Assembly (NCBI GenBank): GCA_964356495.1
Contig: CAYHHR010000002.1
Span: 1 to 56,699, forward strand
DNA from: an uncultured Gammaproteobacteria bacterium
Lineage (GTDB): Bacteria; Patescibacteriota; Patescibacteriia; Magasanikbacterales; GWA2-37-8
DNA: 56,699 bases
Direction of reading: 5' to 3'
Part shown: positions 1-56,699 of the stretch, one piece after another
Numbering within the stretch: position 1 is the first letter of the stretch
Layout of the letters: each line of letters begins with the position of its first letter
Notes under the pieces: generated by a model
Database searches by the model: none
What the model saw: only the letters and a program-made list of their open reading frames with translations
What the model was told of the DNA's origin: nothing
Translations under genes and position numbers: made by a program

Positions 1-1
1 G

Positions 2-1351
2 ATGATTGAAAATATTTTGCAGTTTGAAAAAGATTATCCCGGCGCTAAAATTTTTAAACTTGAAACAAATTATCGCTCCAGCCGGGAAATTTTGGAAGTG
101 GCAAACAGTATCATCGAAAATAATCGTGAGCAGTACAAAAAAAGTTTGAAGACGGTCTTGGAAGGTGAGAAGCCCGATCTGTTTCCACAGTTAGACCAGC
201 AGTCCGAGGGACAATTCGTGGCGGAAAAAATCGCGGGGCTGCTCAAGGCCGGCACTTCGCCCTCAGAAATCTCGGTGCTATTCCGGGCCGCTCATCATTC
301 GCAGATGCTTGAAGTTGAGCTTGTCCAACGCGGGATCGAGTATGATTATCGCGGCGGCGTGCGATTTTTCGAGCGCAGCCACATCAAGGATGTGCTGGCA
401 TTTTTGCGTGTTCTAAATAACGTCGCCGATTCGGCCGCCTGGCTGCGCCTCCTCATGCACGAGGAGGGGATCGGGCCAGTCGCAGCGCAGAAAATTATCG
501 AGACGCTTCGCGCTCTGCCATCGGCAAATGTAGTTGTTGACGCGGGTCGTTCCGCGCTTTCCGGCAAGGCGTTGCTTGGTTGGGAAAATTTTGCTATTAT
601 CTGGGGTCAGTTGCTCCAGGCGCCGATCACTGTGCCGAACGAACTCATTCAAACAATTCTGAAATCTTCGTACCGCGATTATCTGGAAACGGAGTTTGTC
701 GACAGTAAAGAGAGAATGCAGGATCTGATGCAGCTCGCAATTTTCGCGGAAAAGTTTGACGACCTTTCGGAATTTCTCGCGAGTACGACGTTGCAGGAAA
801 CGTTCGCTCCTCCGACCTACCTCTCTCCGGCTCTCTCCTCTGCGGAGGCAGAGAGGGATGTTGAACCCTCGCCTCCGCAGAGGAGAGGGCAGGGAGAGGT
901 CTCGCTCACCAAACGGCAGGGTGAGGATTCGGGCAAGGTCGTCCTCTCTACCGTCCATCAGGCCAAAGGTCTCGAATGGGAAGCGGTTTTCATCATCAAT
1001 CTCGCCAACGGTTCGTTTCCGAGCGAGCGTTCGGCGCGCGAACCGAGAGGGCTCGAGGAGGAACGTCGTCTTTTGTATGTGGCAATCACGCGCGCGAAAA
1101 GGAAACTGGTTTTGACTTACCCGATGGCAGGGGGGATGTATGGTGATTTTCTTTCCGGCCCGAGCCGTTTCCTCGACGAGATAAATCCGGATTTTATCAA
1201 CGACCATTCGCTGTTATCCTCGGACGTGACGGTGCTGAATGACCCGTCGGAAGGAGTGGAATATGTGAGCGAAGACCCCGCCTCTTCGGCGGACGGGGCG
1301 CCCAAAAAGTTCAGTCCGGGGAGTTTCCTACGGGATATAAATGATTTGTGA
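2..1351 (+). CDS. UvrD/PcrA/Rep-family ATP-dependent DNA helicase, C-terminal part (5' end outside window)
   Basis: Superfamily-1 helicase motifs are present: LETNYRSS (motif IV), VVLSTVHQAKGLEWEAVF (motif V) and RRLLYVAITRAKRKL (motif VI). The ORF runs to the window edge. It contains the in-frame repeat A1. Confidence 0.85.
   Translation: MIENILQFEKDYPGAKIFKLETNYRSSREILEVANSIIENNREQYKKSLKTVLEGEKPDLFPQLDQQSEGQFVAEKIAGLLKAGTSPSEISVLFRAAHHSQMLEVELVQRGIEYDYRGGVRFFERSHIKDVLAFLRVLNNVADSAAWLRLLMHEEGIGPVAAQKIIETLRALPSANVVVDAGRSALSGKALLGWENFAIIWGQLLQAPITVPNELIQTILKSSYRDYLETEFVDSKERMQDLMQLAIFAEKFDDLSEFLASTTLQETFAPPTYLSPALSSAEAERDVEPSPPQRRGQGEVSLTKRQGEDSGKVVLSTVHQAKGLEWEAVFIINLANGSFPSERSAREPRGLEEERRLLYVAITRAKRKLVLTYPMAGGMYGDFLSGPSRFLDEINPDFINDHSLLSSDVTVLNDPSEGVEYVSEDPASSADGAPKKFSPGSFLRDINDL
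814..907 (+). repeat. Family A palindromic element, copy A1, in frame inside the UvrD-like CDS
   Basis: About 94 bp that is near-identical to 7664..7757. Both copies encode the same 19 aa (ERDVEPSPPQRRGQGEVSL). Nested inverted repeats: ctgcggagg/cctccgcag, and ctctctcc../..ggagaggtctcgct. Confidence 0.85.
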
Positions 1352-1356
1352 TTGTC

Positions 1357-1378
1357 ATTCCCGACCAGGATCGGGAAT
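1357..1378 (+). terminator. Hairpin after the helicase stop codon (attcccga-N6-tcgggaat)
   Basis: Perfect 8-bp stem right after the TGA, preceded by the 'ttgtcat' prefix also seen at 5460 and 25419. There is no T-tract, so terminator function is uncertain. Confidence 0.35.
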
Positions 1379-1395
1379 CCACGATTGGTTATCAC

Positions 1396-1424
1396 TTGAC
1401 ATATATCTAAAATATAGCTATAAT
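1396..1424 (+). promoter_or_regulatory. Sigma70-like promoter for the TA pair
   Basis: TTGACA, 17-nt spacer, TATAAT, ending 35 nt upstream of the ATG at 1460. Confidence 0.5.
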
Positions 1425-1459
1425 ATATACATACTAAATTACTCTTAATTATTTACAAT

Positions 1460-1735
1460 ATGGTCACACAAGTAATTTTCAAAATTGATAAAAAACTTAA
1501 GGACAAAGCAATGGCCAAAGCGCAGGATGAAGGGATTGCGTTTTCATCGGTTCTTAAATTTGCCACCAAGGCCTTTGTGGATGGTGATTTTGAGGTTGGA
1601 ATCAAAATGCATAGCGAACTAAATCCGCGAACCAAAAGGATGCTTGCTCGTGAAATTCAAGAAATAAAGGAGGGGAAAAACATGTCTCCAAGTTTCTCCT
1701 CTGTCGCGGAGATGCGAAAATTTCTAGAAGCGTAG
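1460..1735 (+). CDS. RelB/DinJ-like antitoxin
   Basis: The N-terminus (FKIDKKLKDKAMAKAQDEGIAFSSVLKFATKAFV) matches the DinJ/RelB ribbon-helix-helix pattern. The gene lies 3 nt upstream of a RelE/YafQ-like toxin gene. Confidence 0.6.
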   Translation: MVTQVIFKIDKKLKDKAMAKAQDEGIAFSSVLKFATKAFVDGDFEVGIKMHSELNPRTKRMLAREIQEIKEGKNMSPSFSSVAEMRKFLEA

Positions 1736-1738
1736 TTT

Positions 1739-1993
1739 GTGGAGGTGAAATTAAAAAAAAATTTCAAGAAAAAGTTCAGAAAACTTTTGCCAAGGGTACA
1801 GGAACAATTTTACGAACGAGTAGACTTGTTCCGACAAAATAAATTTGATAAGATTTTGAACAATCATTCGGTCGATCCGACTTATCCAAATTGTCGAAGT
1901 TTAAATATCGGTGGCGATTATCGGGCGATTTTTGAAGATCAGGGAGAGGTTGTAATATTTATCACGATTGGGACACATTCTGAGTTGTACTGA
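1739..1993 (+). CDS. RelE/YafQ-family mRNA interferase toxin (GTG start)
   Basis: 84 aa, basic N-terminus, and a C-terminal ...GDYRAIF..VVIFITIGTHSELY signature typical of YafQ/RelE toxins. Confidence 0.65.
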   Translation: MEVKLKKNFKKKFRKLLPRVQEQFYERVDLFRQNKFDKILNNHSVDPTYPNCRSLNIGGDYRAIFEDQGEVVIFITIGTHSELY

Positions 1994-1999
1994 CCGATA

Positions 2000-2028
2000 T
2001 TGACAAAAATTTCTACCTTTGGTATTAT
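2000..2028 (+). promoter_or_regulatory. Sigma70-like promoter upstream of rpsL
   Basis: TTGACA, 17-nt spacer, TATTAT. The roughly 175-nt leader contains tandem ggaaatt units (2094..2130). Confidence 0.45.
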
Positions 2029-2204
2029 CATCCCCAGAACGTCAAACAAAAAACTCGTGGCTGAGCATCATCGTTCAGTTTTTTATTTAAAATAAATTGG
2101 AAATTGGAAATTGGGATTTGGAAATTTGAGCAGCCAAACAAAAGGAAAAACGATAAATTAATAAAAACTAAATATAAAAGATTAGAACTATAATCAATGA
2201 ACGT

Positions 2205-2633
2205 ATGCCTACCCTCAATCAGTTAATTCGAAAGCCGCGCAAGGCCAACACCAGGAAGTCCAAAACGCCGGCTCTCCAGTACTCGGTCGATAATTTACAT
2301 CGCCGTGTCACCAAGTTTCCAAAAGGAAGCGGTTTTAAGCGTGGCGTCTGCACCAAGGTGTATACCACTACTCCAAGAAAACCAAACTCAGCTTTGCGCA
2401 AAGTCGCGAAGGTCCGCCTTTCAAACGGCATGGAAGTTATCGCCTATATTCCCGGCGAAGGTCATAATCTCCAGGAGCACTCCATCGTCCTCATTCGCGG
2501 CGGCCGTGTGAAAGATTTGCCTGGTGTCCGCTACCATATCGTACGCGGTATTTATGATACCCAGGGGATTGCCACTCGCCGACGCGGCCGCAGTCTCTAC
2601 GGCAGCAAGCGCCCGAAAGCAGCTAAGAAATAA
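2205..2633 (+). CDS. rpsL: 30S ribosomal protein S12
   Basis: [13 protein letters not shown]... and the conserved [13 protein letters not shown] motif. Confidence 0.97.
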
Positions 2634-2640
2634 ATTATGA

Positions 2641-2719
2641 TTACGCGGATGCGCTAGAGCGCCACAGATGTCGCAGATGTATCTGTGGTATCGGCGGGCC
2701 TCAAGGCCATCTGCGATAT
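2641..2719 (+). repeat. Family F intergenic repeat, copy F1 (rpsL-rpsG spacer)
   Basis: About 80 bp built from cgcagatg/atctgcg palindromic units. It aligns along its length with 3216..3297 and 22946..23024. Confidence 0.8.
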
Positions 2720-2736
2720 TACATTAACATATATAT

Positions 2737-3213
2737 ATGAGAGGAAAAAAAGCAAAAGTTCGCGTCATTGCGCCAGACCCAAAGTATGGCAATGCGATGA
2801 TCGGCAAATTTATCAATCACGTCATGCAACGCGGTAAGAAATCCGTCGCTATTGAAATAGTTTACCAGGCTCTCGAATCTATCGCCGCTAGCGCCAAGAA
2901 AGACGCGGTAAAAGTTTTCGAAGAGGCTCTCCGCGCCGTCCAACCCCAGCTTGAAATCCGCACCCGCCGCGTCGGTGGCGCCAACTATCAAATCCCGATG
3001 CCGGTCCGAGGCGAACGCCAGAACGCGTTGGCTTTCCGCTGGATTATCGGAGCCGCCCGCGCGAAGAAAGGACAAAAGATGGCCGAGAAATTAGCTACCG
3101 TTTTGCTTGAAGCCAGTCAGGGACTTGGCGACGCCGTGAAGAAGCGCGATGATGTGCATCGCATGGCAGAAGCCAACAAGGCTTTCGCCCACTTCGCAAG
3201 ATTTAGTAAATAA
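2737..3213 (+). CDS. rpsG: 30S ribosomal protein S7
   Basis: Conserved S7 sequence (..VEIRTRRVGGANYQIP..) in the expected position after rpsL. Confidence 0.97.
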   Translation: MRGKKAKVRVIAPDPKYGNAMIGKFINHVMQRGKKSVAIEIVYQALESIAASAKKDAVKVFEEALRAVQPQLEIRTRRVGGANYQIPMPVRGERQNALAFRWIIGAARAKKGQKMAEKLATVLLEASQGLGDAVKKRDDVHRMAEANKAFAHFARFSK

Positions 3214-3215
3214 GA

Positions 3216-3297
3216 TTATCGCAGATGCGCGCGAGCGCCGCAGATATCGCGGATGTATCAATTGTATCTGCGCGGCCTCAAGGACATCTGCGTGATT
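3216..3297 (+). repeat. Family F intergenic repeat, copy F2 (rpsG-fusA spacer)
   Basis: Aligns with F1 and F3: atcgcagatgcgc..cgccgcagat..gtatctgcg..ggcctcaagg.catctgcg. Confidence 0.8.
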
Positions 3298-3338
3298 AAA
3301 CTTATTTTCATATATAATCTTCAAAAATTAACTAATGT

Positions 3339-5444
<2,106 letters not shown>

Positions 5445-5460
5445 TCACCTCTCTAGAGTT

Positions 5461-5489
5461 GTCATCCTGAGGGTTTCACCCGAAGGATC
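5461..5489 (+). repeat. Hairpin element after fusA ('ttgtcat'-prefixed)
   Basis: gtcatcctgagggtttcacccgaaggatc has an interrupted stem (atcct/aggat, gggt/accc). It shares its prefix with the elements at 1352 and 25419. Confidence 0.3.
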
Positions 5490-5538
5490 TCTGTTTCATA
5501 AACTTACACTTTTTTTCATCTCAGAAGTGTATAAGTAT

Positions 5539-5567
5539 TTGTACTAATTCTAAAATTGAAGTATAAT
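5539..5567 (+). promoter_or_regulatory. Sigma70-like promoter, apparently leaderless for the 5574 ORF
   Basis: TTGTAC, 17-nt spacer, TATAAT. The ATG at 5574 begins 7 nt after the -10 element. Confidence 0.4.
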
Positions 5568-5573
5568 ATACAT

Positions 5574-5789
5574 ATGTCAGAAATTTTGCTAAAATATGCA
5601 ACTTTTTTGTTCCCAACACCTTCAATGTTAGAGGGGGTCGGACGAATTTTTGATTTTACGAATTCGTTAGAAAAGTATAATTCTAGCAAAGATGAAAATG
5701 AAGCGGATTTAAAAGCGACATATTTAGATTGGAAAGCGGTTGGGCAGGATATGAATTACGCCATCCATTTGTATGGGCAGGAGAAATAA
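5574..5789 (+). CDS. Small hypothetical protein (71 aa), partner of the DUF2335 gene
   Basis: The ORF-track start at 5556 falls inside the predicted promoter, so the ATG at 5574 is preferred. The ORF overlaps the downstream ORF. The region is AT-rich. Confidence 0.4.
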   Translation: MSEILLKYATFLFPTPSMLEGVGRIFDFTNSLEKYNSSKDENEADLKATYLDWKAVGQDMNYAIHLYGQEK

Positions 5790-5808
5790 AAAAAGAAAGT
5801 TTAACATC

Positions 5809-6246
5809 ATGTCACAGCTTCAATCTTCAAAACAATTCCTAAGTTCTCCAAAAGTAAACGCCATTGTAGCTCATCAGGAATACTCTGGCCCATTACCACA
5901 AGCTGAGCAATTTGAACATTATGAGGGAGTGCTAGTGGGATCGGCTAACCGGATTTTAACAATGGCAGAAAAACAAGCAGATCATAGAAGAAAAATTGAA
6001 AAAGTGGCAATATATTGCAGTAATGCAAGATCATTATTAGGTTTATTTGGGGGCTTAATAATAGCACTGGTGGGTCTGGTTGGCGGGGCATTTTTGATCT
6101 ACAAAGGGAAAAGTTTGGAAGGTTTAGGCGCATTTGTAGCAGTTTTAGTTAGTTTGTTAGTGGCTTATTTTAAAGGATTAAATCGTCAAGAAAAAGATCT
6201 CGGAATGAAAAGTGGAGCAATGCTCGGGAAGAGTTCAGGGAAGTAA
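5809..6246 (+). CDS. DUF2335-like membrane protein
   Basis: YSGPLPQAEQFEHYEGVLVGSANRILTMAEKQADHRR matches the DUF2335 signature as I remember it. Two C-terminal transmembrane (TM) segments follow. An alternative start lies at 5773. Confidence 0.6.
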   Translation: MSQLQSSKQFLSSPKVNAIVAHQEYSGPLPQAEQFEHYEGVLVGSANRILTMAEKQADHRRKIEKVAIYCSNARSLLGLFGGLIIALVGLVGGAFLIYKGKSLEGLGAFVAVLVSLLVAYFKGLNRQEKDLGMKSGAMLGKSSGK

Positions 6247-6262
6247 ATATTTTTTTAAAGAG

Positions 6263-6289
6263 TACCTAGATGCGAGTTAGGTATTTTTT
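6263..6289 (+). terminator. Rho-independent terminator after the DUF2335 gene
   Basis: tacctaN9taggta stem followed by a T6 run. Confidence 0.45.
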
Positions 6290-6333
6290 ATTTTAACTAT
6301 TGATTTTTTCTCAAAAACTGTTATCTTATACCC

Positions 6334-8577
6334 ATGAAATTCAAACTCCACTCCGACTATCAACCCGCCGGCGATCAGCCGAAAGCAATCGAACAGCTGG
6401 TCGATGGCCTTGAAAAAAATTTGAAACGCCAGACTCTCCTCGGCGTCACCGGTTCCGGAAAAACGTTCACAATCGCGAACGTGATTGAACGTGTCCAAAA
6501 ACCAACGCTCGTCATCGCTCACAACAAAACTCTTGCCGCCCAACTCTGCAATGAGTTTCGGGAATTTTTTCCGAAGAATGCCGTGGAATATTTTGTCAGT
6601 TATTATGATTATTATCAGCCGGAAGCGTACATGCCGAATTCGGATACCTATATCGAAAAGGAAGCGATGATCAACGAGGAAATCGACCGTCTTCGTCATG
6701 CCTGCACACAGGCTCTGCTGACACGCGATGATACGATTATCGTTGCGTCTGTTTCCGCGATTTATGGTCTTGGGTCGCCGTTTGAATATGAAAAAATTGT
6801 TTTGCATTTGCGAAAAGGCCAGGAACTCGATCGCCGCGCGATGCTGGAGCAGTTGATCGCGATGCAATTTGAAAGGACGAACAGCGAACTAAAATGCGGT
6901 TCGTTCCGGATGCGCGGACAAGTTTTCGAGATCATGCCGGTCAACGAGGACGCGATTTATCGTTTTGAAATTTCTGCGAGGATAACGCAGATTGAATTGA
7001 TTGACTCAATCACGCGGATAGTGAAACGCGAGGTAGAGGACGTGTGGTTGTTTCCGGCCAGACATTATGTAGTCGGTGAGGAGGGGAGAAAGCAAGCGTT
7101 TGATCGCATCAATAATGAATTGCAGAATCAGCTGGCGCTTTTCGAAAAGCAGGGCAAAGTTTTGGAATACGAAAGGCTGAAGCGCCGGGTCGCATATGAT
7201 TTGCAAATGATTAAGAACGTCGGTTACTGCAACGGCATTGAAAATTATTCTCGCCACTTCGAAGGCAGGACGGAGGGTGAACCCCCGTTTACGCTGCTCG
7301 ATTATTTTTTGCATAGGACTCAGAGGACGGCAAACCCCACCCAACCTCCCCTTGGAAAGGGGAGGGGGACATTTCTCACCGTCATCGACGAATCACACGT
7401 CACGCTTCCGCAAATTCGCAGTATGTACAACGGTGACAAGGCGCGGAAAGATACTTTGGTGGAGCACGGTTTTCGCTTGCCGAGCGCGCGTGATAATCGC
7501 CCGCTTACTTATACTGAGTTTGATTCCAAAATCGGCCAGGCAGTTTATGTTTCGGCGACGCCGAGCGAGTATGAGATGAAAGTTAGCGAACAAATCGTGG
7601 AGCAAATCGTTCGTCCGACCGGTCTTATCGATCCCGAGGTTATCGTGCGTCCGATTGTTGGGCGAGCGAGACCTCTCTCCGGCTCTCTCCTTTGCGAAGG
7701 AGAGAGGGACGTTGAACCCTCGCCTCCGCAGAGGAGAGGGCAGGGAGAGGTCTCGCTGTCACAAATCGAAGATTTAATCTTGCGCATCGAGGAGCGGGTG
7801 AAAAATAACGAACGCGTACTCGTCACCACTCTCACCAAAAAGATGGCTGAGGATTTGACGGAACATTTGAAAGAGAAAAATCTGAAGGTGGCATACCTCC
7901 ACAGCGATGTTAGTACCCTTGATCGCATTGAGGTTATTATGAATTTGCGCCTCGGTAAAAATGATGTCATCGTCGGGGTGAACCTTCTTCGTGAAGGGCT
8001 CGATATGCCGGAAGTTTCATTGGTGGCGATCCTCGACGCCGACAAGGAAGGATTTTTGCGGAGCGAAACAAGTTTGATTCAGACGATCGGCCGCGCCGCG
8101 CGCAATGTGAACGGGCAAGTTGTTTTGTATGCCGACAATATTACTGGTTCGATGAAAAGAGCGATCGAAGAAACCAATCGTCGCCGCGAAATTCAGATGG
8201 CCTACAACAAAGAGCACGGCATTACTCCGAAGACCATCCAAAAAGCGATCCGAAATATTTTGGAGGAATTTGGAATTTCCGCTGATAAAGCGAAGAATCG
8301 CAGGGCTATCGCTCGGCGCGACCGGCTCGCGACGACTACTGAGCTTGATCTGATTGGCGACGGACGCACGATAAGTGTTATAATAAAAGAAAAGGAGACG
8401 CAGATGAAGCAAGCGGCGCAAGAATTGGATTTCGAATTAGCGGCGATTTTGCGAGATGAGATACGAGAGCTGAGAGCAAGAGAAAAAACGACCGGGGTCA
8501 AAGAATTAAAAAAACAAAAAAATAATTATCATACAGGGGTCGTTATTGGCTCCTCCCCCTCACCAAGGGGGAGTTAG
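6334..8577 (+). CDS. uvrB: Excinuclease ABC subunit B
   Basis: GVTGSGKTF (Walker A), VIDESHVT, LVTTLTKKMAEDLT, LREGLD.PEVSLVAILDADKEGFLRS and a C-terminal UVR motif. At 747 aa it is longer than typical UvrB because of three repeat-derived segments. Confidence 0.95.
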   Translation: MKFKLHSDYQPAGDQPKAIEQLVDGLEKNLKRQTLLGVTGSGKTFTIANVIERVQKPTLVIAHNKTLAAQLCNEFREFFPKNAVEYFVSYYDYYQPEAYMPNSDTYIEKEAMINEEIDRLRHACTQALLTRDDTIIVASVSAIYGLGSPFEYEKIVLHLRKGQELDRRAMLEQLIAMQFERTNSELKCGSFRMRGQVFEIMPVNEDAIYRFEISARITQIELIDSITRIVKREVEDVWLFPARHYVVGEEGRKQAFDRINNELQNQLALFEKQGKVLEYERLKRRVAYDLQMIKNVGYCNGIENYSRHFEGRTEGEPPFTLLDYFLHRTQRTANPTQPPLGKGRGTFLTVIDESHVTLPQIRSMYNGDKARKDTLVEHGFRLPSARDNRPLTYTEFDSKIGQAVYVSATPSEYEMKVSEQIVEQIVRPTGLIDPEVIVRPIVGRARPLSGSLLCEGERDVEPSPPQRRGQGEVSLSQIEDLILRIEERVKNNERVLVTTLTKKMAEDLTEHLKEKNLKVAYLHSDVSTLDRIEVIMNLRLGKNDVIVGVNLLREGLDMPEVSLVAILDADKEGFLRSETSLIQTIGRAARNVNGQVVLYADNITGSMKRAIEETNRRREIQMAYNKEHGITPKTIQKAIRNILEEFGISADKAKNRRAIARRDRLATTTELDLIGDGRTISVIIKEKETQMKQAAQELDFELAAILRDEIRELRAREKTTGVKELKKQKNNYHTGVVIGSSPSPRGS
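7321..7369 (+). repeat. Family B element, copy B1, in frame in uvrB
   Basis: ggcaaaccccacccaacctccccttggaaaggggaggggga encodes ANPTQPPLGKGRG just before the DESH box. It matches 8998..9050 and 45742..45783. Confidence 0.85.
7664..7757 (+). repeat. Family A element, copy A2, in frame in uvrB
   Basis: Near-identical to A1. It inserts about 31 aa between VRPIVG and QIEDL, which are contiguous in canonical UvrB. The terminal arms (agcgagacctctc...) are inverted. Confidence 0.9.
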
Positions 8578-8598
8578 AGGGGGTTTGCCTTCCTCTGC
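8548..8598 (-). repeat. Family B element, copy B2 (reverse orientation)
   Basis: ggctcctccccctcaccaagggggagttagagggggtttgcc is the reverse complement of the B consensus. It supplies the last roughly 10 codons and the stop codon of uvrB. Confidence 0.8.
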
Positions 8599-8630
8599 CC
8601 TGCCGAGAGTTGCCTGTCGTTCAATCGTTT

Positions 8631-9059
8631 ATGTCCAAAACAAACAATCTCACCGTACAAAAAAATCGCCGTCAGGACTTAAGGAGCAACATGTCTGTAC
8701 CGGAAAAAATATTATGGAAATGGATTAAAAATGAACAACTCGGCTATAAATTTCGTCGACAACATGGTATTAAACAGTTTATTGCGGATTTCTATTGTCC
8801 AATGTTGAGTTTAGTTATTGAAATCGACGGTCGGATTCATGGTGAGGAGCCTATTGCGACAAAAGATAAATATCGGGATAATGTTATGGTTGGACTGGGA
8901 CTAATTGTTAAACGTTATACGGCTACAGAAATAAATAATAATTTAGATTGGGTTTTGAGTGATTTGAAGAATTGTTGTAGCGAACTTGCCTCGGCGCCAC
9001 AGAGGAAGGCAAACCCCACCTACCCTCCCCTTGGAAAGGGGAGGGAGCCAATGTCGTGA
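8631..9059 (+). CDS. DUF559 (Vsr/restriction-endonuclease-like) domain protein
   Basis: PEKILWKWIKNEQLGYKFRRQH...ADFYCP..LVIEIDG..H matches the DUF559 pattern. The C-terminal roughly 17 aa are encoded by repeat B3. An alternative TTG start lies at 8610. Confidence 0.7.
   Translation: MSKTNNLTVQKNRRQDLRSNMSVPEKILWKWIKNEQLGYKFRRQHGIKQFIADFYCPMLSLVIEIDGRIHGEEPIATKDKYRDNVMVGLGLIVKRYTATEINNNLDWVLSDLKNCCSELASAPQRKANPTYPPLGKGREPMS
8998..9050 (+). repeat. Family B element, copy B3
   Basis: cagaggaaggcaaaccccacctaccctccccttggaaaggggagggagcc is inverted relative to B2 across the DUF559 gene. Confidence 0.85.
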
Positions 9060-9083
9060 TTAATGTGATTGAATAGTGTAACA

Positions 9084-9716
9084 ATGAAAAACCTAACTAA
9101 AAAATTAATCACAATAGTATCAGCGCTGTTTGTAATATTAGGAATTATTTTTTTAATTTTTGTAAATATTGATATCTTGCAGGAAAAAGCGTTTGTTTTT
9201 TTTCCACCCGACGTGCCCAGCGCCACGGTTGGCCTTATCTTTGGCGGTGGTCTGAACAAAGATGGCAGTTTGAATTCAATGGTCGCGGATCGGGTAGCCG
9301 CCGGAGTGGCCCTGCTACGTTCGGGTAAAGTCGGCGAACTTATGATCACAGGCGATGATGGTAGAATTCACAGTAACGAAGTCGATGCGATGAAAAATGC
9401 GGCGCTCGAGTTAGGCGTTCCGGCGGACAAAATTCTTGTTGATCGCCACGGTTATCGCACTTATGACAGTTGCTATCGCGCGGCCAAAGTTTATGGGATC
9501 AAAAGAGTAATCGCCGTTTCACAATTTTTTCATTTGCCGAGGATAATTTTCCTTTGTGAGCATTTCGGGATCAGCACCACCGGTGTCGCGGCGGACTTTC
9601 GGAATTATGGGTTTGATTCAATTTATATGAATATTCGTGAAGTCGGAGCGAGGCTAAAAGCGTGGTGGCAGGTGAATATTTCCAGACCGGAACCGTTGGT
9701 ATTAAGCAAAGATTAA
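9084..9716 (+). CDS. SanA/YdcF (DUF218) family membrane protein
   Basis: N-terminal TM segment followed by GLIFGGG...ITGDDG...E...M...A...GVP...I..D..G..T..S, typical of SanA/DUF218. An alternative TTG start lies at 9069. Confidence 0.7.
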   Translation: MKNLTKKLITIVSALFVILGIIFLIFVNIDILQEKAFVFFPPDVPSATVGLIFGGGLNKDGSLNSMVADRVAAGVALLRSGKVGELMITGDDGRIHSNEVDAMKNAALELGVPADKILVDRHGYRTYDSCYRAAKVYGIKRVIAVSQFFHLPRIIFLCEHFGISTTGVAADFRNYGFDSIYMNIREVGARLKAWWQVNISRPEPLVLSKD

Positions 9717-9810
9717 AGCGATTGGATTTAGCATAGCGGACAACCTTTTTTTATGCTAAAATAGCTCTGGACGAATTGAGGCCAATTTTTAATGCTCAAA
9801 CTCCCTTACC

Positions 9811-11154
9811 ATGGAACCAATTCTCAAATCCGAACATATTCGAGTCACCTATAACGAAGGAAAAGACAACGAGTTTACCGCTTTGAACGATGTTAATCTT
9901 GAAGTTTACCCTCAAGAATATCTTATTTTTTTTGGACCTTCCGGTTGCGGTAAATCGACTATGCTTTATACTCTCCTCGGCATCCAGTCTCCGTCCAGCG
10001 GGAAGGTTTTTGTAAATGGTCAGGACAGTTCAAATTTTTCGGAAGCGGAGAAGAGCGTGATCTCCTCGCAATTTTTTGGTATTGTTTTTCAAAATTTTAA
10101 TTTGATTTATTCATTGAATGTTGCTGATAATGTCACTTTGCCGCAGGTATTTATAAACGTGCCGGCGCGGGAACGCAAGGAAAAAGCTGATGCCCTTATG
10201 GAACGCTTCGGGATTGCGAGCCGTTCTCATAACCTGCCGGCTAATTTATCCGGCGGTCAGCAGCAGCGTGTTGCCATTTGCCGCGCCCTCATAAACGACC
10301 CGCAGATTCTCCTTGCCGATGAACCGGTCGGAAATCTTGATAGCGAATCCGCCAGGGTGGCGATGCAAACGATAAGTGAAATTAATAAAAAAGATAAGAA
10401 AACTATTATTTTGGTTACGCACGACCCAAATTATTTGCCATTTGCCGATCGAATTTATTATTTTAGGGATGGAAAAGTGGAGCGCGTGGTGAAAAATGAA
10501 CATCCGCTCATGCCGAAAGATGTGCTCGTGAAGGTGTCTGAAAAAGAAGCGGCGGCGGTTTCGAAGGATACTTTCAAAGACATGGAAAGGTTGGCGCATA
10601 TTCACCCTTCGCTTTCCGTTGATGAACTCAAGGCTTGGATTTTGACGCAGTATCTTCTTGATGAGATGAATGTCGAACAAATGGAGCGCCTGGAAAAAAA
10701 CATGGAAGCGTTGCTCGCCGGCGCGTTGACGTTTCCTGAATTTAAGACCAGCCTTGAAACGCCTTTTTTGAAAGGCGGGGTTGGTCTTTATTATTTGACC
10801 GCGAAGAAGTACGCCGATCGGATTGAAGAGGTAATTGAGCTTGTTAAAACATTCAAGACGATCGCTTTCAAAAATAGCCACGAAAGCAGGAAGGAATTGA
10901 CTCATCTACTTCGCCATTTTGTTTTGAGCGAGTACACCTCCGACCTTTCGTATTCGCAGATTGTTCGTTTGGAAAAGGCCATCAATTCCAGGATGAACAA
11001 GGAGATTACGGCCGATGAATTTTCAGAGCTGTTGACCCGCTCGGTCATGGATGGCGGCGCGCATCTTCGCTTTGCTACCGCGGTTCATATCGGCCAGAAA
11101 TTAGAAATTATTTTGGCGGCCCTGCAACAACATATGACTTATGCAACTAGCTGA
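9811..11154 (+). CDS. ABC transporter ATP-binding protein (MacB/LolD/FtsE-like) with a roughly 220-aa C-terminal extension
   Basis: Walker A GPSGCGKST, signature LSGGQQQRVAICRAL, Walker B ILLADEPVGNLD. The extra C-terminal region shows an internal duplication. Confidence 0.9.
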   Translation: MEPILKSEHIRVTYNEGKDNEFTALNDVNLEVYPQEYLIFFGPSGCGKSTMLYTLLGIQSPSSGKVFVNGQDSSNFSEAEKSVISSQFFGIVFQNFNLIYSLNVADNVTLPQVFINVPARERKEKADALMERFGIASRSHNLPANLSGGQQQRVAICRALINDPQILLADEPVGNLDSESARVAMQTISEINKKDKKTIILVTHDPNYLPFADRIYYFRDGKVERVVKNEHPLMPKDVLVKVSEKEAAAVSKDTFKDMERLAHIHPSLSVDELKAWILTQYLLDEMNVEQMERLEKNMEALLAGALTFPEFKTSLETPFLKGGVGLYYLTAKKYADRIEEVIELVKTFKTIAFKNSHESRKELTHLLRHFVLSEYTSDLSYSQIVRLEKAINSRMNKEITADEFSELLTRSVMDGGAHLRFATAVHIGQKLEIILAALQQHMTYATS

Positions 11155-12337
11155 TCTATTTTCATTGTCAACGCGCATGTTCCGGACGCGGCCGGCTCGT
11201 ACCTGGTTGACGGTCCTCGGCATTAGCATCGGCATCAGCGCCGTGCTGTTTTTGGTGTCGCTGGGGTATGGGCTTCAAAATATAATTTTACAGAAAATAG
11301 TTTTTAATCAGGCTTTGCTTAGCCTGACTGTTACGCCCGCCAATGAGCTGATTGTTTTCAACAATAATGCCCTGGATCAACTCAAAAAAATTCCGAAAGT
11401 CGCGGATATCGCCGCGGAGACGAATTTTCCCGGGCAGGCTATCCTGGATCAGCTACATGGGACTACCGACGTGAAAGGTGTGGACGCGCGTTTTTTTGGT
11501 TACGCCGGTGTCACAGTGAGGACAGGTAAATTATTCGATGAGAAAGAGACTGACCAGGTCGTGATTTCCGATGCCGTACTGAAGCTCTGGGGCGTAAAGG
11601 AGGACAAGGATGTTATCGGCAAACAAATTCATTTGCAAATTTTACCAGCCAAATCGACCAGTTCGTCGACTCCGACGATGGTGGAGCTTTCTCATTTATA
11701 TACGATTAAAGGCGTCATCGATGACCCGCAAGACAGCTATGTTTTTGTTCCTCTTTCAGAATTAGCAAAAGATACCGAGATTGTCCGTTATGATCAGGCG
11801 AGAGTAAGAGTTGAGACAGACAAAGATATTGAACCGGTCAAAGAAATTGCCATTAGCAAGGGTTATCAAGTAGCCTCGCTTTCCGAAACGGTTGACCAGG
11901 CAAAGAAAATTTTTCAGGTTATTCAAATAGTGCTCGGCTTATTTGGCGCGGTAGCGTTGGTGGTTTCTTCTATCGGCATGTTTAATACTATGACCGTTAC
12001 CCTGCTTGAACGTACTAACGAGATCGGTATTATGCGCGCGATTGGCGCCACTAAAGCGAGTCTCAAAAAAATGTTTTTGTTTGAGTCGTTAATTATCGGA
12101 TTTTTGGGCGGGGTAGTAGGAGAAGCGATCGGTATCGCGCTTGCGGAAATATTTAATTTTGTCGTAAATAGTTTGGCCCACCGTTTTGGAGGCTCTGCCG
12201 CTGATTTGTTTTTTTTCCCTAGCTGGTTCCTTGGCGGTGTCATTATACTTTCCATGGTTATCGGTTTTCTTTCCGGTATTTTTCCGGCGCGCCGCGCGTC
12301 CAATCTTGAGCCTCTTGAAGCGCTTCGTTATAAATAA
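11141..12337 (+). CDS. ABC transporter permease, FtsX/MacB type
   Basis: TM1, a large extracytoplasmic domain, then three C-terminal TM segments with ..ERT.EIGIMRAIGA.. Overlaps the ATPase gene by 14 nt. Confidence 0.85.
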   Translation: MQLADLFSLSTRMFRTRPARTWLTVLGISIGISAVLFLVSLGYGLQNIILQKIVFNQALLSLTVTPANELIVFNNNALDQLKKIPKVADIAAETNFPGQAILDQLHGTTDVKGVDARFFGYAGVTVRTGKLFDEKETDQVVISDAVLKLWGVKEDKDVIGKQIHLQILPAKSTSSSTPTMVELSHLYTIKGVIDDPQDSYVFVPLSELAKDTEIVRYDQARVRVETDKDIEPVKEIAISKGYQVASLSETVDQAKKIFQVIQIVLGLFGAVALVVSSIGMFNTMTVTLLERTNEIGIMRAIGATKASLKKMFLFESLIIGFLGGVVGEAIGIALAEIFNFVVNSLAHRFGGSAADLFFFPSWFLGGVIILSMVIGFLSGIFPARRASNLEPLEALRYK

Positions 12338-12349
12338 TTTTATGGGTAT

Positions 12350-12379
12350 TTGACAATAGAAGGTAAGGCAGTGTAAAAT
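12350..12379 (+). promoter_or_regulatory. Putative promoter for the 12389 ORF
   Basis: TTGACA, 18-nt spacer, TAAAAT. Confidence 0.35.
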
Positions 12380-12388
12380 TTTTTAACT

Positions 12389-12820
12389 ATGAACAGTCAA
12401 CATCTCAAGAAAACGCTCCAGCTAATTCGCCGCACTGGTGATAAAGGAATAATTATCGATGAGGAAAGCGATGAACTTTTTGTGCTCATGAATGTTGAGG
12501 CGTATGAAAAGATGCTGCCACCGGTTGAAGAAATGTTGACCAACCCACCCCTACCCCGCCCAAGCGGGGAATTGCCGCGACAGGACCTTACTCGTTTAGA
12601 GGAATCGCTAGATGATTTTGTTCCGGATGATTTTGCTGAAGTAGAGGAACCACGTCGTGTCGCCCCTAGCATACCGGCCGCTCCGATTAGTTTCGCAAAA
12701 GCGGTCGAGCCGGTGGCATTTGAATTCAAACAACATAGCGTCAATCGCGAAGAAAGCCTCGCGGATGTTCCTCACGACGGCGAAGAAGAGGAGAAATTTT
12801 ACCTCGAACCAGTGGAATAG
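12389..12820 (+). CDS. Hypothetical acidic protein with a Phd/YefM-like N-terminus
   Basis: 143 aa. The N-terminus (..ELFVLMNVEAYEKM) resembles the Phd/YefM antitoxin fold. The C-terminal half is acidic. Contains the in-frame repeat C1. Confidence 0.45.
   Translation: MNSQHLKKTLQLIRRTGDKGIIIDEESDELFVLMNVEAYEKMLPPVEEMLTNPPLPRPSGELPRQDLTRLEESLDDFVPDDFAEVEEPRRVAPSIPAAPISFAKAVEPVAFEFKQHSVNREESLADVPHDGEEEEKFYLEPVE
12539..12572 (+). repeat. Family C element, copy C1, in frame
   Basis: ccaacccacccctaccccgcccaagcggggaatt encodes NPPLPRPSGEL. It matches 46009..46042 in the same frame and 25385..25417 as reverse complement. Confidence 0.85.
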
Positions 12821-12992
12821 CTTGTCCACAAACTCCCTCTTGCATTATTTTTGGAATCTGTTATAATGTAGAACGCTTCATAAGGAAGCATTATTTTATA
12901 TAATTTATCATAAAAACCCTATATCTAGGGGATGCGGCTGGACACAAATCTTGTCCCGACCACTCGGGGCAGAGCTGCACACAAGTAAATGT

Positions 12993-14183
12993 ATGGCGGA
13001 ATTTATTCGCTCGAAGCCACACGTTAACGTTGGTACAATCGGCCACGTTGACCACGGCAAAACCACTCTCACTGCGGCTATCCTCGCGGTGCTCACAGCT
13101 CACGGTATGACGGCGCAAAAGAAAGGCGTCGACGACCTCGATAAGGCCCCAGAATCAAAGGCCCGTGGTATTACTATTTCCACTGCTCATGTGGAATATG
13201 AGACTACCGCTCGTCACTATGCCCACGTTGATTGTCCAGGACATGCTGACTACGTCAAGAACATGATTACCGGCGCGGCTCAGATGGACGGCGCTATCCT
13301 CGTTGTTTCTGCCGCTGACGGCCCAATGCCTCAGACTCGCGAGCACATTCTTCTCGCTCACCAGGTAGGCGTGCAATACATCGTAGTTTTCCTCAACAAA
13401 GTCGACATGGTTTCCGATCCGGAGCTCATCGATCTTGTCGAAGCTGAAGTGCGCGATCTTCTCACCAAATACAAATTCCCTGGCGACAAAGTGCCAGTTA
13501 TCCGCGGTTCAGCCCTCAAGGCTCTCCAGAATCCATCTGACGAAGCCGCTTCCAAGCCAGTTCTTGAGCTCATGAAGGCGGTTGATGAATATATCCCAAA
13601 TCCAGTTCGCGTGACCGACAAACCATTCCTCATGCCGATTGAAGACGTCTTCTCTATCGAAGGCCGAGGTACTGTGGTTACCGGTCGTATTGAGCGCGGT
13701 ATCATCAAGATTAACGATGAAGTAGCGATCGTTGGTTTGAAGGAAGAAGTTTCCAAGACCATCGTTACCGGTATCGAAATGTTCAACAAGAATTTGAAAG
13801 AAGGCCAAGCTGGTGACAACGCAGGTATCCTTCTTCGCGGTACCAAAAAGGAAGAAGTAGAACGCGGTATGGTACTTGCAAAACCTGGCTCAATCACTCC
13901 TCACACTGAATTTGAAGCTGAAGTTTATATCCTTACCAAAGACGAAGGTGGCCGCCATAAACCATTCTTCAAAGGATACAAACCACAATTCTACATCCGC
14001 ACCACTGACGTAACTGGCGAGGTAGAACTCCCAGCCGGAGTAGAGATGGTTATGCCAGGAGACACCTTGAAAATGAAAGTGAAGCTTATCGTTCCGGTAG
14101 CTATGGAAGAGAAGATGAACTTCGCTATACGCGAAGGCGGCCGAACGGTCGGCGCCGGCGTGGTAGTCGGAATCAGCAAATAA
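12993..14183 (+). CDS. tuf: Elongation factor Tu
   Basis: [34 protein letters not shown] and NKVD. The ATG at 12993 gives a canonical N-terminus; the ORF-track start at 12951 is probably too early. Confidence 0.97.
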
Positions 14184-14188
14184 TGACA

Positions 14189-14223
14189 GGGGGCTCTGAC
14201 AATGTGTCGGGGCCCTTTTTTTC
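14189..14223 (+). terminator. Rho-independent terminator after tuf
   Basis: gggctctgaca-atg-tgtcggggccc stem (with G.U pairs) followed by a T8 run. Confidence 0.6.
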
Positions 14224-14266
14224 GAAAAAGCTCTTTCAATTTATTTAGCTCTTTAATCTAATCAAC

Positions 14267-14635
14267 ATGACTGCAGAGAAAAAAATCCAAACTGAGAAAA
14301 CTAAAGTTGCCGCTCCAGCCAAGGAAGAAGCCGCCAGCCGTATTCGCATCAAGATCCGCGCTTACGACAATCGTATTATCGATCAAGCCACCAAGACCAT
14401 CGTTGAAACGGTAAATCGTTTTGAGGCCAAGGTTGTGGGGCCGGTACCGCTTCCAACTGAGAAACGCAAGTTCACCGTCAACCGCTCAACTTTCGTGCAT
14501 AAGGACGCCCGAGAACAATTTGAGATGCGTATTCATAAGCGCTTGGTTGATATTTTGAATGCCACTCCGAAGTGTATTGATGCTTTGATGAGTTTAAGCT
14601 TGCCTGCCGGTGTTGATATCGAGGTCAAGATGTAA
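14267..14635 (+). CDS. rpsJ: 30S ribosomal protein S10 (with N-terminal extension)
   Basis: [10 protein letters not shown]...LPT.K..FTV.RS.FV.K..REQFE.R.HKRL. Confidence 0.95.
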
Positions 14636-14644
14636 AGTTCTCTC

Positions 14645-14673
14645 TTGACAAGAAATTAAAATTATAGTAAACT
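14645..14673 (+). promoter_or_regulatory. Putative internal promoter between rpsJ and rplC
   Basis: TTGACA, 17-nt spacer, TAAACT, starting about 10 nt after the rpsJ stop codon. Confidence 0.35.
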
Positions 14674-14694
14674 GCGGTTAGTTAAAATTATCTA

Positions 14695-14803
14695 GCTTTC
14701 ACGTAAATAAGATTGAACCACGAATATTTGCACGAATAAATCACAAATCGATTAGTGCCGATTAGTGCAGACATTAGTGGTCCAAAAACATTTACACGAA
14801 AGC
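14695..14803 (+). repeat. Family G element, copy G1
   Basis: The core gaaccacgaat..ttgcacgaat..cacaaat..attagtg..attagtgcagacattagtgg is enclosed by the inverted arms gctttcacgtaaat / atttacacgaaagc. Confidence 0.75.
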
Positions 14804-14859
14804 ATGATGATGCGAGGTGAATCTATTAAAAATAGCCAAAAATTTAGCCTTTTTGGAAT

Positions 14860-14944
14860 GGGGCTAGAAGCGGAACCACGAATTTTATTCACGGATCAAC
14901 ACAAATTAGTGATGATTCGTGCAAACATTAGTGGCCCCTTCTAG
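14860..14944 (+). repeat. Family G element, copy G2
   Basis: The core ggaaccacgaat..ttcacggat..cacaaattagtg..attcgtgcaaacattagtgg aligns with G1. It is enclosed by the arms ggggctagaag / cttctag. Confidence 0.75.
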
Positions 14945-14964
14945 TTTTTTAAATGGAAGAAAGT

Positions 14965-15654
14965 ATGAAATTTATCTTAGGCAAAAAAATCGGCATGACG
15001 CAGGTTTTTTCTAAGAACGGAGACGTGATTCCAGTCACCAGAGTGGAAGCCGGCCCGTGTCAGGTTGTACAAATTAAAGACGGCAAAAAAGATAATGCAA
15101 TCGCTTTGCAGTTAGGTTTTGGCACGCCTCGAAGTTACAAAGTAACAAAGCCGATGACTGGGCATTTGAAAGGTTTAGAACCAGCCCAGTTCCTTCATGA
15201 TTTCGGGATGGAATCGGTAGACAAATTCGAGAGAGGTGATGTTGTCACCGTTGATACTTTTGTCGCTGGGGACAAGGTCGCCGTTATAGGCGTTTCAAAG
15301 GGTAAAGGTTTTGCCGGTGTCGTAAAGCGCCACCATTTCCGCGGTGCTCCAGCTACCCATGGTCACAAACACGATCTACGCATGCCTGGTTCGATCGGAG
15401 CCGGCGGTGTACAGCGCGTTTTCAAAGGGATGCGCATGGGCGGACGAATGGGTACCGATCAGGTCACCGTCAAGAATTTAGAAATTGTAAATATTTTACC
15501 AGAGCAGAATGAACTTCAGATCAAAGGAGCTATTCCTGGTGGTCGCGGAGGATTCATTATTATTACTGCCGAGGGAGAATTAAAGGTTCAGAAGTCCGCC
15601 TCATCGGCGGATCAGCCGGAGAGGCTGAAAAGTAAAGAGGAAGCGAAAGTTTAA
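14965..15654 (+). CDS. rplC: 50S ribosomal protein L3
   Basis: MKFILGKKIGMTQVF... and GKGFAGVVKRH.F. An alternative ATG lies at 14953. The C-terminal tail is encoded by repeat J1. Confidence 0.95.
   Translation: MKFILGKKIGMTQVFSKNGDVIPVTRVEAGPCQVVQIKDGKKDNAIALQLGFGTPRSYKVTKPMTGHLKGLEPAQFLHDFGMESVDKFERGDVVTVDTFVAGDKVAVIGVSKGKGFAGVVKRHHFRGAPATHGHKHDLRMPGSIGAGGVQRVFKGMRMGGRMGTDQVTVKNLEIVNILPEQNELQIKGAIPGGRGGFIIITAEGELKVQKSASSADQPERLKSKEEAKV
15595..15630 (+). repeat. Family J element, copy J1, in frame at the rplC 3' end
   Basis: tccgcctcatcggcggatcagccggagaggctgaaa (two hairpins) matches 19052..19087. It encodes SASSADQPERLK. Confidence 0.8.
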
Positions 15655-15659
15655 AAAAT

Positions 15660-16289
15660 ATGAAAACAAAAGTTTTTAATTTATCAGGTAAGGAAGTAAA
15701 GGAACTCGATTTGGACGAGAAGATTTTCAATGTTGCCGTAAAGCCGGAAATTATCCACGAAGTTTTTGTCGCTCAGCGCAATAACGCGCGCGAATCATGG
15801 GCCGACACCAAAAATCGCGGTGAAGTTCATGGCGGCGGCAAGAAGCCGTGGCAACAGAAAGGCACCGGTCGCGCCCGTCACGGTTCGATTCGTTCCCCGA
15901 TTTGGAAGGGCGGCGGCGTGGCATTTGGTCCGCTTTCAATCCGCAATTACGTTACCAAGATTAACAAAAAAACCCGACGCCTTGCTACCCGCATGTGTTT
16001 GTCCGACAAGGCTCAAAATGGCGCGCTTTGGGTGGTGGAAGATTTTTCTTTCGCTGAACCGAAGACCAAATTATTTGCCGCTTTTTTAAAAGCTTTACCA
16101 GCCAAACAGAGAACCTTTTTGGTTGTGACTGCCGGCAAAGACGCCAAGGTTTTGAAAGTTACCAGTAATTTGAAAACAATTAAGACCGCCCGCGCTGAAG
16201 ATTTGAATGTTGTTGATATATTGTCGAAACAAGCTGTGGTAGTAAGTGTTGATGGTATTAAAAAAATAGAGGAAATCTTAAGTAAATAA
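15660..16289 (+). CDS. rplD: 50S ribosomal protein L4
   Basis: KPWQQKGTGRARHGSIRSP.W.GGGV.FGP. Confidence 0.95.
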   Translation: MKTKVFNLSGKEVKELDLDEKIFNVAVKPEIIHEVFVAQRNNARESWADTKNRGEVHGGGKKPWQQKGTGRARHGSIRSPIWKGGGVAFGPLSIRNYVTKINKKTRRLATRMCLSDKAQNGALWVVEDFSFAEPKTKLFAAFLKALPAKQRTFLVVTAGKDAKVLKVTSNLKTIKTARAEDLNVVDILSKQAVVVSVDGIKKIEEILSK

Positions 16290-16294
16290 TTAAC

Positions 16295-16376
16295 AATTAT
16301 CAGTTATCAATTATCAAATAATTACCAATTATTCAATTAACAAACTTGATAGGTGATAAATGGTAATTGATAAATA
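16295..16376 (+). repeat. Family H AT-rich palindromic element, copy H1 (rplD-rplW spacer)
   Basis: atcagttatcaattatcaa ... gtgataaatggtaattgataa shares both arms with 46667..46727. Confidence 0.7.
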
Positions 16377-16385
16377 TCGAAAAAT

Positions 16386-16784
16386 ATGGGAATAATGGAT
16401 AAATTACGAAAAACCAAAACTGCCAAAGCCCCAAAGACTGAGGCGGTTGAAGTTGAACAAAAAGTTGTCGCTCCCGCGAATGTCGCGAAAGCTTCAGGCC
16501 AGACCCTCCGGGTAATTGTTCGACCGTTGGTTACTGAGAAGTCAGCTACCGCGCAGAGCGCGTTCCGAACCTACTCCTTTATAGTTGATAAAACTGCCAA
16601 CAAAACTCAGATCATTGCCGCAGTGAAGGAACTTTATGGAGTTAGTCCGACTTCAGTCCGAGTTTTGAATGTTGAAGGACACCGCGTTCGTTTTGGCAAA
16701 GGCCAGGGCAAACGATCAGATTTTAAGAAAGCGATGGTCACTTTGAAACCAGGCGATTCAATCACTATTCACGAAGGCGTTTAA
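16386..16784 (+). CDS. rplW: 50S ribosomal protein L23 (N-terminal extension)
   Basis: ..RPLVTEKS......YSF.V...ANK..I..AV..LYGV.. in the expected operon position. Confidence 0.93.
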
Positions 16785-16789
16785 ATTTT

Positions 16790-17635
16790 ATGCCGATTAT
16801 TGTCTACAAACCAACCAGTCCAGGACGCCGCAATTCTTCTACGGATGCTTTTTCTGATATCACAAAATTTGAACCGGAGAAGAGCTTGATCCAGATTATC
16901 AAGAAAAATTCTGGACGCAACAACCAGGGTGTGATTACCGTTCGCCATCAGGGCGGCGGCGCGAAGAAATATTATCGCCTAGTTGATTTCAAACAAGTAA
17001 AATATGGCATGGAAGCCGAAGTGAAAGCGATCGAATACGATCCAAATCGCGGCGCTCGCATTGCCCTTATTCAGTACACCGACGGCACCAAATCCTACAT
17101 CCTCGCTCCGGAAGCCTTACCAGTTGGCGCCAAAGTTTTTTCTTCCGACAAAGCGATCGAAGCCAAAACCGGCAACCGCATGCCGCTGAAATTTATTCCG
17201 GCCGGTCTATTTATTTTCAACGTTGAATTAACTCCTGGTCGTGGCGGTCAACTCGCGCGCGGCGCCGGACTCAGCGCTCAGCTGGTCGGTACTGAAGGAG
17301 AATACGCTCAGATCAAATTACCTTCCGGAGAAATTCGAGCGGTACCGTTTGATTGCGCCGCTACGGTTGGCGTGCTCAGCAACCCGGATCGCCGTCTTAT
17401 CCGCTGGGGCAAGGCTGGACGCATGCGTCATCGCGGTATCAAACCAACTGTCAAAGGAAAGAATATGAACCCGGTTGATCACCCGCATGGTGGTGGTGAA
17501 GGCCACAGTCCGATTGGTCAAAGACGCGGTCCGATGACGATCTACGGAAAGAAAGCCCGCGGTGTTCGCACCAGAAAACCACAGAAGTGGAGCGACAAGT
17601 TTATTGTTCAATCCCGTCGTGTTAAAGCTGAATAA
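16790..17635 (+). CDS. rplB: 50S ribosomal protein L2
   Basis: GRNN.G.IT.RH.GGG.K..YR..DF and the [13 protein letters not shown] motif. Confidence 0.97.
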
Positions 17636-17647
17636 TTTTTTTGAAAT

Positions 17648-17998
17648 ATGTCACGAAGTTTAAAAAAAGGCGCCTACGTTGATCCTCGAGTATTGAAGAA
17701 GGTAGTGGCCTTGAAAAATAGCGGCAAACGCGCGCCAATCAAGACTTGGTCCCGCGCCTGCGTCATCTCTCCGGAGATGGTGGGCGTGACGTTTTTGGTG
17801 CACAATGGCAAAGACTTTTTATCAGTATTAGTTGATGAAAATATGGTCGGACATCGGCTTGGAGAATTTTCTCCAACTCGCAAATTCGTCCGCCATGGTG
17901 GTAAGATGGCCAAGGAACAGGAAGCCGCCGCGGTAGCGAAAGCCGCTCCCGCCCCCGCTGAAGCTACGGCGGGCAAGCCGGCTGCCGTCAAGAAATAA
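17648..17998 (+). CDS. rpsS: 30S ribosomal protein S19 (Ala-rich C-terminal extension)
   Basis: SRSLKKG.YVD..L.KK.....IKTWSR...I.PEMVG....VHNGK. Confidence 0.95.
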
Positions 17999-18008
17999 TT
18001 TATAATGT

Positions 18009-18389
18009 ATGACACAACCGGTAACAGCATCACTTAGATACTATCGAATGGGCCCGAAAAAGCTCCGTCTGATTGTGGACCTTATTCGCGGCAAGCGCGT
18101 AACTCGCGCTCAGTCGATACTTAGCCTCCTCAACAAAAAAGGCGCGAAGCCGATGTTGAAGTTGCTTAATTCTGCTGTTGCTAACGCAAAACACAATTAT
18201 AATCTTGGTTTGGAAAATTTGATTGTGAAGTCGATTATGGTTGATGGCGGTCCGATGCTGAAAAGATTTATGCCGAAAGCGCACGGCCGCGCGACACCGG
18301 TAAGAGAAAGAACGTCACATGTGAGCCTAGTTCTCGAAGCACTTGAAATGAAACAAAAAGCTAAATCTGAAAGCAAAAAAACTAATTAA
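18009..18389 (+). CDS. rplV: 50S ribosomal protein L22
   Basis: ..PKKLRLIVDLIRGK....A...L.......A......L.SA.ANA..N. Confidence 0.95.
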   Translation: MTQPVTASLRYYRMGPKKLRLIVDLIRGKRVTRAQSILSLLNKKGAKPMLKLLNSAVANAKHNYNLGLENLIVKSIMVDGGPMLKRFMPKAHGRATPVRERTSHVSLVLEALEMKQKAKSESKKTN

Positions 18390-18394
18390 ATTTT

Positions 18395-19108
18395 ATGGGT
18401 CACAAAGTCCATCCAAAAATTCATCGCATCCCTTACATATTTCCTTGGGATTCACGCTGGTTCGCGAAGCGCGATCAGATGCCTGGTTTTTTGAAACAAG
18501 AAATTGCGATCAGGGAATTTTTGTTAAAGAAATTAAAAGAAGCCAGCGTTGATTCGATCAGCATCGAGAGAACGCCAAAAGATCTTTCGATCACTATCCT
18601 CGCCGGCAAACCGGGCGTGGTAATCGGCCGCGGGGGACAGGGACTTGAATTGATCCGAAAAGAAATCGAAAAGAAAATTTTACAATTTAAAACAAAAGTC
18701 AAATTAAATATTCAGCCGGTTCAACAGCCAGCTTTGTCAGCCGCGATTGTGGCGCAGAACATTGTTCTTGATATCGAAAAGCGTCTGCCGTTCCGCCGCG
18801 TTATGAAACAGACGATTGAGAAAGTGATGGCCGCCGGCGCCAAAGGAGTAAAGATCGGTATGGCTGGTCGCCTCAACGGCGTGGAAATCGCCCGTCGCGA
18901 AAAATTGGCCGCCGGTAAAATGTCGCTTATAACTTTACGCAGCAATGTTGATTACGCGCTCGCCGAAGCACACACGATGTATGGCAAGATCGGCGTCAAA
19001 GTCTGGATTTATTTTGGAGAAACTTTTGCGAAGAAAGACAAGTTTGAAAAATCCGCCTCTACGGCGGATCAGCCGAAGAGGCTGAAAGGCGACGAATCCA
19101 AAGTCTAA
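18395..19108 (+). CDS. rpsC: 30S ribosomal protein S3
   Basis: MGHKVHP...R......W.S.WFA and the KH-domain motif GVVIGRGG. The C-terminal tail is encoded by repeat J2. Confidence 0.96.
19052..19087 (+). repeat. Family J element, copy J2, in frame at the rpsC 3' end
   Basis: tccgcctctacggcggatcagccgaagaggctgaaa differs from J1 at only a few positions. It encodes [12 protein letters not shown]. Confidence 0.8.
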
Positions 19109-19119
19109 AGTCGAATAAT

Positions 19120-19545
19120 ATGTTATTACCAAAGAAAGTACAACACAGAAAATGGCACAAAGGCCGCCGACGCCAGAAGGGTGTTGCAACGCGCGCGAAT
19201 TCGATTGATTTCGGAGATTTCGGTCTCAAGAGCCAGGGCTACGGTTGGGTAACCAGCCGCCAGATTGAGTCTGCCCGCCGTGTTCTTACTCGTTATGTCC
19301 GCCGCGGTGGCAAGGTTTGGATTCGAATTTTCCCGGATAAACCAGTCACCATGAAAGGCAACGAAACCCCGATGGGTGGCGGAAAGGGCGCTCCGGATCA
19401 TTATGTCGCCGTCGTGAAGCCAGGAACAATGTTGTTTGAAATGGTAGGTGTTACCCGCGTACAAGCTATGGAAGCCATGAATATGGCCAGTTACAAATTC
19501 GGCGTCAAGACCAAGTTTATTGAGAAAAATTTTATAACCGTTTAA
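19120..19545 (+). CDS. rplP: 50S ribosomal protein L16
   Basis: MLLPKK.K.RK...GR..G.A.RG....FG.FGL. Confidence 0.96.
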
Positions 19546-19566
19546 TTATATGGGCTACGCCACATA

Positions 19567-19624
19567 TAATCTAATTCGCTCGGAAATGAAAATTAATTTT
19601 CATTTCGCTCACTCATTACGATTA
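19567..19624 (+). repeat. Family I hairpin element, copy I1, abutting the rpmC ATG
   Basis: taatctaattcgctcggaaatgaaaattaattttcatttcgctcactcattacgatta is the reverse complement of 38480..38537 with a few mismatches. Confidence 0.8.
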
Positions 19625-19806
19625 TGGATTTCGCGGATTTAAAAGCCAAAAGCAAAGCGGAACTAGGTGATTTATTGAAAGAATTAGATCAGAAGTTGTT
19701 TGTGTTTCGTCTTCAGGCCCACATGCGCCGCTTGAAGCAGGTGCATGAGATTAGTGCCCTCCGCCGAACTATCGCCCGCGTTCACATGTTATTAGATACC
19801 AAGTAA
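19624..19806 (+). CDS. rpmC: 50S ribosomal protein L29
   Basis: 60 aa with ..LK..S..EL...L.EL...LF.LR.Q... in the expected operon position. Confidence 0.9.
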   Translation: MDFADLKAKSKAELGDLLKELDQKLFVFRLQAHMRRLKQVHEISALRRTIARVHMLLDTK

Positions 19807-19813
19807 TTTTTAT

Positions 19814-20080
19814 ATGGAAAAGCAACCGGAAAAAATTTATCGAACTTTCAACGGCGTGGTAACATCGACTTCAATGCAGAAGACAATCACTGTTCAGGTT
19901 GATTTTATGAAGATGAACGAAAAGTACCAGAAGAAATACCGTGTTAGCAAGAAATTTCATGTCCATGATGAAAAAGGCGCCGTCAAGGTTGGGGACAAGG
20001 TAGTTTTTGTGGAATGCCGCCCGCTTTCAAAAACAAAGCGCTGGCGTTTGATGGAAGTAGAAGTCGAGAAGAAACCATAA
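19814..20080 (+). CDS. rpsQ: 30S ribosomal protein S17
   Basis: ..G.V.S..M.KTI.V.V.......KY.K.....KK...HDE......GD.V...E.RPLSK.K.W. Confidence 0.95.
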   Translation: MEKQPEKIYRTFNGVVTSTSMQKTITVQVDFMKMNEKYQKKYRVSKKFHVHDEKGAVKVGDKVVFVECRPLSKTKRWRLMEVEVEKKP

Positions 20081-20095
20081 TATAAGCATAAGAAT

Positions 20096-20467
20096 ATGAT
20101 TCAACATCGCGCAATGCTAGCAGTCGCTGATAATACCGGAGCCAAAAAGCTCCAATGCATCCGCGTGCTTGATGGCTACAAAAAACGCTATGCGAGACTT
20201 GGCGACGTTATCACATGTGTTGTGAAGGAAGCCGCTCCGCGCGGATTGGTAAAGAAGAGCGAAATTGTCCACGCCGTGATTGTCCGCCAACGCAAAGAAA
20301 CTCGCCGCACTGATGGCACTTATGTCCGCTTTGATGAAAATGCCGTGGTAATTATTGATCGCGCCAGCAAAGAGCCAAAAGGTACGCGTATTTTCGGACC
20401 GGTCGCGCGCGAACTCAGAACCAAAGGTTTCCAAAAGATTATTTCACTAGCCCCGGAAGTTGTTTAA
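20096..20467 (+). CDS. rplN: 50S ribosomal protein L14
   Basis: MIQ....L.VADN.GAK...CI.VL.G.... and the C-terminal SLAPEVV. Confidence 0.97.
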
Positions 20468-20474
20468 TAATTGT

Positions 20475-20783
20475 ATGAAGATTAAAACTAACGACAAAGT
20501 AAAAATTTTAAGCGGTAAAGACAAAGGCAAAATTGGCAAAGTTGTTCAGGTTTTCCCGGATGACGGTAAGCTGGTAGTAGAAGGATTGAATATTATCAAG
20601 AAGCATCTGAAAACACGTTCAAAGAGCGAGAAAGGACAAGTGCTGGAACTCGCCGCTCCGTTTTTCATGAGCAAAGCCGCGTTGGTCTGCCCGAAATGCG
20701 AGAAACCGGTTCGCGTCGGATATAAATTAGAAAATGATAAAAAAATACGAGTTTGCCGCAAATGCGGTCAATCAATCGACTAA
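20475..20783 (+). CDS. rplX: 50S ribosomal protein L24 (with CxxC...CxxC)
   Basis: MKIKTNDKV.ILSGKDKGK.GKV..V. The ATG at 20475 follows the rplN stop codon. Contains CPKC...CRKC. Confidence 0.93.
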   Translation: MKIKTNDKVKILSGKDKGKIGKVVQVFPDDGKLVVEGLNIIKKHLKTRSKSEKGQVLELAAPFFMSKAALVCPKCEKPVRVGYKLENDKKIRVCRKCGQSID

Positions 20784-20787
20784 TATT

Positions 20788-21327
20788 ATGATGACATTAT
20801 ACGAAAAATACAAAAAGGAAATCGTTCCCGCTCTCAAGATCGAGCTTGGCATGAAAAATGTCATGCAGGTTCCAAAGATCAAGAAGGTTGTGGTTAACGC
20901 CGGTATTGGTCGCTTTGTAAAAGAAGCTAATTTTATCGAAAACGTAGAGAAGAATATTGCCCGCATCACCGGACAAAAGCCAATTCGTACCCGCGCCAAG
21001 AAAGCCATTTCAAATTTCAAAATTCGTGAAGGTCAGGAAATCGGCGTTACCGTTACGCTCCGTGGCAAAAGAATGTATGAATTTCTTGAAAAGTTAACCA
21101 GGATTACTTTCCCGCGCGTCCGCGATTTCCATGGTATCTCTGATAAGAGTTTCGACAAGCAGGGAAATTATACGATTGGTTTCAAAGAAACAGTTGCTTT
21201 CCCGGAAATCAAAATGGATGAGATCGACAAGATGCACGGCCTACAGCTGATTATCAATACTACCGCGAAGAACAAAGTCGAAGGTCGCGCTCTGCTTTCT
21301 CATATGGGTTTTCCTTTTTCTAAATAA
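20788..21327 (+). CDS. rplE: 50S ribosomal protein L5
   Basis: L.EKYKKEIVPAL...........P.I.KVV.N.G.G.. The ATG at 20788 follows the rplX stop codon. Confidence 0.95.
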   Translation: MMTLYEKYKKEIVPALKIELGMKNVMQVPKIKKVVVNAGIGRFVKEANFIENVEKNIARITGQKPIRTRAKKAISNFKIREGQEIGVTVTLRGKRMYEFLEKLTRITFPRVRDFHGISDKSFDKQGNYTIGFKETVAFPEIKMDEIDKMHGLQLIINTTAKNKVEGRALLSHMGFPFSK

Positions 21328-21330
21328 TAT

Positions 21331-21516
21331 ATGGCTACGTACGCACAAATTGCAAAATCAAGCCGCAAACCGAAATTTTCCACCCGAATTGTCCGACGCT
21401 GTTGGAATTGCGGACGCCGCCGCGGTTTTATCGGCGCGTTCAACCTATGTCGTATTTGTTTTAGAGAGTTTGCGAACGCCGGTCTCATTCCGGGAGTGCG
21501 TAAATCAAGTTGGTAA
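21331..21516 (+). CDS. rpsN: 30S ribosomal protein S14, short zinc-binding (type Z) form
   Basis: 61 aa with the pattern C.NCGR..G......LCR.CFRE.A..G.IPGV.K.SW. Confidence 0.93.
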   Translation: MATYAQIAKSSRKPKFSTRIVRRCWNCGRRRGFIGAFNLCRICFREFANAGLIPGVRKSSW

Positions 21517-21517
21517 T

Positions 21518-21551
21518 GTGCCTCATCGGCACATCCGCCGCTGAGGCGGAT
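21518..21551 (+). repeat. Double hairpin after rpsN, possibly related to family J (J3)
   Basis: gtgcctcatcggcac followed by atccgccgctgaggcggat. It shares the cctcatcgg and tccgcc..ggcgga arms with J1 and J2. The family assignment is tentative. Confidence 0.4.
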
Positions 21552-21597
21552 TCTACTGAATAAATAATATTTTTCAAGATAACAAATATCAAGTCGT

Positions 21598-21987
21598 ATG
21601 ATGACCGATCCAATCGCTGACATGTTAACCAGAATACGAAACGCTTCTTTAGTGCAGAAAAAAGAAGCTGCTATTCCGTATTCAAAGTTAAAACTATCTA
21701 TCGCCAAAATTTTGGAGCGTGAAGGTTATGTGTCCAAAGTTGAGGAAACCAAGACCAAGCCGGCTTTTATTGTTGTTACCCTGAAATATCATGGCCGCGA
21801 TAGCGCGATCGCTCATTTGGAGCGCCTCAGCACTCCCGGTCATCGCCGCTATGTGAAAAAAGAAAAGATTGAAAAAATCTTGAACGGTCTTGGGCTTTCG
21901 ATTTTGTCCACGCCAAAAGGAATTATGACCGGCGCTGAAGCGGTGAAGAAAAATGTCGGCGGAGAATTACTTTGTGAAATATATTAA
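21598..21987 (+). CDS. rpsH: 30S ribosomal protein S8
   Basis: MTDPIADMLTRIRNA. Confidence 0.96.
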   Translation: MMTDPIADMLTRIRNASLVQKKEAAIPYSKLKLSIAKILEREGYVSKVEETKTKPAFIVVTLKYHGRDSAIAHLERLSTPGHRRYVKKEKIEKILNGLGLSILSTPKGIMTGAEAVKKNVGGELLCEIY

Positions 21988-21997
21988 TTTGTAGTTT

Positions 21998-22549
21998 ATG
22001 TCCCGTATTGGCAAAAAAATTAGAATATTACCAGCCGGAGTAACTCTTGAGATAAAGGGTAGTGAGCTGATTGTCAAAGGTCCGAAAGGAACTTTGGTTC
22101 AGAAGGTTCATCCGCGCATTACCGTTGTGAACAACAATGGCGAGGTGACGGTGCAGGTTGTTAATGGCGAGAACAAACGCGATCGCGCTCTTTGGGGAAC
22201 TTTTTCCAGCCTGATCGAGAATATGATTGACGGCGTTACCAAAGGTTTCAAAAAGCAACTCGAAGTTAATGGTGTCGGTTTCAAAGCAAACCTCAAAGGC
22301 GCTAATTTGAATCTTGAAGTCGGCTATACCAATGCGGTTGAGATTAAACCGCTCACCGGGATAAGTTTTAAAGTTGAGAAAAATATTATTACAGTTGAAG
22401 GAACTGACAAGCAGGTGGTAGGCGAGATGGCAGCTATGATTCGCCGTGTCAGGAAGCCTGAGCCATACAAAGGCAAAGGTATTAAATATGTTGATGAAGT
22501 AATTCAGCGCAAGGCCGGCAAGACCGCCGCCAAAGCAGCCGCTGTCTAA
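21998..22549 (+). CDS. rplF: 50S ribosomal protein L6
   Basis: MSRIGKK.I..P.GV......G....VKGPKG.L. Confidence 0.96.
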   Translation: MSRIGKKIRILPAGVTLEIKGSELIVKGPKGTLVQKVHPRITVVNNNGEVTVQVVNGENKRDRALWGTFSSLIENMIDGVTKGFKKQLEVNGVGFKANLKGANLNLEVGYTNAVEIKPLTGISFKVEKNIITVEGTDKQVVGEMAAMIRRVRKPEPYKGKGIKYVDEVIQRKAGKTAAKAAAV

Positions 22550-22562
22550 TCTAACATTCATT

Positions 22563-22937
22563 ATGAAACGTTTAGTTAAAACAACCAAAAATTCACTGAG
22601 AGAAGTCCGCCACGACCGCATCCGCAGCCATCTCCATGGTACGAAAACTGCGCCGCGTCTTTCGGTTTTCCGCTCCCTTAGAAATATGACCGCTCAGCTG
22701 GTGGACGATGAAGCCGGCAAAACGCTTGTTTTTGTAAACAGCGGCAGTCTGAAACACAAAAAAGTTGAAGGCAAAGCCGGCAAGGTTGCGATGGCATTCC
22801 AGGTGGGAGAGAAAATCGCCGAATTAGCAAAAGCCAAAGGCATCAGCCAGGTTGTGTTTGACCGTGGCGGCTACCGTTATCACGGTCGCGTCGCGGCCCT
22901 CGCTGAAGGTGCTCGCGCCGGCGGCTTACAATTTTAA
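22563..22937 (+). CDS. rplR: 50S ribosomal protein L18
   Basis: ..R..R.R..I.GT...PRL.VFRS......Q..DD......VFDRGGY.YHGRV.A.A..ARE.GL.F. Confidence 0.95.
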   Translation: MKRLVKTTKNSLREVRHDRIRSHLHGTKTAPRLSVFRSLRNMTAQLVDDEAGKTLVFVNSGSLKHKKVEGKAGKVAMAFQVGEKIAELAKAKGISQVVFDRGGYRYHGRVAALAEGARAGGLQF

Positions 22938-22945
22938 TGATATAA

Positions 22946-23024
22946 TATCGCAGATGCGCATAGCGCGCCGCAGATGTCGCAGATGTATCTGCGTAATCTG
23001 CGGGCCCCAAGGCTATCTGTGTAA
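22946..23024 (+). repeat. Family F intergenic repeat, copy F3 (rplR-rpsE spacer)
   Basis: atatcgcagatgcgcatagcgcgccgcagatgtcgcagatgtatctgcgtaatctgcgggccccaaggctatctgtg aligns with F1 and F2. Confidence 0.8.
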
Positions 23025-23036
23025 TAAACGTAAAAT

Positions 23037-23576
23037 ATGAACAAAGGATCACGAAGAGGTGGGCGAGAAAGAGAAAAGTCAGAGTTTGACCAATTTATTT
23101 TAGATATTGCCAGGGTGACGCGCGTCACGCAAGGCGGCAAGCATTTGAGTTTCCGCGTCTGTGTTATCCTTGGCGATCGACACGGAACTGTCGGATTCGG
23201 CGTCGCGAAAGGCAAAGACGTCCAACTCGGAGTAGAGAAAGCGGTGCACCAGGCGAAGAAGCATATGATCAAGGTGCCAATCGTACGAGACACTCTTCCT
23301 CACATGGTAGTCCGAAAGTATAAGGCCGCCATGGTCATGTTGAAGCCGGCTCCAAGAGGTTCCGGTATTATCGCTGGCGGAGCGGCACGCGTGGTGCTCG
23401 AGCTCGCCGGCATCCCGAACGTTTCTTCAAAAATTCTCGGCAAAACCAAAAATAAAATCGCGATCGTAAAGGCTACCTTTGACGCTCTCCAGAGTTTCAA
23501 GCGCGTGCCTGTTTCAATGAAAAAAATAACTTCACCGGTTGTCGTCGAAACTAAAACTGAAGAAAAAGCTAAATAA
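23037..23576 (+). CDS. rpsE: 30S ribosomal protein S5
   Basis: ..I.RV.RV..GG....F...V.VGD..G.VG.G.GKA..V..A..KA. Confidence 0.95.
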   Translation: MNKGSRRGGREREKSEFDQFILDIARVTRVTQGGKHLSFRVCVILGDRHGTVGFGVAKGKDVQLGVEKAVHQAKKHMIKVPIVRDTLPHMVVRKYKAAMVMLKPAPRGSGIIAGGAARVVLELAGIPNVSSKILGKTKNKIAIVKATFDALQSFKRVPVSMKKITSPVVVETKTEEKAK

Positions 23577-23582
23577 AGTTTT

Positions 23583-24050
23583 ATGTTACAAGTACACACT
23601 ATCAAAGCCGCTTTCGGCGCGAAGCATCGAGTAAAACGCGTTGGCAGAGGGAACGCCTCCGGTCACGGTACGATGTCGACGCGCGGCGGCAAGGGTCAGA
23701 CTGCCCGATCCGGCGGCAGCCGCGGCCTCGCCCAAAAAGGTTTCCGTCGTCTGATGCAGTCCGCTCCAAAATTGCGCGGTTTCAAAGCGTTGAATCCCGG
23801 TCCAACTGAGGTTTACTTGATGGATTTAGAGAAACATTTTGCGGCCGGTGAAACGGTTGATTTGAAATCACTCATCGAAAAGCATTTGCTTAGCATCAAT
23901 GCTACGTCTGCTAAACTTGTTCTAAAAGGAGATTTGACCAAGAAATTAATCGTCGCTATTCCTTGCACCAAAGGGGCGGCTGAAAAAGTAAAAGCCGTTG
24001 GTGGGACGCTGAGCGTCCATGAAACCACGCTAAGCGTGGTGGGGAAGTAA
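23583..24050 (+). CDS. rplO: 50S ribosomal protein L15
   Basis: ..K.R.RVGRG..SG.G.....G.KGQ.ARSG. The gene starts 6 nt after rpsE, leaving no room for an L30 gene. Confidence 0.93.
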   Translation: MLQVHTIKAAFGAKHRVKRVGRGNASGHGTMSTRGGKGQTARSGGSRGLAQKGFRRLMQSAPKLRGFKALNPGPTEVYLMDLEKHFAAGETVDLKSLIEKHLLSINATSAKLVLKGDLTKKLIVAIPCTKGAAEKVKAVGGTLSVHETTLSVVGK

Positions 24051-24065
24051 AATAATTATTTTCTT

Positions 24066-25340
24066 ATGTGGGAAAAGCTAACCCGTATTTGGAAGATTAA
24101 GGATGTACGAAATAACGTATTGGTTGTCCTTGGGCTGTTGGCTATTGTCAGGTTGGTTGCCCACATTCCAATTCCTGGGGTTGATCTTGTAAATCTTCGC
24201 AATTATCTCGCCGGTAATCAGATCCTGGGACTTCTTAATATTCTTTCCGGCGGAACGATGGAGACTTTTTCGATCGTTATGTTGGCGGTCGGTCCTTATA
24301 TTACCGCTTCAATTATTTTTCAACTCTTGACCATGATTCTCCCGTCCCTTGAGGAGCTGTCAAAGGAAGGCGAGGGTGGTCAACAGAAGATTAACATGTA
24401 TACCCGTTGGCTCACGGTTCCGTTAGCGATTATTCAGTCATACGCGATGATCCGCCTTCTCAACCAGTCGGGGCAAAGAATCCTTTTGGATCTTACTCCG
24501 TTCCGCGTTATTACGATCATGCTGACAATTTCCGCCGGGACGATGTTCCTCGTGTGGATCGGGGAATTGATTTCCGAGAAAAAAGTCGGCAATGGCATCT
24601 CACTCATCATTTTTGCCGGTATTATTAGCAGTATTCCAAACGCCCTTCGAACTATCGCCCTGAACTATGATCCTTCACAGTTTTATACATATGTTTTGTT
24701 TATCGCGATTGCTATTATCACGATTGCTGGCGTTGTATTTATTACTGAAGGCCAGCGCAACATTCCAGTAAGCTATGCGAAACAAGTCAGGGGTAATAAA
24801 GTTTTTGGCGGTTCCAGCACCCATTTGCCATTTCGAGTTAACATGGCCGGTGTTATCCCGATCATTTTCGCGGTATCAATCATGTTGTTTCCGTCAATGA
24901 TTTCACAATTTTTTGTAAACGCGAACTCCGCCTTCCTCCGTCACATTGCCTCTGGCACGATGGGTCTATTCCAAAATCAGGTTTTCTATAACATTTTATA
25001 CTTTGTTCTTATCTTTGGTTTTACTTTTTTCTACACTTCAGTGGTGTTCCAGCCGCAAAAAATTGCCGAAAATCTCCAGAAGCAAGGCGGTTTTATCCCG
25101 GGAATCAGGCCTGGCACTGAAACTGAGAAGTATCTTGCGAGCACCATGAATAGAATAAATTTCTTCGGCGCAATTTTCCTCGGCGTGATTGCGATTTTGC
25201 CGCTTCTTGCGAAAGGCGCGGTGGGCACCAACGCTCTCCGAATCGGCGGTACGAGCCTTCTCATCGTCGTGGCAGTGGCGATCGAGACGGCGAAGCAGAT
25301 TGAGTCACAGTTGACGATGCATGAGTACGATACGATTTAA
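24066..25340 (+). CDS. secY: Preprotein translocase subunit SecY
   Basis: 424 aa, multi-TM, with ..GG....SI..LG..PYI.ASI..QLL and G.GISLIIF.GI motifs. Confidence 0.96.
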   Translation: MWEKLTRIWKIKDVRNNVLVVLGLLAIVRLVAHIPIPGVDLVNLRNYLAGNQILGLLNILSGGTMETFSIVMLAVGPYITASIIFQLLTMILPSLEELSKEGEGGQQKINMYTRWLTVPLAIIQSYAMIRLLNQSGQRILLDLTPFRVITIMLTISAGTMFLVWIGELISEKKVGNGISLIIFAGIISSIPNALRTIALNYDPSQFYTYVLFIAIAIITIAGVVFITEGQRNIPVSYAKQVRGNKVFGGSSTHLPFRVNMAGVIPIIFAVSIMLFPSMISQFFVNANSAFLRHIASGTMGLFQNQVFYNILYFVLIFGFTFFYTSVVFQPQKIAENLQKQGGFIPGIRPGTETEKYLASTMNRINFFGAIFLGVIAILPLLAKGAVGTNALRIGGTSLLIVVAVAIETAKQIESQLTMHEYDTI

Positions 25341-25358
25341 TTATAAATTTCGAAAAAG

Positions 25359-25381
25359 CCATCCCAAAAGGGTGGTTTTTT
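25359..25381 (+). terminator. Rho-independent terminator after secY
   Basis: cca(t)ccc-aaaa-gggtgg stem with one bulged T, followed by a T6 run. Confidence 0.5.
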
Positions 25382-25384
25382 GTA

Positions 25385-25417
25385 TTCCCCGCTTGGGCGG
25401 GGTAGGGGTGGGTTGGC
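25385..25417 (-). repeat. Family C element, copy C2 (intergenic, reverse orientation)
   Basis: ttccccgcttgggcggggtaggggtgggttggc is the reverse complement of C1 and C3. Confidence 0.85.
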
Positions 25418-25570
25418 GTTGTCATTGTCCTCCTCTTCCTTAAGAGGAGGTGCCCAACAGGGCGGAGGAGTTTCGTCGTCGATTTGTGTCGTCGCGAACC
25501 CGACTCCTCCGTCTCGCGCGAGCGAGCCACCTCCCCTTGAGAAAGGGGAGGACAGACAGTGCCTTACCAT
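25418..25570. repeat. Cluster of nested G/C-rich hairpin elements (family D)
   Basis: Three hairpins: cctcctctt-cctt-aagaggagg; ggaggagt...actcctcc; and gagcgagccacctccccttgagaaaggggagg, which looks like a hybrid of the family A arm and the family B hairpin. Confidence 0.7.
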
Positions 25571-25611
25571 TCTTTGTTTGGCCAAAATTAGCCAAGATCG
25601 TCGATTTAGGG

Positions 25612-25640
25612 TTGACAAAAGTCGAAATTTGTAGTATAAT
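25612..25640 (+). promoter_or_regulatory. Consensus sigma70 promoter
   Basis: TTGACA, 17-nt spacer, TATAAT, upstream of the ORF at 25709. Confidence 0.55.
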
Positions 25641-25708
25641 AATAAGCTGGTAATTCATGAAGTTGCTATACCACGCCGCAATCCTGCGGCAAAACGGGAG
25701 AAACAATC

Positions 25709-25963
25709 GTGAGTATCGGCGAGAAACTCGTTGTGACTTTCTTGTGTATGATGTTGGGGTGTTTATTGATGTCCGCGGTAATGCTCCCTCTTTTCATCTA
25801 CCAAGCGGCCGTGAAAACGCCGGCGCAGAAGGTTTGTGAAACCAAGGCAGTTTTCTTCCGCGACCCCATCAAGGCGGATGTTTGCTACGGGTTATCTGTT
25901 GTCCCAATCTCCTGCGACCAGGTGAAGGACAAGCTGGAGGATTACACTTCACCCAAGAACTGA
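25709..25963 (+). CDS. Small membrane/secreted hypothetical protein (GTG start)
   Basis: 84 aa with a hydrophobic N-terminal segment. The sequence gggag lies upstream of the GTG. A consensus promoter precedes the ORF and a strong terminator follows it. Confidence 0.45.
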   Translation: MSIGEKLVVTFLCMMLGCLLMSAVMLPLFIYQAAVKTPAQKVCETKAVFFRDPIKADVCYGLSVVPISCDQVKDKLEDYTSPKN

Positions 25964-25982
25964 GCAGAACAATCTGCTCCAC

Positions 25983-26020
25983 GAGCCGGACCTTTCAAGG
26001 TGCCGGCTCTTACTTTTTTA
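25983..26020 (+). terminator. Rho-independent terminator
   Basis: gagccgg-N13-ccggctc stem followed by a T-rich tail (ttactttttt). Confidence 0.6.
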
Positions 26021-26027
26021 CCAACTT

Positions 26028-26130
26028 CTCTCCCCTTTTAGGGGAGAGGCGAGGAGAGGGGAATTGTTTGGAAGTTTCGAGTTCGCGCGAATACCCCACC
26101 CACTGTCCCTCCCCTAATAGGGGAGGGGAA
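26028..26130 (+). repeat. Family E composite element, copy E1 (about 103 bp)
   Basis: ctctcccctttaggggagag + gcgaggagagggg..gttcgcg..ataccccacc..ccctcccctaataggggaggg aligns along its length with 44359..44463. Confidence 0.8.
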
Positions 26131-26140
26131 TTATGAAGGC

Positions 26141-26169
26141 TTGAAAAATCATGGTGTTTTTGTTATAGT
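26141..26169 (+). promoter_or_regulatory. Putative promoter for the 26197 ORF
   Basis: TTGAAA, 17-nt spacer, TATAGT. Confidence 0.45.
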
Positions 26170-26196
26170 AATCCTACTTAATTTTATTCAATTACT

Positions 26197-26487
26197 ATGG
26201 GTTTTTTTAGCTCCCCAGCGGAAAAATACTCGCAAATTGAACACAATTTTCCAACCGAGAAAATTAAACATATTTTTAACGCTCTTCGGATGACTAATTT
26301 GAATAATAACGAAGAGGATATCGTGGAGGCAGCCTTGATTGCGCGCAAGGGCAATGATGGCAAGATTTCCCTGCGTCAGATTTACAATACTCTGCATCAG
26401 TTGAAGCAAGAGTATAAAATCAGTAAAATTGATGAGCATAAGCTGATGGATATATTTGTCGAACATTTTAATGAATTTGAAAAATAA
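26197..26487 (+). CDS. Hypothetical protein (96 aa)
   Basis: Intact ORF with its own promoter-like sequence. I recognise no family. Confidence 0.4.
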   Translation: MGFFSSPAEKYSQIEHNFPTEKIKHIFNALRMTNLNNNEEDIVEAALIARKGNDGKISLRQIYNTLHQLKQEYKISKIDEHKLMDIFVEHFNEFEK

Positions 26488-26499
26488 GGTTACAAATCT

Positions 26500-27069
26500 G
26501 TGAAAAAAATCATCATTTTCCTAGGCGCGCCGGGGTCCGGTAAGGGGACACAGGCCAAAAATTTAGCGAAGAAATACAGTTTTAACCATCTCTCGACAGG
26601 TGAGTTGCTTCGTGCACTTGAAAAAAAATCGAAGCTGACCGCCGAGGAAAAAAGAAATTTAGAAAAGGTTAAAAAAGGTTTATTGGTGCCGGATGCATTT
26701 ATTTACGAATTAGCTTTTGCCGCTTTGAAGTCAATTTTTAAAAGTGGGAAGAGCGTGGTTCTGGACGGAGCAATTAGAAATCTGGCTCAAGCAAAGAAGT
26801 TTGAAAAATTTTTTGAGTCGGAGAAGAAGGTGGATGCGGTGATAGTGATCGAGGTCGCCATTACTGATGAAGAGGCATTCAAACGAATGATCGGTCGTAA
26901 ACGTGTTGATGATGAACCGGAAATTATGAAACAACGAATCAAGGTTCAGGGGAATAATTCTATCGCGCCGATACGGGAGTATTATCGTTCGCTCGGCGTA
27001 TTGAGAAAAGTTGATGGCATGGGATCGATTGATGAAGTGTTTGAGTTGATTCAAAAAGAATTACAGTAG
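26500..27069 (+). CDS. adk: Adenylate kinase (short LID, GTG start)
   Basis: IIFLGAPGSGKGTQA..LA.KY...HLSTGELLR. The LID region has no zinc-binding cysteines. Confidence 0.9.
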   Translation: MKKIIIFLGAPGSGKGTQAKNLAKKYSFNHLSTGELLRALEKKSKLTAEEKRNLEKVKKGLLVPDAFIYELAFAALKSIFKSGKSVVLDGAIRNLAQAKKFEKFFESEKKVDAVIVIEVAITDEEAFKRMIGRKRVDDEPEIMKQRIKVQGNNSIAPIREYYRSLGVLRKVDGMGSIDEVFELIQKELQ

Positions 27070-27070
27070 T

Positions 27071-27865
27071 ATGTTGTTTAAAACTGACGAGGAAATTAAA
27101 AATTTAATCGAAGGCGGAAAACGAATGGGCGAGATTCTTGAAACTCTGGCCGCGCTTTGTCGTCCCGGTATTTCGACTTTTGAAATTGATAGTGCGGCTG
27201 AAAAATTAATCCGCAAAGCCGGCGGCAAGCCCGCCTTCAAAGGTTACAAAACTCACGTTTCCGATCGGCCATTTCCAGCAACGATCTGCGCTTCGTTGAA
27301 TTCGGAATTAGTCCATGGCATTCCGCGCAAAAATGTTATTTTGAAGGACGGTGATATTTTTAGTATCGATATCGGTATGCTATGGCCGTCGCGAGGCGGA
27401 GTTTTTACTGATACAGCTATCACCGTGCCGATTGGCGAGATTTCGGAAAAGACTAAAAAGTTGCTCGAGGTTACGCGAAAGTCGCTCGAAAAAGGGTTGG
27501 CGGCGGTGAAGCCCGGCAATTCGATTGCCAGCGTTGGCAAGGCGGTCGAATCATACGTGAAGTCGCAGGGGAGTTATGGGATTGTGCGCGATTTGGTTGG
27601 GCACGGGGTTGGTCACGCGGTGCACGAGGATCCTTTTATTCCGAATTATTATGACAAGAATTTGGAATCCATGAAATTTGAACCGGGAATGGTAGTTGCG
27701 ATTGAGCCGATGATCGCGCTTGGTGATTGGCGAGTTAAAACCATGCCGGACGGCTGGACTATAAAGATGGCCGATGATTCACTCTCGGCGCACTTTGAAC
27801 ACACTGCGGTTGTCACTAAAGACGGAAATATAATTGTGACGAGAAGGCCCCACGAAACCGTATGA
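27071..27865 (+). CDS. map: Methionine aminopeptidase, type I
   Basis: ..VHGIP.....L..GDI...D.G.......D.A.T...G..... and GHG.G...HE.P. Confidence 0.93.
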   Translation: MLFKTDEEIKNLIEGGKRMGEILETLAALCRPGISTFEIDSAAEKLIRKAGGKPAFKGYKTHVSDRPFPATICASLNSELVHGIPRKNVILKDGDIFSIDIGMLWPSRGGVFTDTAITVPIGEISEKTKKLLEVTRKSLEKGLAAVKPGNSIASVGKAVESYVKSQGSYGIVRDLVGHGVGHAVHEDPFIPNYYDKNLESMKFEPGMVVAIEPMIALGDWRVKTMPDGWTIKMADDSLSAHFEHTAVVTKDGNIIVTRRPHETV

Positions 27866-28254
27866 ACATTCTAGCAATTGACTACGGCAGTAAACGAATT
27901 GGCCTCGCATGGACTGACAGCAGCCTTGGTGTTATTTTGCCGTTTGGTTTGGTAGAAAAGCCAAGCCTCAAGGATAAGGTAAAAGAACTCGCTGAAATAA
28001 TTGCGAAAGAAAAAGCCCAGAAAGTTATTGTCGGTTTTCCACTTGGACTTAACGGCAAAGAAAACGCGAACACCGAACGGGTAAAAAAATTTGTATTTGA
28101 TCTGCAGAAACTTATTAAAGCGCCGGTTGAGTATCACGATGAGCGTTTTTCTTCATATGCCGCGGACGCGGCGGGCGCCGGTGTAAGTCGGGATGAAAGA
28201 GCGGCAATGATAATTCTGGAGGGTTATCTTGAAAGCCGAAAGAAAAATAAGTAA
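27862..28254 (+). CDS. ruvX: Holliday-junction resolvase-like protein RuvX/YqgF
   Basis: ILAIDYGSKRIGLAWTD and ...DERFSS..A. Overlaps map by 4 nt. Confidence 0.85.
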   Translation: MNILAIDYGSKRIGLAWTDSSLGVILPFGLVEKPSLKDKVKELAEIIAKEKAQKVIVGFPLGLNGKENANTERVKKFVFDLQKLIKAPVEYHDERFSSYAADAAGAGVSRDERAAMIILEGYLESRKKNK

Positions 28255-28255
28255 T

Positions 28256-28798
28256 ATGCTTGCTCTCACGTTGAGTCGCCATGACTTCCGGGAATATGAT
28301 CAGCGAATTGGATTTTATACCAAGGAAATTGGGAAAATTGAGACGATCGCCCGCGGTGTAAAAAAAATAGTATCGAAGAATGCTTCCGCCCTGGAGCCAT
28401 TCGCGCTTTTGGAAATAGAGCTCGCGCCGGGCCGGGAACTCACCTATATCACTAGGGCGCAAACAATAAGTTTTTTTAAAAATGTACGTGATAATTTTGA
28501 GAAGAATTTGCTGGGTTGCTACTGTCTAAATCTGGTTAATGATGCGGTTCAGCCGGGAGAAAAAGATGACAAAATTTTCGATCTGTTGTTAAATTTTTTA
28601 GAAGACCTTGATTCTGTCGCGGAAGTAAATACCAAGACTGCTTATGATTTTATTCTGAGGTTTCTCGGCGTTCTGGGTTTTGCGCCGAAAGTCGATAAAG
28701 CCGCCGGTCCCTGGGTAATTCCTTATGCTGAGTATCATCTTAACCGTAAAGTCGTGGATATTGTTAATTTTAGAGAAAAGCTTTATAGTTTTTCATAA
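28256..28798 (+). CDS. recO: DNA repair protein RecO (short form)
   Basis: The N-terminal OB-fold pattern (..L....FRE.D.....YT.E.GK......G..K..SK....LEPF..LE.EL) matches RecO. The ATG at 28256 follows the ruvX stop codon. Confidence 0.7.
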   Translation: MLALTLSRHDFREYDQRIGFYTKEIGKIETIARGVKKIVSKNASALEPFALLEIELAPGRELTYITRAQTISFFKNVRDNFEKNLLGCYCLNLVNDAVQPGEKDDKIFDLLLNFLEDLDSVAEVNTKTAYDFILRFLGVLGFAPKVDKAAGPWVIPYAEYHLNRKVVDIVNFREKLYSFS

Positions 28799-28808
28799 AT
28801 AAAATAGT

Positions 28809-30098
28809 ATGATTGTTTATATTAATCAATTCAAGGATTTTGTCGGACAGGAGGTGACGATTCGCGGCTGGGTTCACAATAAGCGTTCCTCAGGACCGAT
28901 TTCCTTTCTTGAGATTCGTGATGGTCATGGCTGGACGCAAGCGGTCGCGGCGAAAAATTCACTCAGCGAAGCGGCTTGGGCAGCTACTGAAAGCAGCACA
29001 CAAGAATCGTCGGTAGAGATTACGGGCAAGGTCGCGAAGCATCCCAAACGCGAAAATGTTTTTGAGCTTCAAGTTTCTGATCTGAAAGTTATTCAGCGTT
29101 CAGAGGATTTTCCGATTGCCAAAAAGGAACATGGTCCGGACTTTCTCATGGACAATCGGCATCTTTGGCTACGTAGCAAACGCCAGTGGGCGATTTTACG
29201 AATCCGTGATTCCGTAATTACCGCGATCAATGAGTATTTGCATCAAAATTATTTCATCAAAGTTGACTCGCCGGTGTTCACTCCAAATGCCTGTGAAGGA
29301 ACAACTACTTTGTTCCCGGTGCCATATTTTGATCTCGGCACCGCTTATCTTTCGCAGTCCGGTCAGCTTTATATTGAAGCGGCGATCGCGTCGGTCGGAC
29401 GCTGTTATGATTTCGGTCCGGTTTTTCGCGCCGAAAAAAGTAAGACCAAGCGCCACCTCACTGAATTTTGGATGATGGACGCGGAAGCGGCTTTCGTGGA
29501 GCACGATGAGAATTTGAATATTCAGGAAGGACTCGTTCGTCATATTGTCCGCTATATTTTGCAACATTGCGCGGAGGAGTTGACGATGCTCGAACGCGAT
29601 GTCGAAAAATTAAAGAAAGCCGATGCGCCGTTCACGCGTTTTACATATGACGCGGCTGTAAAAAAATTGAATGAATTTGGTTCGGATATTAAATATGGCG
29701 AGGATTTGGGAAATGACGACGAGGGATTGTTGACGAAAGATAGTTTGGTCCCGGTATTTATCGAAAAGTGGCCGAAGGAAATTAAGCCGTTTTATATGAA
29801 GCTCGATAAGGAAAATAAATTGGCGCTCAATGATGATCTGATCGCGACCGACGGCGGGGGAGAGATTATTGGCGGTAGCCAGCGCGAAGAAAATGTCGAT
29901 GTGTTGATTGGTCGCATGAAGACTGAAGGGCTGAATCAAGCTGATTACGAGTGGTATTTGGATACGCGCCGCTATGGCTCAGTGCCGCATTCCGGTTTTG
30001 GGATTGGCCTCGAGCGCGTCGTCCGCTGGATCACCGGCGTCGAACATGTCCGGGAATGCATCCCGTTCGCGAGGACGATCGGCAGATTGAAGCCTTAG
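28809..30098 (+). CDS. asnS: Asparagine--tRNA ligase (class IIb)
   Basis: Motif 2 FRAEKSKTKRHLTEFWMMDAE, GGSQRE, and RYGSVPHSGFGIGLER. The FWM and VPH features favour AsnRS over archaeal-type AspRS. Confidence 0.75.
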   Translation: MIVYINQFKDFVGQEVTIRGWVHNKRSSGPISFLEIRDGHGWTQAVAAKNSLSEAAWAATESSTQESSVEITGKVAKHPKRENVFELQVSDLKVIQRSEDFPIAKKEHGPDFLMDNRHLWLRSKRQWAILRIRDSVITAINEYLHQNYFIKVDSPVFTPNACEGTTTLFPVPYFDLGTAYLSQSGQLYIEAAIASVGRCYDFGPVFRAEKSKTKRHLTEFWMMDAEAAFVEHDENLNIQEGLVRHIVRYILQHCAEELTMLERDVEKLKKADAPFTRFTYDAAVKKLNEFGSDIKYGEDLGNDDEGLLTKDSLVPVFIEKWPKEIKPFYMKLDKENKLALNDDLIATDGGGEIIGGSQREENVDVLIGRMKTEGLNQADYEWYLDTRRYGSVPHSGFGIGLERVVRWITGVEHVRECIPFARTIGRLKP

Positions 30099-31021
30099 TC
30101 CTCGGGAAGTAAAGTTACTTCAACAATTTCGGGAGGAGTCAAAAATCGGATCGCGAACAGCGACTCGCCCAGACCGTGCGTCACGAGAATCGGCAGGCCG
30201 CGCCAATTGAAAAATCCATCATAATATTTTTTACCGAGCTTTAGTCTGGCGTTTCCAATCGGACCGATAAACGGCAGGTGAACTTGCCCGCCATGAGTGT
30301 GGCCGGCAAGTACTAAGCTCGGTTTTTTTATTTTTTCCGGGTAAGATAGGATAGTGTCCGGGTTATGCGTTAGCACCAGAAGTGGCAGATCGTTTTTTGC
30401 GGATTTGATATTTTCCCACGAAGCCTTTTGTGCCCACAGGTCGTCAGTGCCATAAAGTTCTAAATTCTGGCCGCGCACGGAAACGCTGGCGAGCGAATTA
30501 CGAAGGATAATTACACCGGTCTTTTTAAGTGCCTCCATAACTGTTTCATGACGATCGGTAAATACTTTTTTCGGCTGATCGATTTTTTCATCGTAGTCTA
30601 ATCCATATTCATGGTTTCCAAGGACCGCATAGACGGGCATTTTTTTGGCTAATTTGGCAAACTCACGCAGGTCGCGCGCCTCCTTATCCGACGAAAAGTA
30701 TTCATTTGAAATTAAATCTCCGCCGAGAAAAACTAGGTCAGGTTTCAAATCAACAATTTTTTTAATAATTCGGTGGAGAAAACTTTTGCCTTTGAATTTC
30801 TTTATTTGAAGATCGGCGATGAAGGCGATCTTTATTGGTTTTTTGATGCCGGAAATCTTGCGGTTGAATTTTTTTATTTTTAAAAAATACGGCTCGAGAT
30901 GGATGTAGAACAAACCGGCCAGCAATATCCAGAGGACTGCCGACAGGGTCGGCGAATTAGAATAAACAAGCAGTACAGAAAGTGTGGCAGTTCCCGCCAA
31001 TAGGACTGAATACATTATCAT
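30095..31021 (-). CDS. Membrane-anchored metallophosphoesterase (YkuE-like)
   Basis: Two N-terminal TM segments, then the calcineurin-like motifs ADLQ, GGDLI, GNHE and GHTHGGQ. Confidence 0.85.
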   Translation of the reverse strand: MIMYSVLLAGTATLSVLLVYSNSPTLSAVLWILLAGLFYIHLEPYFLKIKKFNRKISGIKKPIKIAFIADLQIKKFKGKSFLHRIIKKIVDLKPDLVFLGGDLISNEYFSSDKEARDLREFAKLAKKMPVYAVLGNHEYGLDYDEKIDQPKKVFTDRHETVMEALKKTGVIILRNSLASVSVRGQNLELYGTDDLWAQKASWENIKSAKNDLPLLVLTHNPDTILSYPEKIKKPSLVLAGHTHGGQVHLPFIGPIGNARLKLGKKYYDGFFNWRGLPILVTHGLGESLFAIRFLTPPEIVEVTLLPED

Positions 31022-31042
31022 ATGAGGGTACTTATAGAATAT

Positions 31043-31909
31043 TTATTCATCTCGAGCGGTCAGATGAATAAGATCCGGCGGTACCTTTCTAACTCGCACT
31101 GTCTGTTTGCCTTCCATAACTAATCTTACTAATCTATGCAGTCCGTCCAAGGTCAACCATTTTCCTTTTTTGTTTTTCATTATATCAATCGGGTAGGAAG
31201 TGTCCGCCTTCTTAATTTTGTCTTGGTGTTCCGGGTAATGATCAAGGTTATTCATCACTTCTTTTGGAGTAAAAACAATATTACCCTGTATGTCTTCCCA
31301 AAAAGGCACATCTAAAATCCAAAGTAATTCTTCAATGTTCATTTCCTCAATTGGGACTTTTAACGCCCATAATTTTGTATTATCTCTCCAAAAAGGTAAA
31401 TCAAAAGCATGTTCCACATGTCGGGGGTCAACATGAGTTTCTTGGTTTTCTTTTTTCGGTTTTGTGAGAATTATATTGCCAGCGTTAGTTACACCTTTTA
31501 CAACAAAGCCAAACGACTTATAAAAAGTTGTTAGATGTGTAGATGCAGGGTCGTGCGTAATGGAAAAATAAGTATACAAGTTTGGGTATTTATTTTTTAA
31601 TATCATATTTATCAGTGTCTTTCCGACACCTTTTTTCCGATGTTCCTTTTTTACAAATAAGCCGTCGATAAAAATGGAATTTGGAAAATAACGCCGGTCT
31701 TTATCAAAAAATTGGCATAAAATATATCCGATTACCTCGTCATGAATTTTTGCAACCCACACCAACTTATTTTTTAGTGCTAAGTCGATTTCGGCGGCAA
31801 TTTTAATTTTTGTTTTTGTATCATCATCTTCGTATAACAACGAATGCAGTTTGATTATAGCATTTTTGTCTTTTGAGGTTGCTGATGAGTATATTATGTC
31901 GTCAGACAT
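31043..31909 (-). CDS. GNAT N-acetyltransferase fused to a ParB/Srx-like C-terminal domain
   Basis: The N-terminal half has a GNAT acetyl-CoA motif (V.KEHRKKGVGKTL). The C-terminus (..YPIDIMKNKKGKWLTLDGLHRLVRLVMEG..V.V) fits the ParB/sulfiredoxin DGxHR core. The gene is AT-rich. Confidence 0.55.
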   Translation of the reverse strand: MSDDIIYSSATSKDKNAIIKLHSLLYEDDDTKTKIKIAAEIDLALKNKLVWVAKIHDEVIGYILCQFFDKDRRYFPNSIFIDGLFVKKEHRKKGVGKTLINMILKNKYPNLYTYFSITHDPASTHLTTFYKSFGFVVKGVTNAGNIILTKPKKENQETHVDPRHVEHAFDLPFWRDNTKLWALKVPIEEMNIEELLWILDVPFWEDIQGNIVFTPKEVMNNLDHYPEHQDKIKKADTSYPIDIMKNKKGKWLTLDGLHRLVRLVMEGKQTVRVRKVPPDLIHLTARDE

Positions 31910-31918
31910 ATGATGATT

Positions 31919-32488
31919 CTAGTCTTTTTTTAACTTAATTAGATCGATAAATTCACGTGCATTTTTTGAAATTCTGATGTTATAGCGAGTTTTTCTTCCT
32001 TTAACCAAAATTGTATATTTGTTGGCTTTGAATTTTAATGAGTCAATAATCTCCATTACATCTATGGCAAGTGAAGGTGTTGTGGTTACAAAATTCACCA
32101 TTATGTAGCCTCTGTCATTATAAATCGAACCGTCGGTTTCTATTAGCCCTCTTAGGCAGGCAATTGAATATTTTGCATCACTTTTAATCCAATTTGGTAT
32201 CTTGACTTTTTGCACGTTTTTACTGCCGCCCTTCGCCTTCCAGCCCAATAGTTGTTCCCACTTATTCGAATAGCAGCTTATATCGACGTAGCTGTCTTTA
32301 CCGCCCTTAATAGTCGATACTTTATTTTTCGGAGCCACTAGCTGAATTGATTCACAAATGCGTTTAATAAGTTTTGGATAATTTGTATCGCAGGTTATTC
32401 TCAATCTAACAGCCCGGCCATTTGGATTAGAAAGATTTCCATCGCCAAGCGCTAGCCCTATTACGTAGGCTAGAATTTTCTTTTTCAT
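31919..32488 (-). CDS. Free-standing double-motif LAGLIDADG homing-endonuclease-like protein
   Basis: Two LAGLIDADG motifs: LAYVIGLALGDGNL and IACLRGLIETDGSI. The ATG at 32488 is preferred because the longer ORF-track start overlaps tRNA-Leu. Confidence 0.75.
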   Translation of the reverse strand: MKKKILAYVIGLALGDGNLSNPNGRAVRLRITCDTNYPKLIKRICESIQLVAPKNKVSTIKGGKDSYVDISCYSNKWEQLLGWKAKGGSKNVQKVKIPNWIKSDAKYSIACLRGLIETDGSIYNDRGYIMVNFVTTTPSLAIDVMEIIDSLKFKANKYTILVKGRKTRYNIRISKNAREFIDLIKLKKD

Positions 32489-32504
32489 ATTTGAATTGGT
32501 ATAG

Positions 32505-32586
32505 TGCCGCCGGTCGGAATCGAACCGACATGCCGTTAAGCGCACGATTTTGAGTCGTGAGTGTCTACCAGTTCCACCACGGCGGC
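32505..32586 (-). tRNA. tRNA-Leu (anticodon CAA)
   Basis: Cloverleaf read on the minus strand: GCCGCCG acceptor stem, anticodon arm CACGA-CTCAAAA-TCGTG, long variable arm, and GGTTCGATTCC T-arm. CCA is not encoded. Confidence 0.85.
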
Positions 32587-32705
32587 TAAACGTGTATCAA
32601 GCTAGTACCACGGGAAAAATTATGGTAATTTTACCGATAAACTGGCCTTTTGTCAATCCTTAGATAATATGATAAACTAAAGGGGTTCGAAGTTCAAAAA
32701 ATTCT

Positions 32706-33479
32706 ATGTCAGTGACAATTTCGGTTGTAAATCAGAAGGGTGGAGTGGGGAAGACTACTACTGCTTTGAATTTAGCGGCTGCCTTGGCTGACTCCGGTAA
32801 GTTTGTATTGTTGGTTGATCTTGATCCGCAGGGCAACGCCACTTCTGGGCTGGGCATCAAAAACCAGGAACTAGAAAAAGGGCTATACCATGCGTTGATT
32901 TCTGAACAACGACTGCATGATATTATTATTAATACCGCTCATGCCGGCTTGCGCGTTGTTCCTTCGACGCCTGATCTCGCCGGAGCAAATGTTGAACTCG
33001 TAAATGTCGAAGGGCGTGAAACAAAATTGTTAGATATTCTTAGTGAGGTGAAGCATGCATATGATTTTATTATTATTGACTCTCCGCCCTCGCTTGGTCT
33101 TCTGACTCTGAACGGCCTGGTCGCCGCCGATAAAATTCTTATTCCGGTTCAGGCGGAATATTACGCGCTCGAGGGTCTTGGGCAACTGCTTCGCACGATT
33201 GACCTGGTGCGTGAGAATATCAAGCCGGAGCTTCAGGTGCTCGGCGCGATCCTCACGATGTATGACGGACGCAATCGTTTGTCCGATGAAGTAATGCATG
33301 AATTATATAAATTTTTTCCGAACAATATTTTTAGATCGGTGATTCCCCGCACTGTTCGTCTGGCCGAGGCGCCAAGCTTTGGCAAGAGCATTTTTCATTA
33401 TGAGCCTAGCGGCAAGGGCGCGAAGGCCTATGAACGGCTGGCGCGAGAAGTTTTAGATTATTTTGAAAAGAATAAGTAG
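32706..33479 (+). CDS. parA: Chromosome partitioning ATPase ParA/Soj
   Basis: Deviant Walker A (NQKGGVGKTTT), plus DLDPQGN and IIDSPPS. Confidence 0.93.
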   Translation: MSVTISVVNQKGGVGKTTTALNLAAALADSGKFVLLVDLDPQGNATSGLGIKNQELEKGLYHALISEQRLHDIIINTAHAGLRVVPSTPDLAGANVELVNVEGRETKLLDILSEVKHAYDFIIIDSPPSLGLLTLNGLVAADKILIPVQAEYYALEGLGQLLRTIDLVRENIKPELQVLGAILTMYDGRNRLSDEVMHELYKFFPNNIFRSVIPRTVRLAEAPSFGKSIFHYEPSGKGAKAYERLAREVLDYFEKNK

Positions 33480-33519
33480 TTTTTGAAATTTGTAATTTTG
33501 ATTTTGAAATTTATATTAT

Positions 33520-34374
33520 ATGTCCATGGGTCGAGGCCTCGGGGCGATACTTAGTCCCACCACAGGCCGAAAAAAACAAACATTTAATACCGGCGAAAAT
33601 GTTCCCTCAGGAGCGGAGCGTATTTGGCTCATACCGTTGTCGGAAATAATGCCGAACCCCGATCAGCCTCGCCGGAATTTCAAGGAGGAAGAACTACGGG
33701 AACTGGCGGACTCAATCCGAGAACACGGCGTTCTTCAGCCGATTTTAGTTTCTGAAAAAACTGATGGGGGTTACGAGTTGATTGCCGGTGAGCGGCGTTT
33801 TCGGGCTTCAAAACTTTTGAATTTACCTACTATTCCGGCTTTGGTTAAGGAATTTAAAGACGAACAAAAATTAGAGGTGGCCTTGATTGAAAATATCCAG
33901 CGTTCCGAACTTAATCCGCTCGAAGAGGCTTTCGCTTATCAGAGGCTTATGGATGAATTTGGCCTGACACAGGAAGAGGTCGCCTTGAAAGTCGGAAAAA
34001 GCCGTTCGGCGATCGCGAACGCGGTTCGATTGCTCACTTTGCCTGAGGAAATACAAAACGCGCTCATCGAAGGAAAAATTTCTACCAGCCAGGCGCGAGC
34101 TTTGCTTGGTATTGCTGATTCGAAAACTCAAGCGGAGGTTCTGCAATCAATGTTAGGAAATAAAATTACGGTTCGCGATCTTGAGCAGAAAGTTCGTGAG
34201 AATAAGGGCACGGTTAGCCGGCGTGATCCGAACGTTATCTATATCGAAGAGGAACTTCGCGGCAAACTCGGCACCAAAGTCTCGGTTTCTAAGAAAGGCG
34301 AAGCTGGCACCATTACCATTCATTTTTTCTCAAAGGAAGAGCTGGAAGAAATTGTTCGGAAGATTTTGGATTAG
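33520..34374 (+). CDS. parB: Chromosome partitioning protein ParB/Spo0J
   Basis: ..I.PNP.QPR..F.EEEL.ELA.SI...G.LQPI.V, GERR.RA and a helix-turn-helix (HTH) region. Confidence 0.93.
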   Translation: MSMGRGLGAILSPTTGRKKQTFNTGENVPSGAERIWLIPLSEIMPNPDQPRRNFKEEELRELADSIREHGVLQPILVSEKTDGGYELIAGERRFRASKLLNLPTIPALVKEFKDEQKLEVALIENIQRSELNPLEEAFAYQRLMDEFGLTQEEVALKVGKSRSAIANAVRLLTLPEEIQNALIEGKISTSQARALLGIADSKTQAEVLQSMLGNKITVRDLEQKVRENKGTVSRRDPNVIYIEEELRGKLGTKVSVSKKGEAGTITIHFFSKEELEEIVRKILD

Positions 34375-35867
34375 CCTTTCTTTTTCGGTAAAATCATTTT
34401 CACAAATGAATTGATCGAGGATTGCATTTTATTTTTTATTTGCGATCGCGCCTGGTGGGTTTTGACTGATTTCAACCAGTCAGCGCTCGGGCTTTTTCTA
34501 TTTTTATCGACTATAATTTCGACAATGTCTCCGCTTCGCAGGGGCGTGTTTAAATTTACCATAATGTCGTTGACCTTGGCGCCGGCATAGTGATTGCCGA
34601 TATCGGAGTGGACCGCGTAGGCGAAATCAACCGGCGTCGCGTCTTCCGGTAAATCTATCACGTCGCCTTTCGGAGTAAATGTGAAAATTCGATTACGGAA
34701 AAAATCGATCTTTAGAGTTTCGAGATCGGCTAAATTGTGCAAAATTTCTTTTTGGATTTCGGCCAATTGTTTGGCCCAGACAACATCCTTGGCCGGCAAC
34801 CGCAGGCCTTTTTCATCATACAGCCAATGAGCGGCGACACCGAATTCCGCTTCGTAATGCATCTGTTGAGTGCGAATTTGAAATTCGATCATTTTACCAT
34901 CAAGTCCGAAGACGGTGGTATGGAGCGAAGAATAACCGTTCGGTTTCGGTTGTGCGATGTAGTCCTTGATTCTTCCCTTAGCTGGCCGCCAAAGTTTATG
35001 GATGACGCCGAGCGTGGCATAGCAATCAGCAATATCAGCGACGATTATTCTGAGGGCGACGATGTCATAAATTTTTTCCGTTTCCCAATTTTTTTTGATT
35101 AATTTTTGGTAAAAACTGTAAAGTTGCTTTTTGCGTCCATGGGTATCGATGAATTTGACGCCGGCCGCTTTAAGTTCTTCCTGCAATAGTCCAAGCACGC
35201 GATCGATGTATGCTTCGCCTTCATCAAACAACCGATCGCGGATTTTTTTGGTTCGATCGTATTCTTTGGGGTAGGCGTAGGGAAATGCCAAATCTTCAAG
35301 TAAAGCCTTGAATTCTCCCATGCCGAGACGATGGGCGATCGGCGCGTAAATCTCTATGCTCTCAAGCGCGATTCGGTAGCGTTTTTTTTCTTCAAGATCG
35401 CCGAGTGTGCTGAGGTTGTGGATTCGGTCGGCGAATTTTATGATCATGACGCGGACATCCTCGGCCATCGCTACGAACATTTTTCGAAGATTTTCTATGT
35501 ATCTTTGCGCGCCGCGATATTTCAATTTTCCAAGCTTGGTGATGCCACGAACCATTCCGGCGATGTCCGGGCCGAAATCGCGCTCAATTTCTTCGATCGT
35601 GACGGTCGTATCTTCGGGTACGTCATGCAGAAGCGCCGCCGCGATGATGGGAACATCGATGCGCATGGTAGTGAGAAGATAGGCGGTGGCGAGAGGGTGG
35701 GTGATGTATGGTTCGCCGGATTTTCTTAATTGGCCATGGTGCGCTTTGTCAGCGAGATCGTAGGCGCGCCAAATTATATCCAGTTCAGAAAGCGGCGCGT
35801 ACTTTTTTAGCCCGACAATAATGTCGTTGATGCTTAGCTTATCTGGGATTGATATTGTGCGCGACAT
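34371..35867 (-). CDS. Bifunctional (p)ppGpp synthetase/hydrolase, short Rel/SpoT homolog (HD + synthetase + TGS, no C-terminal ACT/RRM region)
   Basis: HD motifs (HGQLRKSGEPYITHPL, LLHDVPED), synthetase motifs (DYIAQPKPNGYSSLHT, EFQIRT..MH), and TGS (IFTFTPKGDVIDLP.GATPVDFAY..H). Confidence 0.9.
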   Translation of the reverse strand: MSRTISIPDKLSINDIIVGLKKYAPLSELDIIWRAYDLADKAHHGQLRKSGEPYITHPLATAYLLTTMRIDVPIIAAALLHDVPEDTTVTIEEIERDFGPDIAGMVRGITKLGKLKYRGAQRYIENLRKMFVAMAEDVRVMIIKFADRIHNLSTLGDLEEKKRYRIALESIEIYAPIAHRLGMGEFKALLEDLAFPYAYPKEYDRTKKIRDRLFDEGEAYIDRVLGLLQEELKAAGVKFIDTHGRKKQLYSFYQKLIKKNWETEKIYDIVALRIIVADIADCYATLGVIHKLWRPAKGRIKDYIAQPKPNGYSSLHTTVFGLDGKMIEFQIRTQQMHYEAEFGVAAHWLYDEKGLRLPAKDVVWAKQLAEIQKEILHNLADLETLKIDFFRNRIFTFTPKGDVIDLPEDATPVDFAYAVHSDIGNHYAGAKVNDIMVNLNTPLRSGDIVEIIVDKNRKSPSADWLKSVKTHQARSQIKNKMQSSINSFVKMILPKKKG

Positions 35868-35877
35868 AAAAATTTGC

Positions 35878-38451
35878 TTATGCTCTTTTTTTCGTTCTTT
35901 TCTTGCTCTTTTTTTGTTTTAGCAAGTCAATTGCTTCAGCGAGAGTCATTTGTTCCAAGTTTGTATCTTTGGGAACGGAAGCAAAAGTTCGGGTTCCATT
36001 TGAAATGTAAGGGCCGTATTGGCCTTCAAGGACTTGCACCGGTTTATTTGTATCCGGGTCTAGGCCAAACTCCCTCAGGACAGTAGATTTCCGGCGGCGG
36101 CTCTTTTTTTCCTGCGCGTATATTTCTTCCGCTTCAGCGAGCGTTATGGTTAAAATATCTTTTTCTTTCGGTATGGATCTGAAATCACCCGCCTTTTTTA
36201 GGTACGGTCCGAATTTGCCGACGCTGGCCAGAATTTTTTCACCATTACTTTCACCTATAATCAATGGAAAAGAAATTATTTTTCTGGCAAGTTCCGGTGT
36301 AATGGTGTCGATATTTATTGTTTGGCTGATTGGTAAGTGTTTTGGACCATACGACAGGGCGACTTTTTTGGCCTTCTTTATTCCTTTGCCCTTTGTAGCC
36401 CTGGCGGAGGAGGGCACGTCTTCACCCAGCTGTAAGTAAGGGCCATAACGTCCGTTGCGTCTGGTAATTTCAAGGCCGGTTTCCAAATCGGTGGTTATTA
36501 CCTCGGGGCCTTGCGGCCGGCTTAATAGCTCAAGCGCTTTTTCTAAATTTAATTCGGCTGGCGGTATATTGTCAGGAATAGAAGCGGTATTATTTTCACC
36601 GCCCTCGCCGCGTTGAATGTATGGTCCATATTTACCGCTTTTTATTACTAAAGGTTTATTTGTTTTTTCGTCTAGACCAACCTCAAGCGTCGGATAGCCT
36701 TCAGCTTCGGAAGCATGTGTTACTTTCGCGTGGAAACCTTCTTTGGCGTCTCCATAAAAATCCTTTATGTAAGGAATCCATTTTTCTTTGCCTTCGGCGA
36801 CATTGTCCAGGTCGTCCTCCATTTTGGAAGTGAAATGAACGTCAACCAATTTGGAGAAGTATTGTTTTAGATAATGGTCGGTAATCATCGCCGTATAGGT
36901 CGGGACCAGGGCTTGGCCTTGTTTGATGGCGTATTCGCGCTCGGTGATGGTGTCCAAAATTGTGGCATAGGTAGACGGACGACCGACCCCCTCGGTTTCA
37001 AGTTTTTTGATCAGACTGGCTTCCGTGTAGCGGGCCGGCGGCAAAGTAGTGTGGCCTTCTTTTTCGACGGTTAAAGCCTTAACTTCCTGGTTTTCCTTTA
37101 AAATCGGCAAATGGACTTCTTGGTTTTCCAAGGCCGCTTCCGGATCGTCGGAACCCTCCACGTAGGCGCGCATGAAACCGGCGAATTTAATTCGCTTTCC
37201 TTTGGATTCAAACACCGCTTTTTCAATATTGATTTTTACGGACTGAGTGACCAGCTCGGCATTTTTCATTTGGCAGGCGACAGTACGTTTCCAAATCATG
37301 TCGTATAATTTGGCTTCTTCCGGACTGACCGCCTTCGCGACATCGGACGGATGTTGGAAATGACTGCCCGCCGGGCGAATAGCTTCGTGAGCTTCTTGCG
37401 CTAATTTTGATTTGTTGGCGAATGTTTTTGGCGCGGCAGACAAATATTCATTGCCAAATTCCTGAGCGGCTTCGCGCGCGGCGGTGATCGCCTGATCGGA
37501 GAGATTTACCGAATCAGTACGCATGTAGGTGATATAACCATTCTCATACAATGATTGAGCGGTTCTCATTGTTTGACGCGCCGCCCAACCAAATTTGCGG
37601 CTGGCTTCCTGTTGGATGGTGGAAGTGATAAATGGGGGGTAGGGATGTGTTTGGTATGGTGTTTCCGTAATTTCGGATATGAGCCACGGCTTAGCGGCCA
37701 AAAGTTTTTTGGCCAAGGCGGTGGCAGCTTCCTCATTTAGTAAAGTAAAATCTTCCGGTTTTTTTATTTTGCCGGTATTTTCATCAAAGTCTTTTCCGGA
37801 TGGAATTATTTTTTCCTCGTATTTTATCAGATGAGCTTCGAAACTGTCATTTCCTGTTTCTAATTTTGCCGTCAAATCAAAATAGGTGCTTGATTTGAAT
37901 CGAGCGCGTTCTTTTTCTCTTTCGACGATCAAATTTACCGCGACTGATTGCACGCGTCCGGCTGACAATCCATAGCGGACTTTTTTCCAAAGGAGTGGTG
38001 ATAATTCATAACCGACCAGGCGATCGAGCACCCGTCTTGCTTGCTGAGCATCCACCAAATTCATGTTCAATTCTCGCGGATTTTTAATGGCGTCTTCAAT
38101 CGCGGTTTTGGTAATTTCATGAAAAACCAGACGTTTTACTTTTTTGGCATCAATTTTTAGCAGTTCAGCCAGATGCCAGGAAATAGCTTCTCCTTCGCGG
38201 TCTCCGTCAGACGCGAACAAAATATCATCAGCCGACTTCGCGAGTTTGCGCAACTGCGCTACCCGCTGTTTTTTACTGTCCGGGATTTCATAATTCGGTT
38301 CAAACGTACCACTTTCAATATCCACTCCCATCTGGCTTTTTGGCAAATCACGGACATGACCAAAAGAGGATTCGACAATATATCCCTTTCCTAAAAATTT
38401 CGAGATTGTTTTGGCTTTTGTAGGTGATTCCACGATGACCAGAGTTGACAT
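35878..38451 (-). CDS. topA: DNA topoisomerase I
   Basis: Toprim (LVIVESP.KAKTI) and the active-site region (GYITYMRTDS). The C-terminus carries four G[KRQ][YF]GPY[IL] repeats without zinc-ribbon cysteines. Confidence 0.95.
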   Translation of the reverse strand: MSTLVIVESPTKAKTISKFLGKGYIVESSFGHVRDLPKSQMGVDIESGTFEPNYEIPDSKKQRVAQLRKLAKSADDILFASDGDREGEAISWHLAELLKIDAKKVKRLVFHEITKTAIEDAIKNPRELNMNLVDAQQARRVLDRLVGYELSPLLWKKVRYGLSAGRVQSVAVNLIVEREKERARFKSSTYFDLTAKLETGNDSFEAHLIKYEEKIIPSGKDFDENTGKIKKPEDFTLLNEEAATALAKKLLAAKPWLISEITETPYQTHPYPPFITSTIQQEASRKFGWAARQTMRTAQSLYENGYITYMRTDSVNLSDQAITAAREAAQEFGNEYLSAAPKTFANKSKLAQEAHEAIRPAGSHFQHPSDVAKAVSPEEAKLYDMIWKRTVACQMKNAELVTQSVKINIEKAVFESKGKRIKFAGFMRAYVEGSDDPEAALENQEVHLPILKENQEVKALTVEKEGHTTLPPARYTEASLIKKLETEGVGRPSTYATILDTITEREYAIKQGQALVPTYTAMITDHYLKQYFSKLVDVHFTSKMEDDLDNVAEGKEKWIPYIKDFYGDAKEGFHAKVTHASEAEGYPTLEVGLDEKTNKPLVIKSGKYGPYIQRGEGGENNTASIPDNIPPAELNLEKALELLSRPQGPEVITTDLETGLEITRRNGRYGPYLQLGEDVPSSARATKGKGIKKAKKVALSYGPKHLPISQTINIDTITPELARKIISFPLIIGESNGEKILASVGKFGPYLKKAGDFRSIPKEKDILTITLAEAEEIYAQEKKSRRRKSTVLREFGLDPDTNKPVQVLEGQYGPYISNGTRTFASVPKDTNLEQMTLAEAIDLLKQKKSKKRTKKRA

Positions 38452-38479
38452 ATGACAAAAAATTATAGGCTACTCATTA

Positions 38480-38537
38480 TAATCGTAATGAGTGAGTGAA
38501 ATGAAAATTTATTTTCATTTCCGAGCGAATTAGATTA
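38480..38537 (-). repeat. Family I hairpin element, copy I2 (upstream of topA)
   Basis: Reverse complement of I1 with the central hairpin ggaaatgaaaat..attttcatttc. It lies 28 nt upstream of the topA ATG, in the same orientation relative to the gene as I1 has to rpmC. Confidence 0.8.
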
Positions 38538-38595
38538 TATCGAAGATATATATATACCTATTCAAATTACACGCATTTTCACTCAGTGTCAATTT

Positions 38596-39675
38596 TTAGG
38601 CCCATTGATAGGTCATTCCGCCGAGGTTTTGAATTTTTGCTTTAAGTTCGAGAAGCGTTAAGGCGCCGGTTAGACTGCTGGCTGGAATTTTAGTTATTTT
38701 GATGATTTCATCGATATGCTTCGGCCCCGCGCTGATAGCGGCAAAAATTTTTTCTTCAATGTCATTTTCCGGCGCCGGTCTCGAAAAGGTTTGTGTTTTA
38801 AGGCTGTCGAGGTGGAGAAGTCCGAGAATGTCCGCGGCTGAGGTGACAAGCGCCGCGCCTTTTCTCAAAAATTCGTTGCCGCCGGCTCCTAGTAAAGAAT
38901 TAATCGGATGCGGGACTACCAAAACTTCGCGGTTGTAATCAAGGCAACGCGCGGCAGTAATGAGAGCGCCCGACTCAAGCGGAGCCTCGGTGATCAAGGT
39001 CGCCATCGAAAGTCCGGCGATAATCCGGTTGCGAGCCGGAAATGAGTAGGGAGTAGGTTTGAATCCGGGTGGGTATTCGGAAATTATGCCGCCACCCTTC
39101 GCGACGATTTCGTCCGCTAACCCCAGATGAGAAAGCGGCGAGACAGTGGATCGATCAACGCCCGAACCGAGTACGGCAAAAGTTTTACCGCCGGCTTCGA
39201 GGGCGGCAGCGTGGGCGATGCCGTCGATTCCTAGAGCTAGTCCGCTGACGATCGCGACGCCCGCCGCGGCTAATTCTTTCACCAAGTCTTCGGTTACTTT
39301 TCTGCCGTAGGCGGTGCAGCGACGGGTGCCGACGACACTAAGAATCGGGAGACTGTTATCCGGCAACTTACCTCGATAAAAAATTATCGCCGGTGGATCG
39401 GAAATTTCTTTTAGTAGTTTCGGGTAGTCGGAGTCATTGATGGAACTTGTCTGTACGCCGGCCTCCGCCAGCTCGCGTGTGATTTTTTCAACCGGCGCGG
39501 TTTCTCGCCAGCTCATAAATTCTTCAGCGATGGCCGGGTCGAGTCCGGCGGCGACTAGTTCTTCTAATTCCGCCAGCCAGATTGCCGCCGGATTTGGGAA
39601 GGCCTTCAATAGGCGTTTGCCTCGACCGACGGAATATTTTGGAAAGTAACAGAGCGCGGCGTGAAAGTTTAGCAT
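38596..39675 (-). CDS. dprA: DNA processing protein DprA/Smf
   Basis: ..AIVSGLALGIDGIAH.AAL..GG.T.AVLG.G.D..YP. The ATG at 39675 avoids the overlap with pth that the longer ORF-track start creates. Confidence 0.88.
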   Translation of the reverse strand: MLNFHAALCYFPKYSVGRGKRLLKAFPNPAAIWLAELEELVAAGLDPAIAEEFMSWRETAPVEKITRELAEAGVQTSSINDSDYPKLLKEISDPPAIIFYRGKLPDNSLPILSVVGTRRCTAYGRKVTEDLVKELAAAGVAIVSGLALGIDGIAHAAALEAGGKTFAVLGSGVDRSTVSPLSHLGLADEIVAKGGGIISEYPPGFKPTPYSFPARNRIIAGLSMATLITEAPLESGALITAARCLDYNREVLVVPHPINSLLGAGGNEFLRKGAALVTSAADILGLLHLDSLKTQTFSRPAPENDIEEKIFAAISAGPKHIDEIIKITKIPASSLTGALTLLELKAKIQNLGGMTYQWA

Positions 39676-39676
39676 A

Positions 39677-40216
39677 CTAGGAGGCGAGCCAAGTTTTGAC
39701 GTCGCTGACGACATGGTTGAAGATCGTTTTGAGTTCGTTCGTCTCTTCCTTGGTAAATTTTCCGAGAACAAAATCAGCCGTATCAATAATTTTTTGATCG
39801 CGCGGACTGACGCCGATGCGAATCCTCATGAAGTTCTCGGTGCCAAGTTTTTCGATGATGGAGCGGACGCCATTGTGACCGGCCGGACCGCGGCTGCTTT
39901 GCATACGGGTTTCTCCGAGCGGAATATCTTTATCGTCGTGGATAACAAGCAGATCCGCCAGGGTAAGTTTGTAGAAACTCATGGCGGCTTGCACGGCCGT
40001 ACCGGAGTCGTTCATGAAGGTCTGCGGCATCATCATTAGAATATTTTGACGACCAAGTTTTGCCCGCATCATTCTGGCGTTAATTTTTTTATCCAACAAA
40101 AATTCATTTTTGAGTTCTAAGGCTTCGACGAGTTGTAAAAGCGCGGAAAAACCAACATTATGTCTAGTCAAAATGTATTCATCACCCGGATTTCCAAGTC
40201 CGACGATAAGTTTCAT
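39677..40216 (-). CDS. pth: Peptidyl-tRNA hydrolase
   Basis: MKLIVGLGNPG.EY..TRHN.GF and ..GHNG..S. Confidence 0.93.
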   Translation of the reverse strand: MKLIVGLGNPGDEYILTRHNVGFSALLQLVEALELKNEFLLDKKINARMMRAKLGRQNILMMMPQTFMNDSGTAVQAAMSFYKLTLADLLVIHDDKDIPLGETRMQSSRGPAGHNGVRSIIEKLGTENFMRIRIGVSPRDQKIIDTADFVLGKFTKEETNELKTIFNHVVSDVKTWLAS

Positions 40217-40223
40217 AGGAAAA

Positions 40224-41606
40224 TTATTGTGGAGTATAGGTATGATGTTTTAGTTTGCTGAGTTTCATGACGATCGGCGCGGCGAAAAATCCGAACTCTT
40301 CGCGCAGACGATTGCTGACGTAATGAACGTAGGAAATATGCACGGAGGTGTTTGATTTGACGATCAGTTCAAACATCGGCGGATTGTAACCGAGCTGGTT
40401 AATAGCGAGAATCTTTGGATGTCGGACGCCACGGTCTTTGGTCGGGAGGCGGCGGCGGGTAACGCGCTGGAGGAAATCTTTCAGAACCTCTTCAGTCAGA
40501 ACTATCTGGCGGCCTTCCCAAGCTTGTTTGATGAGCGGGAAAATTTGGTGGACGCGGTAGCCGGTCTTGGCGCTGACGAAGACGATCGGCGCGAAATCAA
40601 GATGGGGGAACGAGCCGTAGAGGTCTTTCTTTTTTTCATTTCGGAATTCATCGGAATTGTCATCGGCTTTGTCCCATTTATTGACGACGATTATCACGCT
40701 GCGTGTGTGTTCGCGGAGGAGGCCGGCGAGCTGTTGGTCCTGATCGGCGATCGGTTCGGTGGAATCAAGCACCAAGAGGACGATGTCGCATTTGTTTATG
40801 GTGGCAATGCTTTTTTGAATACCGATTCGTTCGAGTTCGCCGCTGACTTTGGCTTTGCGGCGGATACCGGCGGTATCGACAAATTGAATCAGACCCTGTT
40901 CGGTTTCGACCAGCGTGTCGTGCGGTTCTCTGGTCGTGTGGGCGAGTGGATTGACGATTACGCGCTCTTCACCGATTAATTTATTGAACAGGGAAGATTT
41001 TCCGACATTTGGACGGCCCATGATCGCAACCTTGAGTGGTTTTACTTCTTCATAGTTTTTCGGCTGGCGTGTTTGTTTGCCGAGTTGTTTGTAAATTGCG
41101 TCGAGCAGATCGCCGAGGTTGGCGCCGCTGGTAGCTGAGATCGGCAGTGGCACTCCAAGTCCGAGTCTTCGCCATTCGCCTTCATGGATGCGTGAATGCA
41201 GATTGATGCTGTCGGCTTTGTTCGCGACGAGCAGAATTGGTTTGTCTTTAGCTTTGGTGCGAAGGCGCTTCGCTAGTTCGATTTCTTGTGGCAGAAGTCC
41301 GCTCTGAATGTCAGTGACGAAGACAATCACGTCGGCTTCCTTGATCGCGATCTCGGTTTGCTTGATAATGTCTTCCTCAAGCGGGACATCTTCGGAAAAA
41401 GTAAGTCCGCCGGTGTCGACGAGCCGGAATTGTTTGCCGCGCCAAGAAGCCGCGGCGATGTTGCGCGTGCGGGTGGTGCCGGCGATTGGGGAGACAATTG
41501 CCAGATTTTGTTCAATGAGTTTATTGAACAGTGAAGATTTGCCGACATTCACTCTTCCGATTAGAGCGACTACCGGCAGATCGTGGTCGATGATTTTTGT
41601 GGTCAT
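40224..41606 (-). CDS. der: Ribosome-associated GTPase Der/EngA
   Basis: Two tandem G domains (GRVNVGKSSLFN, GRPNVGKSSLFN) followed by a C-terminal KH-like domain. Confidence 0.93.
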   Translation of the reverse strand: MTTKIIDHDLPVVALIGRVNVGKSSLFNKLIEQNLAIVSPIAGTTRTRNIAAASWRGKQFRLVDTGGLTFSEDVPLEEDIIKQTEIAIKEADVIVFVTDIQSGLLPQEIELAKRLRTKAKDKPILLVANKADSINLHSRIHEGEWRRLGLGVPLPISATSGANLGDLLDAIYKQLGKQTRQPKNYEEVKPLKVAIMGRPNVGKSSLFNKLIGEERVIVNPLAHTTREPHDTLVETEQGLIQFVDTAGIRRKAKVSGELERIGIQKSIATINKCDIVLLVLDSTEPIADQDQQLAGLLREHTRSVIIVVNKWDKADDNSDEFRNEKKKDLYGSFPHLDFAPIVFVSAKTGYRVHQIFPLIKQAWEGRQIVLTEEVLKDFLQRVTRRRLPTKDRGVRHPKILAINQLGYNPPMFELIVKSNTSVHISYVHYVSNRLREEFGFFAAPIVMKLSKLKHHTYTPQ

Positions 41607-41610
41607 AAAA

Positions 41611-43095
41611 TTATTCCTTAGTATCAGTGCCGAGAATTATTAGAATATCGGCGTCTTTATTGTATTTCATTCCGGTTTCGTCTTCCGGTGTCGAGGTATT
41701 GTCGTAGGTTTCAGATAGCCAGCTTGGTAAGGTTCTGGTGCTGGCGGCTTCGAGCAAACGCGAGAGTTCAGCAGTGGAAGAAGCGTTGACTTTATCGGAA
41801 AGCAGATATATCACTGAATGCTGAACTGGTCGGGCCAGGCTGTTGCTCACCATGATTACATTATAGCCTTTGTCTGCTAATTTTTTCTCGGTGCGCGCGG
41901 CGAGGCCGGGGATCCAGGTGCCATTTTCAATTTCAATTTTTATCTTATTGAGATTTGAAACGGACAAAGAAATACCGGAGTCGGTTTTGTTCAGACCAGG
42001 CGTTTGTTTGGAGGATACAAGTCCGAAGACATTTTGGATCGCCGTGTTTATTGTATCAAAATTACCAGTTTTGGGCGAAAGCATGAAGGCGCCGTTCTCA
42101 CCGGTGGTGTTTATAAGGTAGCCGTCAGTACTGCTGTCGAGAACTAATTTTTTACCGGCAAAAGCGTTTTTAGCGGTGGAAGCCAGGAAAGTCAGCTCAG
42201 CGATATTCAGGTTGGTGCTGGTGTGCTTTACTGCGGAATCGTACATCTTTTTTAGTTGTGCTGGGTTGGCATAAGTTCCAAGTGAAAGCATTTTTTCTTT
42301 TACCGCTTCGAGAATAAGTTGTTGGCGTCTGGAACGAGCGAAATCCGAACCTTCGCCGTCATTGCCATGCCGGGAGCGCGCGAAAATCAAGGCGTGTTCG
42401 CCGTCTAAAGTCTGAGGGCCGGTGTCAAAGTGAATAGTGGTATATGAAAAATTTGGACCGGGGTAATTGTTGTCGGTAAAGGCATTCGGAACATTAACAT
42501 CTATCCCGCCGATCTCATCAATCAGTTCCTCAAAAGCGGTAAAATCGACGCGGAGGTAGTAGGGGATTTTAAGATTGAAAGTTTTTTCAAAAATTTGCCT
42601 CGCGTACTCTCCGCCATTTCCAGGCTGTTCGGCTTCTCCGTAAGCGTCGGCGCTGTTAATTTTGCGCCAGCCGTGACCATTAATCTGCGCGCCAAGATCT
42701 CGCGGGACCGATATCAACGCTACTTCGTTGGTGCTCGGTTTGATGCTCGCAATAATGTTTGTGTCGCTGAGGTAAGGACCGTCGTGTCCGGGTCCGCCGA
42801 TGCCGAGTAGAAGGATGTTGATTCGGTCTTCGTCCTGCCCGATCAGCACATTCTTCGGCTGAAAGATAAAGTTTTTGACGGTTTCGAAAAAACTTAATTT
42901 ACGGGGCGCCAGGATGTTTGTGTATTGGTTCCCCTCTGTCCTGACAATGGTGCGTACTAGGAAAACCCCGACAATTATTGAGATTAAAATGAAAATCCAA
43001 AAAAAGACCGGTCGTTTTGTTTTCGCCGGCACCCCGGTTATTAGCGAATCTTTCGGATTCAATGAATTTAGAAGATTAATCGGTTCATGTTCCAT
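41611..43095 (-). CDS. LytR-CpsA-Psr (LCP) family cell-envelope protein with a LytR_C-like C-terminal domain
   Basis: N-terminal TM segment, then INILLLGIGG.......LSDT.I.ASI......V.LISVPRDL. Confidence 0.85.
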   Translation of the reverse strand: MEHEPINLLNSLNPKDSLITGVPAKTKRPVFFWIFILISIIVGVFLVRTIVRTEGNQYTNILAPRKLSFFETVKNFIFQPKNVLIGQDEDRINILLLGIGGPGHDGPYLSDTNIIASIKPSTNEVALISVPRDLGAQINGHGWRKINSADAYGEAEQPGNGGEYARQIFEKTFNLKIPYYLRVDFTAFEELIDEIGGIDVNVPNAFTDNNYPGPNFSYTTIHFDTGPQTLDGEHALIFARSRHGNDGEGSDFARSRRQQLILEAVKEKMLSLGTYANPAQLKKMYDSAVKHTSTNLNIAELTFLASTAKNAFAGKKLVLDSSTDGYLINTTGENGAFMLSPKTGNFDTINTAIQNVFGLVSSKQTPGLNKTDSGISLSVSNLNKIKIEIENGTWIPGLAARTEKKLADKGYNVIMVSNSLARPVQHSVIYLLSDKVNASSTAELSRLLEAASTRTLPSWLSETYDNTSTPEDETGMKYNKDADILIILGTDTKE

Positions 43096-43152
43096 ACAGT
43101 TTTTATCGTCGATATTGGTGCATTATAGCATAATACCGATATTTTTTCAATC

Positions 43153-43181
43153 TTGATATAAGACTGGCTTTATGTTATAGT
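43153..43181 (+). promoter_or_regulatory. Putative promoter for tRNA-Val
   Basis: TTGATA, 17-nt spacer, TATAGT, ending about 39 nt upstream of the tRNA. Confidence 0.45.
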
Positions 43182-43219
43182 AAAAACATAATTAACCAGT
43201 GTCGGTGCTGAACAAAAAC

Positions 43220-43293
43220 GGATGATTAGCTCAGCTGGTTAGAGCGTTGCATTCACATTGCAAAGGCCACTGGTTCAAATCCAGTATCATCCA
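43220..43293 (+). tRNA. tRNA-Val (anticodon CAC)
   Basis: GGATGAT acceptor stem, GCTC/GAGC D-stem, anticodon arm TTGCA-TTCACAT-TGCAA, and GGTTCAAATCC T-arm. Confidence 0.85.
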
Positions 43294-43294
43294 C

Positions 43295-43340
43295 GACGCT
43301 TAGCGTCGTTTAAGGGACGCTCAGCGTCCCACCACGCTAG
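43295..43340 (+). repeat. Two tandem short hairpins after tRNA-Val
   Basis: cgacgc-tta-gcgtcg and gggacgc-tca-gcgtccc share the core gacgctNagcgtc. Confidence 0.5.
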
Positions 43341-43348
43341 CAAGAAAT

Positions 43349-43855
43349 ATGCCAAAAGATTTAACCAAAGAACAGGTGAATACCGGACGCGTGGTATTTG
43401 AATGGCTCATCAATGAATATGAGCAGTATGATCGTAGCCGCCGCTGGTATTTTTTGATGATTTTTTTTGGGTTGTTGCTGGTCGCGTACGCTTTGCTCAC
43501 GGCGAATTATTTATTTGCTCTCGTAGTTATTTTATTCGGCATCGTGCTATATGTTCACGAGATTCAGCCGCCCATTGAGGTATATTTTGGCATCACCGAA
43601 ACCGGGATTATCATCGGTCGTAAGTTTTATCGTTACAGCGAGCTTGAAGGATTTTGGCTGATCTACAATCCGCCCGAAGTTAAAAATTTATATTTCCGCC
43701 TAAAAAATGTCGTTCGTTTTCGCGTAAAGATTCCTCTCCTTGATTATGATCCGCGGCCGGTTCGGGAATATATCAAACAATTTTTGACTGAAGAAACAGA
43801 GCACGAAGAGGAACCGTTGTCGGATCGTCTAGCCAGGGTTTTGAAAATTCATTGA
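43349..43855 (+). CDS. Hypothetical membrane protein (two TM segments plus a soluble C-terminal domain)
   Basis: 168-aa ORF with two adjacent hydrophobic helices, followed by a strong terminator. Confidence 0.55.
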   Translation: MPKDLTKEQVNTGRVVFEWLINEYEQYDRSRRWYFLMIFFGLLLVAYALLTANYLFALVVILFGIVLYVHEIQPPIEVYFGITETGIIIGRKFYRYSELEGFWLIYNPPEVKNLYFRLKNVVRFRVKIPLLDYDPRPVREYIKQFLTEETEHEEEPLSDRLARVLKIH

Positions 43856-43868
43856 AAATTTTGGAATA

Positions 43869-43896
43869 AAAAACACTCCGCATTGCGGAGTGTTTT
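43869..43896. terminator. Bidirectional hairpin terminator
   Basis: aaaacactccgc-att-gcggagtgtttt is a perfect 12-bp stem with an A-run on one side and a T-run on the other. It lies between a convergent CDS and tRNA-Arg. Confidence 0.7.
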
Positions 43897-43899
43897 AGT

Positions 43900-43974
43900 T
43901 GGTGCACCCATTAGGAGTCGAACCTAAATTTTCGGCTTCGCAGGCCAATGTCCTATCCATTGAACGATGGGTGC
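43900..43974 (-). tRNA. tRNA-Arg (anticodon GCG as read by eye), CCA encoded
   Basis: Minus strand: GCACCCA acceptor stem, anticodon arm TTGGC-CTGCGAA-GCCGA, T-arm TTAGG-TTCGACT-CCTAA, then ACCA. The isotype is inferred from the anticodon only. Confidence 0.65.
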
Positions 43975-44108
43975 ATTTTTGCAATTTTTACATCAAAATA
44001 CTGGCTGTGAGTATAACATATAGGGCATCTTATTTCAAGGGTTTGGCTTGACAGGCCATATAATTGCTTGTAGTGTTGGCTTAGTCAATCCCTGCGGAGG
44101 AAAACAAA

Positions 44109-44273
44109 GTGAAGATCAACATTTACCATCGCATCATTGAGTTCATTTGTTATTCCGGCATATTTATGGTGTTTTTTTCCATGAGCATGTGGAATGCGAT
44201 ATTTTCCGCCGCGTGCATCATCTTCGTTGTTGAGGTGCTCGTTCGTCTCCTGGACTGGCTCGGCAATAAGTAA
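44109..44273 (+). CDS. Small hydrophobic ORF (54 aa, GTG start), absent from the ORF track
   Basis: ggagg lies 6 nt upstream of the GTG. It encodes VKINIYHRIIEFICYSGIFMVFFSMSMWNAIFSAACIIFVVEVLVRLLDWLGNK, which contains two hydrophobic stretches. Confidence 0.35.
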   Translation: MKINIYHRIIEFICYSGIFMVFFSMSMWNAIFSAACIIFVVEVLVRLLDWLGNK

Positions 44274-44300
44274 TTGAGACGTTCCTGCCTCACCCCAGAC

Positions 44301-44345
44301 GCCCCGCGCGGATTAATTTCCCCGGGGCTTTCACTTTTTATTTTC
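44301..44345 (+). terminator. Possible terminator after the small ORF
   Basis: gccccg-N16-cggggc stem followed by a T-rich tract. The large loop weakens the call. Confidence 0.3.
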
Positions 44346-44358
44346 TTTTTTTGTATCG

Positions 44359-44463
44359 CTCCCTCCCTCTATTAGGGGAGGGGCAGGAGAGGGGTATCGT
44401 TGGGGATTTTCGTTCGTGGGGATACCCCCATCCTCGCCTTCCCCCTAATAGGGGGAAGGGAAA
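44359..44463 (+). repeat. Family E composite element, copy E2 (about 105 bp)
   Basis: ctccctccctctattaggggaggg + gcaggagagggg..gttcgtgggg..atacccccatc..ccttccccctaatagggggaaggg aligns with E1. Confidence 0.8.
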
Positions 44464-44504
44464 CCGATAAGTGAAAATGACATTCGGCCTGTGCGTGTTA
44501 TAAT

Positions 44505-46664
44505 ATGGTTCATATGGATCTCCAAACTAGGATCGAAGCTCTAAACAAAGTCGGGAAGACGACTGCTAAAAAGCTGGAACGGCTTGGTATTTTTACTGTT
44601 AATAATTTACTTCATCATTATCCGTTTCGTTACGAAGATTTTAGCCGCGTCGCGCCGATCAAGGATTTGCGCGAGGGCGATTCGGTGACGGTGAAAGGCG
44701 TGATTGAATTGATCGCCAATCGTCGGATTCGCAACCGACGCAGTCTTACCGAAGCCCTGCTTACCGATGAGACCGGCAGTATCAGGCTGATCTGGTTTAA
44801 TCAGCCGTACCTCACAAAAAATCTCGAGACCGGCACGGAAGTATATATTTCCGGCGTGATAAAACATGATGCGCTCGGTTTGCAGTTCGTGAGTCCCGCC
44901 TATGAATTAGCCTCGCGACGTAATATTCACACCGCTCGCCTGGTGCCGATGTATCCTCTCACCGAAGGGATCACACAGAAGCAGGTGAGATTTTTGGTTG
45001 AGCAATCATTGCCGGCCGCGCCAACCATAAGTGATTGGTTGCCGGAGAAAATTAAGAAGGAAAATAATCTGATCGCGTTGCAGGGGGCGATTAAGCAAAT
45101 TCATTTTCCAGAATCTGACGCGCAAATGAATTTGGCCACCGAGCGTCTGAAGTTTGATGAATTATTTTTGATTCAGCTCCAGGCGGAACTCGCTCGCCAC
45201 GAGCAAACTATTCTAAGGGCGCCAGTGTTGGCATTTCATGAGGAAGAAATAAAAAAGTTTGTGGCTGGTCTGCCGTTTACTCTCACCAAGGATCAAAAAA
45301 TTTCGGCTTGGGAAATTCTACAAAATATTGCCGGCGAAGTGCCGATGAACCGGCTGTTGTCCGGCGACGTCGGATCCGGCAAGACCGTGGTCGCCGCCGT
45401 TGCTCTCTACAATACCGTTCTTTCCGGTTTCCAGGGGATCATGATGGCGCCAACGGAGATTTTGGCAACGCAGCATTTTGATTCGGTCTGCAGATTGTTG
45501 CAGGATCAGACGCTAGTATTGTTTACTCGTTCACATCATTTAATATTTAAGAATCGAGAGAAGTTCGAGGTTTCAAAGAAAGAACTGCAAAAGATAATCG
45601 CCACCGGCGAAGCGAACGTGATCATTGGGACGCATGCTTTGCTGTCGGAAGGGGTTGAGTTTAAAAATGTTGGCCTCGTGGTCGTGGACGAACAGCATCG
45701 TTTCGGAGTATTGCAGAGGAAAGTGATTAAGAGCAAAGGAGGGCAAACCCCACCTAACCTCCCCTTGGAAAGGGGAGGGAGCCACGCCGTGCACTTTCTC
45801 AGCATGACGGCGACGCCGATCCCGCGTTCGCTCGCTCTGATGGTCTATGGTGATCTTGATGTTTCTGTAATCAGAGAAATGCCGCCGGGAAGAAAACCGG
45901 TTATGACCAGGATCGTCGAGCCGCGAAATCGCGACAAGGCTTATGAATTTATTCGAAAAGAAGTTGGGAAAGGCGGACAGGTGTTTGTGGTTTGTCCGTT
46001 GATTGACGCCAACCCACCCCTACCCCGTCCGAGCGGGGACTTCATTGTGAATGATAAAAAATCGGTAATGACTGAATACAAAAAATTATCTGAAAATATT
46101 TTTCCGAATTTGAGAGTCAATTATCTCCACGGTAAGATGAAAGGTGAAGAAAAAGAAAAAATAATGGCGCAGTTTAAAAATAAGGAATATGATATTCTGG
46201 TTTCGACTTCGGTGATCGAAGTCGGAGTGGATGTGCCAAACGCGACCATTATGTTGATCGAGGGAGCCGAGCGGTTTGGGTTGGCGCAGCTGCATCAGTT
46301 CAGAGGGAGAGTGGGGAGGGGCGACCGGCAGTCTTATTGTTTTGTATTTACGGACAGCGAGACCTCTCCCTACCCTCTCCTCTGTGGAGGCGAGGGTTCA
46401 CGAACTATGGAGCGGTTGCGTTTTTTTGAAAAACATCAGAACGGTTTCGAGCTGGCCGAAAAAGATTTGGAGTTGCGTGGTCCCGGGGAAGTCTATGGGA
46501 CGACGCAGAGCGGAATGATGCAACTCCGCCTAGCTAAGCTTTCGGACACCGCGTTAATAAAAAAAGCCCGCGAGTCAGCGCGAGTTATTTCATCTCAACT
46601 TTCAGAATTCCCGGAGCTCATTAAAAAAATGAAAGAGTGGGAAGAGTCGGTGCACTTAGAATGA
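44505..46664 (+). CDS. recG: ATP-dependent DNA helicase RecG
   Basis: Wedge/OB N-terminal domain, then GDVGSGKT, VVDEQHRFGV, MTATPIPRSLA, VIEVGVDVPNA and FRGRVGRG. Carries three in-frame repeat insertions. Confidence 0.95.
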   Translation: MVHMDLQTRIEALNKVGKTTAKKLERLGIFTVNNLLHHYPFRYEDFSRVAPIKDLREGDSVTVKGVIELIANRRIRNRRSLTEALLTDETGSIRLIWFNQPYLTKNLETGTEVYISGVIKHDALGLQFVSPAYELASRRNIHTARLVPMYPLTEGITQKQVRFLVEQSLPAAPTISDWLPEKIKKENNLIALQGAIKQIHFPESDAQMNLATERLKFDELFLIQLQAELARHEQTILRAPVLAFHEEEIKKFVAGLPFTLTKDQKISAWEILQNIAGEVPMNRLLSGDVGSGKTVVAAVALYNTVLSGFQGIMMAPTEILATQHFDSVCRLLQDQTLVLFTRSHHLIFKNREKFEVSKKELQKIIATGEANVIIGTHALLSEGVEFKNVGLVVVDEQHRFGVLQRKVIKSKGGQTPPNLPLERGGSHAVHFLSMTATPIPRSLALMVYGDLDVSVIREMPPGRKPVMTRIVEPRNRDKAYEFIRKEVGKGGQVFVVCPLIDANPPLPRPSGDFIVNDKKSVMTEYKKLSENIFPNLRVNYLHGKMKGEEKEKIMAQFKNKEYDILVSTSVIEVGVDVPNATIMLIEGAERFGLAQLHQFRGRVGRGDRQSYCFVFTDSETSPYPLLCGGEGSRTMERLRFFEKHQNGFELAEKDLELRGPGEVYGTTQSGMMQLRLAKLSDTALIKKARESARVISSQLSEFPELIKKMKEWEESVHLE
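45742..45783 (+). repeat. Family B element, copy B4, in frame in recG
   Basis: ggcaaaccccacctaacctccccttggaaaggggagggagcc is read in a different frame from B1 and B3 (QTPPNLPLERGGS). It lies between helicase motifs II and III. Confidence 0.85.
46009..46042 (+). repeat. Family C element, copy C3, in frame in recG
   Basis: ccaacccacccctaccccgtccgagcggggactt encodes NPPLPRPSGDF, in the same frame as C1. Confidence 0.85.
46356..46402 (-). repeat. Family A half-element, copy A3 (reverse orientation), in frame in recG
   Basis: agcgagacctctccctaccctctcctctgtggaggcgagggttca is the reverse complement of the right half of A1 and A2. It encodes ETSPYPLLCGGEGS. Confidence 0.8.
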
Positions 46665-46666
46665 AT

Positions 46667-46727
46667 GTATCAGTTATCAGGTATCAATTATCAATTTTTG
46701 ATACATAATAAGTGATAATTGGTAATT
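46667..46727. repeat. Family H element, copy H2 (between convergent recG and radA)
   Basis: gtatcagttatcaggtatcaattatcaa...gtgataattggtaatt shares both arms with H1. Confidence 0.7.
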
Positions 46728-46732
46728 TTCGT

Positions 46733-48091
46733 TTAAGTGTGTTTGATGATCTCCTGGATATTTTTGATATCGAGGATTTTAATTCTCCCACTCCCCCCCG
46801 TCCCCTCTCGGGCAGAGGGGGATATATTCTTTCCGATGTTAGATAGCACTCGTTTCAACCCGAGCTGTTCGCATTCTTTAATTCTTTTTTCAATCTGAAC
46901 AATCGGCCGAACTTCGCCGCCGAGTCCGACTTCTCCGAAGACGACGAGATCGCCGCCGAGGGGTTTGTCTTTGTAGGCGCTCGCGATGGCGAGAGCGATG
47001 GCGAGGTCAGCCGCCGGTTCGTCGGCAGTAAGTCCGCCGGCGATGTTGATGTGGATATCGTAGCTTTCGAGTTGGAGTTTGGCGCGTTTTTGTAGAACGG
47101 CGATGAGGACGTGCAGACGATTCAAATCAAAACCGCTGGCCTTGCGGGTCGGATAGCCAAAGGCGGTCTTGGTGACCAAGGCTTGAACCTCGACGAGAAG
47201 CGGGCGCGTACCCTCGATGAGGCAGGTCAGAACGTTTCCCGGTAGATTTTCTCCTCGCTCCGAGAGAAAAGCGGCGGAAGGATTTTTGACTTCGCGTAGA
47301 CCGCCCTCATGCATTTGGAATACTCCGACTTCATCAGTTGATCCGAAACGATTTTTCACGGTTCTGAGGATTCGATAAAAATGATGTCGGTCACCCTCGA
47401 GATATACGACCGTGTCTACCAGATGTTCGAGAGTTTTTGGCCCGGCGACGATGCCTTCTTTGGTGACATGGCCGACGATGATGGCGGTGGTCGAAGTTGG
47501 CTTCACGGCCTCGAGGAGTTTGGTGGTGCAAGCGCGGATCTGAGTGGGGGAGCCGGCTTCGCCCTCGACTTCATTTGAAAAAATTGTTTGCATCGAGTCG
47601 ATGATCACGAGCGTTGGTTTTTGAAACAGAATCGTCGCGATGATTATTTCGATGTTAGTTTCGTTGGCGAGCTCTAAGGTTTTGGAATTTATGTTGAGTC
47701 GATCGGCGCGAAGTTTTATTTGGCCGATTGATTCTTCTCCGGAAATTACCAGCGAGTTCGGAATTTTTGCGGCCATTTCGATCGTTAGGGTAGATTTTCC
47801 GATTCCTGGTTCGCCGCCGAGCAGGATCAGACTGCCGGGGACGAGACCGCCACCCAGCACCCGATCAAGTTCGTCGATATTAGTTTTTACTCGTTTGACA
47901 CCTTCACTTTTTATTTCTCCAAGCTTTACCGTCTTCGCCGGTTCAACGTCAGATTTTTTATTTTCTGCTCCTGTCATTTTACCTTCGGCGATTGTGCCCC
48001 ATTTTCCGCATTCTAAACAACGTCCAGTCCATTTGGAGTACTGAGCGTCGCAGGAGGAACATTTGAAGATGGTTTTATTGTCGTTTTTCAC
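46733..48091 (-). CDS. radA: DNA repair protein RadA/Sms
   Basis: N-terminal zinc finger (CSSC..C.ECGKW), Walker A (GGEPGIGKSTL), KNRFG, and a Lon-like C-terminal domain. Contains a repeat-derived insertion near the C-terminus. Confidence 0.95.
   Translation of the reverse strand: MKNDNKTIFKCSSCDAQYSKWTGRCLECGKWGTIAEGKMTGAENKKSDVEPAKTVKLGEIKSEGVKRVKTNIDELDRVLGGGLVPGSLILLGGEPGIGKSTLTIEMAAKIPNSLVISGEESIGQIKLRADRLNINSKTLELANETNIEIIIATILFQKPTLVIIDSMQTIFSNEVEGEAGSPTQIRACTTKLLEAVKPTSTTAIIVGHVTKEGIVAGPKTLEHLVDTVVYLEGDRHHFYRILRTVKNRFGSTDEVGVFQMHEGGLREVKNPSAAFLSERGENLPGNVLTCLIEGTRPLLVEVQALVTKTAFGYPTRKASGFDLNRLHVLIAVLQKRAKLQLESYDIHINIAGGLTADEPAADLAIALAIASAYKDKPLGGDLVVFGEVGLGGEVRPIVQIEKRIKECEQLGLKRVLSNIGKNISPSAREGTGGSGRIKILDIKNIQEIIKHT
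46784..46823. repeat. G/C-rich hairpin element K, in frame in the radA 3' region
   Basis: tctcccactcccccccgtcccctctcgggcagagggggat contains the hairpin cccctct-cgggc-agagggg and resembles half of family E. It encodes SPSAREGTGGSG on the minus strand. Confidence 0.6.
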
Positions 48092-49428
48092 AGACAGCCG
48101 TTTGACATCGTGGGTTTTTCAAAATGCCAGGCTTCTATATTCAAACTGCAAAAGCCCGCATCCTTCATCGCTTGAATCACCGCTGCTTGGCAAGGATCCG
48201 CTCGGCAGGGGTCAGTGGCCGGATTGCTCGTGCAGTCTTTTTGCTGGACACATTGGACACCATTTTTTTCTCCCCACACATCAACCGCCCTCCCAGTAGT
48301 ATGTGGACAATTTTTTGGATCATTTTGATACAATGGACACGTGTATGGCGCGCCCGGTTTTGGGTTGCAATCGAGGGATCCGACCGGATTTTGGCAATTT
48401 TTCTGTATGAGCGCGATTTGTTGATCAAGGGAACGTAACCCACTGGCAACATAAAGCAAAATATTTTGGTTTTTCAGATTAACCGCGGCGGTTTGGAGCG
48501 CCGGAAGGATCGTAATGTTATCAACCAGAACACCATTATTCGCAGTTAGATTGTCGCCGAGTACGTCTACTTGGTTTGCGGCCGAGGCAGGTGCTTGGCC
48601 GGTGGTGATCCCGAATTCATGTTCCTCTGGAGCTGGATAAATAAATTTCACCTTCAACGCCTTAAACTGCACTAGCTCTGGATTGATAGTATAGAATAAA
48701 AAATATGAACTCCAGAGGATCATCAGTCCGATGACGGCCTGGGTAATATTTTTCACGCCGGCATTTTTTTGCTCGCCACCAGCGGATACTGTGATGCGAA
48801 AGCCACCAACGACGATCATGATCGCCGCTAGGATACTTGATGCCGCAAGCGCGAATTTATAAACCGCGGCTAGATATTCGGCTAGAGAGGTGAGGTGGAG
48901 GTAACCCTCCGAATCAACCGTTTGGTCAATTGGTTTAAAATTCAGACCAGGGATTTTTATTTCCAGCGAGGGGTTGCTTATTTTGACTACCTCGCCGATC
49001 CCGAGGATGCCGGTTGCGTTCGGGTCTGTTGGCGGAACAATCTGTGGAGCGTTCGGATCGTAGTAGCAAGTGTCGTTTAGACATTTAGGTGTCCCTGGTT
49101 GTTTGCAATCGACGGCATTCATACAGGGAAGAAAGCTGTTGGTGAGGCCAAAATCTTCGCAACTGGCCGGCGAGCAGGTATCGGTAGAGCAGTAAATGCA
49201 GTTGGAATACCTTACTTCCTGAGTTCCACCGCTAATTCCTTGGCCAGAAACATAGTCCGTTAATTCCCCGGCGCATTCAAACGCTGAAGCTACCGGTTTG
49301 CCGTAGCAGGGGGTTGGAGAGTCTAATTGTGGAACGGTGGTGCATTTACACGATCCGGCAGAAACAAATTTCGGCTGTAAAAAAAACACCAACCCAACAC
49401 TCAAAATCAAAAAAAGAAAACGCTTCAT
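48088..49428 (-). CDS. Secreted Cys-rich protein with a central VirB2/TrbC-like pilin TM hairpin and a C-terminal VanY/M15-type peptidase domain
   Basis: Signal peptide, then 12 Cys in the first roughly 120 aa. AASSILAAIMIVVGGFRITVSAGGEQKNAGVKNITQAVIGLMILW fits the T4SS-pilin-like pattern. The C-terminus has SGLRSLDQQ, HTTGRAVDV and EAWHFE, as in M15 peptidases. Confidence 0.6.
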   Translation of the reverse strand: MKRFLFLILSVGLVFFLQPKFVSAGSCKCTTVPQLDSPTPCYGKPVASAFECAGELTDYVSGQGISGGTQEVRYSNCIYCSTDTCSPASCEDFGLTNSFLPCMNAVDCKQPGTPKCLNDTCYYDPNAPQIVPPTDPNATGILGIGEVVKISNPSLEIKIPGLNFKPIDQTVDSEGYLHLTSLAEYLAAVYKFALAASSILAAIMIVVGGFRITVSAGGEQKNAGVKNITQAVIGLMILWSSYFLFYTINPELVQFKALKVKFIYPAPEEHEFGITTGQAPASAANQVDVLGDNLTANNGVLVDNITILPALQTAAVNLKNQNILLYVASGLRSLDQQIALIQKNCQNPVGSLDCNPKPGAPYTCPLYQNDPKNCPHTTGRAVDVWGEKNGVQCVQQKDCTSNPATDPCRADPCQAAVIQAMKDAGFCSLNIEAWHFEKPTMSNGCL

Positions 49429-49430
49429 AA

Positions 49431-50081
49431 CTATTTAGCGGTTAAAGTCGAGAGCAAATCGGAAATATTGATATCCAGTTTCGTATTTAATTTTTTATTG
49501 TTTATAAATATTAAAGGCGGCGCGCCAAGTTCGAGGCCTCTCGCTTCGTCGTAATCTTTTTGGATGGCTGCGATAGTATTTTCGGACGCCAGGCAGGCCG
49601 ACCATAAAGGCAGATCAAGTCGCGTGTCCTCGGCGGCTTTCTGGAGTCCGGACTGGCGCAAATCGTAATCGCGCGAAATTAAATTATCCAAAAATGACCA
49701 AAGTTTATGCTGTAGTCCGGCGCAGTAGGCGGCCTTATGGGCGAGGACACCGTCGGAAAAGAGCTGCGCGACCGGCGCGTGTTTGAAGACAAGACGAACC
49801 CCGGGATTTTTTTCAGCAAAGCTACTCAGCTCCTCGTGTAAGATTCGGGCTTTGGAATTTCCGAGATCTTGGTATTCGACGACGATTAATTGTCCGCCCG
49901 GATTCAGACTTTGATCAGTGGGAGAAATGTTGAGCGGAGTGCTAGCGTCGGCGATGAGTGGTTCGGTTGAGGCCGAGGTCGTGATTGATTGAAAATTATT
50001 AATTTCTTTCCAAAGCATGAGACCGATAATGGTCGTGAGGATGAGGAGGATGGCGTAGAGTTTTTTGTTGGTGAAGGTCAT
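49431..50081 (-). CDS. DsbA/thioredoxin-fold protein lacking the CXXC active site
   Basis: N-terminal TM segment. It aligns to the DsbA-like pattern (..VEY.D......AR...E.......VR.VFKH.P.....AH.AA.CAG.Q.K.W.F...L...GAPPLIFIN.K), but GNSK stands where CPxC is expected. Confidence 0.6.
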   Translation of the reverse strand: MTFTNKKLYAILLILTTIIGLMLWKEINNFQSITTSASTEPLIADASTPLNISPTDQSLNPGGQLIVVEYQDLGNSKARILHEELSSFAEKNPGVRLVFKHAPVAQLFSDGVLAHKAAYCAGLQHKLWSFLDNLISRDYDLRQSGLQKAAEDTRLDLPLWSACLASENTIAAIQKDYDEARGLELGAPPLIFINNKKLNTKLDINISDLLSTLTAK

Positions 50082-50087
50082 ATAGTT

Positions 50088-51320
50088 TTAGAGAGCAACC
50101 TGGAAGGCGCCGGTTTGATGGTGGTCCGTAAAAATTACTTTTCGGCCGGCGGCATCGTAGGAAATAGAATCAATCGTGTAATCTTTGTCGAGCGGCAGGG
50201 GGGTGCGAATGCCGGTCTTGATGTCAATTCGGAAGAGATCGTCAGGGGTGTCGGCCGCGATGGCAGGCGACATGCCGGCGCCTTCGGGCAGAGATCGCGG
50301 CACCCCGCAAACGAGCGTGCTGTCATCGGCAAAGGCGCATTTTTTGGCCCAGGTGTTTACCTGCAAAAGTTGCCGGCCGGCGCCGATATTATCTCCGTAG
50401 GAATTTACGATCCAGAGTTCCGGTTTGAAATCGCTGCGCGCGCTGTCGACGCTATAAAGTAATTTTTGTCCGGTGGGCGACCATTGCGGCTGAAAATCCA
50501 GCCCCTCAACCACGATGGATTTGAAATTTTCTCCATGCAACCCGAGGAACAATATTTCCTTGCGGTCGGCGCCTTGCGCTTCGCCAGTTTGGGAGAAGGC
50601 GACCGTCTGCCGGCTTGGCGACCAATCCATTGTTACTTTGTCGGCGTTGTTGCCGAGCGGTTCGATCAGTTGAGCGCCTGAGCCGTCGTCTTTGGTGGTA
50701 ATCAGCCAGCGATTTTCCGGCGCGAGGCCGAGACTCTTGGCAGCCAGCTCGGTGCTGTCGGGCGAGAAGCTAAAATCTTCCCAGTGTTTCGGGAGCGAAG
50801 TTTGAGTTTTGGTTTCGAAGTTGTAAATAATTTTGCTGTTGTCGGGATATTCGATGACGGCCTTGTTGGCCGTTTTTGCCCAGACGACGTTTTGAACATT
50901 ATAAAATACCTGGTCGCTCAGCGAGCGCATTTTTCCGTCTGGCCCCAGGGAATAAAATTTCCCATCAGTTTCGTTATGAAAGCGAACGCTGCCATTTGAT
51001 AGAGAAGGGAAGAGCGCGTTTTCGGAGATGAGTTTGGTGACCGCCGCCGGTTTATAATAATTTTCATTGGTGGAACCGATGATGACGTTCGCGCTCGGCA
51101 ATATCCCTGGCCCGCTAACGCCGGCGCCGCCGGTAGTGGTGGCGCGAAAACCGGCGCCCGGTAAAGCTCCGCTCGGTACGCCGCCCGGTCCGATTGCTCC
51201 CGGTTGACTTGGCCCTCCGGTCTGTCCTTTTTTGAAAACGCTATAGAGCGCGAAACCAATTACAAAAGTGATACCGAGGAGGCCGATGATAAGGAGGAGG
51301 CGTTTGAGAGTGGGGTTCAT
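50088..51320 (-). CDS. Membrane-anchored TolB-like beta-propeller (PD40 repeat) protein
   Basis: N-terminal TM segment, a Gly/Pro-rich linker, then repeated F/W-SPD/SP..G..LA/Y motifs (FSFSPDSTELA, MDWSPSRQTVAF, PQWSPTGQKLLY). Confidence 0.65.
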   Translation of the reverse strand: MNPTLKRLLLIIGLLGITFVIGFALYSVFKKGQTGGPSQPGAIGPGGVPSGALPGAGFRATTTGGAGVSGPGILPSANVIIGSTNENYYKPAAVTKLISENALFPSLSNGSVRFHNETDGKFYSLGPDGKMRSLSDQVFYNVQNVVWAKTANKAVIEYPDNSKIIYNFETKTQTSLPKHWEDFSFSPDSTELAAKSLGLAPENRWLITTKDDGSGAQLIEPLGNNADKVTMDWSPSRQTVAFSQTGEAQGADRKEILFLGLHGENFKSIVVEGLDFQPQWSPTGQKLLYSVDSARSDFKPELWIVNSYGDNIGAGRQLLQVNTWAKKCAFADDSTLVCGVPRSLPEGAGMSPAIAADTPDDLFRIDIKTGIRTPLPLDKDYTIDSISYDAAGRKVIFTDHHQTGAFQVAL

Positions 51321-51357
51321 AATTAGTGAAAATTTTTAATTTTGCAATTTTTAAAAA

Positions 51358-52089
51358 CTACGCGGCATTTTGAACTTGTTCGCGCGCGGCGGAAATCTCC
51401 ATTCCTCGTAGATCGGCCAGCGCCGCCTTTCGTTGCTGTTCTTGTTGGAATTGTTTTTCTAGTGGTACTAAAATTTTGTTTATTTCTTTTATCGCCTTAA
51501 CTATCGTTTTTGTTATTGGTCCTTCTTTGTAGAATATATAAACTATTATCCAGGGAATATAAATAATAATCAATAATATCGGGATGATGATAGTCTCAGA
51601 TAAGAGCGAAAAAGCTTCGCCCCAAGACATCGAACCGTCATAAATAGCCGCGCCGGTTTTTGCCAATTTTAATTTCCCTCTAATTTTTTGTAAAGTTTTA
51701 ATTTTTAATGCCAAGTTTGATTTTGCCATGAAACGGTTTATTAAGGCGCTGACAAAAGGTATTTTTTTGATTACCATACCCATCGGACCGTTGAAAAGTT
51801 TGCTGGCAAGATTCGCGCCTAAATCTTTTTCTTCTGAGAGTTTAACCATGGCTTTTCTGATATTTTCACTTCGCTGTCGATTGACATCCAGTTTCGTTTT
51901 GATGTCTCTTTGTTGATCTTCTCCGACTTCCTCTTGCGCTCCGGCGGGAGCCTTTTTCGAAACAGTCGTAATATCGCCGGAAATTTCTCCGGACCGGTCG
52001 TCATTCATCATGAGGCCAGAAGACACCGCGGTTTGATCGTTCGCGGCTAGGTCCGGCGGGTTTGCCATCGCATTCTCTCCTTCGGCCAT
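51358..52089 (-). CDS. Hypothetical membrane protein
   Basis: 243 aa with an acidic, disordered-looking N-terminus, one strong TM segment (IIIPILLIIIYIPWIIVYIF) and a coiled-coil-like C-terminus. It is tightly packed in the clpC-radA strand block. Confidence 0.5.
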   Translation of the reverse strand: MAEGENAMANPPDLAANDQTAVSSGLMMNDDRSGEISGDITTVSKKAPAGAQEEVGEDQQRDIKTKLDVNRQRSENIRKAMVKLSEEKDLGANLASKLFNGPMGMVIKKIPFVSALINRFMAKSNLALKIKTLQKIRGKLKLAKTGAAIYDGSMSWGEAFSLLSETIIIPILLIIIYIPWIIVYIFYKEGPITKTIVKAIKEINKILVPLEKQFQQEQQRKAALADLRGMEISAAREQVQNAA

Positions 52090-52094
52090 AGAAA

Positions 52095-54599
52095 TTATTT
52101 AACTAATAAAGTATTGTCGCTGACGACCAGCGTGTAACTTTTTTTTACTTTTCGTCGCAGAATTATATCGGTCATTAGTCCCTCCACCTGTTCGCGAATC
52201 AATCTTCGGACATCGCGCGCGCCGCTCTTCGCCTCCGGCAGTTGCGAGATCACCCACTTCAGCACTTTCTCATCGGGCAGAATCGCAGTTTGATAATGGC
52301 GGAGCTGTTCGTTGAAACGTTTTAGTTCGAGTTCGGCGAGCCTCTCCAGTATCGAAGTGTCCAAGGTATTGAAGAAACAAACGCGATCAAGCCGGTTGAT
52401 CACTTCCGGGGAGAAATATTCTTTGAGTTTGTCCGTCAGGCGCTGTCGCGTTTCCTTGGCATTTTCGGTCGCGTTGCCGAATCCAAATGAATTTTTTTTC
52501 AATTCTTCGGAGCCATAGGAAGTGGTCAGAATTATGATCGCGTGGCGAAGCGAGACCGTCTTGCCGGTCGAATCCGTAATTTGTCCGTTCTCGAGGATTT
52601 GTAACAATAATTTCACGATGTCGCGGTGCGCTTTATCGATCTCATCGAACAGAACTACGCAGTGCGGGTTCATTTTAATTTTATCAGTAAAGTGGTTGCT
52701 TTCCTTGTAGCCGATATATCCGGCCGGGGAACCGAGCAGCTTCGAAACACCGAAGCTCTCGTTGAATTCGCTCATGTCTAATTTTATGAAGGCTTCCGGA
52801 TTGGCATAGAGGACTTTGGCGAGAGTCTTCGCGAGTTCGGTTTTGCCGACGCCGCTTTCGCCGACGAATAAGCATGAGGCGAGCGGCCGTTCGGGATTGC
52901 TGAGGCCGAGCTTCGCGCCGCGTATCAATCGGCTGACGTCCCTCACCGTTTCATCTTGTCCGACAATAAATTTTTTTAGTTTCGCTTCAAGCTGATCGAG
53001 CGACTCCGAATCGTCCAGCAAAAGATCGCTTGGCTTAGTGCCGATGATCTTCGCGACCTGTTCGAGAACATCGCGTTCGGTGATCGCGCCGACCATGACG
53101 ATTTTTTTATCCCTGCTTTCCACGGCGGCTTTTTTTAGCTCGGCGCGAAGCTCATCTTCTTCTTTTTTGAGACGAACCGCATCGGTGAATTTATCCGCTC
53201 TGGCCGCGGTTTCTTTGGCGGCAACGGTTTTTTCCAGTTTTTGCTCCAGCCGTGAAATTTTACTTTGCGGTCCGGCCTTGATTGTCAGGCGTTTCGCGGC
53301 CGCGGTTTCATCGATGAGGTCGATCGCTTTGTCAGGCAAAAATTTATTGGTGATGTAGCGCTGAGATAGGCGAACGGCGGCGGCGATCGCTTCGTCGCCG
53401 ATTATAATTTTGTGGTAAAGCTCATAATTTTGTTTCACGCCTTTCAGAATGGTGGTGGCGTCTTCGACGCTGGGCTCTCGCGCGAAAATAGTTTGGAAGC
53501 GGCGCTCAAGAGCGGCGTCATTTTCAATGTATTTTTTGTATTCGGCTGGAGTGGTCGCGCCGATACAGCGTAACTGTCCGCGGGAGAGCGGCGGCTTCAG
53601 GATGTTGGCGGCGTCCATCGTGCCTCCATTACTTCCGGCGCCGACGATATTGTGAACTTCATCAATAAATAAAATAATGTTTGGATTGTTGATCGCTTCG
53701 TCGATAACTTGGCGGAGGCGCGCTTCAAATTCGCCGCGATAAATCGTGCCGGCGATCAGCATGCTCATGTCGAGACAATAAATTTTTTTGGTTGAAAGGA
53801 GGTCCGGAACTTTCCCCTCGATAATTCTTTTGGCAAGGCCTTCGACAATCGCGGTTTTGCCGACGCCCGGTTCGCCGAGCAGAAGCGGATTATTTTTGGT
53901 GCGGCGGCAGAGGATTTGGATAACGCGTTCAATCTCGTTTTCCCGTCCGATTACCGGGTCAATATTTTTTTGGATTGAGGGATCGGTAAGGTCGGAAGCA
54001 AAAAAACTCAAAGCCGATTCTTTCTTTTTGGCGGACTTTGGCAGGGCGGCCCCCTCGAGGTTGATATTATCGGTGATGTTCTCCTCGATTTTTTTGACTA
54101 CTTCGGCGACTTCGGTGAGGTGAGGGAAGTGCGTGGCGTTGGCGAGCACGGTGTCAATTTGTCTTTGGAGATCGTCGATATCGACGGCATTAACCTGTAA
54201 AATATCCAGCGTCAGCGGATCTTCGAATTTCACAAGCGCCGCGAGCAGGTGCTCGGTCCCGATGTAGTTGTGTCGATTTTCCTCCGAGATTATCATTGCT
54301 TTTTCTAAGACATCTTTGGTATTTTGTGAGAGCGGAGTCATGGTGTCGTCGGTCGCCTTTCCCGACGTGTGGAGCATATCAACTTTGCGCGTCGGAAGGC
54401 TGAGCAGAGCCTCCTCGATCGATTTGGTAGTGATTTGGACGCGGCTCACGATTTCGGTGGCTACCGAACCGTGTTGATTTGAGATTGAAAAGAAGAGGTG
54501 GATCGGTTCAACCTCGATATTTTTCAGTTCCGCGCTAAGATGGATACTGCGGGCCAGTACGTCTCGAAGATGAGAAGAAAAACGGTCTAAAAGATTCAT
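52095..54599 (-). CDS. clpC: Class I Clp/Hsp100 AAA+ ATPase, ClpC-like
   Basis: Clp_N repeats, two AAA modules ([30 protein letters not shown]), and a short middle domain. An FGF loop (KNSFGFGN) sits where ClpP-docking loops occur. The length of 834 aa fits ClpC better than ClpB. Confidence 0.85.
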
Positions 54600-54655
54600 A
54601 AAATATTGCTAATTTAGTACGGATATTGTACACTGTTTTTATTCGTTAGTCAAAA

Positions 54656-56041
54656 ATGTATCGTATGGATTTCAACCCTGAAATTTTCAAGGCGTATGAC
54701 ATCCGCGGCCTCGTTCGCGGCGATCTTTCGGAAGAGCTTGCTTATCGAATCGGACGTGGTTTTGTGGCTTTTTTACGCTCTGGAGCAAATTTGCATGAAA
54801 ATCAATCAATCGTCGTCGGACGCGACATGCGCGAGAGCGGTCCGTTTTTATCCGCGGCGGTAATGCGCGGCATTCAGGATGAAGGGGTGAATGTCACGAA
54901 CATCGGTCTGACCTCGACGCCGCTCTTTAATTTTGCCTGCGCCAATTTTCCGGAATACGCCGGCGGCATCATGGTGACAGCCAGTCATAATCCCGCAGAA
55001 TATAATGGTTTCAAATTGACGATGGGCAATGGGTTGCCGGTCGGAAGGGGCAACGGCATGGAGGCGACGCGCGATTTAGTTGATCGAAATGATTTTGCGG
55101 ATCAGCCTAAGCATGGCGAGATCAAGACCCGCGATGTTTTCCCGGAATATCTGGAAAGAATTTTTGAATTAGTGACACCCGATACTATCAAACCCCTGAA
55201 GATCGTCATCGACGCCGGCAACGGCATGGCGGACGTAACTTTCCCTAAAATTTTAAAACATTTACCGGTCGAGACGACCTATTTGTTCCTCGAACCGGAC
55301 GGACGTTTTCCAAATCATGAAGCCAATCCTCTCAAAACTGAAACCTTGCAGGCATTGCAAAAAAAGGTAGTTGAGATGAAAGCGGATTTCGGGTTTGCGC
55401 TAGACGGCGACGCCGACCGTATCGGCCTTGTCGATGAGAAGGGACAGATCGTGCCGGCTTCGATCGTCGGCGCGCTGGTCGGTCTTGAAGTTTTGCAGAC
55501 GCACCCTGGCGCCCGCATGCTCTACGATCTGCGTTCGAGCGCGATCGTGAAGGAAGTCTGGGAGAAGGCTGGCGCGACCACAGAGATGTGCATGGTCGGG
55601 CACGCTCTAATCAAAAAAATGATGGCGACGACCAAAGCTGACTTCGCGAGCGAACTTTCCATGCATCTTTATTATGCCGATCTTTTTAATCTCGAATCAT
55701 CAGATCTTTCGTTGCTCTATATTTTGCGAATGCTTTCGCGTGATGGCCAGACGTTGAGCGGTATTGTGAAGCCGCTTCAGAAATATTTTCATTCCGGGGA
55801 AATAAATTTTAAAATCACTGATAAGGAAGCAATTTTGAAAAAACTTGAAAAGAAATATACTTCAAAAACAAATAAAATTTCGCATCTCGACGGATTGTGG
55901 GTAAAGACTCCGTGGGGCATGATTAGTGTCCGTGCTAGCAATACCGAACCGGTGCTCCGATTGAATTTGGAGGCTGATTCTCAGGAAAAAATGGAAGAAG
56001 AACTTCAAAAAATTGAGAAGATTATAAATTCGGCGGATTAG
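54656..56041 (+). CDS. Phosphomannomutase/phosphoglucomutase family protein
   Basis: Active-site TASHNPAEYNGFK, the metal site FALDGDADR, and the four-domain length of 461 aa. Confidence 0.9.
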   Translation: MYRMDFNPEIFKAYDIRGLVRGDLSEELAYRIGRGFVAFLRSGANLHENQSIVVGRDMRESGPFLSAAVMRGIQDEGVNVTNIGLTSTPLFNFACANFPEYAGGIMVTASHNPAEYNGFKLTMGNGLPVGRGNGMEATRDLVDRNDFADQPKHGEIKTRDVFPEYLERIFELVTPDTIKPLKIVIDAGNGMADVTFPKILKHLPVETTYLFLEPDGRFPNHEANPLKTETLQALQKKVVEMKADFGFALDGDADRIGLVDEKGQIVPASIVGALVGLEVLQTHPGARMLYDLRSSAIVKEVWEKAGATTEMCMVGHALIKKMMATTKADFASELSMHLYYADLFNLESSDLSLLYILRMLSRDGQTLSGIVKPLQKYFHSGEINFKITDKEAILKKLEKKYTSKTNKISHLDGLWVKTPWGMISVRASNTEPVLRLNLEADSQEKMEEELQKIEKIINSAD

Positions 56042-56080
56042 AGTGGCTTATTTCAGCTGAAAAAAGTTAATTTGATCATA

Positions 56081-56107
56081 AACCGCTTGACAAACAAGCG
56101 GTTTTTT
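56081..56107 (+). terminator. Rho-independent terminator after the PMM/PGM gene
   Basis: aaccgctt-gacaaac-aagcggtt stem followed by a T-run. It overlaps the -35 element of the next promoter. Confidence 0.6.
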
Positions 56108-56115
56108 GGTATAAT
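56087..56115 (+). promoter_or_regulatory. Consensus sigma70 promoter
   Basis: TTGACA, 17-nt spacer, TATAAT. Confidence 0.5.
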
Positions 56116-56195
56116 TTAGCACTTTTAATTTTACGGCGTATATTTTCTAGCACATGGGGTGCTGGCGAATATAAGCCATTTCGAGGAGAGTTGTC

Positions 56196-56363
56196 ATGGG
56201 GAATACCCCCAACGATTCGAAAGCAGCTCCGACGGAGTCTGTCACGAACGAAGAGACGGGCGTGGCGGAGTCCAGCTTGATCGATGACCCCGATTACGAG
56301 TTCGATCTCGACGGCTACCCGCCGACGACGTCGCCGGACATGCCGGACGGAGGCGGCTTCTAG
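56196..56363 (+). CDS. Small acidic Pro/Asp-rich ORF (55 aa), GC-rich, absent from the ORF track
   Basis: gaggagag lies 5 nt upstream of the ATG. It encodes MGNTPNDSKAAPTESVTNEETGVAESSLIDDPDYEFDLDGYPPTTSPDMPDGGGF. A consensus promoter lies upstream and a hairpin downstream. Confidence 0.35.
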   Translation: MGNTPNDSKAAPTESVTNEETGVAESSLIDDPDYEFDLDGYPPTTSPDMPDGGGF

Positions 56364-56383
56364 GCCGTAGCAGTACGCAAAAT

Positions 56384-56411
56384 CCGTTCCTGACGAAGTT
56401 GTCAGGGACGG
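56384..56411. terminator. Hairpin between the convergent small ORF and the HicB-like gene
   Basis: ccgttcctgac-gaagtt-gtcagggacgg forms an 11-bp stem with one G.U pair. It overlaps the hicB-like stop codon. Confidence 0.5.
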
Positions 56412-56593
56412 GTTCTTTCTTTAGCAACTACTTCCAAACATAATTCAATCGCTTCCTTCGCGCGTTCCCGAAGTTTCTCATAGGTTTTCGCTTGGGTCAC
56501 GCAACCGGGCAAAGCGGGCACTTGCGCGACAAAATAGCCGTCCTCGCCGCGTTCAATAATTACTTTGTAGTTTCGTATTTTTGCAGTTTTCAT
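56402..56593 (-). CDS. HicB-like antitoxin (UPF0150 family)
   Basis: YKVIIERGEDGYFVAQVPALPGCVTQAKTYEKLRERAKEAIELCLE is the typical HicB/UPF0150 N-terminal domain. No hicA ORF is visible in the roughly 100 nt upstream. Confidence 0.7.
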   Translation of the reverse strand: MKTAKIRNYKVIIERGEDGYFVAQVPALPGCVTQAKTYEKLRERAKEAIELCLEVVAKERTRP

Positions 56594-56649
56594 ATTGAGT
56601 TGAGTATATCAATTATGACGGTCGCGGTCAAATATGTATTTATAAATAT

Positions 56650-56679
56650 TTGACTGAAAGTGTCGGGGGGGGGTATTAT
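56650..56679 (+). promoter_or_regulatory. Promoter-like element with a G9 homopolymer in the spacer
   Basis: TTGACT, 18-nt spacer ending in nine consecutive G (56665..56673), then TATTAT. The downstream gene lies outside the window. Confidence 0.4.
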
Positions 56680-56699
56680 GGGAGCATAATTTATAAATT

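Follow-up and report, generated by a model that had tools for sequence, protein, structure and literature searches.

A dispersed BoxC-like doublet repeat in housekeeping genes of a Patescibacteria lineage, most probably translated as disordered protein loops

The stretch of DNA analysed here (the window, 56,699 nt) carries three copies of a short palindromic sequence, all of them inside open reading frames (ORFs). The first host gene encodes the C-terminal part of a UvrD/PcrA-like helicase (2–1351, plus strand; clipped by the window start), with Pfam matches to UvrD_C and UvrD_C_2 and PDB matches to PcrA and UvrD. The second is uvrB (6334–8577, plus strand), in which three stretches are element-derived, namely aa 333–341, aa 445–475 and a C-terminal extension (aa 732–747). 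The third, recG (44505–46664, plus strand), holds three different element insertions at 45734–45784, 46006–46044 and 46353–46400. The window also contains a DUF559 gene (8610–9059), which is flanked by inverted triplex-motif units.

Copy A1 (818–907, plus strand) is a 90-nt in-frame insertion into the UvrD/PcrA-like helicase gene, immediately upstream of motif V, and is read as YLSPALSSAEAERDVEPSPPQRRGQGEVSL. Its size of exactly 30 codons is set by the empty site in a relative whose protein is 83% identical (P0122, locus L078). Copy A2 (7664–7757, plus strand) is a complete doublet whose terminal arms (AGCGAGACCTCTC...GAGAGGTCTCGCT) are both intact; in uvrB it continues the reading frame as RARPLSGSLLCEGERDVEPSPPQRRGQGEVS, within the linker that joins the helicase domains. 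When 814–907 was aligned with 7664–7757, 87 of 96 columns matched; within the core (819–907 against 7671–7757) 84 of 89 positions matched, with one 1-nt indel. This core identity of 94% is far above chance and bears out a sequence-only reading of the window, which had proposed near-identical palindromic DNA in these two unrelated proteins. That reading had located the A2 partner correctly, while its extent for A1 (814–907) is redefined as 818–907 by the comparison with the empty site. The terminal inverted arms that it described are intact in A2, but the left arm is degenerate in A1 (TACCTCTC in place of GAGACCTCTC) and in many other copies. A1 and A2 are copies of one dispersed DNA repeat of 90–96 bp. 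Its 23-nt core, CCTCGCCTCCGCAGAGGAGAGGG, occurs three times in the window, against an expectation of zero from 100 shuffles. The third copy, a half-length single unit at 46353–46400 (minus strand), keeps the recG frame, in which it encodes SETSPYPLLCGGEGS past helicase motif VI; this copy in reverse orientation had not been mentioned in the sequence-only reading.

Each half of the repeat opens with a hairpin of high GC content (CCCTCGCCTC-CGCA-GAGGAGAGGG) in which a G/A mismatch is conserved; after it comes a segment rich in G, GGGAGAGGT, which is a mirror image of the purine arm. The published triplex-motif criteria were re-implemented with stems of at least 8 nt; the ITxF-style class II criteria allow the triads C-G·G, T-A·A and T-A·T, stems of 6–15 nt, loops of 1–6 nt and at most one mismatch. 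By this definition the element is a class II triplex motif at the sequence level, and the window holds 12 such units compared with none in 20 scrambled copies. A1 is a doublet of two inverted units whose left end is degenerate; its right-hand unit (866–900, plus strand) reads CCCTCGCCT-ccgcag-AGGAGAGGG-ca-GGGAGAGGT and comprises nine triads with one G/A mismatch. In A2, the left-hand unit (7671–7707, minus strand; CCTCTCTCCT-tcgcaa-AGGAGAGAGC-c-GGAGAGAGGT) was recovered by the scan and by a three-way covariation that links the tail with the 5′ and the 3′ arm, and the right-hand unit (7717–7751, plus strand) by the scan. The unit of the recG copy was called at 46362–46396 (minus strand). Among 35 aligned family copies, 34 contain at least one unit and 24 contain both, and the left ends have degenerated far more than the right ones. 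Judged from its sequence, the repeat appears to be an inverted doublet of BoxC-like intrastrand triplex-motif units. Neither this doublet organisation nor the two-hairpin structure described next had been recognised in the sequence-only reading.

The suggestion that the element could fold as both DNA and RNA agrees with the computed minimum free energies, which were −69.2 and −71.5 kcal/mol for the RNAs of A1 and A2 (z about −7) and −37.6 and −36.5 kcal/mol for the single-stranded DNAs. Covariation across the 35 copies was evident in the local hairpins, where one base pair occurs as CG in 17 copies and as UA in 16; 37 double-change cells were counted compared with 16.5 in shuffles, and none of 500 shuffles reached 37. 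The third segment tracks the duplex (TTA in 16 copies, CCG in 10, discordant in four), and the identical G/A mismatch is kept in 29 of the 35. The hairpin covariation supports two local hairpins, one per half, as the constrained structure. A single long arm-to-arm hairpin was also considered and was dropped because its covariation was no better than that of shuffles. Rfam, searched at gathering thresholds, returned only three tRNAs and no match on the elements.

Intrastrand triplex motifs (TM, TMECO) are the BoxC repeats of E. coli, and the TMECO single strand was shown by CD and NMR to fold as a triplex (Holder et al., 2015, NAR, PMC4666352). The present units share with them the order of the three blocks (C-rich stem, loop, G-rich stem, short loop and a mirroring second G-rich segment), the class II triads, a common opening CCCTCGCC and the position of the G/A mismatch, which is also listed for the E. 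coli 'mm' types (PMC4666352). Both families have many copies of very high identity, include single units as well as inverted ('palindromic') pairs, have no known associated transposase and mark loci that vary between relatives. There are clear differences as well. The ninth triad of A1 and A2 is T-A·T and their second loop measures 2 nt, the doublet adds conserved terminal arms (GGTCTCGCT), and the hosts are Patescibacteria (also Chloroflexota) rather than Proteobacteria or Cyanobacteria. The strict TMECO pattern, CCCTCNCCC-N3-6-GGGNGAGGG-N3-GGGNGAGGG, has no match in the window and, among the fetched loci, matches only in E. coli (L082) and in one IMG/VR locus (L117). The location differs too: in E. 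coli K-12 all 23 of 23 TMECO/BoxC motifs are intergenic (PMC4666352), whereas about 80% of the present copies lie in frame within ORFs.

The exact core was matched 77 times in genomes of the species-representative set, about 18 of these in JBBTSL01, the nearest relative, and a profile search of the window and these 77 loci yielded 64 non-overlapping copies. Within related Patescibacteria, 38 of 48 copies (79%) lie within runs of 150 or more codons without a stop, compared with 83% of random segments of the same loci; the copies are not depleted from genes. The hosts in related genomes include CysRS, KsgA, MnmA, LigA, PolA, RadA, a UvrA-like ABC ATPase and a P-type ATPase. Half-units are also scattered singly (recG, CAYSQU01), and presence or absence of the element differs among close relatives. 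The exact core was absent from IMG/VR, and a blastn search of GenBank phages found nothing. An assembly artefact was dismissed because independent assemblies agree on the sequence (P0001, P0241 and L083, 99.9%). Spread across phyla including Gammaproteobacteria was likewise rejected, since the metagenome-assembled genomes that carry the label 'uncultured Gammaproteobacteria' share their gene order with the window and are in fact Patescibacteria.

The sequence-only reading had placed A1 in a variable linker just before motif V and had anticipated further copies and empty sites in relatives, and all of this was found. In an alignment of 120 homologs, the UvrD insert falls in a gap-rich stretch directly upstream of VVLSTVHQAKGLEW, the alignment with the PcrA structure breaks across it, and the closest insert-free relative reads LQENFAAPK followed directly by SEQKSVRSDK at this site. 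The A2 site of uvrB is empty in relatives P0004–P0012. Residues 445–475 of UvrB have no counterpart in solved UvrB structures, residues 445–471 have pLDDT values below 50, and low AlphaFold scores coincide exactly with the UvrB inserts. The T. maritima RecG structure 1GM5 has a gap opposite the recG copy, and the PDB alignments of UvrB, UvrD and RecG break or gap at every insert. The inserts appear to occupy surface loops or interdomain linkers, and AlphaFold models them as disordered. In other lineages, the same UvrB and UvrD loops hold unrelated inserts, and L078 has a different palindrome at precisely the A2 site. The insertion sites therefore look like permissive hot spots, that is, variable loops that other repeat families appear to have hit independently. 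The insertions add a net multiple of three nucleotides, 90 in uvrD and 42 at uvrB site 1. A2 is not a clean insertion, as about 19 nt of the original linker are gone compared with the empty allele. We also noted that the empty uvrB site 1 contains AGGCAAAC, which is found inside the element of that site too, by microhomology or coincidence.

Across the copies all six reading frames are used. On average 4.4 of the six frames are open per copy, compared with 2.6 in composition-matched shuffles, and the frame in use is free of stops in nearly all genic copies. Most likely, the inserts are translated as harmless floppy loops and tolerated as such. A hairpin of about −70 kcal/mol within an mRNA could be costly.

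Very probably, A1, A2 and the single unit in recG belong to a dispersed BoxC-like doublet repeat of non-coding origin that resides in many housekeeping genes of a Patescibacteria lineage near Magasanikbacteria and is translated as disordered loops. Many housekeeping genes that are unrelated to each other would have taken up the family in their coding sequence, or kept it there, and its translation would yield short, disordered loops with a high content of Pro, Gly, Ser, Arg and Glu. Genic copies may persist because the net insertion keeps the frame, because stops are few in every frame and because the sites are surface loops or interdomain linkers. We infer a selfish or commensal element and not a useful one. 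Its mobility is suggested by its distribution, as neither a target-site duplication nor a transposase was identified.

With regard to behaviour, the closest analogue appears to be the Rickettsia palindromic elements (RPEs; Ogata et al., 2000, Science; 2002, Genome Res), which, as summarised in PMC10969869, insert in frame into genes. Both are short palindromic repeats of bacteria with small genomes and have many copies in frame within genes that are unrelated and often essential; both have a family-specific peptide at positions compatible with the fold, and neither has a known transposase. The marks of RPE behaviour are in-frame insertion into many unrelated protein-coding genes and positions that suit the fold; the first was observed here directly, the second through gaps against solved structures and low pLDDT values. 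The likeness is claimed for behaviour and not for descent: RPEs are about 100–150 bp long and confined to Rickettsia, and no sequence relationship is expected, whereas the present elements are GC-rich triplex-motif doublets that use all six frames and have a core common across phyla. Bacterial MITEs that fuse in frame, such as the Coxiella QMITE (PMC5896051) and intragenic ERIC, are likewise small and non-autonomous and now and then lengthen or interrupt an ORF; in those families genic insertion is exceptional and mostly at gene ends, while here insertion in mid-gene is the rule.

Were such repeats general, part of the loop length variation among Patescibacteria UvrB and UvrD-like homologs would be accounted for, annotators and structure predictors would be warned that such loops are repeat-derived, and the copies would provide natural maps of where conserved enzymes tolerate insertions. 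To our knowledge, in-frame 'protein-coding palindromes' have so far been treated as a peculiarity of Rickettsia, and triplex-motif or BoxC repeats have been described as strictly intergenic. The locus joins both, with a BoxC-like family that is mostly inside essential genes of an ultra-small Patescibacteria genome and makes use of every frame.

Orthologous copies are 94–96% identical at all codon positions, compared with 51–55% at flanking third codon positions; the filled A1 site in JBBTSL01 (L074) is 95% identical and the recG copy in L020 matches at 46 of 48 positions. Such a difference suggests that the element DNA is not decaying neutrally and that some constraint acts, for which selection on structure, gene conversion among copies and hairpin-templated correction are candidates. 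Selection would be expected if the repeat were a functional nucleic-acid signal with incidental translation: as a DNA triplex or cruciform, or as an RNA hairpin, it might be a site of replication, recombination or repair, bind a protein or make translation pause. The compensatory changes that preserve the local hairpins, the third segment that follows the duplex and a G/A mismatch conserved from E. coli to Patescibacteria also speak for such a signal, as do the identity values. However, presence varies among close relatives, unrelated palindromes occupy the same loops and the copies are placed relative to genes like random segments. For the E. coli triplex motifs, moreover, no promoter or terminator activity and no triplex in vivo were found (PMC4666352), and the conservation could instead stem from gene conversion or hairpin-templated repair. 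We consider a functional signal unlikely, though it survives better than the alternatives that follow.

The terminal inverted arms AGCGAGACCTCTC and GAGAGGTCTCGCT, the length of about 90–100 bp, the multiple copies and the polymorphic sites resemble a classical MITE, i.e. an internally deleted IS that is moved in trans by a DDE transposase recognising the terminal repeats and that makes a target-site duplication. No convincing duplication was found at the uvrD site or at either uvrB site in comparison with the empty alleles of genomes that are 15–20% diverged, and at that divergence none was consistent at the two comparable sites. No Pfam transposase family matched any of the 33 window ORFs scanned (the three host genes and 30 others, with ribosomal-protein and translation-factor genes left out), nor did Holder et al. 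(PMC4666352) find a transposase near the E. coli triplex motifs. The asymmetry between degenerate left and better preserved right ends, together with half-units dispersed alone (recG, CAYSQU01), does not fit such an element either, and a classical MITE is quite improbable.

Missing target-site duplications would be expected for a REPIN, in which two inverted REP hairpins are mobilised as single-stranded hairpin DNA by a RAYT, an IS200/IS605-like Y1 transposase (REP/REPIN-RAYT systems; Bertels and Rainey, 2011, PMC3116915). Like REPINs, the present family combines a doublet of inverted hairpins, backed by the alignment and by the local hairpin covariation, with decayed or dispersed single units, and shows long persistence and high sequence conservation. 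Yet the alignment has no GTAG or CGTC tag beside the hairpins, the tags named in PMC3733652, and no Y1 transposase or RAYT was found among the 33 ORFs scanned in the 56.7-kb window. REPINs are also extragenic by definition, in contrast to the mostly intragenic copies here, which makes a REPIN origin very improbable.

The sequence-only reading had further stated that A1 and A2 are read in the same frame and give the same 19-residue peptide. Both do encode ERDVEPSPPQRRGQGEVSL, and the statement applies to the 3′ two-thirds; the 1-nt indel near position 849 puts the 5′ thirds into different frames (YLSPALSSAEA in A1, RPLSGSLLCEG in A2). A peptide identical over 19 residues in hosts that are all DNA-repair helicases (UvrD-like, UvrB and RecG) might be taken for a real protein module, an interaction motif or linker recruited independently. 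But the same DNA is read in all six frames elsewhere, other hosts are tRNA synthetases, methyltransferases and an ATPase, and the inserts are predicted to be disordered and missing from close orthologs. The peptide matched no Pfam family, the 34-aa insert found among 1.84 billion representative proteins only two matches, both unrelated tandem-repeat surface proteins (P0244, P0245), and a 62-aa concatenation of two versions of the peptide found no candidate in a 5.8-billion-protein index. With significant DNA identity and no known or relevant protein match, neither observation that could have overturned the earlier proposal was made. The peptide is shared because identical DNA lies in the same frame; it is a by-product of DNA identity and a protein module or domain is extremely unlikely. 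Bypassed GC-rich palindromic inserts are known from Magnusiomyces mitochondria, and the very stable hairpin could likewise let an insert be removed from the RNA or bypassed by the ribosome, as intervening sequences and the translational-bypass elements of yeast mitochondria are, but a skipped insert would need neither a net length in multiples of three, as in uvrD and at uvrB site 1, nor a stop-free frame in nearly all genic copies, so that there is hardly any chance that the inserts remain untranslated.

For the dispersed, translated doublet repeat favoured here, the best lead on movement is a nuclease-driven, repair-templated process that involves the bracketed DUF559 genes, rather than classical cut-and-paste transposition. 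The specific proposal, for now a speculative one that is more likely wrong than right, is that BoxC/triplex-motif repeats are moved or homed by small DUF559 (Vsr-like PD-(D/E)XK) nuclease genes, themselves bracketed by inverted triplex-motif units. A DUF559 protein, being mismatch-endonuclease-like, could recognise the G/A mismatch in an extruded hairpin, and the break would then be repaired with another copy as template. Templated repair would explain the absent target duplications, the 'replacement' look of uvrB, the hot spots and the homogenisation of copies. If this holds, a nuclease process seeds the essential genes of gene-dense Patescibacteria with translated loops and is a steady source of protein-loop variation; if the association is general, it would together with the unexpectedly strong DNA conservation offer a handle on how the repeats spread and persist. 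The DUF559 gene of the window is missing from the same position in two relatives and lies elsewhere in a third, and all five DUF559 genes with both flanks visible are bracketed by inverted units. A metagenome scan for its relatives gave two loci only, one of them from the window's own strain. As an independent sample, 80 IMG/VR DUF559 loci were collected by a scan with a DUF559 alignment. Nine of these hold any GC-rich triplex motif; in all nine a motif lies within 200 nt of the gene, in six there are motifs on both sides, and in L117 the DUF559-associated pair matches the strict TMECO pattern. In E. coli, a TMECO is located 168 nt downstream of the DUF559 gene ycjD.

Alignment of the element in the UvrD-like helicase gene (A1, 814-907) with that in uvrB (A2, 7664-7757) showed that the two are direct repeats. 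As the sequence-only reading had claimed, they are nearly identical at the DNA level, with 87 of 96 aligned columns matching; in the core, 819-907 against 7671-7757, 84 of 89 columns are identical and there is a single 1-nt indel. A peptide shared in the same frame had also been proposed. The peptide ERDVEPSPPQRRGQGEVSL is indeed encoded by both copies, but the frames differ upstream of the indel, where the same DNA is read as YLSPALSSAEA in A1 and as RPLSGSLLCEG in A2. Both full copies are very stable when folded as RNA (-69 and -72 kcal/mol, z about -7) or as single-stranded DNA (about -37 kcal/mol), in agreement with the predicted folding at both levels. A 23-nt core has three occurrences in the window and none in 100 dinucleotide-preserving shuffles. 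The third, overlooked in the sequence-only reading, belongs to a copy of half length that runs in the opposite direction (46353-46400). All three copies are located inside long ORFs, namely those of a UvrD/PcrA-like helicase (2..1351, A1), UvrB (6334..8577, A2) and RecG (44505..46664, half-length copy). The original observation is confirmed, and its interpretation is supported and extended.

The anatomy of the element was deduced from an alignment of 35 full-length copies, taken from related genomes as well as the window. It consists of two halves, each containing a separate hairpin. Covariation supports these local hairpins: at one base pair, 17 copies have CG and 16 have UA, and double-change cells numbered 37 compared with 16.5 in shuffles, none of 500 reaching the observed value. 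Covariation support for a single long arm-to-arm hairpin was not found in this alignment. On its outer side each hairpin is accompanied by a G-rich segment mirroring the purine arm (CCCTCGCCT-ccgcag-AGGAGAGGG-ca-GGGAGAGGT), and a G/A mismatch is retained in 29 of the 35 copies. Such "intrastrand triplex motifs" have been described by Holder et al. (2015; PMC4666352), the Escherichia coli prototype being TMECO (= BoxC), e.g. CCCTCGCCCCTTTGGGGAGAGGGTTAGGGTGAGGGG. Using a re-implementation of the published search criteria with stems of at least 8 nt, we detected 12 units in the window, whereas 20 scrambled copies yielded none. Both halves of A2 are among these units, as are A1's right half and the copy in recG. 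At least one unit is present in 34 of the 35 family copies and both in 24. Changes in the third segment go along with those in the duplex: 16 copies have T/T/A and 10 have C/C/G, and 4 are discordant. As the copies are interrelated, the significance is only indicative.

In its structure the element agrees with the general definition of triplex-motif/BoxC repeats. The opening CCCTCGCC is identical to that of TMECO/BoxC, the G/A mismatch occupies the identical stem position, and the three-block layout is common to both. Triplex motifs of E. coli also occur as inverted ("palindromic") pairs; A1 and A2 are such pairs with extra conserved terminal arms. However, TMECO/BoxC sensu stricto is intergenic, unlike the window element, and the strict TMECO pattern has no match in the element. 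Judged by its sequence, the element is therefore best classified as a BoxC-like triplex-motif repeat distinct from TMECO proper. Among other repeat classes, MITEs share with it only the inverted repeats, and it has neither the tag nor the extragenic location of REPINs; the GTAG or CGTC tag typical of REPs is absent from the element alignment. It behaves like the Rickettsia palindromic elements, without any claim of descent. A full-text literature search on palindromic elements or repeats in Patescibacteria or the Candidate Phyla Radiation retrieved nothing that describes elements of this type there. A BoxC-like repeat that colonizes essential genes in frame, is conserved at the nucleotide level and is associated with DUF559 genes would be surprising to specialists.

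Comparison with homologous proteins defined the insertion sites. The helicase insert comprises exactly 30 codons (818-907) relative to P0122, the homolog of the next relative (83% identity), whose site is empty; in the nearest relative genome, JBBTSL01, the ortholog (84% identity) is filled at the same site. The insert immediately precedes motif V and falls in a stretch where all 120 homologs vary and the PcrA alignment breaks, as expected for the variable linker postulated earlier. At this site a homolog with 58% identity carries an insert of the same family in another frame, and further homologs contain different families. At the A2 site, the nearest UvrB relatives (P0004-P0012) are empty and read GKKETNQLSQ, P0002 and P0003 (88% identity) contain a wholly different palindrome (-36 kcal/mol, peptide SRKSRSVILSETKN...), and many other lineages have inserts of their own. 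In uvrB of locus L078 (GCA_021812425; the closest relative, 88% protein identity), the region at about 18210-18310, which corresponds to 7660-7760 of the window, is an unrelated AT-richer palindrome (GTCATTCTGAG...CTCAGGATGAC, -36 kcal/mol, peptide SRKSRSVILSETKNLLNKNDKGSFTVAQDDNG). In locus L081 uvrB is empty at this site, and the filled alleles lack the roughly 19 nt of the original linker. This loop was therefore a target of different repeat families on independent occasions. At the uvrD and uvrB sites, comparison with genomes 15-20% diverged revealed no target duplication.

In solved UvrB structures, residue 444 is followed directly by residue 476 (numbering of the window protein). A second UvrB site at amino acids 333-341 is likewise triplex-motif-derived (7321-7371, NPTQPPLGKGRG; in frame, 42-nt net insertion compared with L078 and L081), as is the C-terminal extension of 16 residues, whose last 11 codons are encoded by a unit at 8545-8577. 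In an AlphaFold model of UvrB based on 64 homologs (mean pLDDT 78.5), the element-derived stretches 333-344, 445-471 and 721-747 lack secondary structure and have pLDDT values below 50; the only other such low-confidence segments are 96-99 and 103-109. RecG contains three different elements, each facing a gap in the Thermotoga maritima structure, and other GC-rich triplex-motif families, likewise read in frame, are located in recG at 45734-45784 and 46006-46044 (GGQTPPNLPLERGG, ANPPLPRPSG).

Further copies, the search for which had been proposed along with that for the empty sites found in UvrD and UvrB of relatives, are numerous: the exact core is present at 77 loci in species-representative genomes, many of them Patescibacteria, including several Magasanikbacteria and Peribacteria. 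JBBTSL01 has about 18 core loci, with host genes only about 78% identical to those of the window. Loci with the same repeats (L001, L003, L004, L007, L019, L034, L035, L037, L054, L062, L065, L066, L069 and L075; CAYSQU01, CAZHNI01, CAZMYO01) are labelled "uncultured Gammaproteobacteria bacterium". Because these MAGs share the repeats and show synteny with the window, to which they are 64-70% identical in nucleotide sequence (recG, radA, clpB region; synteny shown for CAYSQU01 and CAZMYO01, CAZHNI01 being grouped by repeat type only), they are evidently mislabelled Patescibacteria. Two Chloroflexota lineages also carry the exact core, with GGGGGTGAGG as third segment. That the core is shared across phyla implies that it spread horizontally or that one mobilizing agent is common to them. 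In the Chloroflexota MAGs CAWEJL01, DASVAA01 and DATEGV01 (Chloroflexia, Ktedonobacterales; a subset of loci L002-L077), the 23-nt core is identical including the G/A mismatch and multi-copy; in CAWEJL01 it is often found downstream of another repeat, GAGAAGGCCC...GCGGGGCGAGA...

A profile search yielded 64 non-overlapping copies. Stop-free stretches of 150 codons or more enclose 38 (79%) of the 48 Patescibacteria-type copies whose distance from contig ends allowed a judgement. For random 90-nt segments from the same loci the share is 83%, so that copies are not kept out of genes. The ORFs concerned code for true housekeeping proteins unrelated to one another: CysRS, KsgA (two copies), MnmA, LigA, PolA, RadA, a UvrA-like ABC ATPase, a pseudouridine synthase, a PrmC-like methyltransferase and a P-type ATPase. 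All six combinations of frame and orientation are used, giving six recurrent peptides, and a copy has on average 4.4 of 6 frames free of stops (2.6 in composition-matched shuffles). Clearly, the repeat is dispersed, its sites are filled or empty among relatives, net lengths preserve the frame, stop codons are scarce and the inserts are situated in loops. The inserts are probably translated and tolerated, as has been suggested for the palindromic elements of Rickettsia (PMC10969869).

Between the window and JBBTSL01, the uvrD copy is identical at 84 of 89 positions (94%) and the recG half copy at 46 of 48 (96%), compared with 51% and 55%, respectively, at flanking third codon positions. In all three positions of its own codons, the element matches second codon positions in its degree of conservation. 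Over such a time, a neutral passenger would be expected to degenerate. The conservation may stem from gene conversion among the many copies, from self-correction templated by the hairpin, from repeated replacement, or from selection on the DNA or RNA structure.

As to the mode of spread, no transposase family was matched by Pfam in 33 window ORFs outside the ribosomal-protein and translation-factor genes (the 3 hosts and 30 others), and no viral carrier was found in IMG/VR (exact core) or among GenBank phages. Near the E. coli motifs, Holder et al. (PMC4666352) likewise detected no mobility genes. A gene for a DUF559 protein (Pfam; Vsr-like nuclease fold) at 8610..9059 (window region 8545-9059) is tightly flanked by inverted triplex-motif units at 8552-8584 (+) and 9012-9045 (-), the region 9000-9050 belonging to another GC-rich triplex-motif family that is read in frame. 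It is missing at the corresponding position in L078 and L081, and in JBBTSL01 the DUF559 gene adjoins ksgA instead. The same bracket surrounds DUF559 genes at four other loci (L015, 4331-4821; L037, 7392-7850; L044, 6420-6970; L084, 2767-3428). Of 80 DUF559 loci sampled independently from IMG/VR, with flanks of up to 1.5 kb per side, 9 contained a GC-rich triplex motif anywhere in the fetched DNA; in all 9 a motif lay within 200 nt of the DUF559 gene, in 6 on both sides. The inverted pair of one of them (L117, 1325-1899) fits the strict TMECO pattern, and in E. coli K-12 (L082, 1705-2261) TMECO is located 168 nt downstream of ycjD, an annotated DUF559 gene. A literature search on DUF559 yielded nothing linking it to triplex-motif repeats. 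The nuclease is a candidate mobilizing or homing partner of these repeats, albeit an improbable one. The G-rich tails point inward in the DUF559 cassette and outward in A1 and A2, so that the latter are not simple internal-deletion derivatives of the cassette. Intergenic triplex-motif doublets at 26027-26128 and 44360-44460 have inward tails, the orientation of the DUF559-bracketing units; the former folds at -53 kcal/mol (26020-26135, z -3.7).

Other intergenic repeats were also observed. A 62-nt inverted pair (19564-19625 and 38479-38540; 97% complementary, 18.9 kb apart) is located after rplP and between topA and dprA, and a hairpin repeat, GCGCCGCAGATGTCGCAGATGTATCTG..., lies between ribosomal protein genes at 2655-2732, 3235-3277 and 22961-23038. 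The approximately 850 nt at 1352-2204 contain no ORF of at least 100 amino acids; in the relatives L078-L080 an M20 peptidase gene (minus strand) is found here, between the helicase gene and rpsL. The region in the window is likely to reflect gene loss or a decayed remnant. Finally, a 208-amino-acid ORF at 31919-32586 (-) contains a LAGLIDADG_3 domain (E 7e-10). Its start overlaps a tRNA gene (32505-32586) of identical strand, and the ORF may represent a tRNA-adjacent gene of the homing-endonuclease-like or WhiA-like type.

Follow-up and report, generated by a model that had tools for sequence, protein, structure and literature searches.

The uvrB gene of a groundwater Magasanikbacteria-like CPR bacterium has very probably received three separate insertions of non-autonomous, genome-dispersed triplex-hairpin elements, which have been tolerated and would be translated as part of the protein. 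The insertion events, the anatomy of the repeat families, their link to DUF559 genes and the predicted location of the inserts in loops were established from a 56,699-nt stretch of DNA (the window) and from related loci. Three points go beyond the first-pass annotation of this DNA: the repeat units have the predicted architecture of triplex motifs, the repeat at the uvrB stop codon is the end of a cassette, and the two internal uvrB sites are recurrent insertion hot spots.

Solved UvrB structures matched the uvrB ORF with an E-value of 4e-238 in a PDB search, and the gene and its repeat segments are located as follows.

6334..8577, plus strand: uvrB CDS (747 aa), host of the three repeat segments (ORF list; PDB search)
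7321..7371, plus strand: B1, a single B unit, translated as QRTANPTQPPLGKGRGT (triplex-motif core at 7335-7365)
7664..7757, plus strand: A2, a two-armed A element of 94 nt with a long hairpin, translated as RARPLSGSLLCEGERDVEPSPPQRRGQGEVS (self-BLAST; folding)
8545..8607, minus strand: B2, the left inverted end of a DUF559 cassette (last 10 uvrB codons and TAG stop at 8545-8577)

The first-pass annotation had proposed three in-frame repeat-derived segments in uvrB, and all three (B1, A2 and B2) were confirmed. B1 lies between LLDYF and FLTVIDESH, where PDB UvrBs are gapped by 18 aa. Relative to the closest orthologs, uvrB shows a net gain of exactly 42 nt (14 codons) here, with RTQRTANPTQPPLGKGRGT replacing GGKRD, and loci L001-L004 are 42 nt shorter at this site; the earlier estimate of about 16 aa before the DESH box was close, the box starting 5 residues past the end of the insert. 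A2 was shown to represent residues 445-475, and the suggestion of a 31-aa insertion between VRPIVG and QIEDL was borne out by PDB UvrBs, which lack a counterpart and run from VRP..G directly into QI(D/E)DL. The nearest CPR orthologs possess a 6-aa linker (KKEINQ) at the A2 site, which reduces the net gain to 25 aa. B2 reads ATT GGC TCC TCC CCC TCA CCA AGG GGG AGT TAG (IGSSPSPRGS plus stop) and thus supplies the final 10 codons and the stop codon, much as had been claimed, while uvrB of the relatives ends in ...AKK and overlaps the DUF218 gene.

Self-BLAST, with E-values of 1e-13 to 1e-33 for the repeat copies, and repeat searches revealed further copies in the window, and a strict triplex-motif scan identified two doublets.

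813..906, plus strand: A1, a complete A element within a UvrD/PcrA-like helicase ORF (2..1351), in frame (self-BLAST; Pfam)
12540..12572, plus strand: C1, a C unit in frame in hypothetical ORF 12389..12820, TNPPLPRPSGE (repeat search, self-BLAST)
25384..25419, minus strand: C2, an intergenic C unit directly after secY (repeat search, self-BLAST)
26028-26127, no strand given: second triplex-motif doublet (strict triplex-motif scan)
44361..44458, unstranded: triplex-motif inverted doublet directly upstream of recG (strict triplex-motif scan; inverted pair)
44505..46664, plus strand: recG CDS with three more in-frame units, B4, C3 and half an A (Pfam RecG wedge and helicase domains)
45734..45784, plus strand: B4, a single B unit in recG in another frame, KGGQTPPNLPLERGGS (95.3% identity to B)
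46006..46042, plus strand: C3, one C unit within recG, translated as ANPPLPRPSGD (repeat search, self-BLAST)
46353..46400, minus strand: A3, half an A element (one arm) within recG, SETSPYPLLCGGEGS (95.8% identity over 48 nt to 7713-7760)

B1 exhibited 93-95% identity to the copies at 9000-9050, which forms the 3' end of a DUF559 gene (93.5%), and at 45734-45784, and A2 was 95.5% identical over 88 nt to A1 (819-906). Folding yielded -37.6 kcal/mol (z -7.0) for A1 and, as single-stranded DNA, -36.3 kcal/mol (z -5.6) for A2. When up to three mismatches were allowed, the 33-nt B core produced 3 matches against 0 expected from 100 shuffles. Of the 11 copies of A, B and C identified in the window, seven (B1, A2, A1, B4, C3, A3 and C1) lie inside a CDS and in frame, and two more form the 3' ends of genes. 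The claim that the repeats recur in other genes and in intergenic DNA therefore held for the genes (UvrD-like, recG and the DUF559 gene), whereas intergenic copies were few, namely the part of B2 past the stop codon, a partial B hairpin at 25529-25552 and members of other repeat families.

Comparison with orthologs identified empty sites for these insertions. B1 and A2 are missing from the closest UvrB orthologs (P0004 and P0005, ~90% amino acid identity) and from loci L001-L004; at the A2 site, L001/P0005 lacks the element and L002-L004 contain a different palindrome. Similarly, A1 is missing from the orthologous UvrD in L002 and L003, and the closest recG ortholog (P0242 in L071) lacks all three recG inserts, being exactly 42 nt shorter at B4 and showing net gains in the window of 24 nt at C3 and 33 nt at A3. 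Copies in unrelated genes share 93-96% DNA identity, compared with 80-83% between the host genes and their orthologs, and the frames and strands used differ, with QRTANPTQPPLGKGRG encoded in uvrB, KGGQTPPNLPLERGGS in recG and the reverse strand read at the uvrB stop. The five internal inserts that were compared with orthologs add 42, 75, 42, 24 and 33 nt, all multiples of three, and are stop-free in the frame used. Since the closest orthologs are devoid of B1 and A2, copies occur in other genes and an independent assembly agrees, the segments represent lineage-specific DNA insertions, in line with the earlier view of dispersed, mobile repeats that are not ancestral UvrB sequence. A search of the searchable literature library found no equivalent description for CPR genomes.

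Junction comparison with orthologs found no convincing target-site duplication, and none at B1, B4, C3 or A2; a possible 5-nt GTCGT beside the cassette is the sole candidate. No clean junctions were found, and at both B sites (B1 and B4) a few target codons were also replaced. At the left junctions, the empty site resembles the element tail over 5-8 nt (GGAGGCAAAC vs GGACGGCAAAC in uvrB; GACAACCC vs GCCAACCC in recG).

Other origins of the segments were considered. Many Magasanikbacteria UvrBs have additional residues at both positions, as would be expected if the segments were ancestral or selected loops conserved as protein and their likeness to other genes reflected a common peptide module. 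Such an origin is nevertheless extremely improbable, as the closest orthologs lack the segments, the inserts at these sites are unrelated in sequence among orthologs, the segments are predicted to be disordered, and the copies have DNA rather than peptide in common, being read in other frames and on the opposite strand elsewhere. Assembly or binning may also create chimeric joins through short repeats in a metagenome-assembled contig, in which case the true uvrB would be without the segments. This is hardly credible here: an independent single-sample ENA assembly (ERZ1292624; L192, 13.5 kb) displays the same arrangement, with 99.9% nucleotide identity to window positions 1-12910 (12 SNPs, no gaps), an identical 747-aa uvrB length and the same uvrB-DUF559-DUF218 order, and the orthologous reading frame resumes on both flanks of every insert. 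Insertions in rRNA genes are known in CPR genomes, and the elements might analogously be removed in an intron- or intein-like manner before the protein is made, yielding a canonical UvrB. This reading, which has no direct support beyond that precedent, is very unlikely: at 42-94 nt (14-31 aa) the segments are far under intron or intein size, no Pfam domain occurs in the inserts, no Rfam family matches them (the Rfam gathering scan returned three tRNAs only), and all five compared inserts are stop-free multiples of three, which spliced elements need not be. Judging from this frame preservation, the inserts are probably translated within UvrB.

To map the inserts onto the protein, an AF2 model based on a 116-sequence alignment was used (pLDDT 78, pTM 0.71), as a model from a 22-sequence alignment proved unusable (pLDDT 52). 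The model matched UvrB 1T5L with a TM score of 0.91, normalised to the target, and residues 333-344, 445-472 and 725-747, matching the positions of the three inserts, are among its stretches with pLDDT <50; the structure mapping suggested in the first-pass annotation thus placed them in low-pLDDT loops and a low-pLDDT tail. Across the Magasanikbacteria-type CPR class, the B1 and A2 sites of uvrB are recurrent insertion hot spots: ~30 of 116 UvrB orthologs have inserts of at least 15 aa at the B1 site and ~42 of 116 have inserts of at least 19 aa, unrelated in sequence, at the A2 site. Repeat-derived inserts of unrelated sequence thus occupy these two linkers in approximately a quarter to a third of the orthologs. 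In another genome (MAG H41-bin286_1), loci L005 and L007 contain numerous copies of families A, B and C that keep the reading frame of prfB, a Sua5-like gene and ksgA, and of 32 metagenomic B copies, 13 are located far inside long ORFs. Reduced CPR genomes tolerate probably translated selfish DNA at scale in essential repair, translation and ribosomal genes, a phenomenon that was formerly mainly a Rickettsia curiosity, with consequences for CPR gene calling, ortholog alignment, phylogenomics and structure prediction.

The repeat units measure ~42-51 nt and carry, on the C-rich strand, a short GC hairpin whose 5' arm is mirrored by a pyrimidine tail, by which they are predicted to be intrastrand triplex motifs of the BoxC/PIT/TM kind. 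The motif reads CCCCACC-caa-CCTCCCC-ttggaaa-GGGGAGG in B1 and CCCCCTC-taa-CTCCCCC-ttggtga in B2, and B1, B2, B3, B4 and the left arm of A2 were all recovered by a strict triplex-motif finder. Among 62 B copies, 40 possessed a tail mirroring the arm perfectly (7/7 positions) and 19 a tail with a single mismatch (6/7), with at least eight covarying arm variants, whereas pairing a B tail with a different arm type gave 7/7 in 4% only. Hairpin covariation in these copies was left out as evidence because they had been selected for the hairpin, and the mirror covariation of tail and arm took its place. The B tail consensus is GGCAAACCCC(A/T/C)(C/T)C-TAA/TCG, and TAA and TCG represent two loop types; doublets in L005, L007, L077, L093 and L191 combine CTCTAAC-type with TCCTCGC-type arms. 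In the metagenomes, the pattern GGCAAACCCC N8-9 CCCCTT retrieved 120 loci, of which ~70% were chance matches, and these were filtered by hairpin. Some units stand alone (singlets such as B1), others are paired in inverted doublets (A2) or form inverted cassette ends (B2 and B3), and the A termini are inverted (GCGAGACCTCTC...GAGAGGTCTCGC). The idea that the elements are built to be open in all six frames was rejected, as they possess 3-6 open frames, no more than composition-matched shuffles; their coding compatibility follows from being short and GC-rich.

The repeat at the uvrB stop codon delimits a cassette of ~510 bp, in which inverted B copies surround a DUF559 gene.

8631..9059, plus strand: DUF559 (Vsr-like PD-(D/E)XK) endonuclease gene, which forms the coding portion of the cassette (Pfam PF04480, PDB 3HRL)
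8990..9052, plus strand: B3, the right inverted end of the cassette, ending in ...APQRKANPTYPPLGKGREPMS and a stop (repeat search, self-BLAST)
9069..9716, plus strand: DUF218 gene, displaced from uvrB by the cassette (Pfam; synteny with L001-L004)

The encoded protein is a predicted PD-(D/E)XK nuclease by sequence match (PF04480, 1e-23; PDB 3HRL, 4e-10), and the DUF559 core D...ExDG..H...D..R is kept (invariant residues D53, E64, D66, G67, H70, D79 and R82). The ATG at 8631 agrees with homolog alignments, and B3 encodes ~20 C-terminal residues; the closest homologs (59-79% identity) all end in ...QR(K/T)ANP(T/L), the translated B tail. B2 and B3 form an inverted repeat of 63 nt with 79% complementarity. 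In relatives L001-L004, the DUF218 gene is located directly downstream of uvrB and overlaps it, with the whole cassette missing between them. No transposase or RAYT was detected among the window ORFs scanned, and PADLOC and PHROGs returned weak domain-level matches only for the DUF559 protein, which accordingly does not correspond to a known defence component.

Beyond the window, flanking repeats of at least 34 bits were observed at 33 of 59 DUF559 genes (56%), the same test giving a single such case in 299 shifted positions and seven in 312 other genes (~2%), three of these seven being further DUF559 genes. The density of triplex motifs was 1.02 per kb in the 200 nt around DUF559 genes vs 0.06 per kb elsewhere, and repeat-flanked DUF559 genes were found in many phyla. 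B-type cassettes displayed one architecture in seven different genomic contexts, while L007 encodes a second DUF559 paralog (41% identical) that is flanked by C copies rather than B. As some DUF559 genes lie between inverted repeats and others between direct ones, no single transposon-like architecture fits all of them. A search for a partner gene of family A found none.

The BoxC/PIT/TM(ECO) repeats (Bergler 1992; Hoyne 2000; Holder et al. 2015, PMC4666352) rank among the nearest known counterparts. The elements described here share with BoxC/PIT/TM repeats the order of tail, 3-nt loop, 5' arm, loop and 3' arm with the tail mirroring the arm, the G/C-rich homopurine/homopyrimidine blocks, a TAA (TTA) loop type alongside a second loop type, the common single A mismatch in the tail, and the occurrence of singlets and of tail-to-tail inverted doublets joining both arm types. 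They differ in the second loop sequence (E. coli loop-2 types TTA and CCG; CPR types TAA and TCG), in stems of 7 bp instead of the 9-10 bp of E. coli, in the conserved GGCAAACCCC tail peculiar to the CPR B family, and in that one CPR family bounds a DUF559 gene. First described in 1992, BoxC/PIT/TM repeats are present in hundreds of genomes and mark rearrangement hot spots, and no mobility function has been found for them (PMC4666352). The E. coli copies were reported to be always intergenic and never near mobility genes (PMC4666352), whereas CPR copies are often inside a CDS, so that a strictly intergenic location does not apply here.

The first-pass annotation had named Rickettsia palindromic elements (RPEs) as the closest precedent, and the behaviour is indeed RPE-like, with palindromic repeats in frame at fold-compatible positions in unrelated genes. 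RPEs comprise several in-frame palindromic families of ~100-150 bp in unrelated housekeeping genes of Alphaproteobacteria, compatible with the protein fold and with no transposase known (Ogata et al. 2000, as summarised in PMC10969869). The present units (42-94 nt) occur in Patescibacteria, have a triplex-motif architecture and possess a candidate partner gene; given the differences in size and host phylum, they were not classed as RPEs. Likeness to REP/REPIN-RAYT systems (Bertels & Rainey 2011, PMC3116915) extends to the short GC hairpin preceded by a conserved 5' tail, the occurrence of both singlets and inverted doublets, a small single-copy gene within inverted copies of its own family, a paralog-specific family, and fewer repeats in gene-less genomes. 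However, the flanked gene encodes a PF04480 PD-(D/E)XK Vsr-like nuclease and not an HUH Y1 transposase, the B tail has no GTAG or CGTC tag on either strand, and a large number of copies lie within genes. Vsr-like homing endonucleases (Dassa et al. 2009, PMC2677866; I-Bth0305I, PMC3424549) are likewise small Vsr-fold nucleases encoded by selfish, mobile genes, but these reside in introns, in inteins or between the halves of split inteins and home to a defined allele, whereas DUF559 cassettes are free-standing, triplex-hairpin-bounded and found at unrelated sites. MITEs (ERIC, Nezha, Correia and others) are similarly small, non-autonomous, structured and occasionally intragenic in frame; they carry IS-derived terminal inverted repeats and target-site duplications and occasionally form in-frame fusions (PMC10969869), while neither an IS parent nor a convincing target-site duplication was found for the CPR elements.

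With respect to uvrB, B1 and A2 would have inserted into two permissive surface linkers and the cassette at the uvrB/DUF218 overlap. Because the ancestral uvrB stop is out of frame, the ORF continues into B2; lengths in multiples of three, with no stop in the frame used, would produce translated disordered loops and a disordered tail with the UvrB core intact. Selection would leave only frame-keeping, stop-free insertions. As to the spreading agent, it seems about an even question whether folded tail-hairpin ends are the substrate of the DUF559 nuclease and whether this enzyme is what copies or moves cassette, doublets and singlets. A wider role, in which DUF559 genes are the autonomous partners of BoxC/PIT/TM repeats across bacteria, is plausible, if slightly short of even. 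A DUF559 gene bounded by its own units would then represent the master copy and inverted doublets and singlets its non-autonomous offspring, in a REP/RAYT-like system that employs another nuclease fold and an end able to form a triplex or hairpin; in CPR genomes these offspring would routinely colonise CDSs and become translated.

Conversely, the elements may be spread by another agent (a transposase elsewhere, template switching at structured DNA, or recombination), DUF559 being a passenger within such elements or a host repair nuclease retained beside triplex motifs for processing the structures that these form. This is a tenable though rather doubtful alternative, to which the lack of mechanism-defining junctions or a target-site duplication, the lack of an associated gene for family A, and the 5-8 nt left-junction similarity, which fits microhomology-primed copying, all lend weight, as does the fact that triplex motifs in E. 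coli cause polymerase stalling and coincide with rearrangement hot spots without a known mobility gene (PMC4666352). It does not readily account for an association specific to DUF559 (56% vs ~1-2% of other genes in the same loci) that spans many phyla, nor for two paralogs in one genome each with its own repeat family, and the scan of window ORFs revealed neither a transposase nor a RAYT. The DUF559-based reading would provide a candidate enzyme, by way of the cross-phylum link, for the spread of the BoxC repeats known since 1992, and a possible function for DUF559, a very large family without an assigned role.

In E. coli, the DUF559 gene ycjD adjoins the original BoxC locus. TMECO no. 9 is located ~170 nt past its 3' end and a truncated TM lies over its stop codon; these copies were missed by the strict triplex finder because of a stem mismatch and were identified via Table 1 of PMC4666352. 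A clean ycjD empty site was sought in O157:H7, but this strain has an efflux-pump island in place of the ycjD segment and thus does not represent a simple presence/absence case. Among sampled E. coli, the median number of BoxC-like places was 18 in ycjD-positive vs 8 in ycjD-negative genomes, a comparison confounded by phylogroup. The position of ycjD at the original BoxC locus and this copy-number contrast make the old BoxC question directly testable in E. coli.

The uvrB gene of the window (ORF 6334..8577; 747 aa; E=4e-238 against solved UvrB proteins) was found to carry three segments derived from short dispersed hairpin repeats (families A and B). As the first-pass annotation had claimed, the same DNA recurs elsewhere in the 56.7 kb of this genome that was covered:

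7321-7371: copy B1, in uvrB between LLDYF and FLTVIDESH, where PDB UvrBs have an 18-residue gap
7664-7757: copy A2, in uvrB (residues 445-475), giving 31 residues unaligned to PDB UvrBs between VRPIVG and QIEDL
8545-8607, reverse: copy B2, the C-terminal tail past the UVR domain, coding IGSSPSPRGS and the stop of uvrB
819-906: A copy in a UvrD-like ORF, 95.5% over 88 nt
46353-46400, reversed: half A copy in recG, 95.8%
9000-9050: B copy at the 3' end of a gene of the Vsr-like endonuclease family DUF559 (93-96%, as for the next copy)
45734-45784: B copy in recG

Both the 31-residue stretch at A2 and the origin of the last uvrB codons in a B copy on the reverse strand, as originally described, were upheld. 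The 33-nt core of B has three matches in the window, with none expected from shuffles, and its reading frame differs by host gene, being read as QR.ANPT.PPLGKGR in uvrB and the DUF559 gene and as KGGQTPPNLPLERGGS in recG.

The host is a Patescibacteria (CPR) bacterium near Magasanikbacteria. Both B1 and A2 are missing from P0004 and P0005, the UvrB orthologs nearest to its own (about 90% amino acid identity), and at the DNA level the B1 site is shorter by exactly 42 nt in four uvrB loci of relatives (L001-L004). The A2 site is empty in L001 and holds a different palindrome at the same position in L002-L004. Likewise, none of the three recG inserts (B4, +42 nt; C3, +24 nt; half A, +33 nt) is present in the closest recG ortholog, and the UvrD insert is missing from L002 and L003. 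The internal inserts keep the reading frame, with net gains of 42, 75, 42, 24 and 33 nt, and identity is 93-96% among the repeat copies, whereas it is only 80-83% between the host genes and those of relatives. Positions 1-12910 are reproduced at 99.9% without gaps in L192, which was assembled independently from a single sample of Hainich groundwater well H41; misassembly, which had been named as a possible source of the segments, is therefore excluded. Judged from these comparisons, the uvrB segments are lineage-specific insertions of DNA and not UvrB sequence, in agreement with the initial proposal of dispersed or mobile repeats.

The palindrome of the relatives (L002:9290-9380, with equivalents in L003 and L004) reads GTCATTCTGAGTGAAACGAAGAATC...GGATCCTTCACTGTCGCTCAGGATGAC and encodes the peptide SVILSETKN...SFAFAQDDNG. 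Many UvrB orthologs contain similar peptides (VILSEAK...LRMT/QDD), suggesting that a further repeat family is widespread.

An AF2 model of UvrB, built on an alignment of 116 orthologs (pLDDT 78; pTM 0.71; target-normalised TM 0.91 to 1T5L), showed pLDDT values below 50 at residues 105-111, 333-344 (B1), 445-472 (A2), 657-669 and 725-747 (the tail, including B2). Confident secondary-structure elements flank the insert segments, which are predicted to lie in loops or in the tail. Among the 116 orthologs, the B1 linker measures 6 aa in 41 and at least 15 aa in about 30, and the A2 linker 8-10 aa in 57 and at least 19 aa in about 42. The peptides inserted there are mutually unrelated and repeat-derived in appearance; in P0069, the A2 site is occupied by a B unit read in another frame. 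By this alignment, both sites are recurrent insertion hot spots. The inserts are spread over a 6-8-residue linker, and the recurrence is therefore better explained by selection of permissive sites than by precise targeting. The alignment shows two further hot spots, at window residues 228-236 and 512-519, neither of which is occupied in the window protein; examples of inserts at such sites are those in P0018 (B-like NPSQSPLGKGKG) and P0070 (GRVVSPPLGGRGRGGAV).

In units of family B, a C-rich tail is joined by a 3-nt loop (TAA or TCG) to a C-rich arm of 7 nt, which a second loop, also of 7 nt, links to its G-rich complement; tail and C-rich arm are mirror images. The two match at 7/7 positions in 40 and at 6/7 in 19 of 62 B copies, which were drawn from this window, from related genomes and from metagenomes. 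The mirror is kept in at least eight arm variants (e.g. CCTCCCC/CCCCTCC, CTCCCCC/CCCCCTC, TTCCCCC/CCCCCTT and GTCCCCC/CCCCCTG), while a copy's own tail matched another arm type at 7/7 in only 4%. The same layout is seen in family C and in the arms of family A, which forms a long hairpin of 94 nt (-36 kcal/mol; z -5.6). By this architecture, the units are classed as intrastrand triplex motifs (BoxC/PIT/TM). Traits that the units share with the E. coli copies (TMECO) include a TTA loop, a frequent single A mismatch in the tail and inverted doublets joining two arm types; no Rfam family matched the units. The finding is real, and the interpretation first given for it is correct. Its elements fall within the BoxC/triplex-motif class already described, but in this CPR genome they behave like Rickettsia palindromic elements.

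Copy B2 also forms one end of a cassette. In L001-L004, uvrB and the next gene (DUF218) overlap by 14 nt; in the window, they are separated by an interval of about 510 bp, which comprises:

8545-8607, reverse: B, left end of the cassette
8631..9059: DUF559 gene (PF04480, 1e-23; 3HRL, 4e-10)
8990-9052, forward: B, right end of the cassette

Because the ancestral TAA no longer lies in frame, the uvrB ORF continues into B2. All of the nearest DUF559 homologs (59-79% identity) terminate in ...QR(K/T)ANP(T/L), the translated B tail, and B is therefore a conserved terminus of the DUF559 gene. The same architecture, with the hairpin outward and the GGCAAACCCC tail inward, was observed at seven other loci (L005, L006, L007, L008, L009, L152 and L163), each with a different genomic neighbourhood. 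B also occurs as singlets and as inverted doublets, the latter resembling a cassette without the gene. A second DUF559 paralog in L007 (41% identical) is flanked by C copies instead of B. This locus (L007:1-6000, from MAG H41-bin286_1) is extremely rich in units of families A, B and C, with about 16 in 5.5 kb; these are inserted in frame in prfB, a Sua5/YrdC-like gene, ksgA and another ORF. It also contains two different DUF559 cassettes, 1 kb apart.

A set of 66 DUF559 loci from many phyla was chosen by protein pattern only, of which 59 had enough flanking DNA. An upstream/downstream repeat of at least 34 bits was present at 33 of the 59 genes. In the controls, such repeats occurred at a single one of 299 shifted positions and, among 312 other genes at the same loci, at 7, three of which are further DUF559 genes. 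Up to 200 nt from DUF559 genes, strict triplex motifs had a density of 1.02 per kb, versus 0.06 per kb elsewhere. The association of DUF559 with repeats is thus specific and extends across phyla. The flanks of some DUF559 genes are direct, not inverted, and cassette geometry is therefore not uniform. For example, in some non-CPR phyla (L044:5774-6517, L064:2658-3601 and L013:5796-6488), DUF559 lies between direct repeats of 140-207 nt (92-96% identical), each with a triplex-type hairpin. A 134-aa non-DUF559 ORF (L057:4115-4519) also has flanking repeats of at least 34 bits. DUF559 is one of the gene families in which a published screen reports an enrichment of flanking invertible repeats; no paper joining DUF559 to repeats was found in the literature and, as far as could be searched, the link is undescribed, though open to experiment.

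In E. coli K-12, the DUF559 gene ycjD adjoins fabI (envM); BoxC was originally described from this locus (reference 46 of PMC4666352). TMECO no. 9 lies about 170 nt past the ycjD 3' end and a truncated type-B motif overlaps the ycjD stop codon; the DNA between these two motifs includes a 39-nt duplicate of the gene's 3' end. TMECO were reported to be always intergenic and never near mobility functions (Holder et al., PMC4666352). The single-copy ycjD is present in 3377-3378 of 5426 complete E. coli genomes. In a spread sample, the median number of BoxC-like places per chromosome was 18 in ycjD-positive (n=37) and 8 in ycjD-negative genomes (n=23; p=1.5e-9), a contrast uncorrected for phylogeny and confounded by phylogroup. 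The ~650-bp segment with TMECO 9 and ycjD (L193:5164-5815; L193 being K-12 1346000-1354000) is a presence/absence polymorphism; in O157:H7 Sakai, which lacks ycjD, an efflux-pump island, not an empty site, fills the fabI-sapF interval.

Independent insertion of triplex-hairpin units and of the DUF559 cassette was demonstrated. The inserts are presumably translated, with TANPTQPPLGK, PLSGSLLCEGER, DVEPSPPQR and NNYHTGVVIGSSPSPR as predicted peptides spanning the repeat-derived segments. The DUF559 nuclease may recognise the folded ends and drive copying. No TSD was found at the insertion junctions, which are not clean. At left junctions, the empty site resembles the element tail over 5-8 nt; these three cases only hint that the units would spread by break-and-copy with microhomology rather than by cut-and-paste.

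Further repeats were observed in the window. The 1.1-kb spacer of secY and adk (25341-26499) is poor in genes, an unusual feature in a compact CPR genome. It contains one C unit at 25384-25419, a partial B hairpin at 25529-25552 and, at 26028-26060/26095-26127, an inverted doublet of triplex motifs. Two additional hairpin families give tails to ribosomal-operon proteins: family E (15583-15630 and 19040-19087) forms the C-terminal tails of the L3 ORF (14953..15654) and ORF 18395..19108, and family G (23999-24042) that of the L15 ORF (23583..24050), with a second G copy (43291-43334) directly after tRNA-Val. Intergenic repeats comprise family D (2644-2715, 3220-3292 and 22946-23019), in the S12/S7/fusA and L18/S5 spacers, and the 62-nt family F pair (19564-19625/38479-38540; 97% complementary), one copy of which follows ORF 19120..19545 in the ribosomal-protein operon while the other lies between topA and dprA. 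Finally, a free-standing ORF of 208 aa (31919..32545, reverse strand) encodes a domain like that of LAGLIDADG_3 homing endonucleases and abuts or overlaps tRNA-Leu (32504-32586).

What the first reader, a model, noticed from the sequence alone, without database searches (positions are those of the whole stretch)
8548..9050. A DUF559 endonuclease gene is bracketed by inverted copies of the family B repeat, suggesting a candidate autonomous unit
B2 (reverse orientation) and B3 (forward orientation) flank the DUF559 ORF as imperfect inverted repeats of about 42-50 bp. The outer ends are ggctcc... and ...ggagcc, and the inner ends are ...gggtttgccttcctctg and cagaggaaggcaaaccc.... The enclosed segment looks more AT-rich than its neighbours and encodes a Vsr/restriction-endonuclease-fold protein. 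Solo B copies lie in uvrB and recG. One hypothesis is that the DUF559 nuclease mobilises B-type elements, or that the whole roughly 500-bp unit is a small mobile cassette inserted between uvrB and the SanA-like gene. Two independent B insertions flanking a resident gene would look the same.
Basis: partly seen in the sequence, partly recalled or inferred. Interest (0 to 1): 0.65.

Follow-up and report, generated by a model that had tools for sequence, protein, structure and literature searches.

The report
Nuclease gene framed by triplex-hairpin repeats
A 500-base cassette, a small Vsr-like (DUF559) nuclease gene framed by inverted copies of a triplex-forming hairpin repeat, has been inserted between uvrB and sanA of a groundwater Patescibacterium; the same design recurs around related nuclease genes in many bacteria, which points to a possible enzyme partner for a repeat class that has none known.

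Summary
Arms 8545-8607 and 8990-9052 (63 nt, 79% complementary) bracket an intact DUF559 gene (8631-9059).

The cassette reading is supported:
- Relatives with 90-91% identical UvrB have uvrB overlapping sanA, with no cassette.
- The closest DUF559 homologues sit in six other gene contexts, each with the same inverted B arms. Homology stops at the outer arm ends.
- The gene is under purifying selection (dN/dS 0.04-0.13) and keeps the Vsr/EDxHD catalytic residues.

The B arm is an intrastrand triplex motif: a C-rich arm, a loop, a G-rich arm, then a mirror-image G segment. This is the class of the E. coli boxC/TMECO repeats (Holder 2015), for which no mobility gene was known.

Among 75 diverged DUF559 loci from other metagenomes, 76% have such a motif upstream, 72% downstream and 59% on both sides. 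Background is 0.13 per kb. E. coli ycjD also abuts a TMECO.

I read the cassette as a compact mobile unit whose nuclease probably acts on its own structured repeats, much as RAYT enzymes act on REP repeats. That the cassette is an insertion is shown. The nuclease's substrate and the transposition chemistry are inferred. I found no target-site duplication and no prior report of this link.

The parts
8545..8607 (-). Left terminal inverted repeat (B2, reverse orientation). On the + strand: outer end ATTGGCTCC, C-rich arm CTCCCCCT 8553-8560, loop 8561-8565, G-rich arm AGGGGGAG 8566-8573, linker TTA 8574-8576, mirror third segment GAGGGGG 8577-8583, inner end GTTTGCCTTCCTCTG..GCCGAG. It supplies the last codons and the TAG stop (8575-8577) of uvrB.
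   Evidence: hairpin of 8 pairs, -13.1 kcal/mol as ssDNA
8608..8630 (+). Short leader between the left arm and the DUF559 start codon. Its length varies between units (absent in L178).
8631..9059 (+). DUF559 (Vsr-fold, EDxHD-type) nuclease gene, 142 aa from ATG 8631. Gene callers used ATG 8691, giving 122 aa, but the N-terminal MSKTNNL..RRQ.LRNNM is conserved in the homologues. The last ~20 aa (ASAPQRKANPTYPPLGKGREPMS) and the stop codon are encoded by the right arm.
8990..9052 (+). Right terminal inverted repeat (B3, forward orientation). On the + strand: inner end GCCTCGGCGCCACAGAGGAAGGCAAA, third segment (complement) CCCCACC 9014-9020, linker TA, C-rich arm CCCTCCCCTT 9023-9032, loop GGA, G-rich arm AAGGGGAGGG 9036-9045, outer end AGCCAAT.
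   Evidence: hairpin of 10 pairs, -12.7 kcal/mol
7321..7371 (+). Solo B arm (B1), 51 nt, in frame inside uvrB (peptide ..RTANPTQPPLGKGRGT..). Close relatives keep only a remnant (GGCAAAC...GGGA) at this spot.
45734..45784 (+). Solo B arm (B4), in frame inside recG (peptide ..GQTPPNLPLERGGS..).
6334..8577 (+). uvrB, the left neighbour. Its 3' end was remodelled by the insertion: 12-16 extra C-terminal residues compared with relatives.
9084..9716 (+). sanA-like DUF218 gene, the right neighbour. In relatives its start codon overlaps the end of uvrB.

Best explanation
Window 8545-9052 is one compact mobile unit: a DUF559 (Vsr-fold) nuclease gene bounded by terminal inverted repeats. Each repeat is an intrastrand triplex motif, made of a C-rich/G-rich hairpin followed by a mirror-image G-rich third segment. 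The unit was inserted, arms included, at the uvrB/sanA junction of this Patescibacterium (Magasanikbacteria-like).

Shown:
- The unit is an insertion.
- It travels as arm-gene-arm between unrelated sites.
- The gene is kept functional by selection.
- This clade of DUF559 genes is flanked by such motifs far more often than other genes.

Inferred:
- The nuclease recognises or cuts its own structured arms, or the sites they enter. In this way it would drive movement of the unit and, in trans, of gene-less paired arms and solo arms. This would be a partnership like that of REP repeats with RAYT enzymes, but with a different enzyme and a triplex-forming repeat.
- The lack of target-site duplications argues for a break-and-repair or single-strand route rather than DDE-type transposition.
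For: - **Anatomy.** The inverted repeat and the intact DUF559 ORF are confirmed.
- **Empty sites.** In L173/L174 and L176 (UvrB 91% and 90% identical, same S7-EF-G-uvrB-sanA synteny) and in L014, uvrB overlaps sanA. The orthologous ksgA flanks in L012 are empty and repeat-free, while L008 carries units there.
- **Co-mobility.** B-type units occur in 7 contexts: uvrB|sanA, PBP|ruvB, ksgA|hyp, Sm_multidrug_ex|prfA, L093, gap|hyp and vanW|hyp. Flanks become unrelated right outside GGCTCC/GGAGCC.
- **Selection.** dN/dS is 0.04-0.13 with synonymous sites near saturation (pS 0.4-0.9), yet arms of one subtype are 92-98% identical between loci.
- **Enzyme.** E25, D53, E64 and D66 are invariant, and H70 and D79 are at least 90% conserved, across 100 homologues. 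These correspond to the Vsr/I-Bth0305I active site (PMC3239194). The AF2 model (pLDDT 83.6) matches 3HRL best (E=4e-7), then the I-Bth0305I catalytic domain (E=6e-4).
- **Generality.** Flanking inverted-repeat score is at least 20 in 31/69 diverged DUF559 loci against 12/214 control genes (odds ratio 13.7, p=4e-13). A strict triplex motif lies within 170-200 nt in 57/75 loci upstream, 54/75 downstream and 44/75 on both sides, against 0.134 per kb elsewhere.
- **Cognate pairing.** A second DUF559 in L008 has its own repeat family. Nuclease similarity correlates with arm similarity (Mantel r=0.26, p=0.001).
- **Non-autonomous forms.** Solo arms lie in uvrB and recG. Gene-less arm-spacer-arm forms occur in L008 and in many contigs of the source metagenome, where arm depth is 200-330x against about 10x for the flanks.
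Against: - There is no biochemical evidence that a DUF559 protein cuts or binds these repeats.
- A 142-aa nuclease with no obvious extra DNA-binding domain is an unlikely stand-alone transposase.
- No target-site duplication, excised circle or population-level empty allele was seen. The runs are held only as contigs, which cannot show rare variants.
- The empty sites are in relatives, not in the same strain, so a stepwise origin (arms first, gene later) is not excluded.
- The spacer of the gene-less paired form is unrelated to the interior of the unit, so it is not a simple deletion derivative.
- Triplex repeats persist in genomes that lack DUF559, for example the E. coli genomes where only the TMECO part of the ycjD query matched.
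- About a quarter of the DUF559 loci have no strict motif on a given side.
Confidence: 0.65

Rival explanations
1. Free-standing homing endonuclease that parasitises the repeats. The triplex repeats spread by some other route. The DUF559 nuclease cuts gene-less arm-spacer-arm elements, and double-strand-break repair copies the gene in from a filled copy, with the arms serving as homology.
For: The fold and active site are those of the EDxHD homing endonuclease I-Bth0305I. Gene-less paired forms are abundant. There is no target-site duplication. The arms are kept nearly identical between copies, as expected if they serve as homology.
Against: Orthologous empty sites (L173, L176, L014, and the L012 ksgA flanks) carry no arms at all, so arms and gene arrived together or in two steps. 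The NUMOD/HTH DNA-binding module of I-Bth0305I is absent. The spacer of the gene-less form shows no relation to the gene's borders.
Confidence: 0.2
2. The cassette is mobile but the nuclease is not its engine. DUF559 would be a repair or processing enzyme that relieves replication or transcription problems caused by triplex hairpins, or a defence nuclease, and it hitch-hikes with the repeats because linkage is favoured.
For: Triplex motifs are linked to local genome instability (PMC4666352). Vsr relatives are repair nickases. E. coli ycjD sits at one fixed locus (between fabI and sapF), like a domesticated gene. There are weak PADLOC matches to the nuclease domains of DpdF and of methyl-directed restriction enzymes.
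Against: This does not explain why homology ends exactly at the outer arm ends in seven contexts. It also does not explain the preferred inward orientation of the motifs (53 against 23 upstream, 48 against 26 downstream), nor nuclease-arm co-variation. Another mobilising enzyme would have to be postulated, and none is seen nearby.
Confidence: 0.15
3. Two independent insertions of B repeats on either side of a resident DUF559 gene.
For: Solo B arms do insert elsewhere (uvrB, recG). A solo repeat of another family sits at the same uvrB|sanA junction in L175.
Against: The gene is not resident: it is absent from the junction in close relatives. The same arm-gene-arm arrangement recurs in six other contexts.
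Confidence: 0.02
4. Programmed inversion switch: the inverted repeats are recombination sites that flip the gene.
For: DUF559 proteins are enriched (odds ratio 14) among predicted targets of programmed inversions in a genome-wide screen (PMC9881135). The two arm subtypes are on opposite sides in the window and in L005, as if inversion had occurred during evolution.
Against: There is no recombinase gene within about 5 kb. No strand-switch joints appear in four runs (contigs only). Inversion does not explain the presence/absence polymorphism or the different contexts.
Confidence: 0.03

Closest known systems
Intrastrand triplex motifs (TM; E. coli TMECO / boxC repeats; Hoyne 2000, as cited in Holder et al.; Holder et al. 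2015, PMC4666352)
   Same: The B arms have the same three-block design: a pyrimidine block, its complementary purine block, and a third purine block that mirrors the second (G opposite G, A or T opposite A). They are dispersed in many copies, often as inverted pairs of two subtypes. The TMECO consensus is CCCTCNCCC-N3-6-GGGNGAGGG-N3-GGGNGAGGG. B reads CTCCCCCT-CACCA-AGGGGGAG-TTA-GAGGGGG.
   Different: Holder et al. reported that they never found mobility functions near these motifs. Here the motifs form the ends of a unit that carries a nuclease gene. Copies also sit in frame inside essential genes. The sequence family is different, and triplex formation by B itself is untested.
REP repeats with RAYT (REPtron; REP-associated tyrosine transposases)
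   Same: A single small nuclease-type gene is flanked by inverted copies of a short hairpin repeat that is otherwise dispersed as solo and paired copies. Each enzyme clade has its own repeat family. There are no target-site duplications.
   Different: The enzyme is a Vsr-fold PD-(D/E)xK relative, not a Y1 HUH transposase. The repeat has a third, triplex-forming segment. The unit itself changes genomic location between related genomes, whereas RAYT genes are mostly inherited in place (from established knowledge).
EDxHD homing endonucleases (I-Bth0305I, PDB 3R3P; PMC3239194)
   Same: Same catalytic fold and conserved acidic/histidine residues. A selfish lifestyle is plausible. Free-standing members are known.
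   Different: There is no NUMOD/HTH DNA-binding region, and the gene is not in an intron or intein. It is not tied to one host gene: it lies in intergenic sites bounded by its own inverted repeats.
DUF559 proteins YcjD (E. coli) and NGO0050 (PDB 3HRL)
   Same: Same Pfam family. 3HRL is the best structural match (TM-score 0.84 on the target). E. coli ycjD also ends in a degenerate triplex-like hairpin and lies about 170 nt from TMECO no. 9.
   Different: These proteins have no known function. In E. coli I saw repeats only on the 3' side, and every listed full-length match lies at the same locus, next to sapF.
MITEs and Rickettsia palindromic elements
   Same: Short non-autonomous inverted-repeat elements. 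The solo B copies sit in frame inside conserved genes, as Rickettsia palindromic elements do.
   Different: No DDE transposase partner and no target-site duplication. Solo arms are only 51 nt long.

Membership tests
Pfam DUF559 (PF04480), Vsr-like PD-(D/E)xK nucleases | Profile match above the curated cut-off | tested here: met
   E=1.1e-23, 83.6 bits against a cut-off of 20.6
Pfam DUF559 (PF04480), Vsr-like PD-(D/E)xK nucleases | Conserved catalytic residues (Glu, Asp, His, Asp of Vsr/EDxHD) | tested here: met
   E25, D53, E64 and D66 are invariant, and H70 and D79 at least 90% conserved, in 100 homologues. Mapping to Vsr E25/D51/H69/D97 follows PMC3239194 and is inferred from the alignment, not from a superposition.
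Pfam DUF559 (PF04480), Vsr-like PD-(D/E)xK nucleases | Fold | tested here: met
   AF2 pLDDT 83.6. Foldseek: 3HRL E=3.7e-7, 3R3P E=6e-4, 1VSR E=0.39. Sequence match to 3HRL E=4e-10.
Intrastrand triplex motif (TM, Holder 2015) | Three consecutive blocks: pyrimidine block, complementary purine block, and a third block that mirrors the purine block under the G.G-C / A.A-T / T.A-T rules | tested here: met
   Both arms fit. Across the loci, 165 of 413 asymmetric C/G hairpins have a perfect mirror third segment, 10 have a perfect direct copy, and 3 do after shuffling. The window holds 20 such motifs against 0-5 (mean about 1) in shuffles.
Intrastrand triplex motif (TM, Holder 2015) | Stem of 6-15 nt and loops of 1-6 nt | tested here: met
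   Stems of 8 and 10 pairs, loops of 5 and 3 nt, linkers of 3 and 2 nt
Intrastrand triplex motif (TM, Holder 2015) | Forms a triplex in vitro (CD, NMR) | not testable with these tools
   Only the hairpin part can be predicted. The third-strand pairing rests on co-variation.
REP/RAYT (REPtron) | Enzyme is a Y1 HUH transposase (TnpA_REP) | tested here: not met
   Only DUF559 matches significantly; MTES_1575 (a related restriction-endonuclease-type family) matches weakly (E=0.004, below its cut-off)
REP/RAYT (REPtron) | Gene flanked by inverted copies of a dispersed hairpin repeat | tested here: met
EDxHD homing endonuclease family | N-terminal NUMOD/HTH DNA-binding region, and residence in an intron or intein or next to a fixed target gene | tested here: not met
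   The 142-aa protein is covered by the DUF559 domain alone. The units lie in seven unrelated intergenic contexts.
Classical IS/MITE (DDE transposition) | Target-site duplication next to the terminal inverted repeats | tested here: not met
   No consistent direct repeat at the ends of the units inspected. A 5-nt GTCGT in the window alone may be chance.
Classical IS/MITE (DDE transposition) | DDE or serine/tyrosine transposase encoded in the element or nearby | tested here: not met
   None in the unit or within about 5 kb
Programmed inversion locus | Both orientations present in a population, and a site-specific recombinase | tested here: inconclusive
   No strand-switch joints, but only contigs were available. 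No recombinase nearby.

The most novel reading that the evidence does not exclude
DUF559/YcjD-type Vsr-fold nucleases are the missing cognate enzymes of the intrastrand triplex repeats (boxC/TMECO-like motifs) found in hundreds of bacterial genomes. Together they would form a widespread, so far unrecognised class of tiny mobile elements: a structure-specific nuclease recognises a hairpin-plus-third-strand DNA fold at the element ends and spreads full units, gene-less pairs and solo arms, including in-frame insertions in essential genes. This would explain both an orphan protein family and an orphan repeat class, and the genome instability seen around these repeats.
Probability: 0.4. Interest if true: 0.85.

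Novelty: new variant of a known kind. Interest (0 to 1): 0.75.

Why it matters
Two long-standing orphans would be tied together.
- DUF559 is a very large protein family (1,476 homologues at E<=1e-5 in one word-limited search; E. coli YcjD is a member) with no assigned function.
- Triplex-forming repeats (boxC/TMECO and their relatives) are abundant and linked to genome rearrangement, but have no known origin or mobility mechanism.

If the nuclease acts on its flanking repeats, it would be the first enzyme shown to use an intramolecular DNA triplex as its recognition element. It would also define a new minimal mobile element (about 500 bp) and explain how short repeats come to sit in frame inside genes such as uvrB, recG and ksgA in reduced genomes.

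The link appears to hold for E. coli ycjD, so the idea can be tested in a standard laboratory strain.

For annotation, it warns that the termini of neighbouring genes, and the tail of the nuclease itself, are repeat-derived.

Tried and rejected
- **Target-site duplications.** I inspected the ends of the B-type units and found no consistent repeat.
- **Population-level empty alleles, circles or inversions in the source samples**. The runs are held only as assembler contigs. The "skips" were other loci with gene-less arm pairs, not empty alleles of this site. One "goes back 502" joint cannot be interpreted.
- **RNA evidence.** No RNA run could be listed.
- **Promoter and terminator scan of 8350-9250.** Nothing above chance. 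The arms have no T tract, so they are not classical terminators.
- **Rfam.** Only the three tRNAs; no known RNA family at the arms.
- **Gene-less arm-spacer-arm form as a deletion derivative.** The spacer (TTGAGCAAACGTGACATTGTC..CGAGTCGCAA) has no similarity to the unit's interior, so I rejected this.
- **Solo B1 in uvrB as a fresh insertion.** The relatives' "empty" site keeps GGCAA(A/G)C...GGGA, and a more distant genome has a B-like motif at the same place. B1 is therefore more likely old, with later loss of its core.
- **Defence-system reading.** There are only weak PADLOC matches to nuclease domains.
- **Literature.** Searches for DUF559, YcjD, boxC, EDxHD and intrastrand triplex found no paper linking the nuclease to the repeats.
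Full report
**Observation.**
The repeat finder reports arms 8545-8607 and 8990-9052, 63 nt long, 79% complementary and 382 nt apart. The 18-nt inner motif CAGAGGAAGGCAAACCCC occurs four times in the window at up to three mismatches, against 0.05 expected. The copies are at 7321 (+), 8580 (-), 9000 (+) and 45734 (+).

The 51-nt unit CAGAGGAAGGCAAACCCCACCTAACCTCCCCTTGGAAAGGGGAGGGAGCCA is shared by all four copies. The ORF between the arms matches Pfam DUF559 at 83.6 bits (cut-off 20.6). Its neighbours are uvrB and a DUF218/SanA-like gene. The solo copies lie in frame in uvrB and in a gene with RecG wedge and helicase domains. The interior is 36.5-38% G+C against 46.5% for the window. The window holds no other DUF559 gene.

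The conserved N-terminus of the homologues places the start at ATG 8631, giving 142 aa. The uvrB stop codon lies in the left arm. The last ~20 codons and the stop of the DUF559 ORF lie in the right arm.

**Source.**
The gene's product is recorded on contigs of Hainich groundwater well H41 assemblies. The nearest genomes by UvrB are Candidatus Magasanikbacteria.

**It is an insertion.**
SanA-like homologues led to contigs L173/L174 (SanA 88% identical) and L176 (69%). Their UvrB is 91% and 90% identical to the window's, and they share the S7-EF-G-uvrB-sanA synteny. In both, the sanA start codon overlaps the end of uvrB, and there is no DUF559 gene and no B arm. The same holds for the more distant Magasanikbacterium L014. 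In L175 (SanA 80%) the junction carries a solo triplex motif of another family.

**It moves as arm-gene-arm.**
The closest homologues (58-76% identity) lie in different neighbourhoods:
- PBP|ruvB (L005)
- ksgA|hypothetical (L008)
- Sm_multidrug_ex|prfA (L012)
- a short contig (L093)
- gap|hypothetical (L178)
- vanW|hypothetical (L179)

. Each is bracketed by inverted B-type arms. Alignments of the left and right borders of five of these units (window, L005, L008, L012, L093) show homology starting at ..GGCTCC and ending at GGAGCC.., with unrelated sequence outside.

L008 and L012 share RF1-Sua5-DUF4015-KsgA synteny. L012's ksgA flanks are short, repeat-free intergenic DNA, while L008 has a DUF559 unit on each side of ksgA. 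I found no consistent target-site duplication.

**The gene is functional.**
Pairwise dN/dS among five units is 0.04-0.13, with synonymous sites near saturation. E25, D53, E64 and D66 are invariant and H70 and D79 nearly so in 100 homologues. These are the positions described for Vsr and I-Bth0305I. The AF2 model (pLDDT 83.6) matches 3HRL best, then the I-Bth0305I catalytic domain, and Vsr weakly. 3HRL is also the only PDB match by sequence.

**What the arms are.**
Each arm has a C-rich block, a loop, the complementary G-rich block, a 2-3 nt linker and a third G-rich block that mirrors the second:
- CTCCCCCT-CACCA-AGGGGGAG-TTA-GAGGGGG on the left
- CCCTCCCCTT-TCC-AAGGGGAGGG-TA-GGTGGGG on the complement of the right

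The hairpins are predicted at -11 to -14.6 kcal/mol as single-stranded DNA.

Across all fetched loci there are 413 C/G hairpins with asymmetric stems. Of these, 165 are followed by a perfect mirror segment (G opposite G, A or T opposite A), against 10 with a perfect direct copy and 3 after shuffling. The position of the odd base in the stem predicts the position of the A or T in the third block. Examples are GGAGGGG with GGGGTGG or GGGGAGG, and GGGGGAG with GAGGGGG. Some families carry an extra small hairpin inside the linker while keeping the third block.

This is the intrastrand triplex motif of Holder et al. 2015. They showed triplex formation for the E. coli TMECO/boxC repeat by CD and NMR. 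They also stated that they never found mobility functions near these motifs. The window holds 20 such motifs against 0-5 in shuffles.

**Generality.**
A scan of metagenome contigs with the DUF559 alignment gave 80 loci; apart from two contigs from the source well, these are 37-53% identical to the query and come from many environments. The best local alignment between the left flank and the reverse complement of the right flank scores at least 20 in 31/69 loci. For non-overlapped control ORFs in the same loci the figure is 12/214 (odds ratio 13.7, p=4e-13; first version).

A strict motif lies within 170 nt upstream in 57/75 loci, within 200 nt downstream in 54/75, and on both sides in 44/75. 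Background is 0.134 per kb. Orientation is about 2:1 in favour of the triplex strand reading from outside to inside. Nuclease similarity correlates with arm similarity (Mantel r=0.26, p=0.001; p=0.006 without the B clade). In L008 a second, 41%-identical DUF559 is flanked by another family (ATTCCCCGCTTGGGCGGGGTAGGGGTGGGTTGG). That family has solo copies in the window at 12540, 25384 and 46009.

An independent screen listed DUF559 proteins as enriched (odds ratio 14) among predicted targets of programmed inversions, that is, genes overlapped by inverted repeats.

**Non-autonomous forms.**
In four runs of the source environment the arms have 200-330x depth, against about 10x for the flanks. Several contigs carry arm(rc)-32..39 nt spacer-arm. 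The same form follows the DUF559 gene in L008.

The solo arm in uvrB is polymorphic. L173/L176 keep only GGCAA(A/G)C...GGGA at the site, L014 has nothing, and L013 has a B-like motif there.

**Mechanism.**
What is shown:
- The cassette is an insertion.
- Gene and arms move together.
- The gene is under purifying selection.
- The association between this gene clade and triplex motifs is strong and widespread.

What is inferred: the nuclease acts on the arms or on their targets. The symmetric arms, the absence of duplications and the nuclease family fit two routes. One is structure-specific cleavage followed by host repair or copying, analogous to REP/RAYT. The other is homing into gene-less arm pairs. 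Whole-unit insertion is favoured because the empty sites lack arms. The alternatives are weighed in the rival explanations.

**Prior knowledge.**
Searches of the held library for DUF559 (25 papers), YcjD, EDxHD, boxC and intrastrand triplex found no report linking the nuclease family to these repeats. The library is incomplete, so an earlier description elsewhere cannot be excluded.

**Verdict.**
The repeat belongs to a known structural class. The nuclease-repeat unit looks like a new variant of the repeat-plus-enzyme partnerships known from REP/RAYT and homing endonucleases.

Noticed in passing
L177 3700-3950 (E. coli K-12 NC_000913.3 about 1351200-1351450): The DUF559 gene ycjD of E. coli K-12 ends inside a degenerate triplex-like hairpin (..RRSPSP*). 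About 150 nt further on lie a duplicated fragment of its own 3' end and TMECO no. 9 of Holder et al. By my rough estimate the chance of such proximity is about 0.005. The ycjD-plus-TMECO stretch is present in 3377 of 5426 complete E. coli genomes (at least 80% of the query covered). According to PMC12817139 it occupies the place of the eefRABCD operon of other phylogroups.
   Followed up: partly
L175 2085-2125: A relative (SanA 80% identical) carries a solo triplex motif of a different family (TCTCCCC-TCTTA-GGGGAGA-GGCGAG-GAGAGGGG) at the same uvrB|sanA junction. This junction has therefore been hit independently.
   Followed up: partly
window 7655-7760; L173 about 4170-4290: A second repeat (the longer palindromic family also found at 819-906 and 46353-46400) is inserted in frame in uvrB. 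At the same codon position L173 has a different insertion and L176 has none. This UvrB loop, and the B1 site, look like insertion-tolerant hot spots.
   Followed up: partly
window 7321-7371; L173 3830-3850; L176 3420-3440; L013 about 4620-4670: At the B1 site the close relatives keep GGCAA(A/G)C...GGGA, which matches the two ends of B1 with the hairpin core missing. L013 has a B-like motif there. This suggests an old insertion followed by near-precise loss of the structured core.
   Followed up: partly
window 8545-8607 / 8990-9052; L005 5926-5984 / 6360-6418: Arms come in two subtypes (stem CTCCCCC with third block GAGGGGG; stem CCTCCCC with third block GGTGGGG), 92-98% identical within a subtype across loci. 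Most units have one of each, but the sides are swapped between the window/L012 and L005. Holder et al. saw the same type A plus type B pairing in E. coli.
   Followed up: partly
L008 5388-5517; contigs of runs X1-X4: A gene-less paired form (arm, 25-39 nt spacer, arm) is abundant in the source community. In L008 it directly follows the DUF559 gene. Its spacer is unrelated to the unit's interior.
   Followed up: partly
L098 933-1226; L107 3884-4234: Two of the highest-scoring 'control' genes with flanking inverted repeats are a small GIY-YIG nuclease gene and a 23S rRNA intervening-sequence protein gene. Other tiny genes in these genomes may form similar repeat-bounded units.
   Followed up: partly
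L093 258-336; L100, L118, L161 (arms listed): Some arms carry an extra small hairpin inside the linker between the G-rich arm and the third block, while the third block is kept. This is as expected if the third block must fold back on the stem.
   Followed up: no
window 12540-12572, 25384-25416, 46009-46042; L008 3451-3989: A second triplex-repeat family (ATTCCCCGCTTGGGCGGGGTAGGGGTGGGTTGG) has solo copies in the window, one of them in recG. In L008 it flanks a different DUF559 gene. Its cognate nuclease gene is not in this window.
   Followed up: partly
L173 4985-4997: Relative to L176, the empty junction of L173 has a 12-nt insert containing GCGCCGAGG. This is identical to the inner end of the unit's right arm (reverse complement of 8990-8998). 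It may be a footprint or chance (rough estimate 1-2%).
   Followed up: no
window 8515-8545 and 9084-9125: The left flank (ACAAAAAAATAATTATCATACAGGGG) resembles the ancestral sanA start region seen in L176 (ACATGCAAAAAAATAAAAAATTATTATTGTCAGGCGG). A full sanA start lies to the right of the cassette. This may be a duplication of the target region, but the sequence is A+T-rich and the alignment is weak.
   Followed up: no
window 9048 joined to 8547 (run X1): One contig joins the outer end of the right arm to the outer end of the left arm ('goes back 502'). It could be another locus with arms back to back, a tandem copy or a circle junction. Contigs cannot tell these apart.
   Followed up: no

Follow-up and report, generated by a model that had tools for sequence, protein, structure and literature searches.

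In-frame colonization of essential genes by selfish repeats has so far been treated as a speciality of Rickettsia. The BoxC, PIT and TMECO repeats, in turn, have been described since the 1990s, and we know of no function or spreading mechanism established for them. In the summary account available to us (Ogata et al., 2000, 2002, via PMC10969869), RPEs are short palindromic repeats of about 100–150 bp that fall into several families, lie in frame in unrelated housekeeping genes and are translated as extra peptide segments at fold-compatible sites, and no transposase is described inside the element. The TMECO motif consists of a C-rich stem, a loop of 3–6 nt, a G-rich stem, a loop of about 3 nt and then another G-rich stem, was reported to be always intergenic in E. 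coli and without link to mobile elements, and is the only one of these repeats for which triplex formation by the isolated strand has been shown (CD or NMR; Holder et al., 2015, PMC4666352).

The recG gene of an uncultured Patescibacteria (CPR) bacterium, which lies on a 56.7-kb stretch of DNA that we analysed as a whole (hereafter, the window), contains three short segments that recur as DNA in other parts of the window (Table 1). We put the probability at roughly 85% that these segments are separate insertions of short mobile units, kept in genes under a filter on length, frame and site, and translated as loops. Each unit is a G+C-rich stretch of 34–51 nt whose hairpin would be able to add a third strand, i.e., to form a purine-motif intrastrand triplex as in BoxC/PIT/TMECO, and units take four forms: inverted ends of a compact DUF559 cassette, gene-less, MITE-like inverted pairs, tail-to-tail palindromes, and solo units. 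Copies within genes would persist only if they change the net length by a multiple of three, are free of stops in the frame in which they are read, and lie in a surface loop that tolerates them; such an insert would then simply be translated into a disordered loop rich in Pro, Gly, Leu, Arg and Ser, leaving the catalytic motifs of the enzyme unaffected.

The window units, which are multi-copy palindromic DNA repeats, appear to resemble RPEs in functional class, the likeness compared here being one of behaviour: as far as the summary account of RPEs goes, both comprise palindromic repeat families that sit in frame in unrelated genes, are translated at fold-compatible sites and have no transposase within. 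Measured against that same account, the window units are shorter (34–93 nt vs. about 100–150 bp), come from a different phylum (Patescibacteria), have a triplex-type mirror box beside the hairpin, and can be tied to a nuclease cassette. With BoxC/PIT/TMECO they share a three-block architecture, a frequent TTA second loop and inverted pairs of two different unit types, but in contrast to TMECO, which is reported as strictly intergenic, they are found in frame within protein genes and on both sides of DUF559 genes.

Table 1. Features of the window. Net lengths are relative to L001, a contig syntenic with the window.
Feature	Position	Strand	Description
UvrD-like unit A1	813..906	+	Complete A palindrome, in frame in a UvrD-like helicase gene that the window edge truncates (2..1351)
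B1	7321..7371	+	B-type unit, in frame in uvrB (6334..8577); +14 aa vs. closest UvrB proteins, +18 aa vs. solved UvrB
A2	7665..7757	+	Complete 93-nt A palindrome of two units with outward boxes, read in frame in uvrB; 31-aa insert vs. solved UvrB
DUF559 cassette	8547..9050	+	B2 (8547–8601, inverted), DUF559 endonuclease ORF (8631..9059) and B3 (9000–9050); PF04480, E 1e-23
C1	12540..12573	+	C-type unit, in frame in ORF 12389..12820 (..NPPLPRPSGE..)
C2	25381..25419	-	C-type unit, intergenic, 3' of secY
Two intergenic units	26027..26127		26027–26060 and 26094–26127; same architecture as A/B/C units
Two intergenic units	44360..44458		44360–44393 and 44425–44458; same architecture as A/B/C units, just 5' of recG
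recG	44505..46664	+	719-aa ORF; Pfam RecG_wedge, DEAD, Helicase_C, RecG_dom3_C; RecG structure 1GM5, E 2e-151
B4	45734..45784	+	Solo B-type unit, C-rich strand is coding strand; read as GGQTPPNLPLERGGS; net +42 nt
C3	46006..46044	+	Solo C-type unit; read as ANPPLPRPSGD; net +24 nt
A3	46353..46400	+	Single A-type unit; read as DSETSPYPLLCGGEGS; net +33 nt
radA unit	46786..46825	+	Same architecture as A/B/C units, in frame near radA C-terminus (radA 46733..48091, minus strand); net +24 nt

In blastn-short comparisons with the 56.7-kb window, B4 matched positions 9003–9050 (95.8% over 48 nt, E 3e-18) and 7324–7366 (95.3%, E 3e-15), A3 matched 7713–7760 in reverse (95.8% over 48 nt, E 3e-18) and 862–906 (95.6%, E 2e-16), and C3 matched 25386–25419 in reverse (94.1% over 34 nt, E 5e-10) and 12540–12570 (93.5%, E 3e-8); the same repeat families were recovered by a separate repeat search of the window. 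The recG segments are 91–96% identical to copies in uvrB, the uvrD-like gene, the DUF559 gene, another ORF and intergenic DNA, and the copies resemble one another (91–96% mutual identity) more closely than the host genome resembles that of L001. Most copies of the A, B, C and radA types are intragenic in the window, about 91% of which is coding by a crude ORF estimate, and in-frame units also occur in other loci, in host genes that include PolA, UvrD, RarA, XerC, UvrC, AlaRS, TrmD and NifS-like genes.

The preliminary description had proposed aligning RecG orthologs and mapping the segments onto structures, and had named their conservation in RecG proteins of distant taxa without these repeats elsewhere in the genome as evidence against insertion. 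By alignment and mapping the three segments are predicted extra loops, their DNA is also found in unrelated genes of the contig, and no such conservation emerged: All three are missing from the closest RecG (P0002, encoded on L001; 84–88% identical, with recG 82% identical at the DNA level), from the T. maritima and E. coli RecG structures, and from most of 118 RecG homologues. The inserts form gaps in the alignment to 1GM5 and 9WM0; the motif II–III loop is 17 aa in 72 of 118 homologues, and the motif VI–ERL stretch 19 aa in 110 of 114. In uvrB, B1 is missing from four relatives of 86–88% identity, and three relatives have nothing at the A2 site, where others have different inserts. (For the partial UvrD-like protein, there was no solved structure at E ≤ 1e-60.) Insertion with the frame kept, coupled with absence from orthologues, was seen in recG, uvrB, radA and the uvrD-like gene alike.

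Were the segments instead old, lineage-specific RecG loops kept for their function, which similar loci had copied or come to resemble by convergence, extra residues would be no surprise at the same RecG and UvrB loops of many Patescibacteria, and this is indeed where they are found. However, the sequence of these extra residues varies among close relatives, the nearest relative has none of the three segments, and the 91–96% DNA identity with unrelated genes and intergenic DNA, in both orientations and in different frames, is not explicable by constraint at the protein level, which makes such an origin extremely improbable. Some loops of RecG and UvrB have been struck more than once, and by differing elements, even where the relatives compared are close; a target preference may therefore act beside the survival filter. 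The B4 site is occupied by a B-type unit in the more distant L002 and empty in the closer L001, so that either the site was struck twice or a unit was lost precisely.

L002, being an independent assembly, also speaks to whether the inserts arose as mis-joins at short repeats, a concern for any contig that, like this one, is metagenomic and repeat-rich. Its unit at the B4 site, the identical UvrB protein with its inserts on a separate 13.5-kb ENA contig (P0241), and the contiguous in-frame recG sequence on both sides of each insert, unlike what a mis-join would leave, reduce the chance of an assembly artefact to nearly nil.

No target-site duplication and no clean boundary of insertion emerged at the recG sites, at 15 cassette or pair copies or at the uvrB/DUF218 junction; the flanks are too diverged for the boundaries to be fixed. 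The element ends have 5–6 nt in common with the empty target, e.g., AAAGGA.

Within the protein, all helicase motifs are intact despite the inserts, which encode the stretches GQTPPNLPLERGGS, NPPLPRPSGD and SPYPLLCGGEG. (A database copy of this RecG, P0001, is 716 aa long, fitting a start three codons downstream, at the ATG at 44514.) The placements initially assigned to the inserts hold: B4 (aa 413–426) lies between motifs II and III, flanked by DEQH (aa 395–398) and TATP (aa 435–438); C3 lies directly 3' of the strand VFVVCPLI; and A3 follows the RGRVGRG motif at a distance of 12 residues. In an AlphaFold model, pLDDT falls below 50 at aa 414–425 (B4), 502–518 (C3) and 621–629 (A3), and these low-confidence coils of the helicase core coincide with the three inserts, each joining a strand or helix to the element that comes after it. 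As modelled, the insertion sites are compatible with the protein fold, i.e., they are predicted surface loops.

The net lengths of the inserts are all multiples of three (42, 24 and 33 nt in recG, 24 nt in radA, and 42 and 75 nt in uvrB), and none of these six measured inserts has a stop in the frame in which it is read. Together with their location in predicted coils, this supports the original suggestion that only ORF-compatible insertions survive. Also borne out were a difference in frame, with B4 read as ..GQTPPNLPLERGG.. and B1 and B3 as ..ANPTxPPLGKGR.., and the orientation of A3, which equals the 93-nt A palindrome's right arm in reverse complement and is therefore a half element oriented opposite to A1 and A2; C1 and C3 are read in one common frame (NPPLPRPSGE/D). 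The accompanying argument from stop-free frames needs correction: four to six of the six frames are open per copy (three in B2), but this is no excess over composition-matched shuffles (P 0.19–0.89), the sole exception being the full A2 palindrome (five of six, P 0.03). We discarded the idea that stop-free frames point to selection on the elements, since shuffles of the same composition give as many. The openness of many frames is, on compositional grounds, a passive result of a G+C-rich, T/A-poor make-up, and the lengths divisible by three, not the open frames, are the real sign of an ORF filter.

Six of six lengths divisible by three would arise by chance with a probability of about (1/3)^6, roughly 0.001, and a skipped element would need neither such a length nor an open frame, which all six have. 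It is thus very unlikely that the inserts are removed or skipped at expression, be it as mini-intein, small intron or by translational bypassing, to leave a mature RecG without them. The byp elements of yeast mitochondria are an example of translational bypassing, and like bypass elements, which form stable hairpins, the units do so too, with DNA hairpins of -37.6 kcal/mol (z -8.1) for A1 and -35.9 kcal/mol (z -6.4) for A2. But the units encode only 8–31 aa, far too short for an intein, and match no Rfam family: at gathering thresholds the whole window yielded three tRNAs only, and scans at permissive settings, run on the DUF559 cassette and on the part of recG with the inserts, produced chance-level matches only. 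The units differ from inteins and bypass elements in being uniformly divisible by three and stop-free in frame, and they very probably do not belong to that class, which is defined by removal from the product and in which splicing or take-off/landing motifs are expected but lengths divisible by three are not required. The lengths and open frames suggest that the inserts are translated through, and the insert-bearing RecG is presumably active.

The preliminary description had assigned the recG insertions to three repeat families. All three insertions are present, within a few bases of where they had been placed, but the "families" are, judged from their sequences, variants of one structural class, in which a hairpin and a mirror box make up an intrastrand-triplex motif: On the G-rich strand, A, B and C have in common a pyrimidine arm, a loop, a purine arm, 2–3 nt, and a mirror purine box. 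Scored by the purine-motif triads G.G-C, A.A-T and T.A-T, B4 forms nine of nine triads and A3 eight of nine (each reached in 0 of 200 shuffles), the radA unit seven of seven, and C1 and C2 five of six; over the B4, A3, C and radA units, 0–3 of 200 shuffles attained the observed values. C3 fits the triplex rule weakly (4/6 triads). In 93 units from many phyla, box and arm covary as mirrors (29 of 39 matches vs. 17.3 expected, P<1e-4). A pyrimidine-motif triplex on the C-rich strand was considered and rejected, as the A that recurs at positions where the mirror calls for T agrees with purine-motif T.A-T triads on the G-rich strand, as published for TMECO. The exact TMECO consensus (CCCTCNCCC N3-6 GGGNGAGGG N3 GGGNGAGGG) has no match in the window, whose units therefore represent other sequence families of the class; exact matches were found only beside DUF559 genes, in locus L152 and at E. 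coli ycjD. Units of this architecture may form triplexes in vivo.

The link to DUF559 extends to the window, where B-type units are the inverted ends of a cassette of about 500 bp. Its inverted arms (63 nt, 79% complementary) reach into both neighbouring reading frames, with the uvrB stop codon inside B2 and the DUF559 C-terminus encoded by B3, and the cassette, here between uvrB and a DUF218 gene, is missing from that place in L197, L198 and L199. DUF559 is a Vsr-like protein with a restriction-endonuclease fold and, to our knowledge, is not a known transposase. We tentatively propose, at somewhat less than even odds, that DUF559 endonucleases are the missing mobility enzymes of BoxC/PIT/TMECO intrastrand-triplex repeats. 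A nuclease gene bracketed by two triplex-hairpin units would then be the autonomous element, and the scattered pairs and solo units of bacterial genomes its non-autonomous offspring, which would colonise loops of housekeeping and DNA-repair proteins in the streamlined genomes of Patescibacteria.

DUF559 genes were bracketed by inverted units of this kind in all five loci first examined. Among metagenome loci, an inverted-repeat score of at least 18 was reached by 35 of 71, vs. 4 of 211 mismatched controls, and strict motifs occur at 1.98/kb close to the ends of DUF559 genes vs. 0.15/kb in the rest of the same loci (about 13-fold enrichment). Mismatched loci served as the control because palindromic hairpins match in both orientations; a direct-orientation control for flanking repeats was uninformative. 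Gene-less inverted pairs of about 130 nt occur in at least 10 contigs of a related genome and are also found in frame in genes; those with B-type ends retain the first ~30 nt of cassette-internal sequence. Pairs do not outnumber solo ends. The notion that every unit adjoins DUF559 was discarded, as only 4 of 70 loci have such a gene within 200 nt of a B-type unit, a sparseness that fits non-autonomous copies without demonstrating that DUF559 moves the units.

The same distance of most units from any DUF559 gene would be expected if no dedicated enzyme were involved and the units spread at structured DNA through recombination by the host or slippage during replication, DUF559 genes only tending to sit, or to be captured, between them. 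The microhomology between element ends and empty targets agrees with this, as does the reported tie of E. coli triplex motifs to local genome instability, with no connection found to mobile elements already known (Holder et al., 2015, PMC4666352). Bracketing by inverted units is, however, systematic across DUF559 homologues that are 34–100% identical and lie in different neighbourhoods; flanks are cassette-specific, with matched scores far above those of mismatched-locus controls; whole cassettes are present or absent between relatives; and gene-less pairs preserve cassette-internal sequence. Spread by the host alone is accordingly possible but rather unlikely, and the nuclease may be what mobilises the units.

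As a putative mobile system, the units recall REP/RAYT (REPtrons), in which short structured repeats are likewise both scattered and inverted around a single small gene for a DNA-cutting enzyme, but the flanked gene here is DUF559 (PF04480) and not one for a Y1 (HUH) transposase, GTAG and CGTC tags are both lacking, and the units are often intragenic, whereas REPs are extragenic. Like MITEs, the B-type pairs are terminal inverted repeats that retain cassette-internal sequence and have many copies in a related genome; they differ in that no target-site duplication was seen, solo ends equal or exceed pairs, and the putative autonomous partner, the DUF559 cassette, has no recognised transposase.

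We found no relevant paper on in-frame repeats in CPR bacteria, or on DUF559 tied to repeats or mobility. In-frame repeat colonisation would now extend to Patescibacteria, where little intergenic DNA remains, and this bears on the interpretation of variable lengths and "novel" loops among CPR proteins; for annotation, Pro/Gly-rich low-complexity inserts may derive from repeats and call for caution. Through the units, the BoxC/PIT/TMECO triplex repeats are also connected with DUF559, one particular family of nuclease genes whose function is unknown, and this link offers a directly testable hypothesis for both.

The window belongs to an uncultured bacterium of the Patescibacteria (CPR), near Magasanikbacteria, judging by the source names attached to the nearest RecG and UvrB proteins. 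The recG gene (719 aa) has Pfam matches to the RecG wedge, DEAD, Helicase_C and RecG domain-3, and the Thermotoga maritima RecG structure 1GM5 aligns with its product over the full length (E 2e-151). Three segments of this gene had been described as in-frame insertions from three different repeat families. All three were recovered as repeats when the window was searched for copies, with E-values from 3e-8 down to 3e-18 for 57 kb of sequence, and translation together with RecG alignments places them as claimed: B4 between motifs II and III, C3 right after the VCPLI strand, and A3 after the RGRVGRG motif. B4 is indeed read in another frame than B1 in uvrB and B3 at the end of the DUF559 cassette (ANPTxPPLGKGR in B1 and B3, GQTPPNLPLERGG in B4), and A3 is reversed relative to A1 and A2, but the families share one architecture and are not unrelated.

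Repeat units and other repeats in the window
Feature	Position	Location or form	Correct triads
recG	44505..46664	ORF
B1	7321-7371	uvrB
B2	8547-8601	inverted; left end of DUF559 cassette
B3	9000-9050	right end of DUF559 cassette
B4	45734-45784	recG	9/9
B, partial	25529-25552
C1	12540-12573	ORF 12389..12820	5/6
C2	25381-25419	inverted; intergenic	5/6
C3	46009-46042	recG	4/6
A1	813-906	uvrD-like gene; full 93-nt palindrome (819-906 in the repeat search)
A2	7665-7757	uvrB; full 93-nt palindrome
A3	46353-46400	recG; single arm, reversed	8/9
radA unit	46786-46825	radA	7/7
Unit	26094	intergenic	9/9
Unit	44425	intergenic	10/10
Bracketed DUF559 gene	8547-9059
TCCGCC..GGCGGA, TCAGCC..GGCTGA repeat	15583-15630; 19040-19087; 21505-21552	double hairpin
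GGGACGCTGAGCGTCC / CCACGCTAAGCGTGG repeat	23999-24042; 43291-43334	double hairpin, 44 nt
GCGCCACAGATGTCGCAGATGTATCTG.. repeat	2655-2738; 3235-3315; 22961-23044; 9443-9485
A+T-rich inverted pair	19564-19625; 38479-38540	62 nt, intergenic

The closest RecG (P0002; 84% identical by BLASTP, 88% in the alignment) is encoded on a contig, L001, that is syntenic with the window over recG, radA and five further genes. Codon-aware and whole-locus alignments give L001 gaps of 42, 24 and 33 nt precisely where the three recG segments lie, and the RecG proteins of solved structure from T. maritima and E. coli also have gaps there. A fourth unit of like kind lies in radA, where 24 nt (46787-46810) are missing in L001. 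The three inserts are real, and the preliminary description interpreted them essentially correctly. Repeat copies are 91-96% identical among themselves, as against 82% DNA identity between recG and L001, and must therefore postdate the split or have been homogenised. Among RecG homologues, the motif II-III loop measures 17 aa in 72 of 118, and the segment linking motif VI with ERL measures 19 aa in 110 of 114. In an AlphaFold model of RecG (mean pLDDT 77, pTM 0.67), the helicase-core coils with pLDDT below 50 (residues 414-425, 502-518 and 621-629) are the three inserts, each predicted to fall between one regular secondary-structure element and the next.

Openness in several frames and orientations had been taken as the mark of ORF-compatible survivors. 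Single copies are open in three to six of the six frames, but composition-matched shuffles are equally open (P 0.19-0.89), the only exception being the full A2 palindrome (5/6 frames, P 0.03): this rules out openness as a sign of an ORF filter and makes it a by-product of T/A-poor composition. Judged from sequence, the real signature of the putative filter is 3n net length. Net length is divisible by three in each of the six cases measured (42, 24, 33, 24, 42 and 75 nt), an outcome that chance would give about once in 700; this argues for translation of the inserts rather than skipping, and agrees with the survival of ORF-compatible insertions only.

Within UvrB, B1 and A2 correspond to gaps of 18 and 31 aa in solved UvrB. 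At the B1 site, where the four UvrB proteins nearest to it (86-88% identical) read LHGGKRDFLT, window UvrB has 14 additional residues. The A2 site exists in four states among UvrB proteins 80-88% identical: empty, with an A palindrome, with an unrelated SVILSE..AQDDN-type insert, or with a third palindrome. In RecG, at least 12 homologues have peptides derived from units of various types in the motif II-III loop, A-type units at the B4 site among them. Because several element types occupy one loop among relatives, the RecG and UvrB loops have been hit repeatedly, which is explained in part by loop tolerance; target preference may also contribute. The SVILSE..AQDDN-type element, which replaces the A palindrome at an identical total loop length (43 aa), belongs to a further in-frame family read ..SVILSEAKN..GSFA.AQDDN.. 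or ..IASSAPRPPRNDN.. in equivalent UvrB loops of close relatives; it was seen among UvrB and RecG homologues P0242, P0243, P0252, P0263, P0312 and P0013, in loops corresponding to window 7660-7760 and 45740. A related recG on L002 (=L088) carries two B-type units, tandem or nested, at its B4 site (2386-2481), the first truncated in the hairpin loop, and an A-type unit at its C3 site.

The G-rich strand of every unit consists of a pyrimidine arm, a loop, a purine arm, 2-5 nt (2-3 in recG units) and a purine box mirroring the purine arm. The triad scores come from a search written specifically to detect intrastrand triplexes of the purine motif; they were reached by at most 4 of 200 shuffles for any unit, and by none for most. 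The B core has more than 106 matching loci in species-representative genomes, and in 93 units with an intact hairpin, box and arm show mirror covariation at three variable box positions (29/39 matches, 17.3 expected, P<1e-4; box variants CTC, TCC, CCT, CTT and TCT). Such an architecture is already known from the literature under the names BoxC, PIT elements and TMECO. For the E. coli motif, CD and NMR showed folding into a class II purine triplex; it is reported to stand often in inverted pairs of two types and to be always intergenic, without link to known mobile elements (Holder et al. 2015, PMC4666352). The window units belong structurally to this class but are other sequence families within it, and unlike the E. 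coli motif many of them lie in frame inside genes. The exact TMECO consensus has no match anywhere in the window.

Inverted B units flank the DUF559 gene of the window (PF04480, E 1e-23); the left unit contains the uvrB stop codon, and the right unit encodes the DUF559 C-terminus. In three relatives (L197, L198 and L199), uvrB overlaps the downstream DUF218 gene by 14 nt with no cassette between them, and the ~500-bp cassette is therefore polymorphic for presence or absence. Four more DUF559 homologues (43-72% identical), all with different gene neighbours, are likewise bracketed by inverted units. Bracketing is systematic over many bacteria, with examples at L003, L006, L007 and L008, the last with an A-type unit at one end, and among loci L116-L195. 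The best inverted-repeat score of the two flanks was at least 18 in 35 of 71 metagenomic DUF559 loci (34-55% identical) versus 4 of 211 mismatched-locus controls, and strict triplex motifs are 13-fold denser within ~200 nt of the DUF559 gene ends than elsewhere in those loci (1.98 versus 0.15 per kb). In E. coli K-12, an exact TMECO lies ~170 nt downstream of the DUF559 gene ycjD (L196). Seen from the units, a DUF559 gene is within 200 nt in only 4 of 70 loci, most units being far from any. In the genome of L002, at least 10 contigs carry both end types as an inverted pair with no gene in between, and the pair upstream of its recG retains the first ~30 nt of cassette-internal sequence. With respect to the orientation of the DUF559 gene, the window and L003 have the two end types (ACC/TCC-box and CTC-box) the opposite way round, which suggests gene-segment inversion or exchange of ends.

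Of 83 B-type units in other genomes, 33 lie where 150 or more codons run without a stop, in all frames and orientations, and some host genes there contain whole inverted pairs in frame. Host proteins, identified by inspection and not by Pfam, include DNA polymerase I, two UvrD-type helicases, RarA, XerC/D, UvrC, AlaRS, TrmD, RsmI, QueA, RluD and cysteine desulfurase; of 20 host genes there, ~8 act in DNA repair or recombination. Within the window, units occur in each of the four DNA-repair ATPase genes (uvrD-like, 813-906; uvrB, 7321-7757; recG, 45734-46400; radA, 46786-46825), and none were found in topA, clpB-like, fusA, tuf, relA/spoT, der, aaRS gene, PGM, secY or dprA. The comparison is a post hoc one, and tolerance, low expression or a genuine link might each account for this repair-gene bias.

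The window holds other repeats as well. In ribosomal proteins L3 (..KSASSADQPERLK..) and S3, the C-terminal tail contains the TCCGCC..GGCGGA-type repeat in frame; its third copy is intergenic. One copy of the 44-nt repeat encodes the final residues of gene 23583..24050, which looks like L15, and the other is inverted directly after a tRNA (43220-43293). The GCGCCACAGATGTCGCAGATGTATCTG.. family fills the S12/S7 and S7/EF-G spacers (103 and 125 nt, versus 21 and 9 nt in L197), and the two members of the A+T-rich pair, 97% complementary, lie 19 kb apart.

The recG phenomenon works in like manner to Rickettsia palindromic elements. What appears new is the presence of such motifs in frame within conserved, mostly housekeeping genes, their in-frame occurrence in Patescibacteria, and their systematic association with DUF559 endonuclease genes; literature searches found no paper tying DUF559 to these repeats. 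No target duplication is visible at the insertion sites, and element ends and empty targets have 5-6 nt in common (AAAGGA at B4, AACCC at C3, GGTTC at A3). The units are repeated, have empty orthologous sites in close relatives, 3n net lengths and a predicted-loop location, share a covarying triplex-type structure and form the ends of a variably present DUF559 cassette. We propose that the DUF559 nuclease may recognise the structured ends and promote copying or insertion of units, with non-autonomous pairs and solo units moved in trans. Selection would then purge every intragenic copy that breaks frame or fold.
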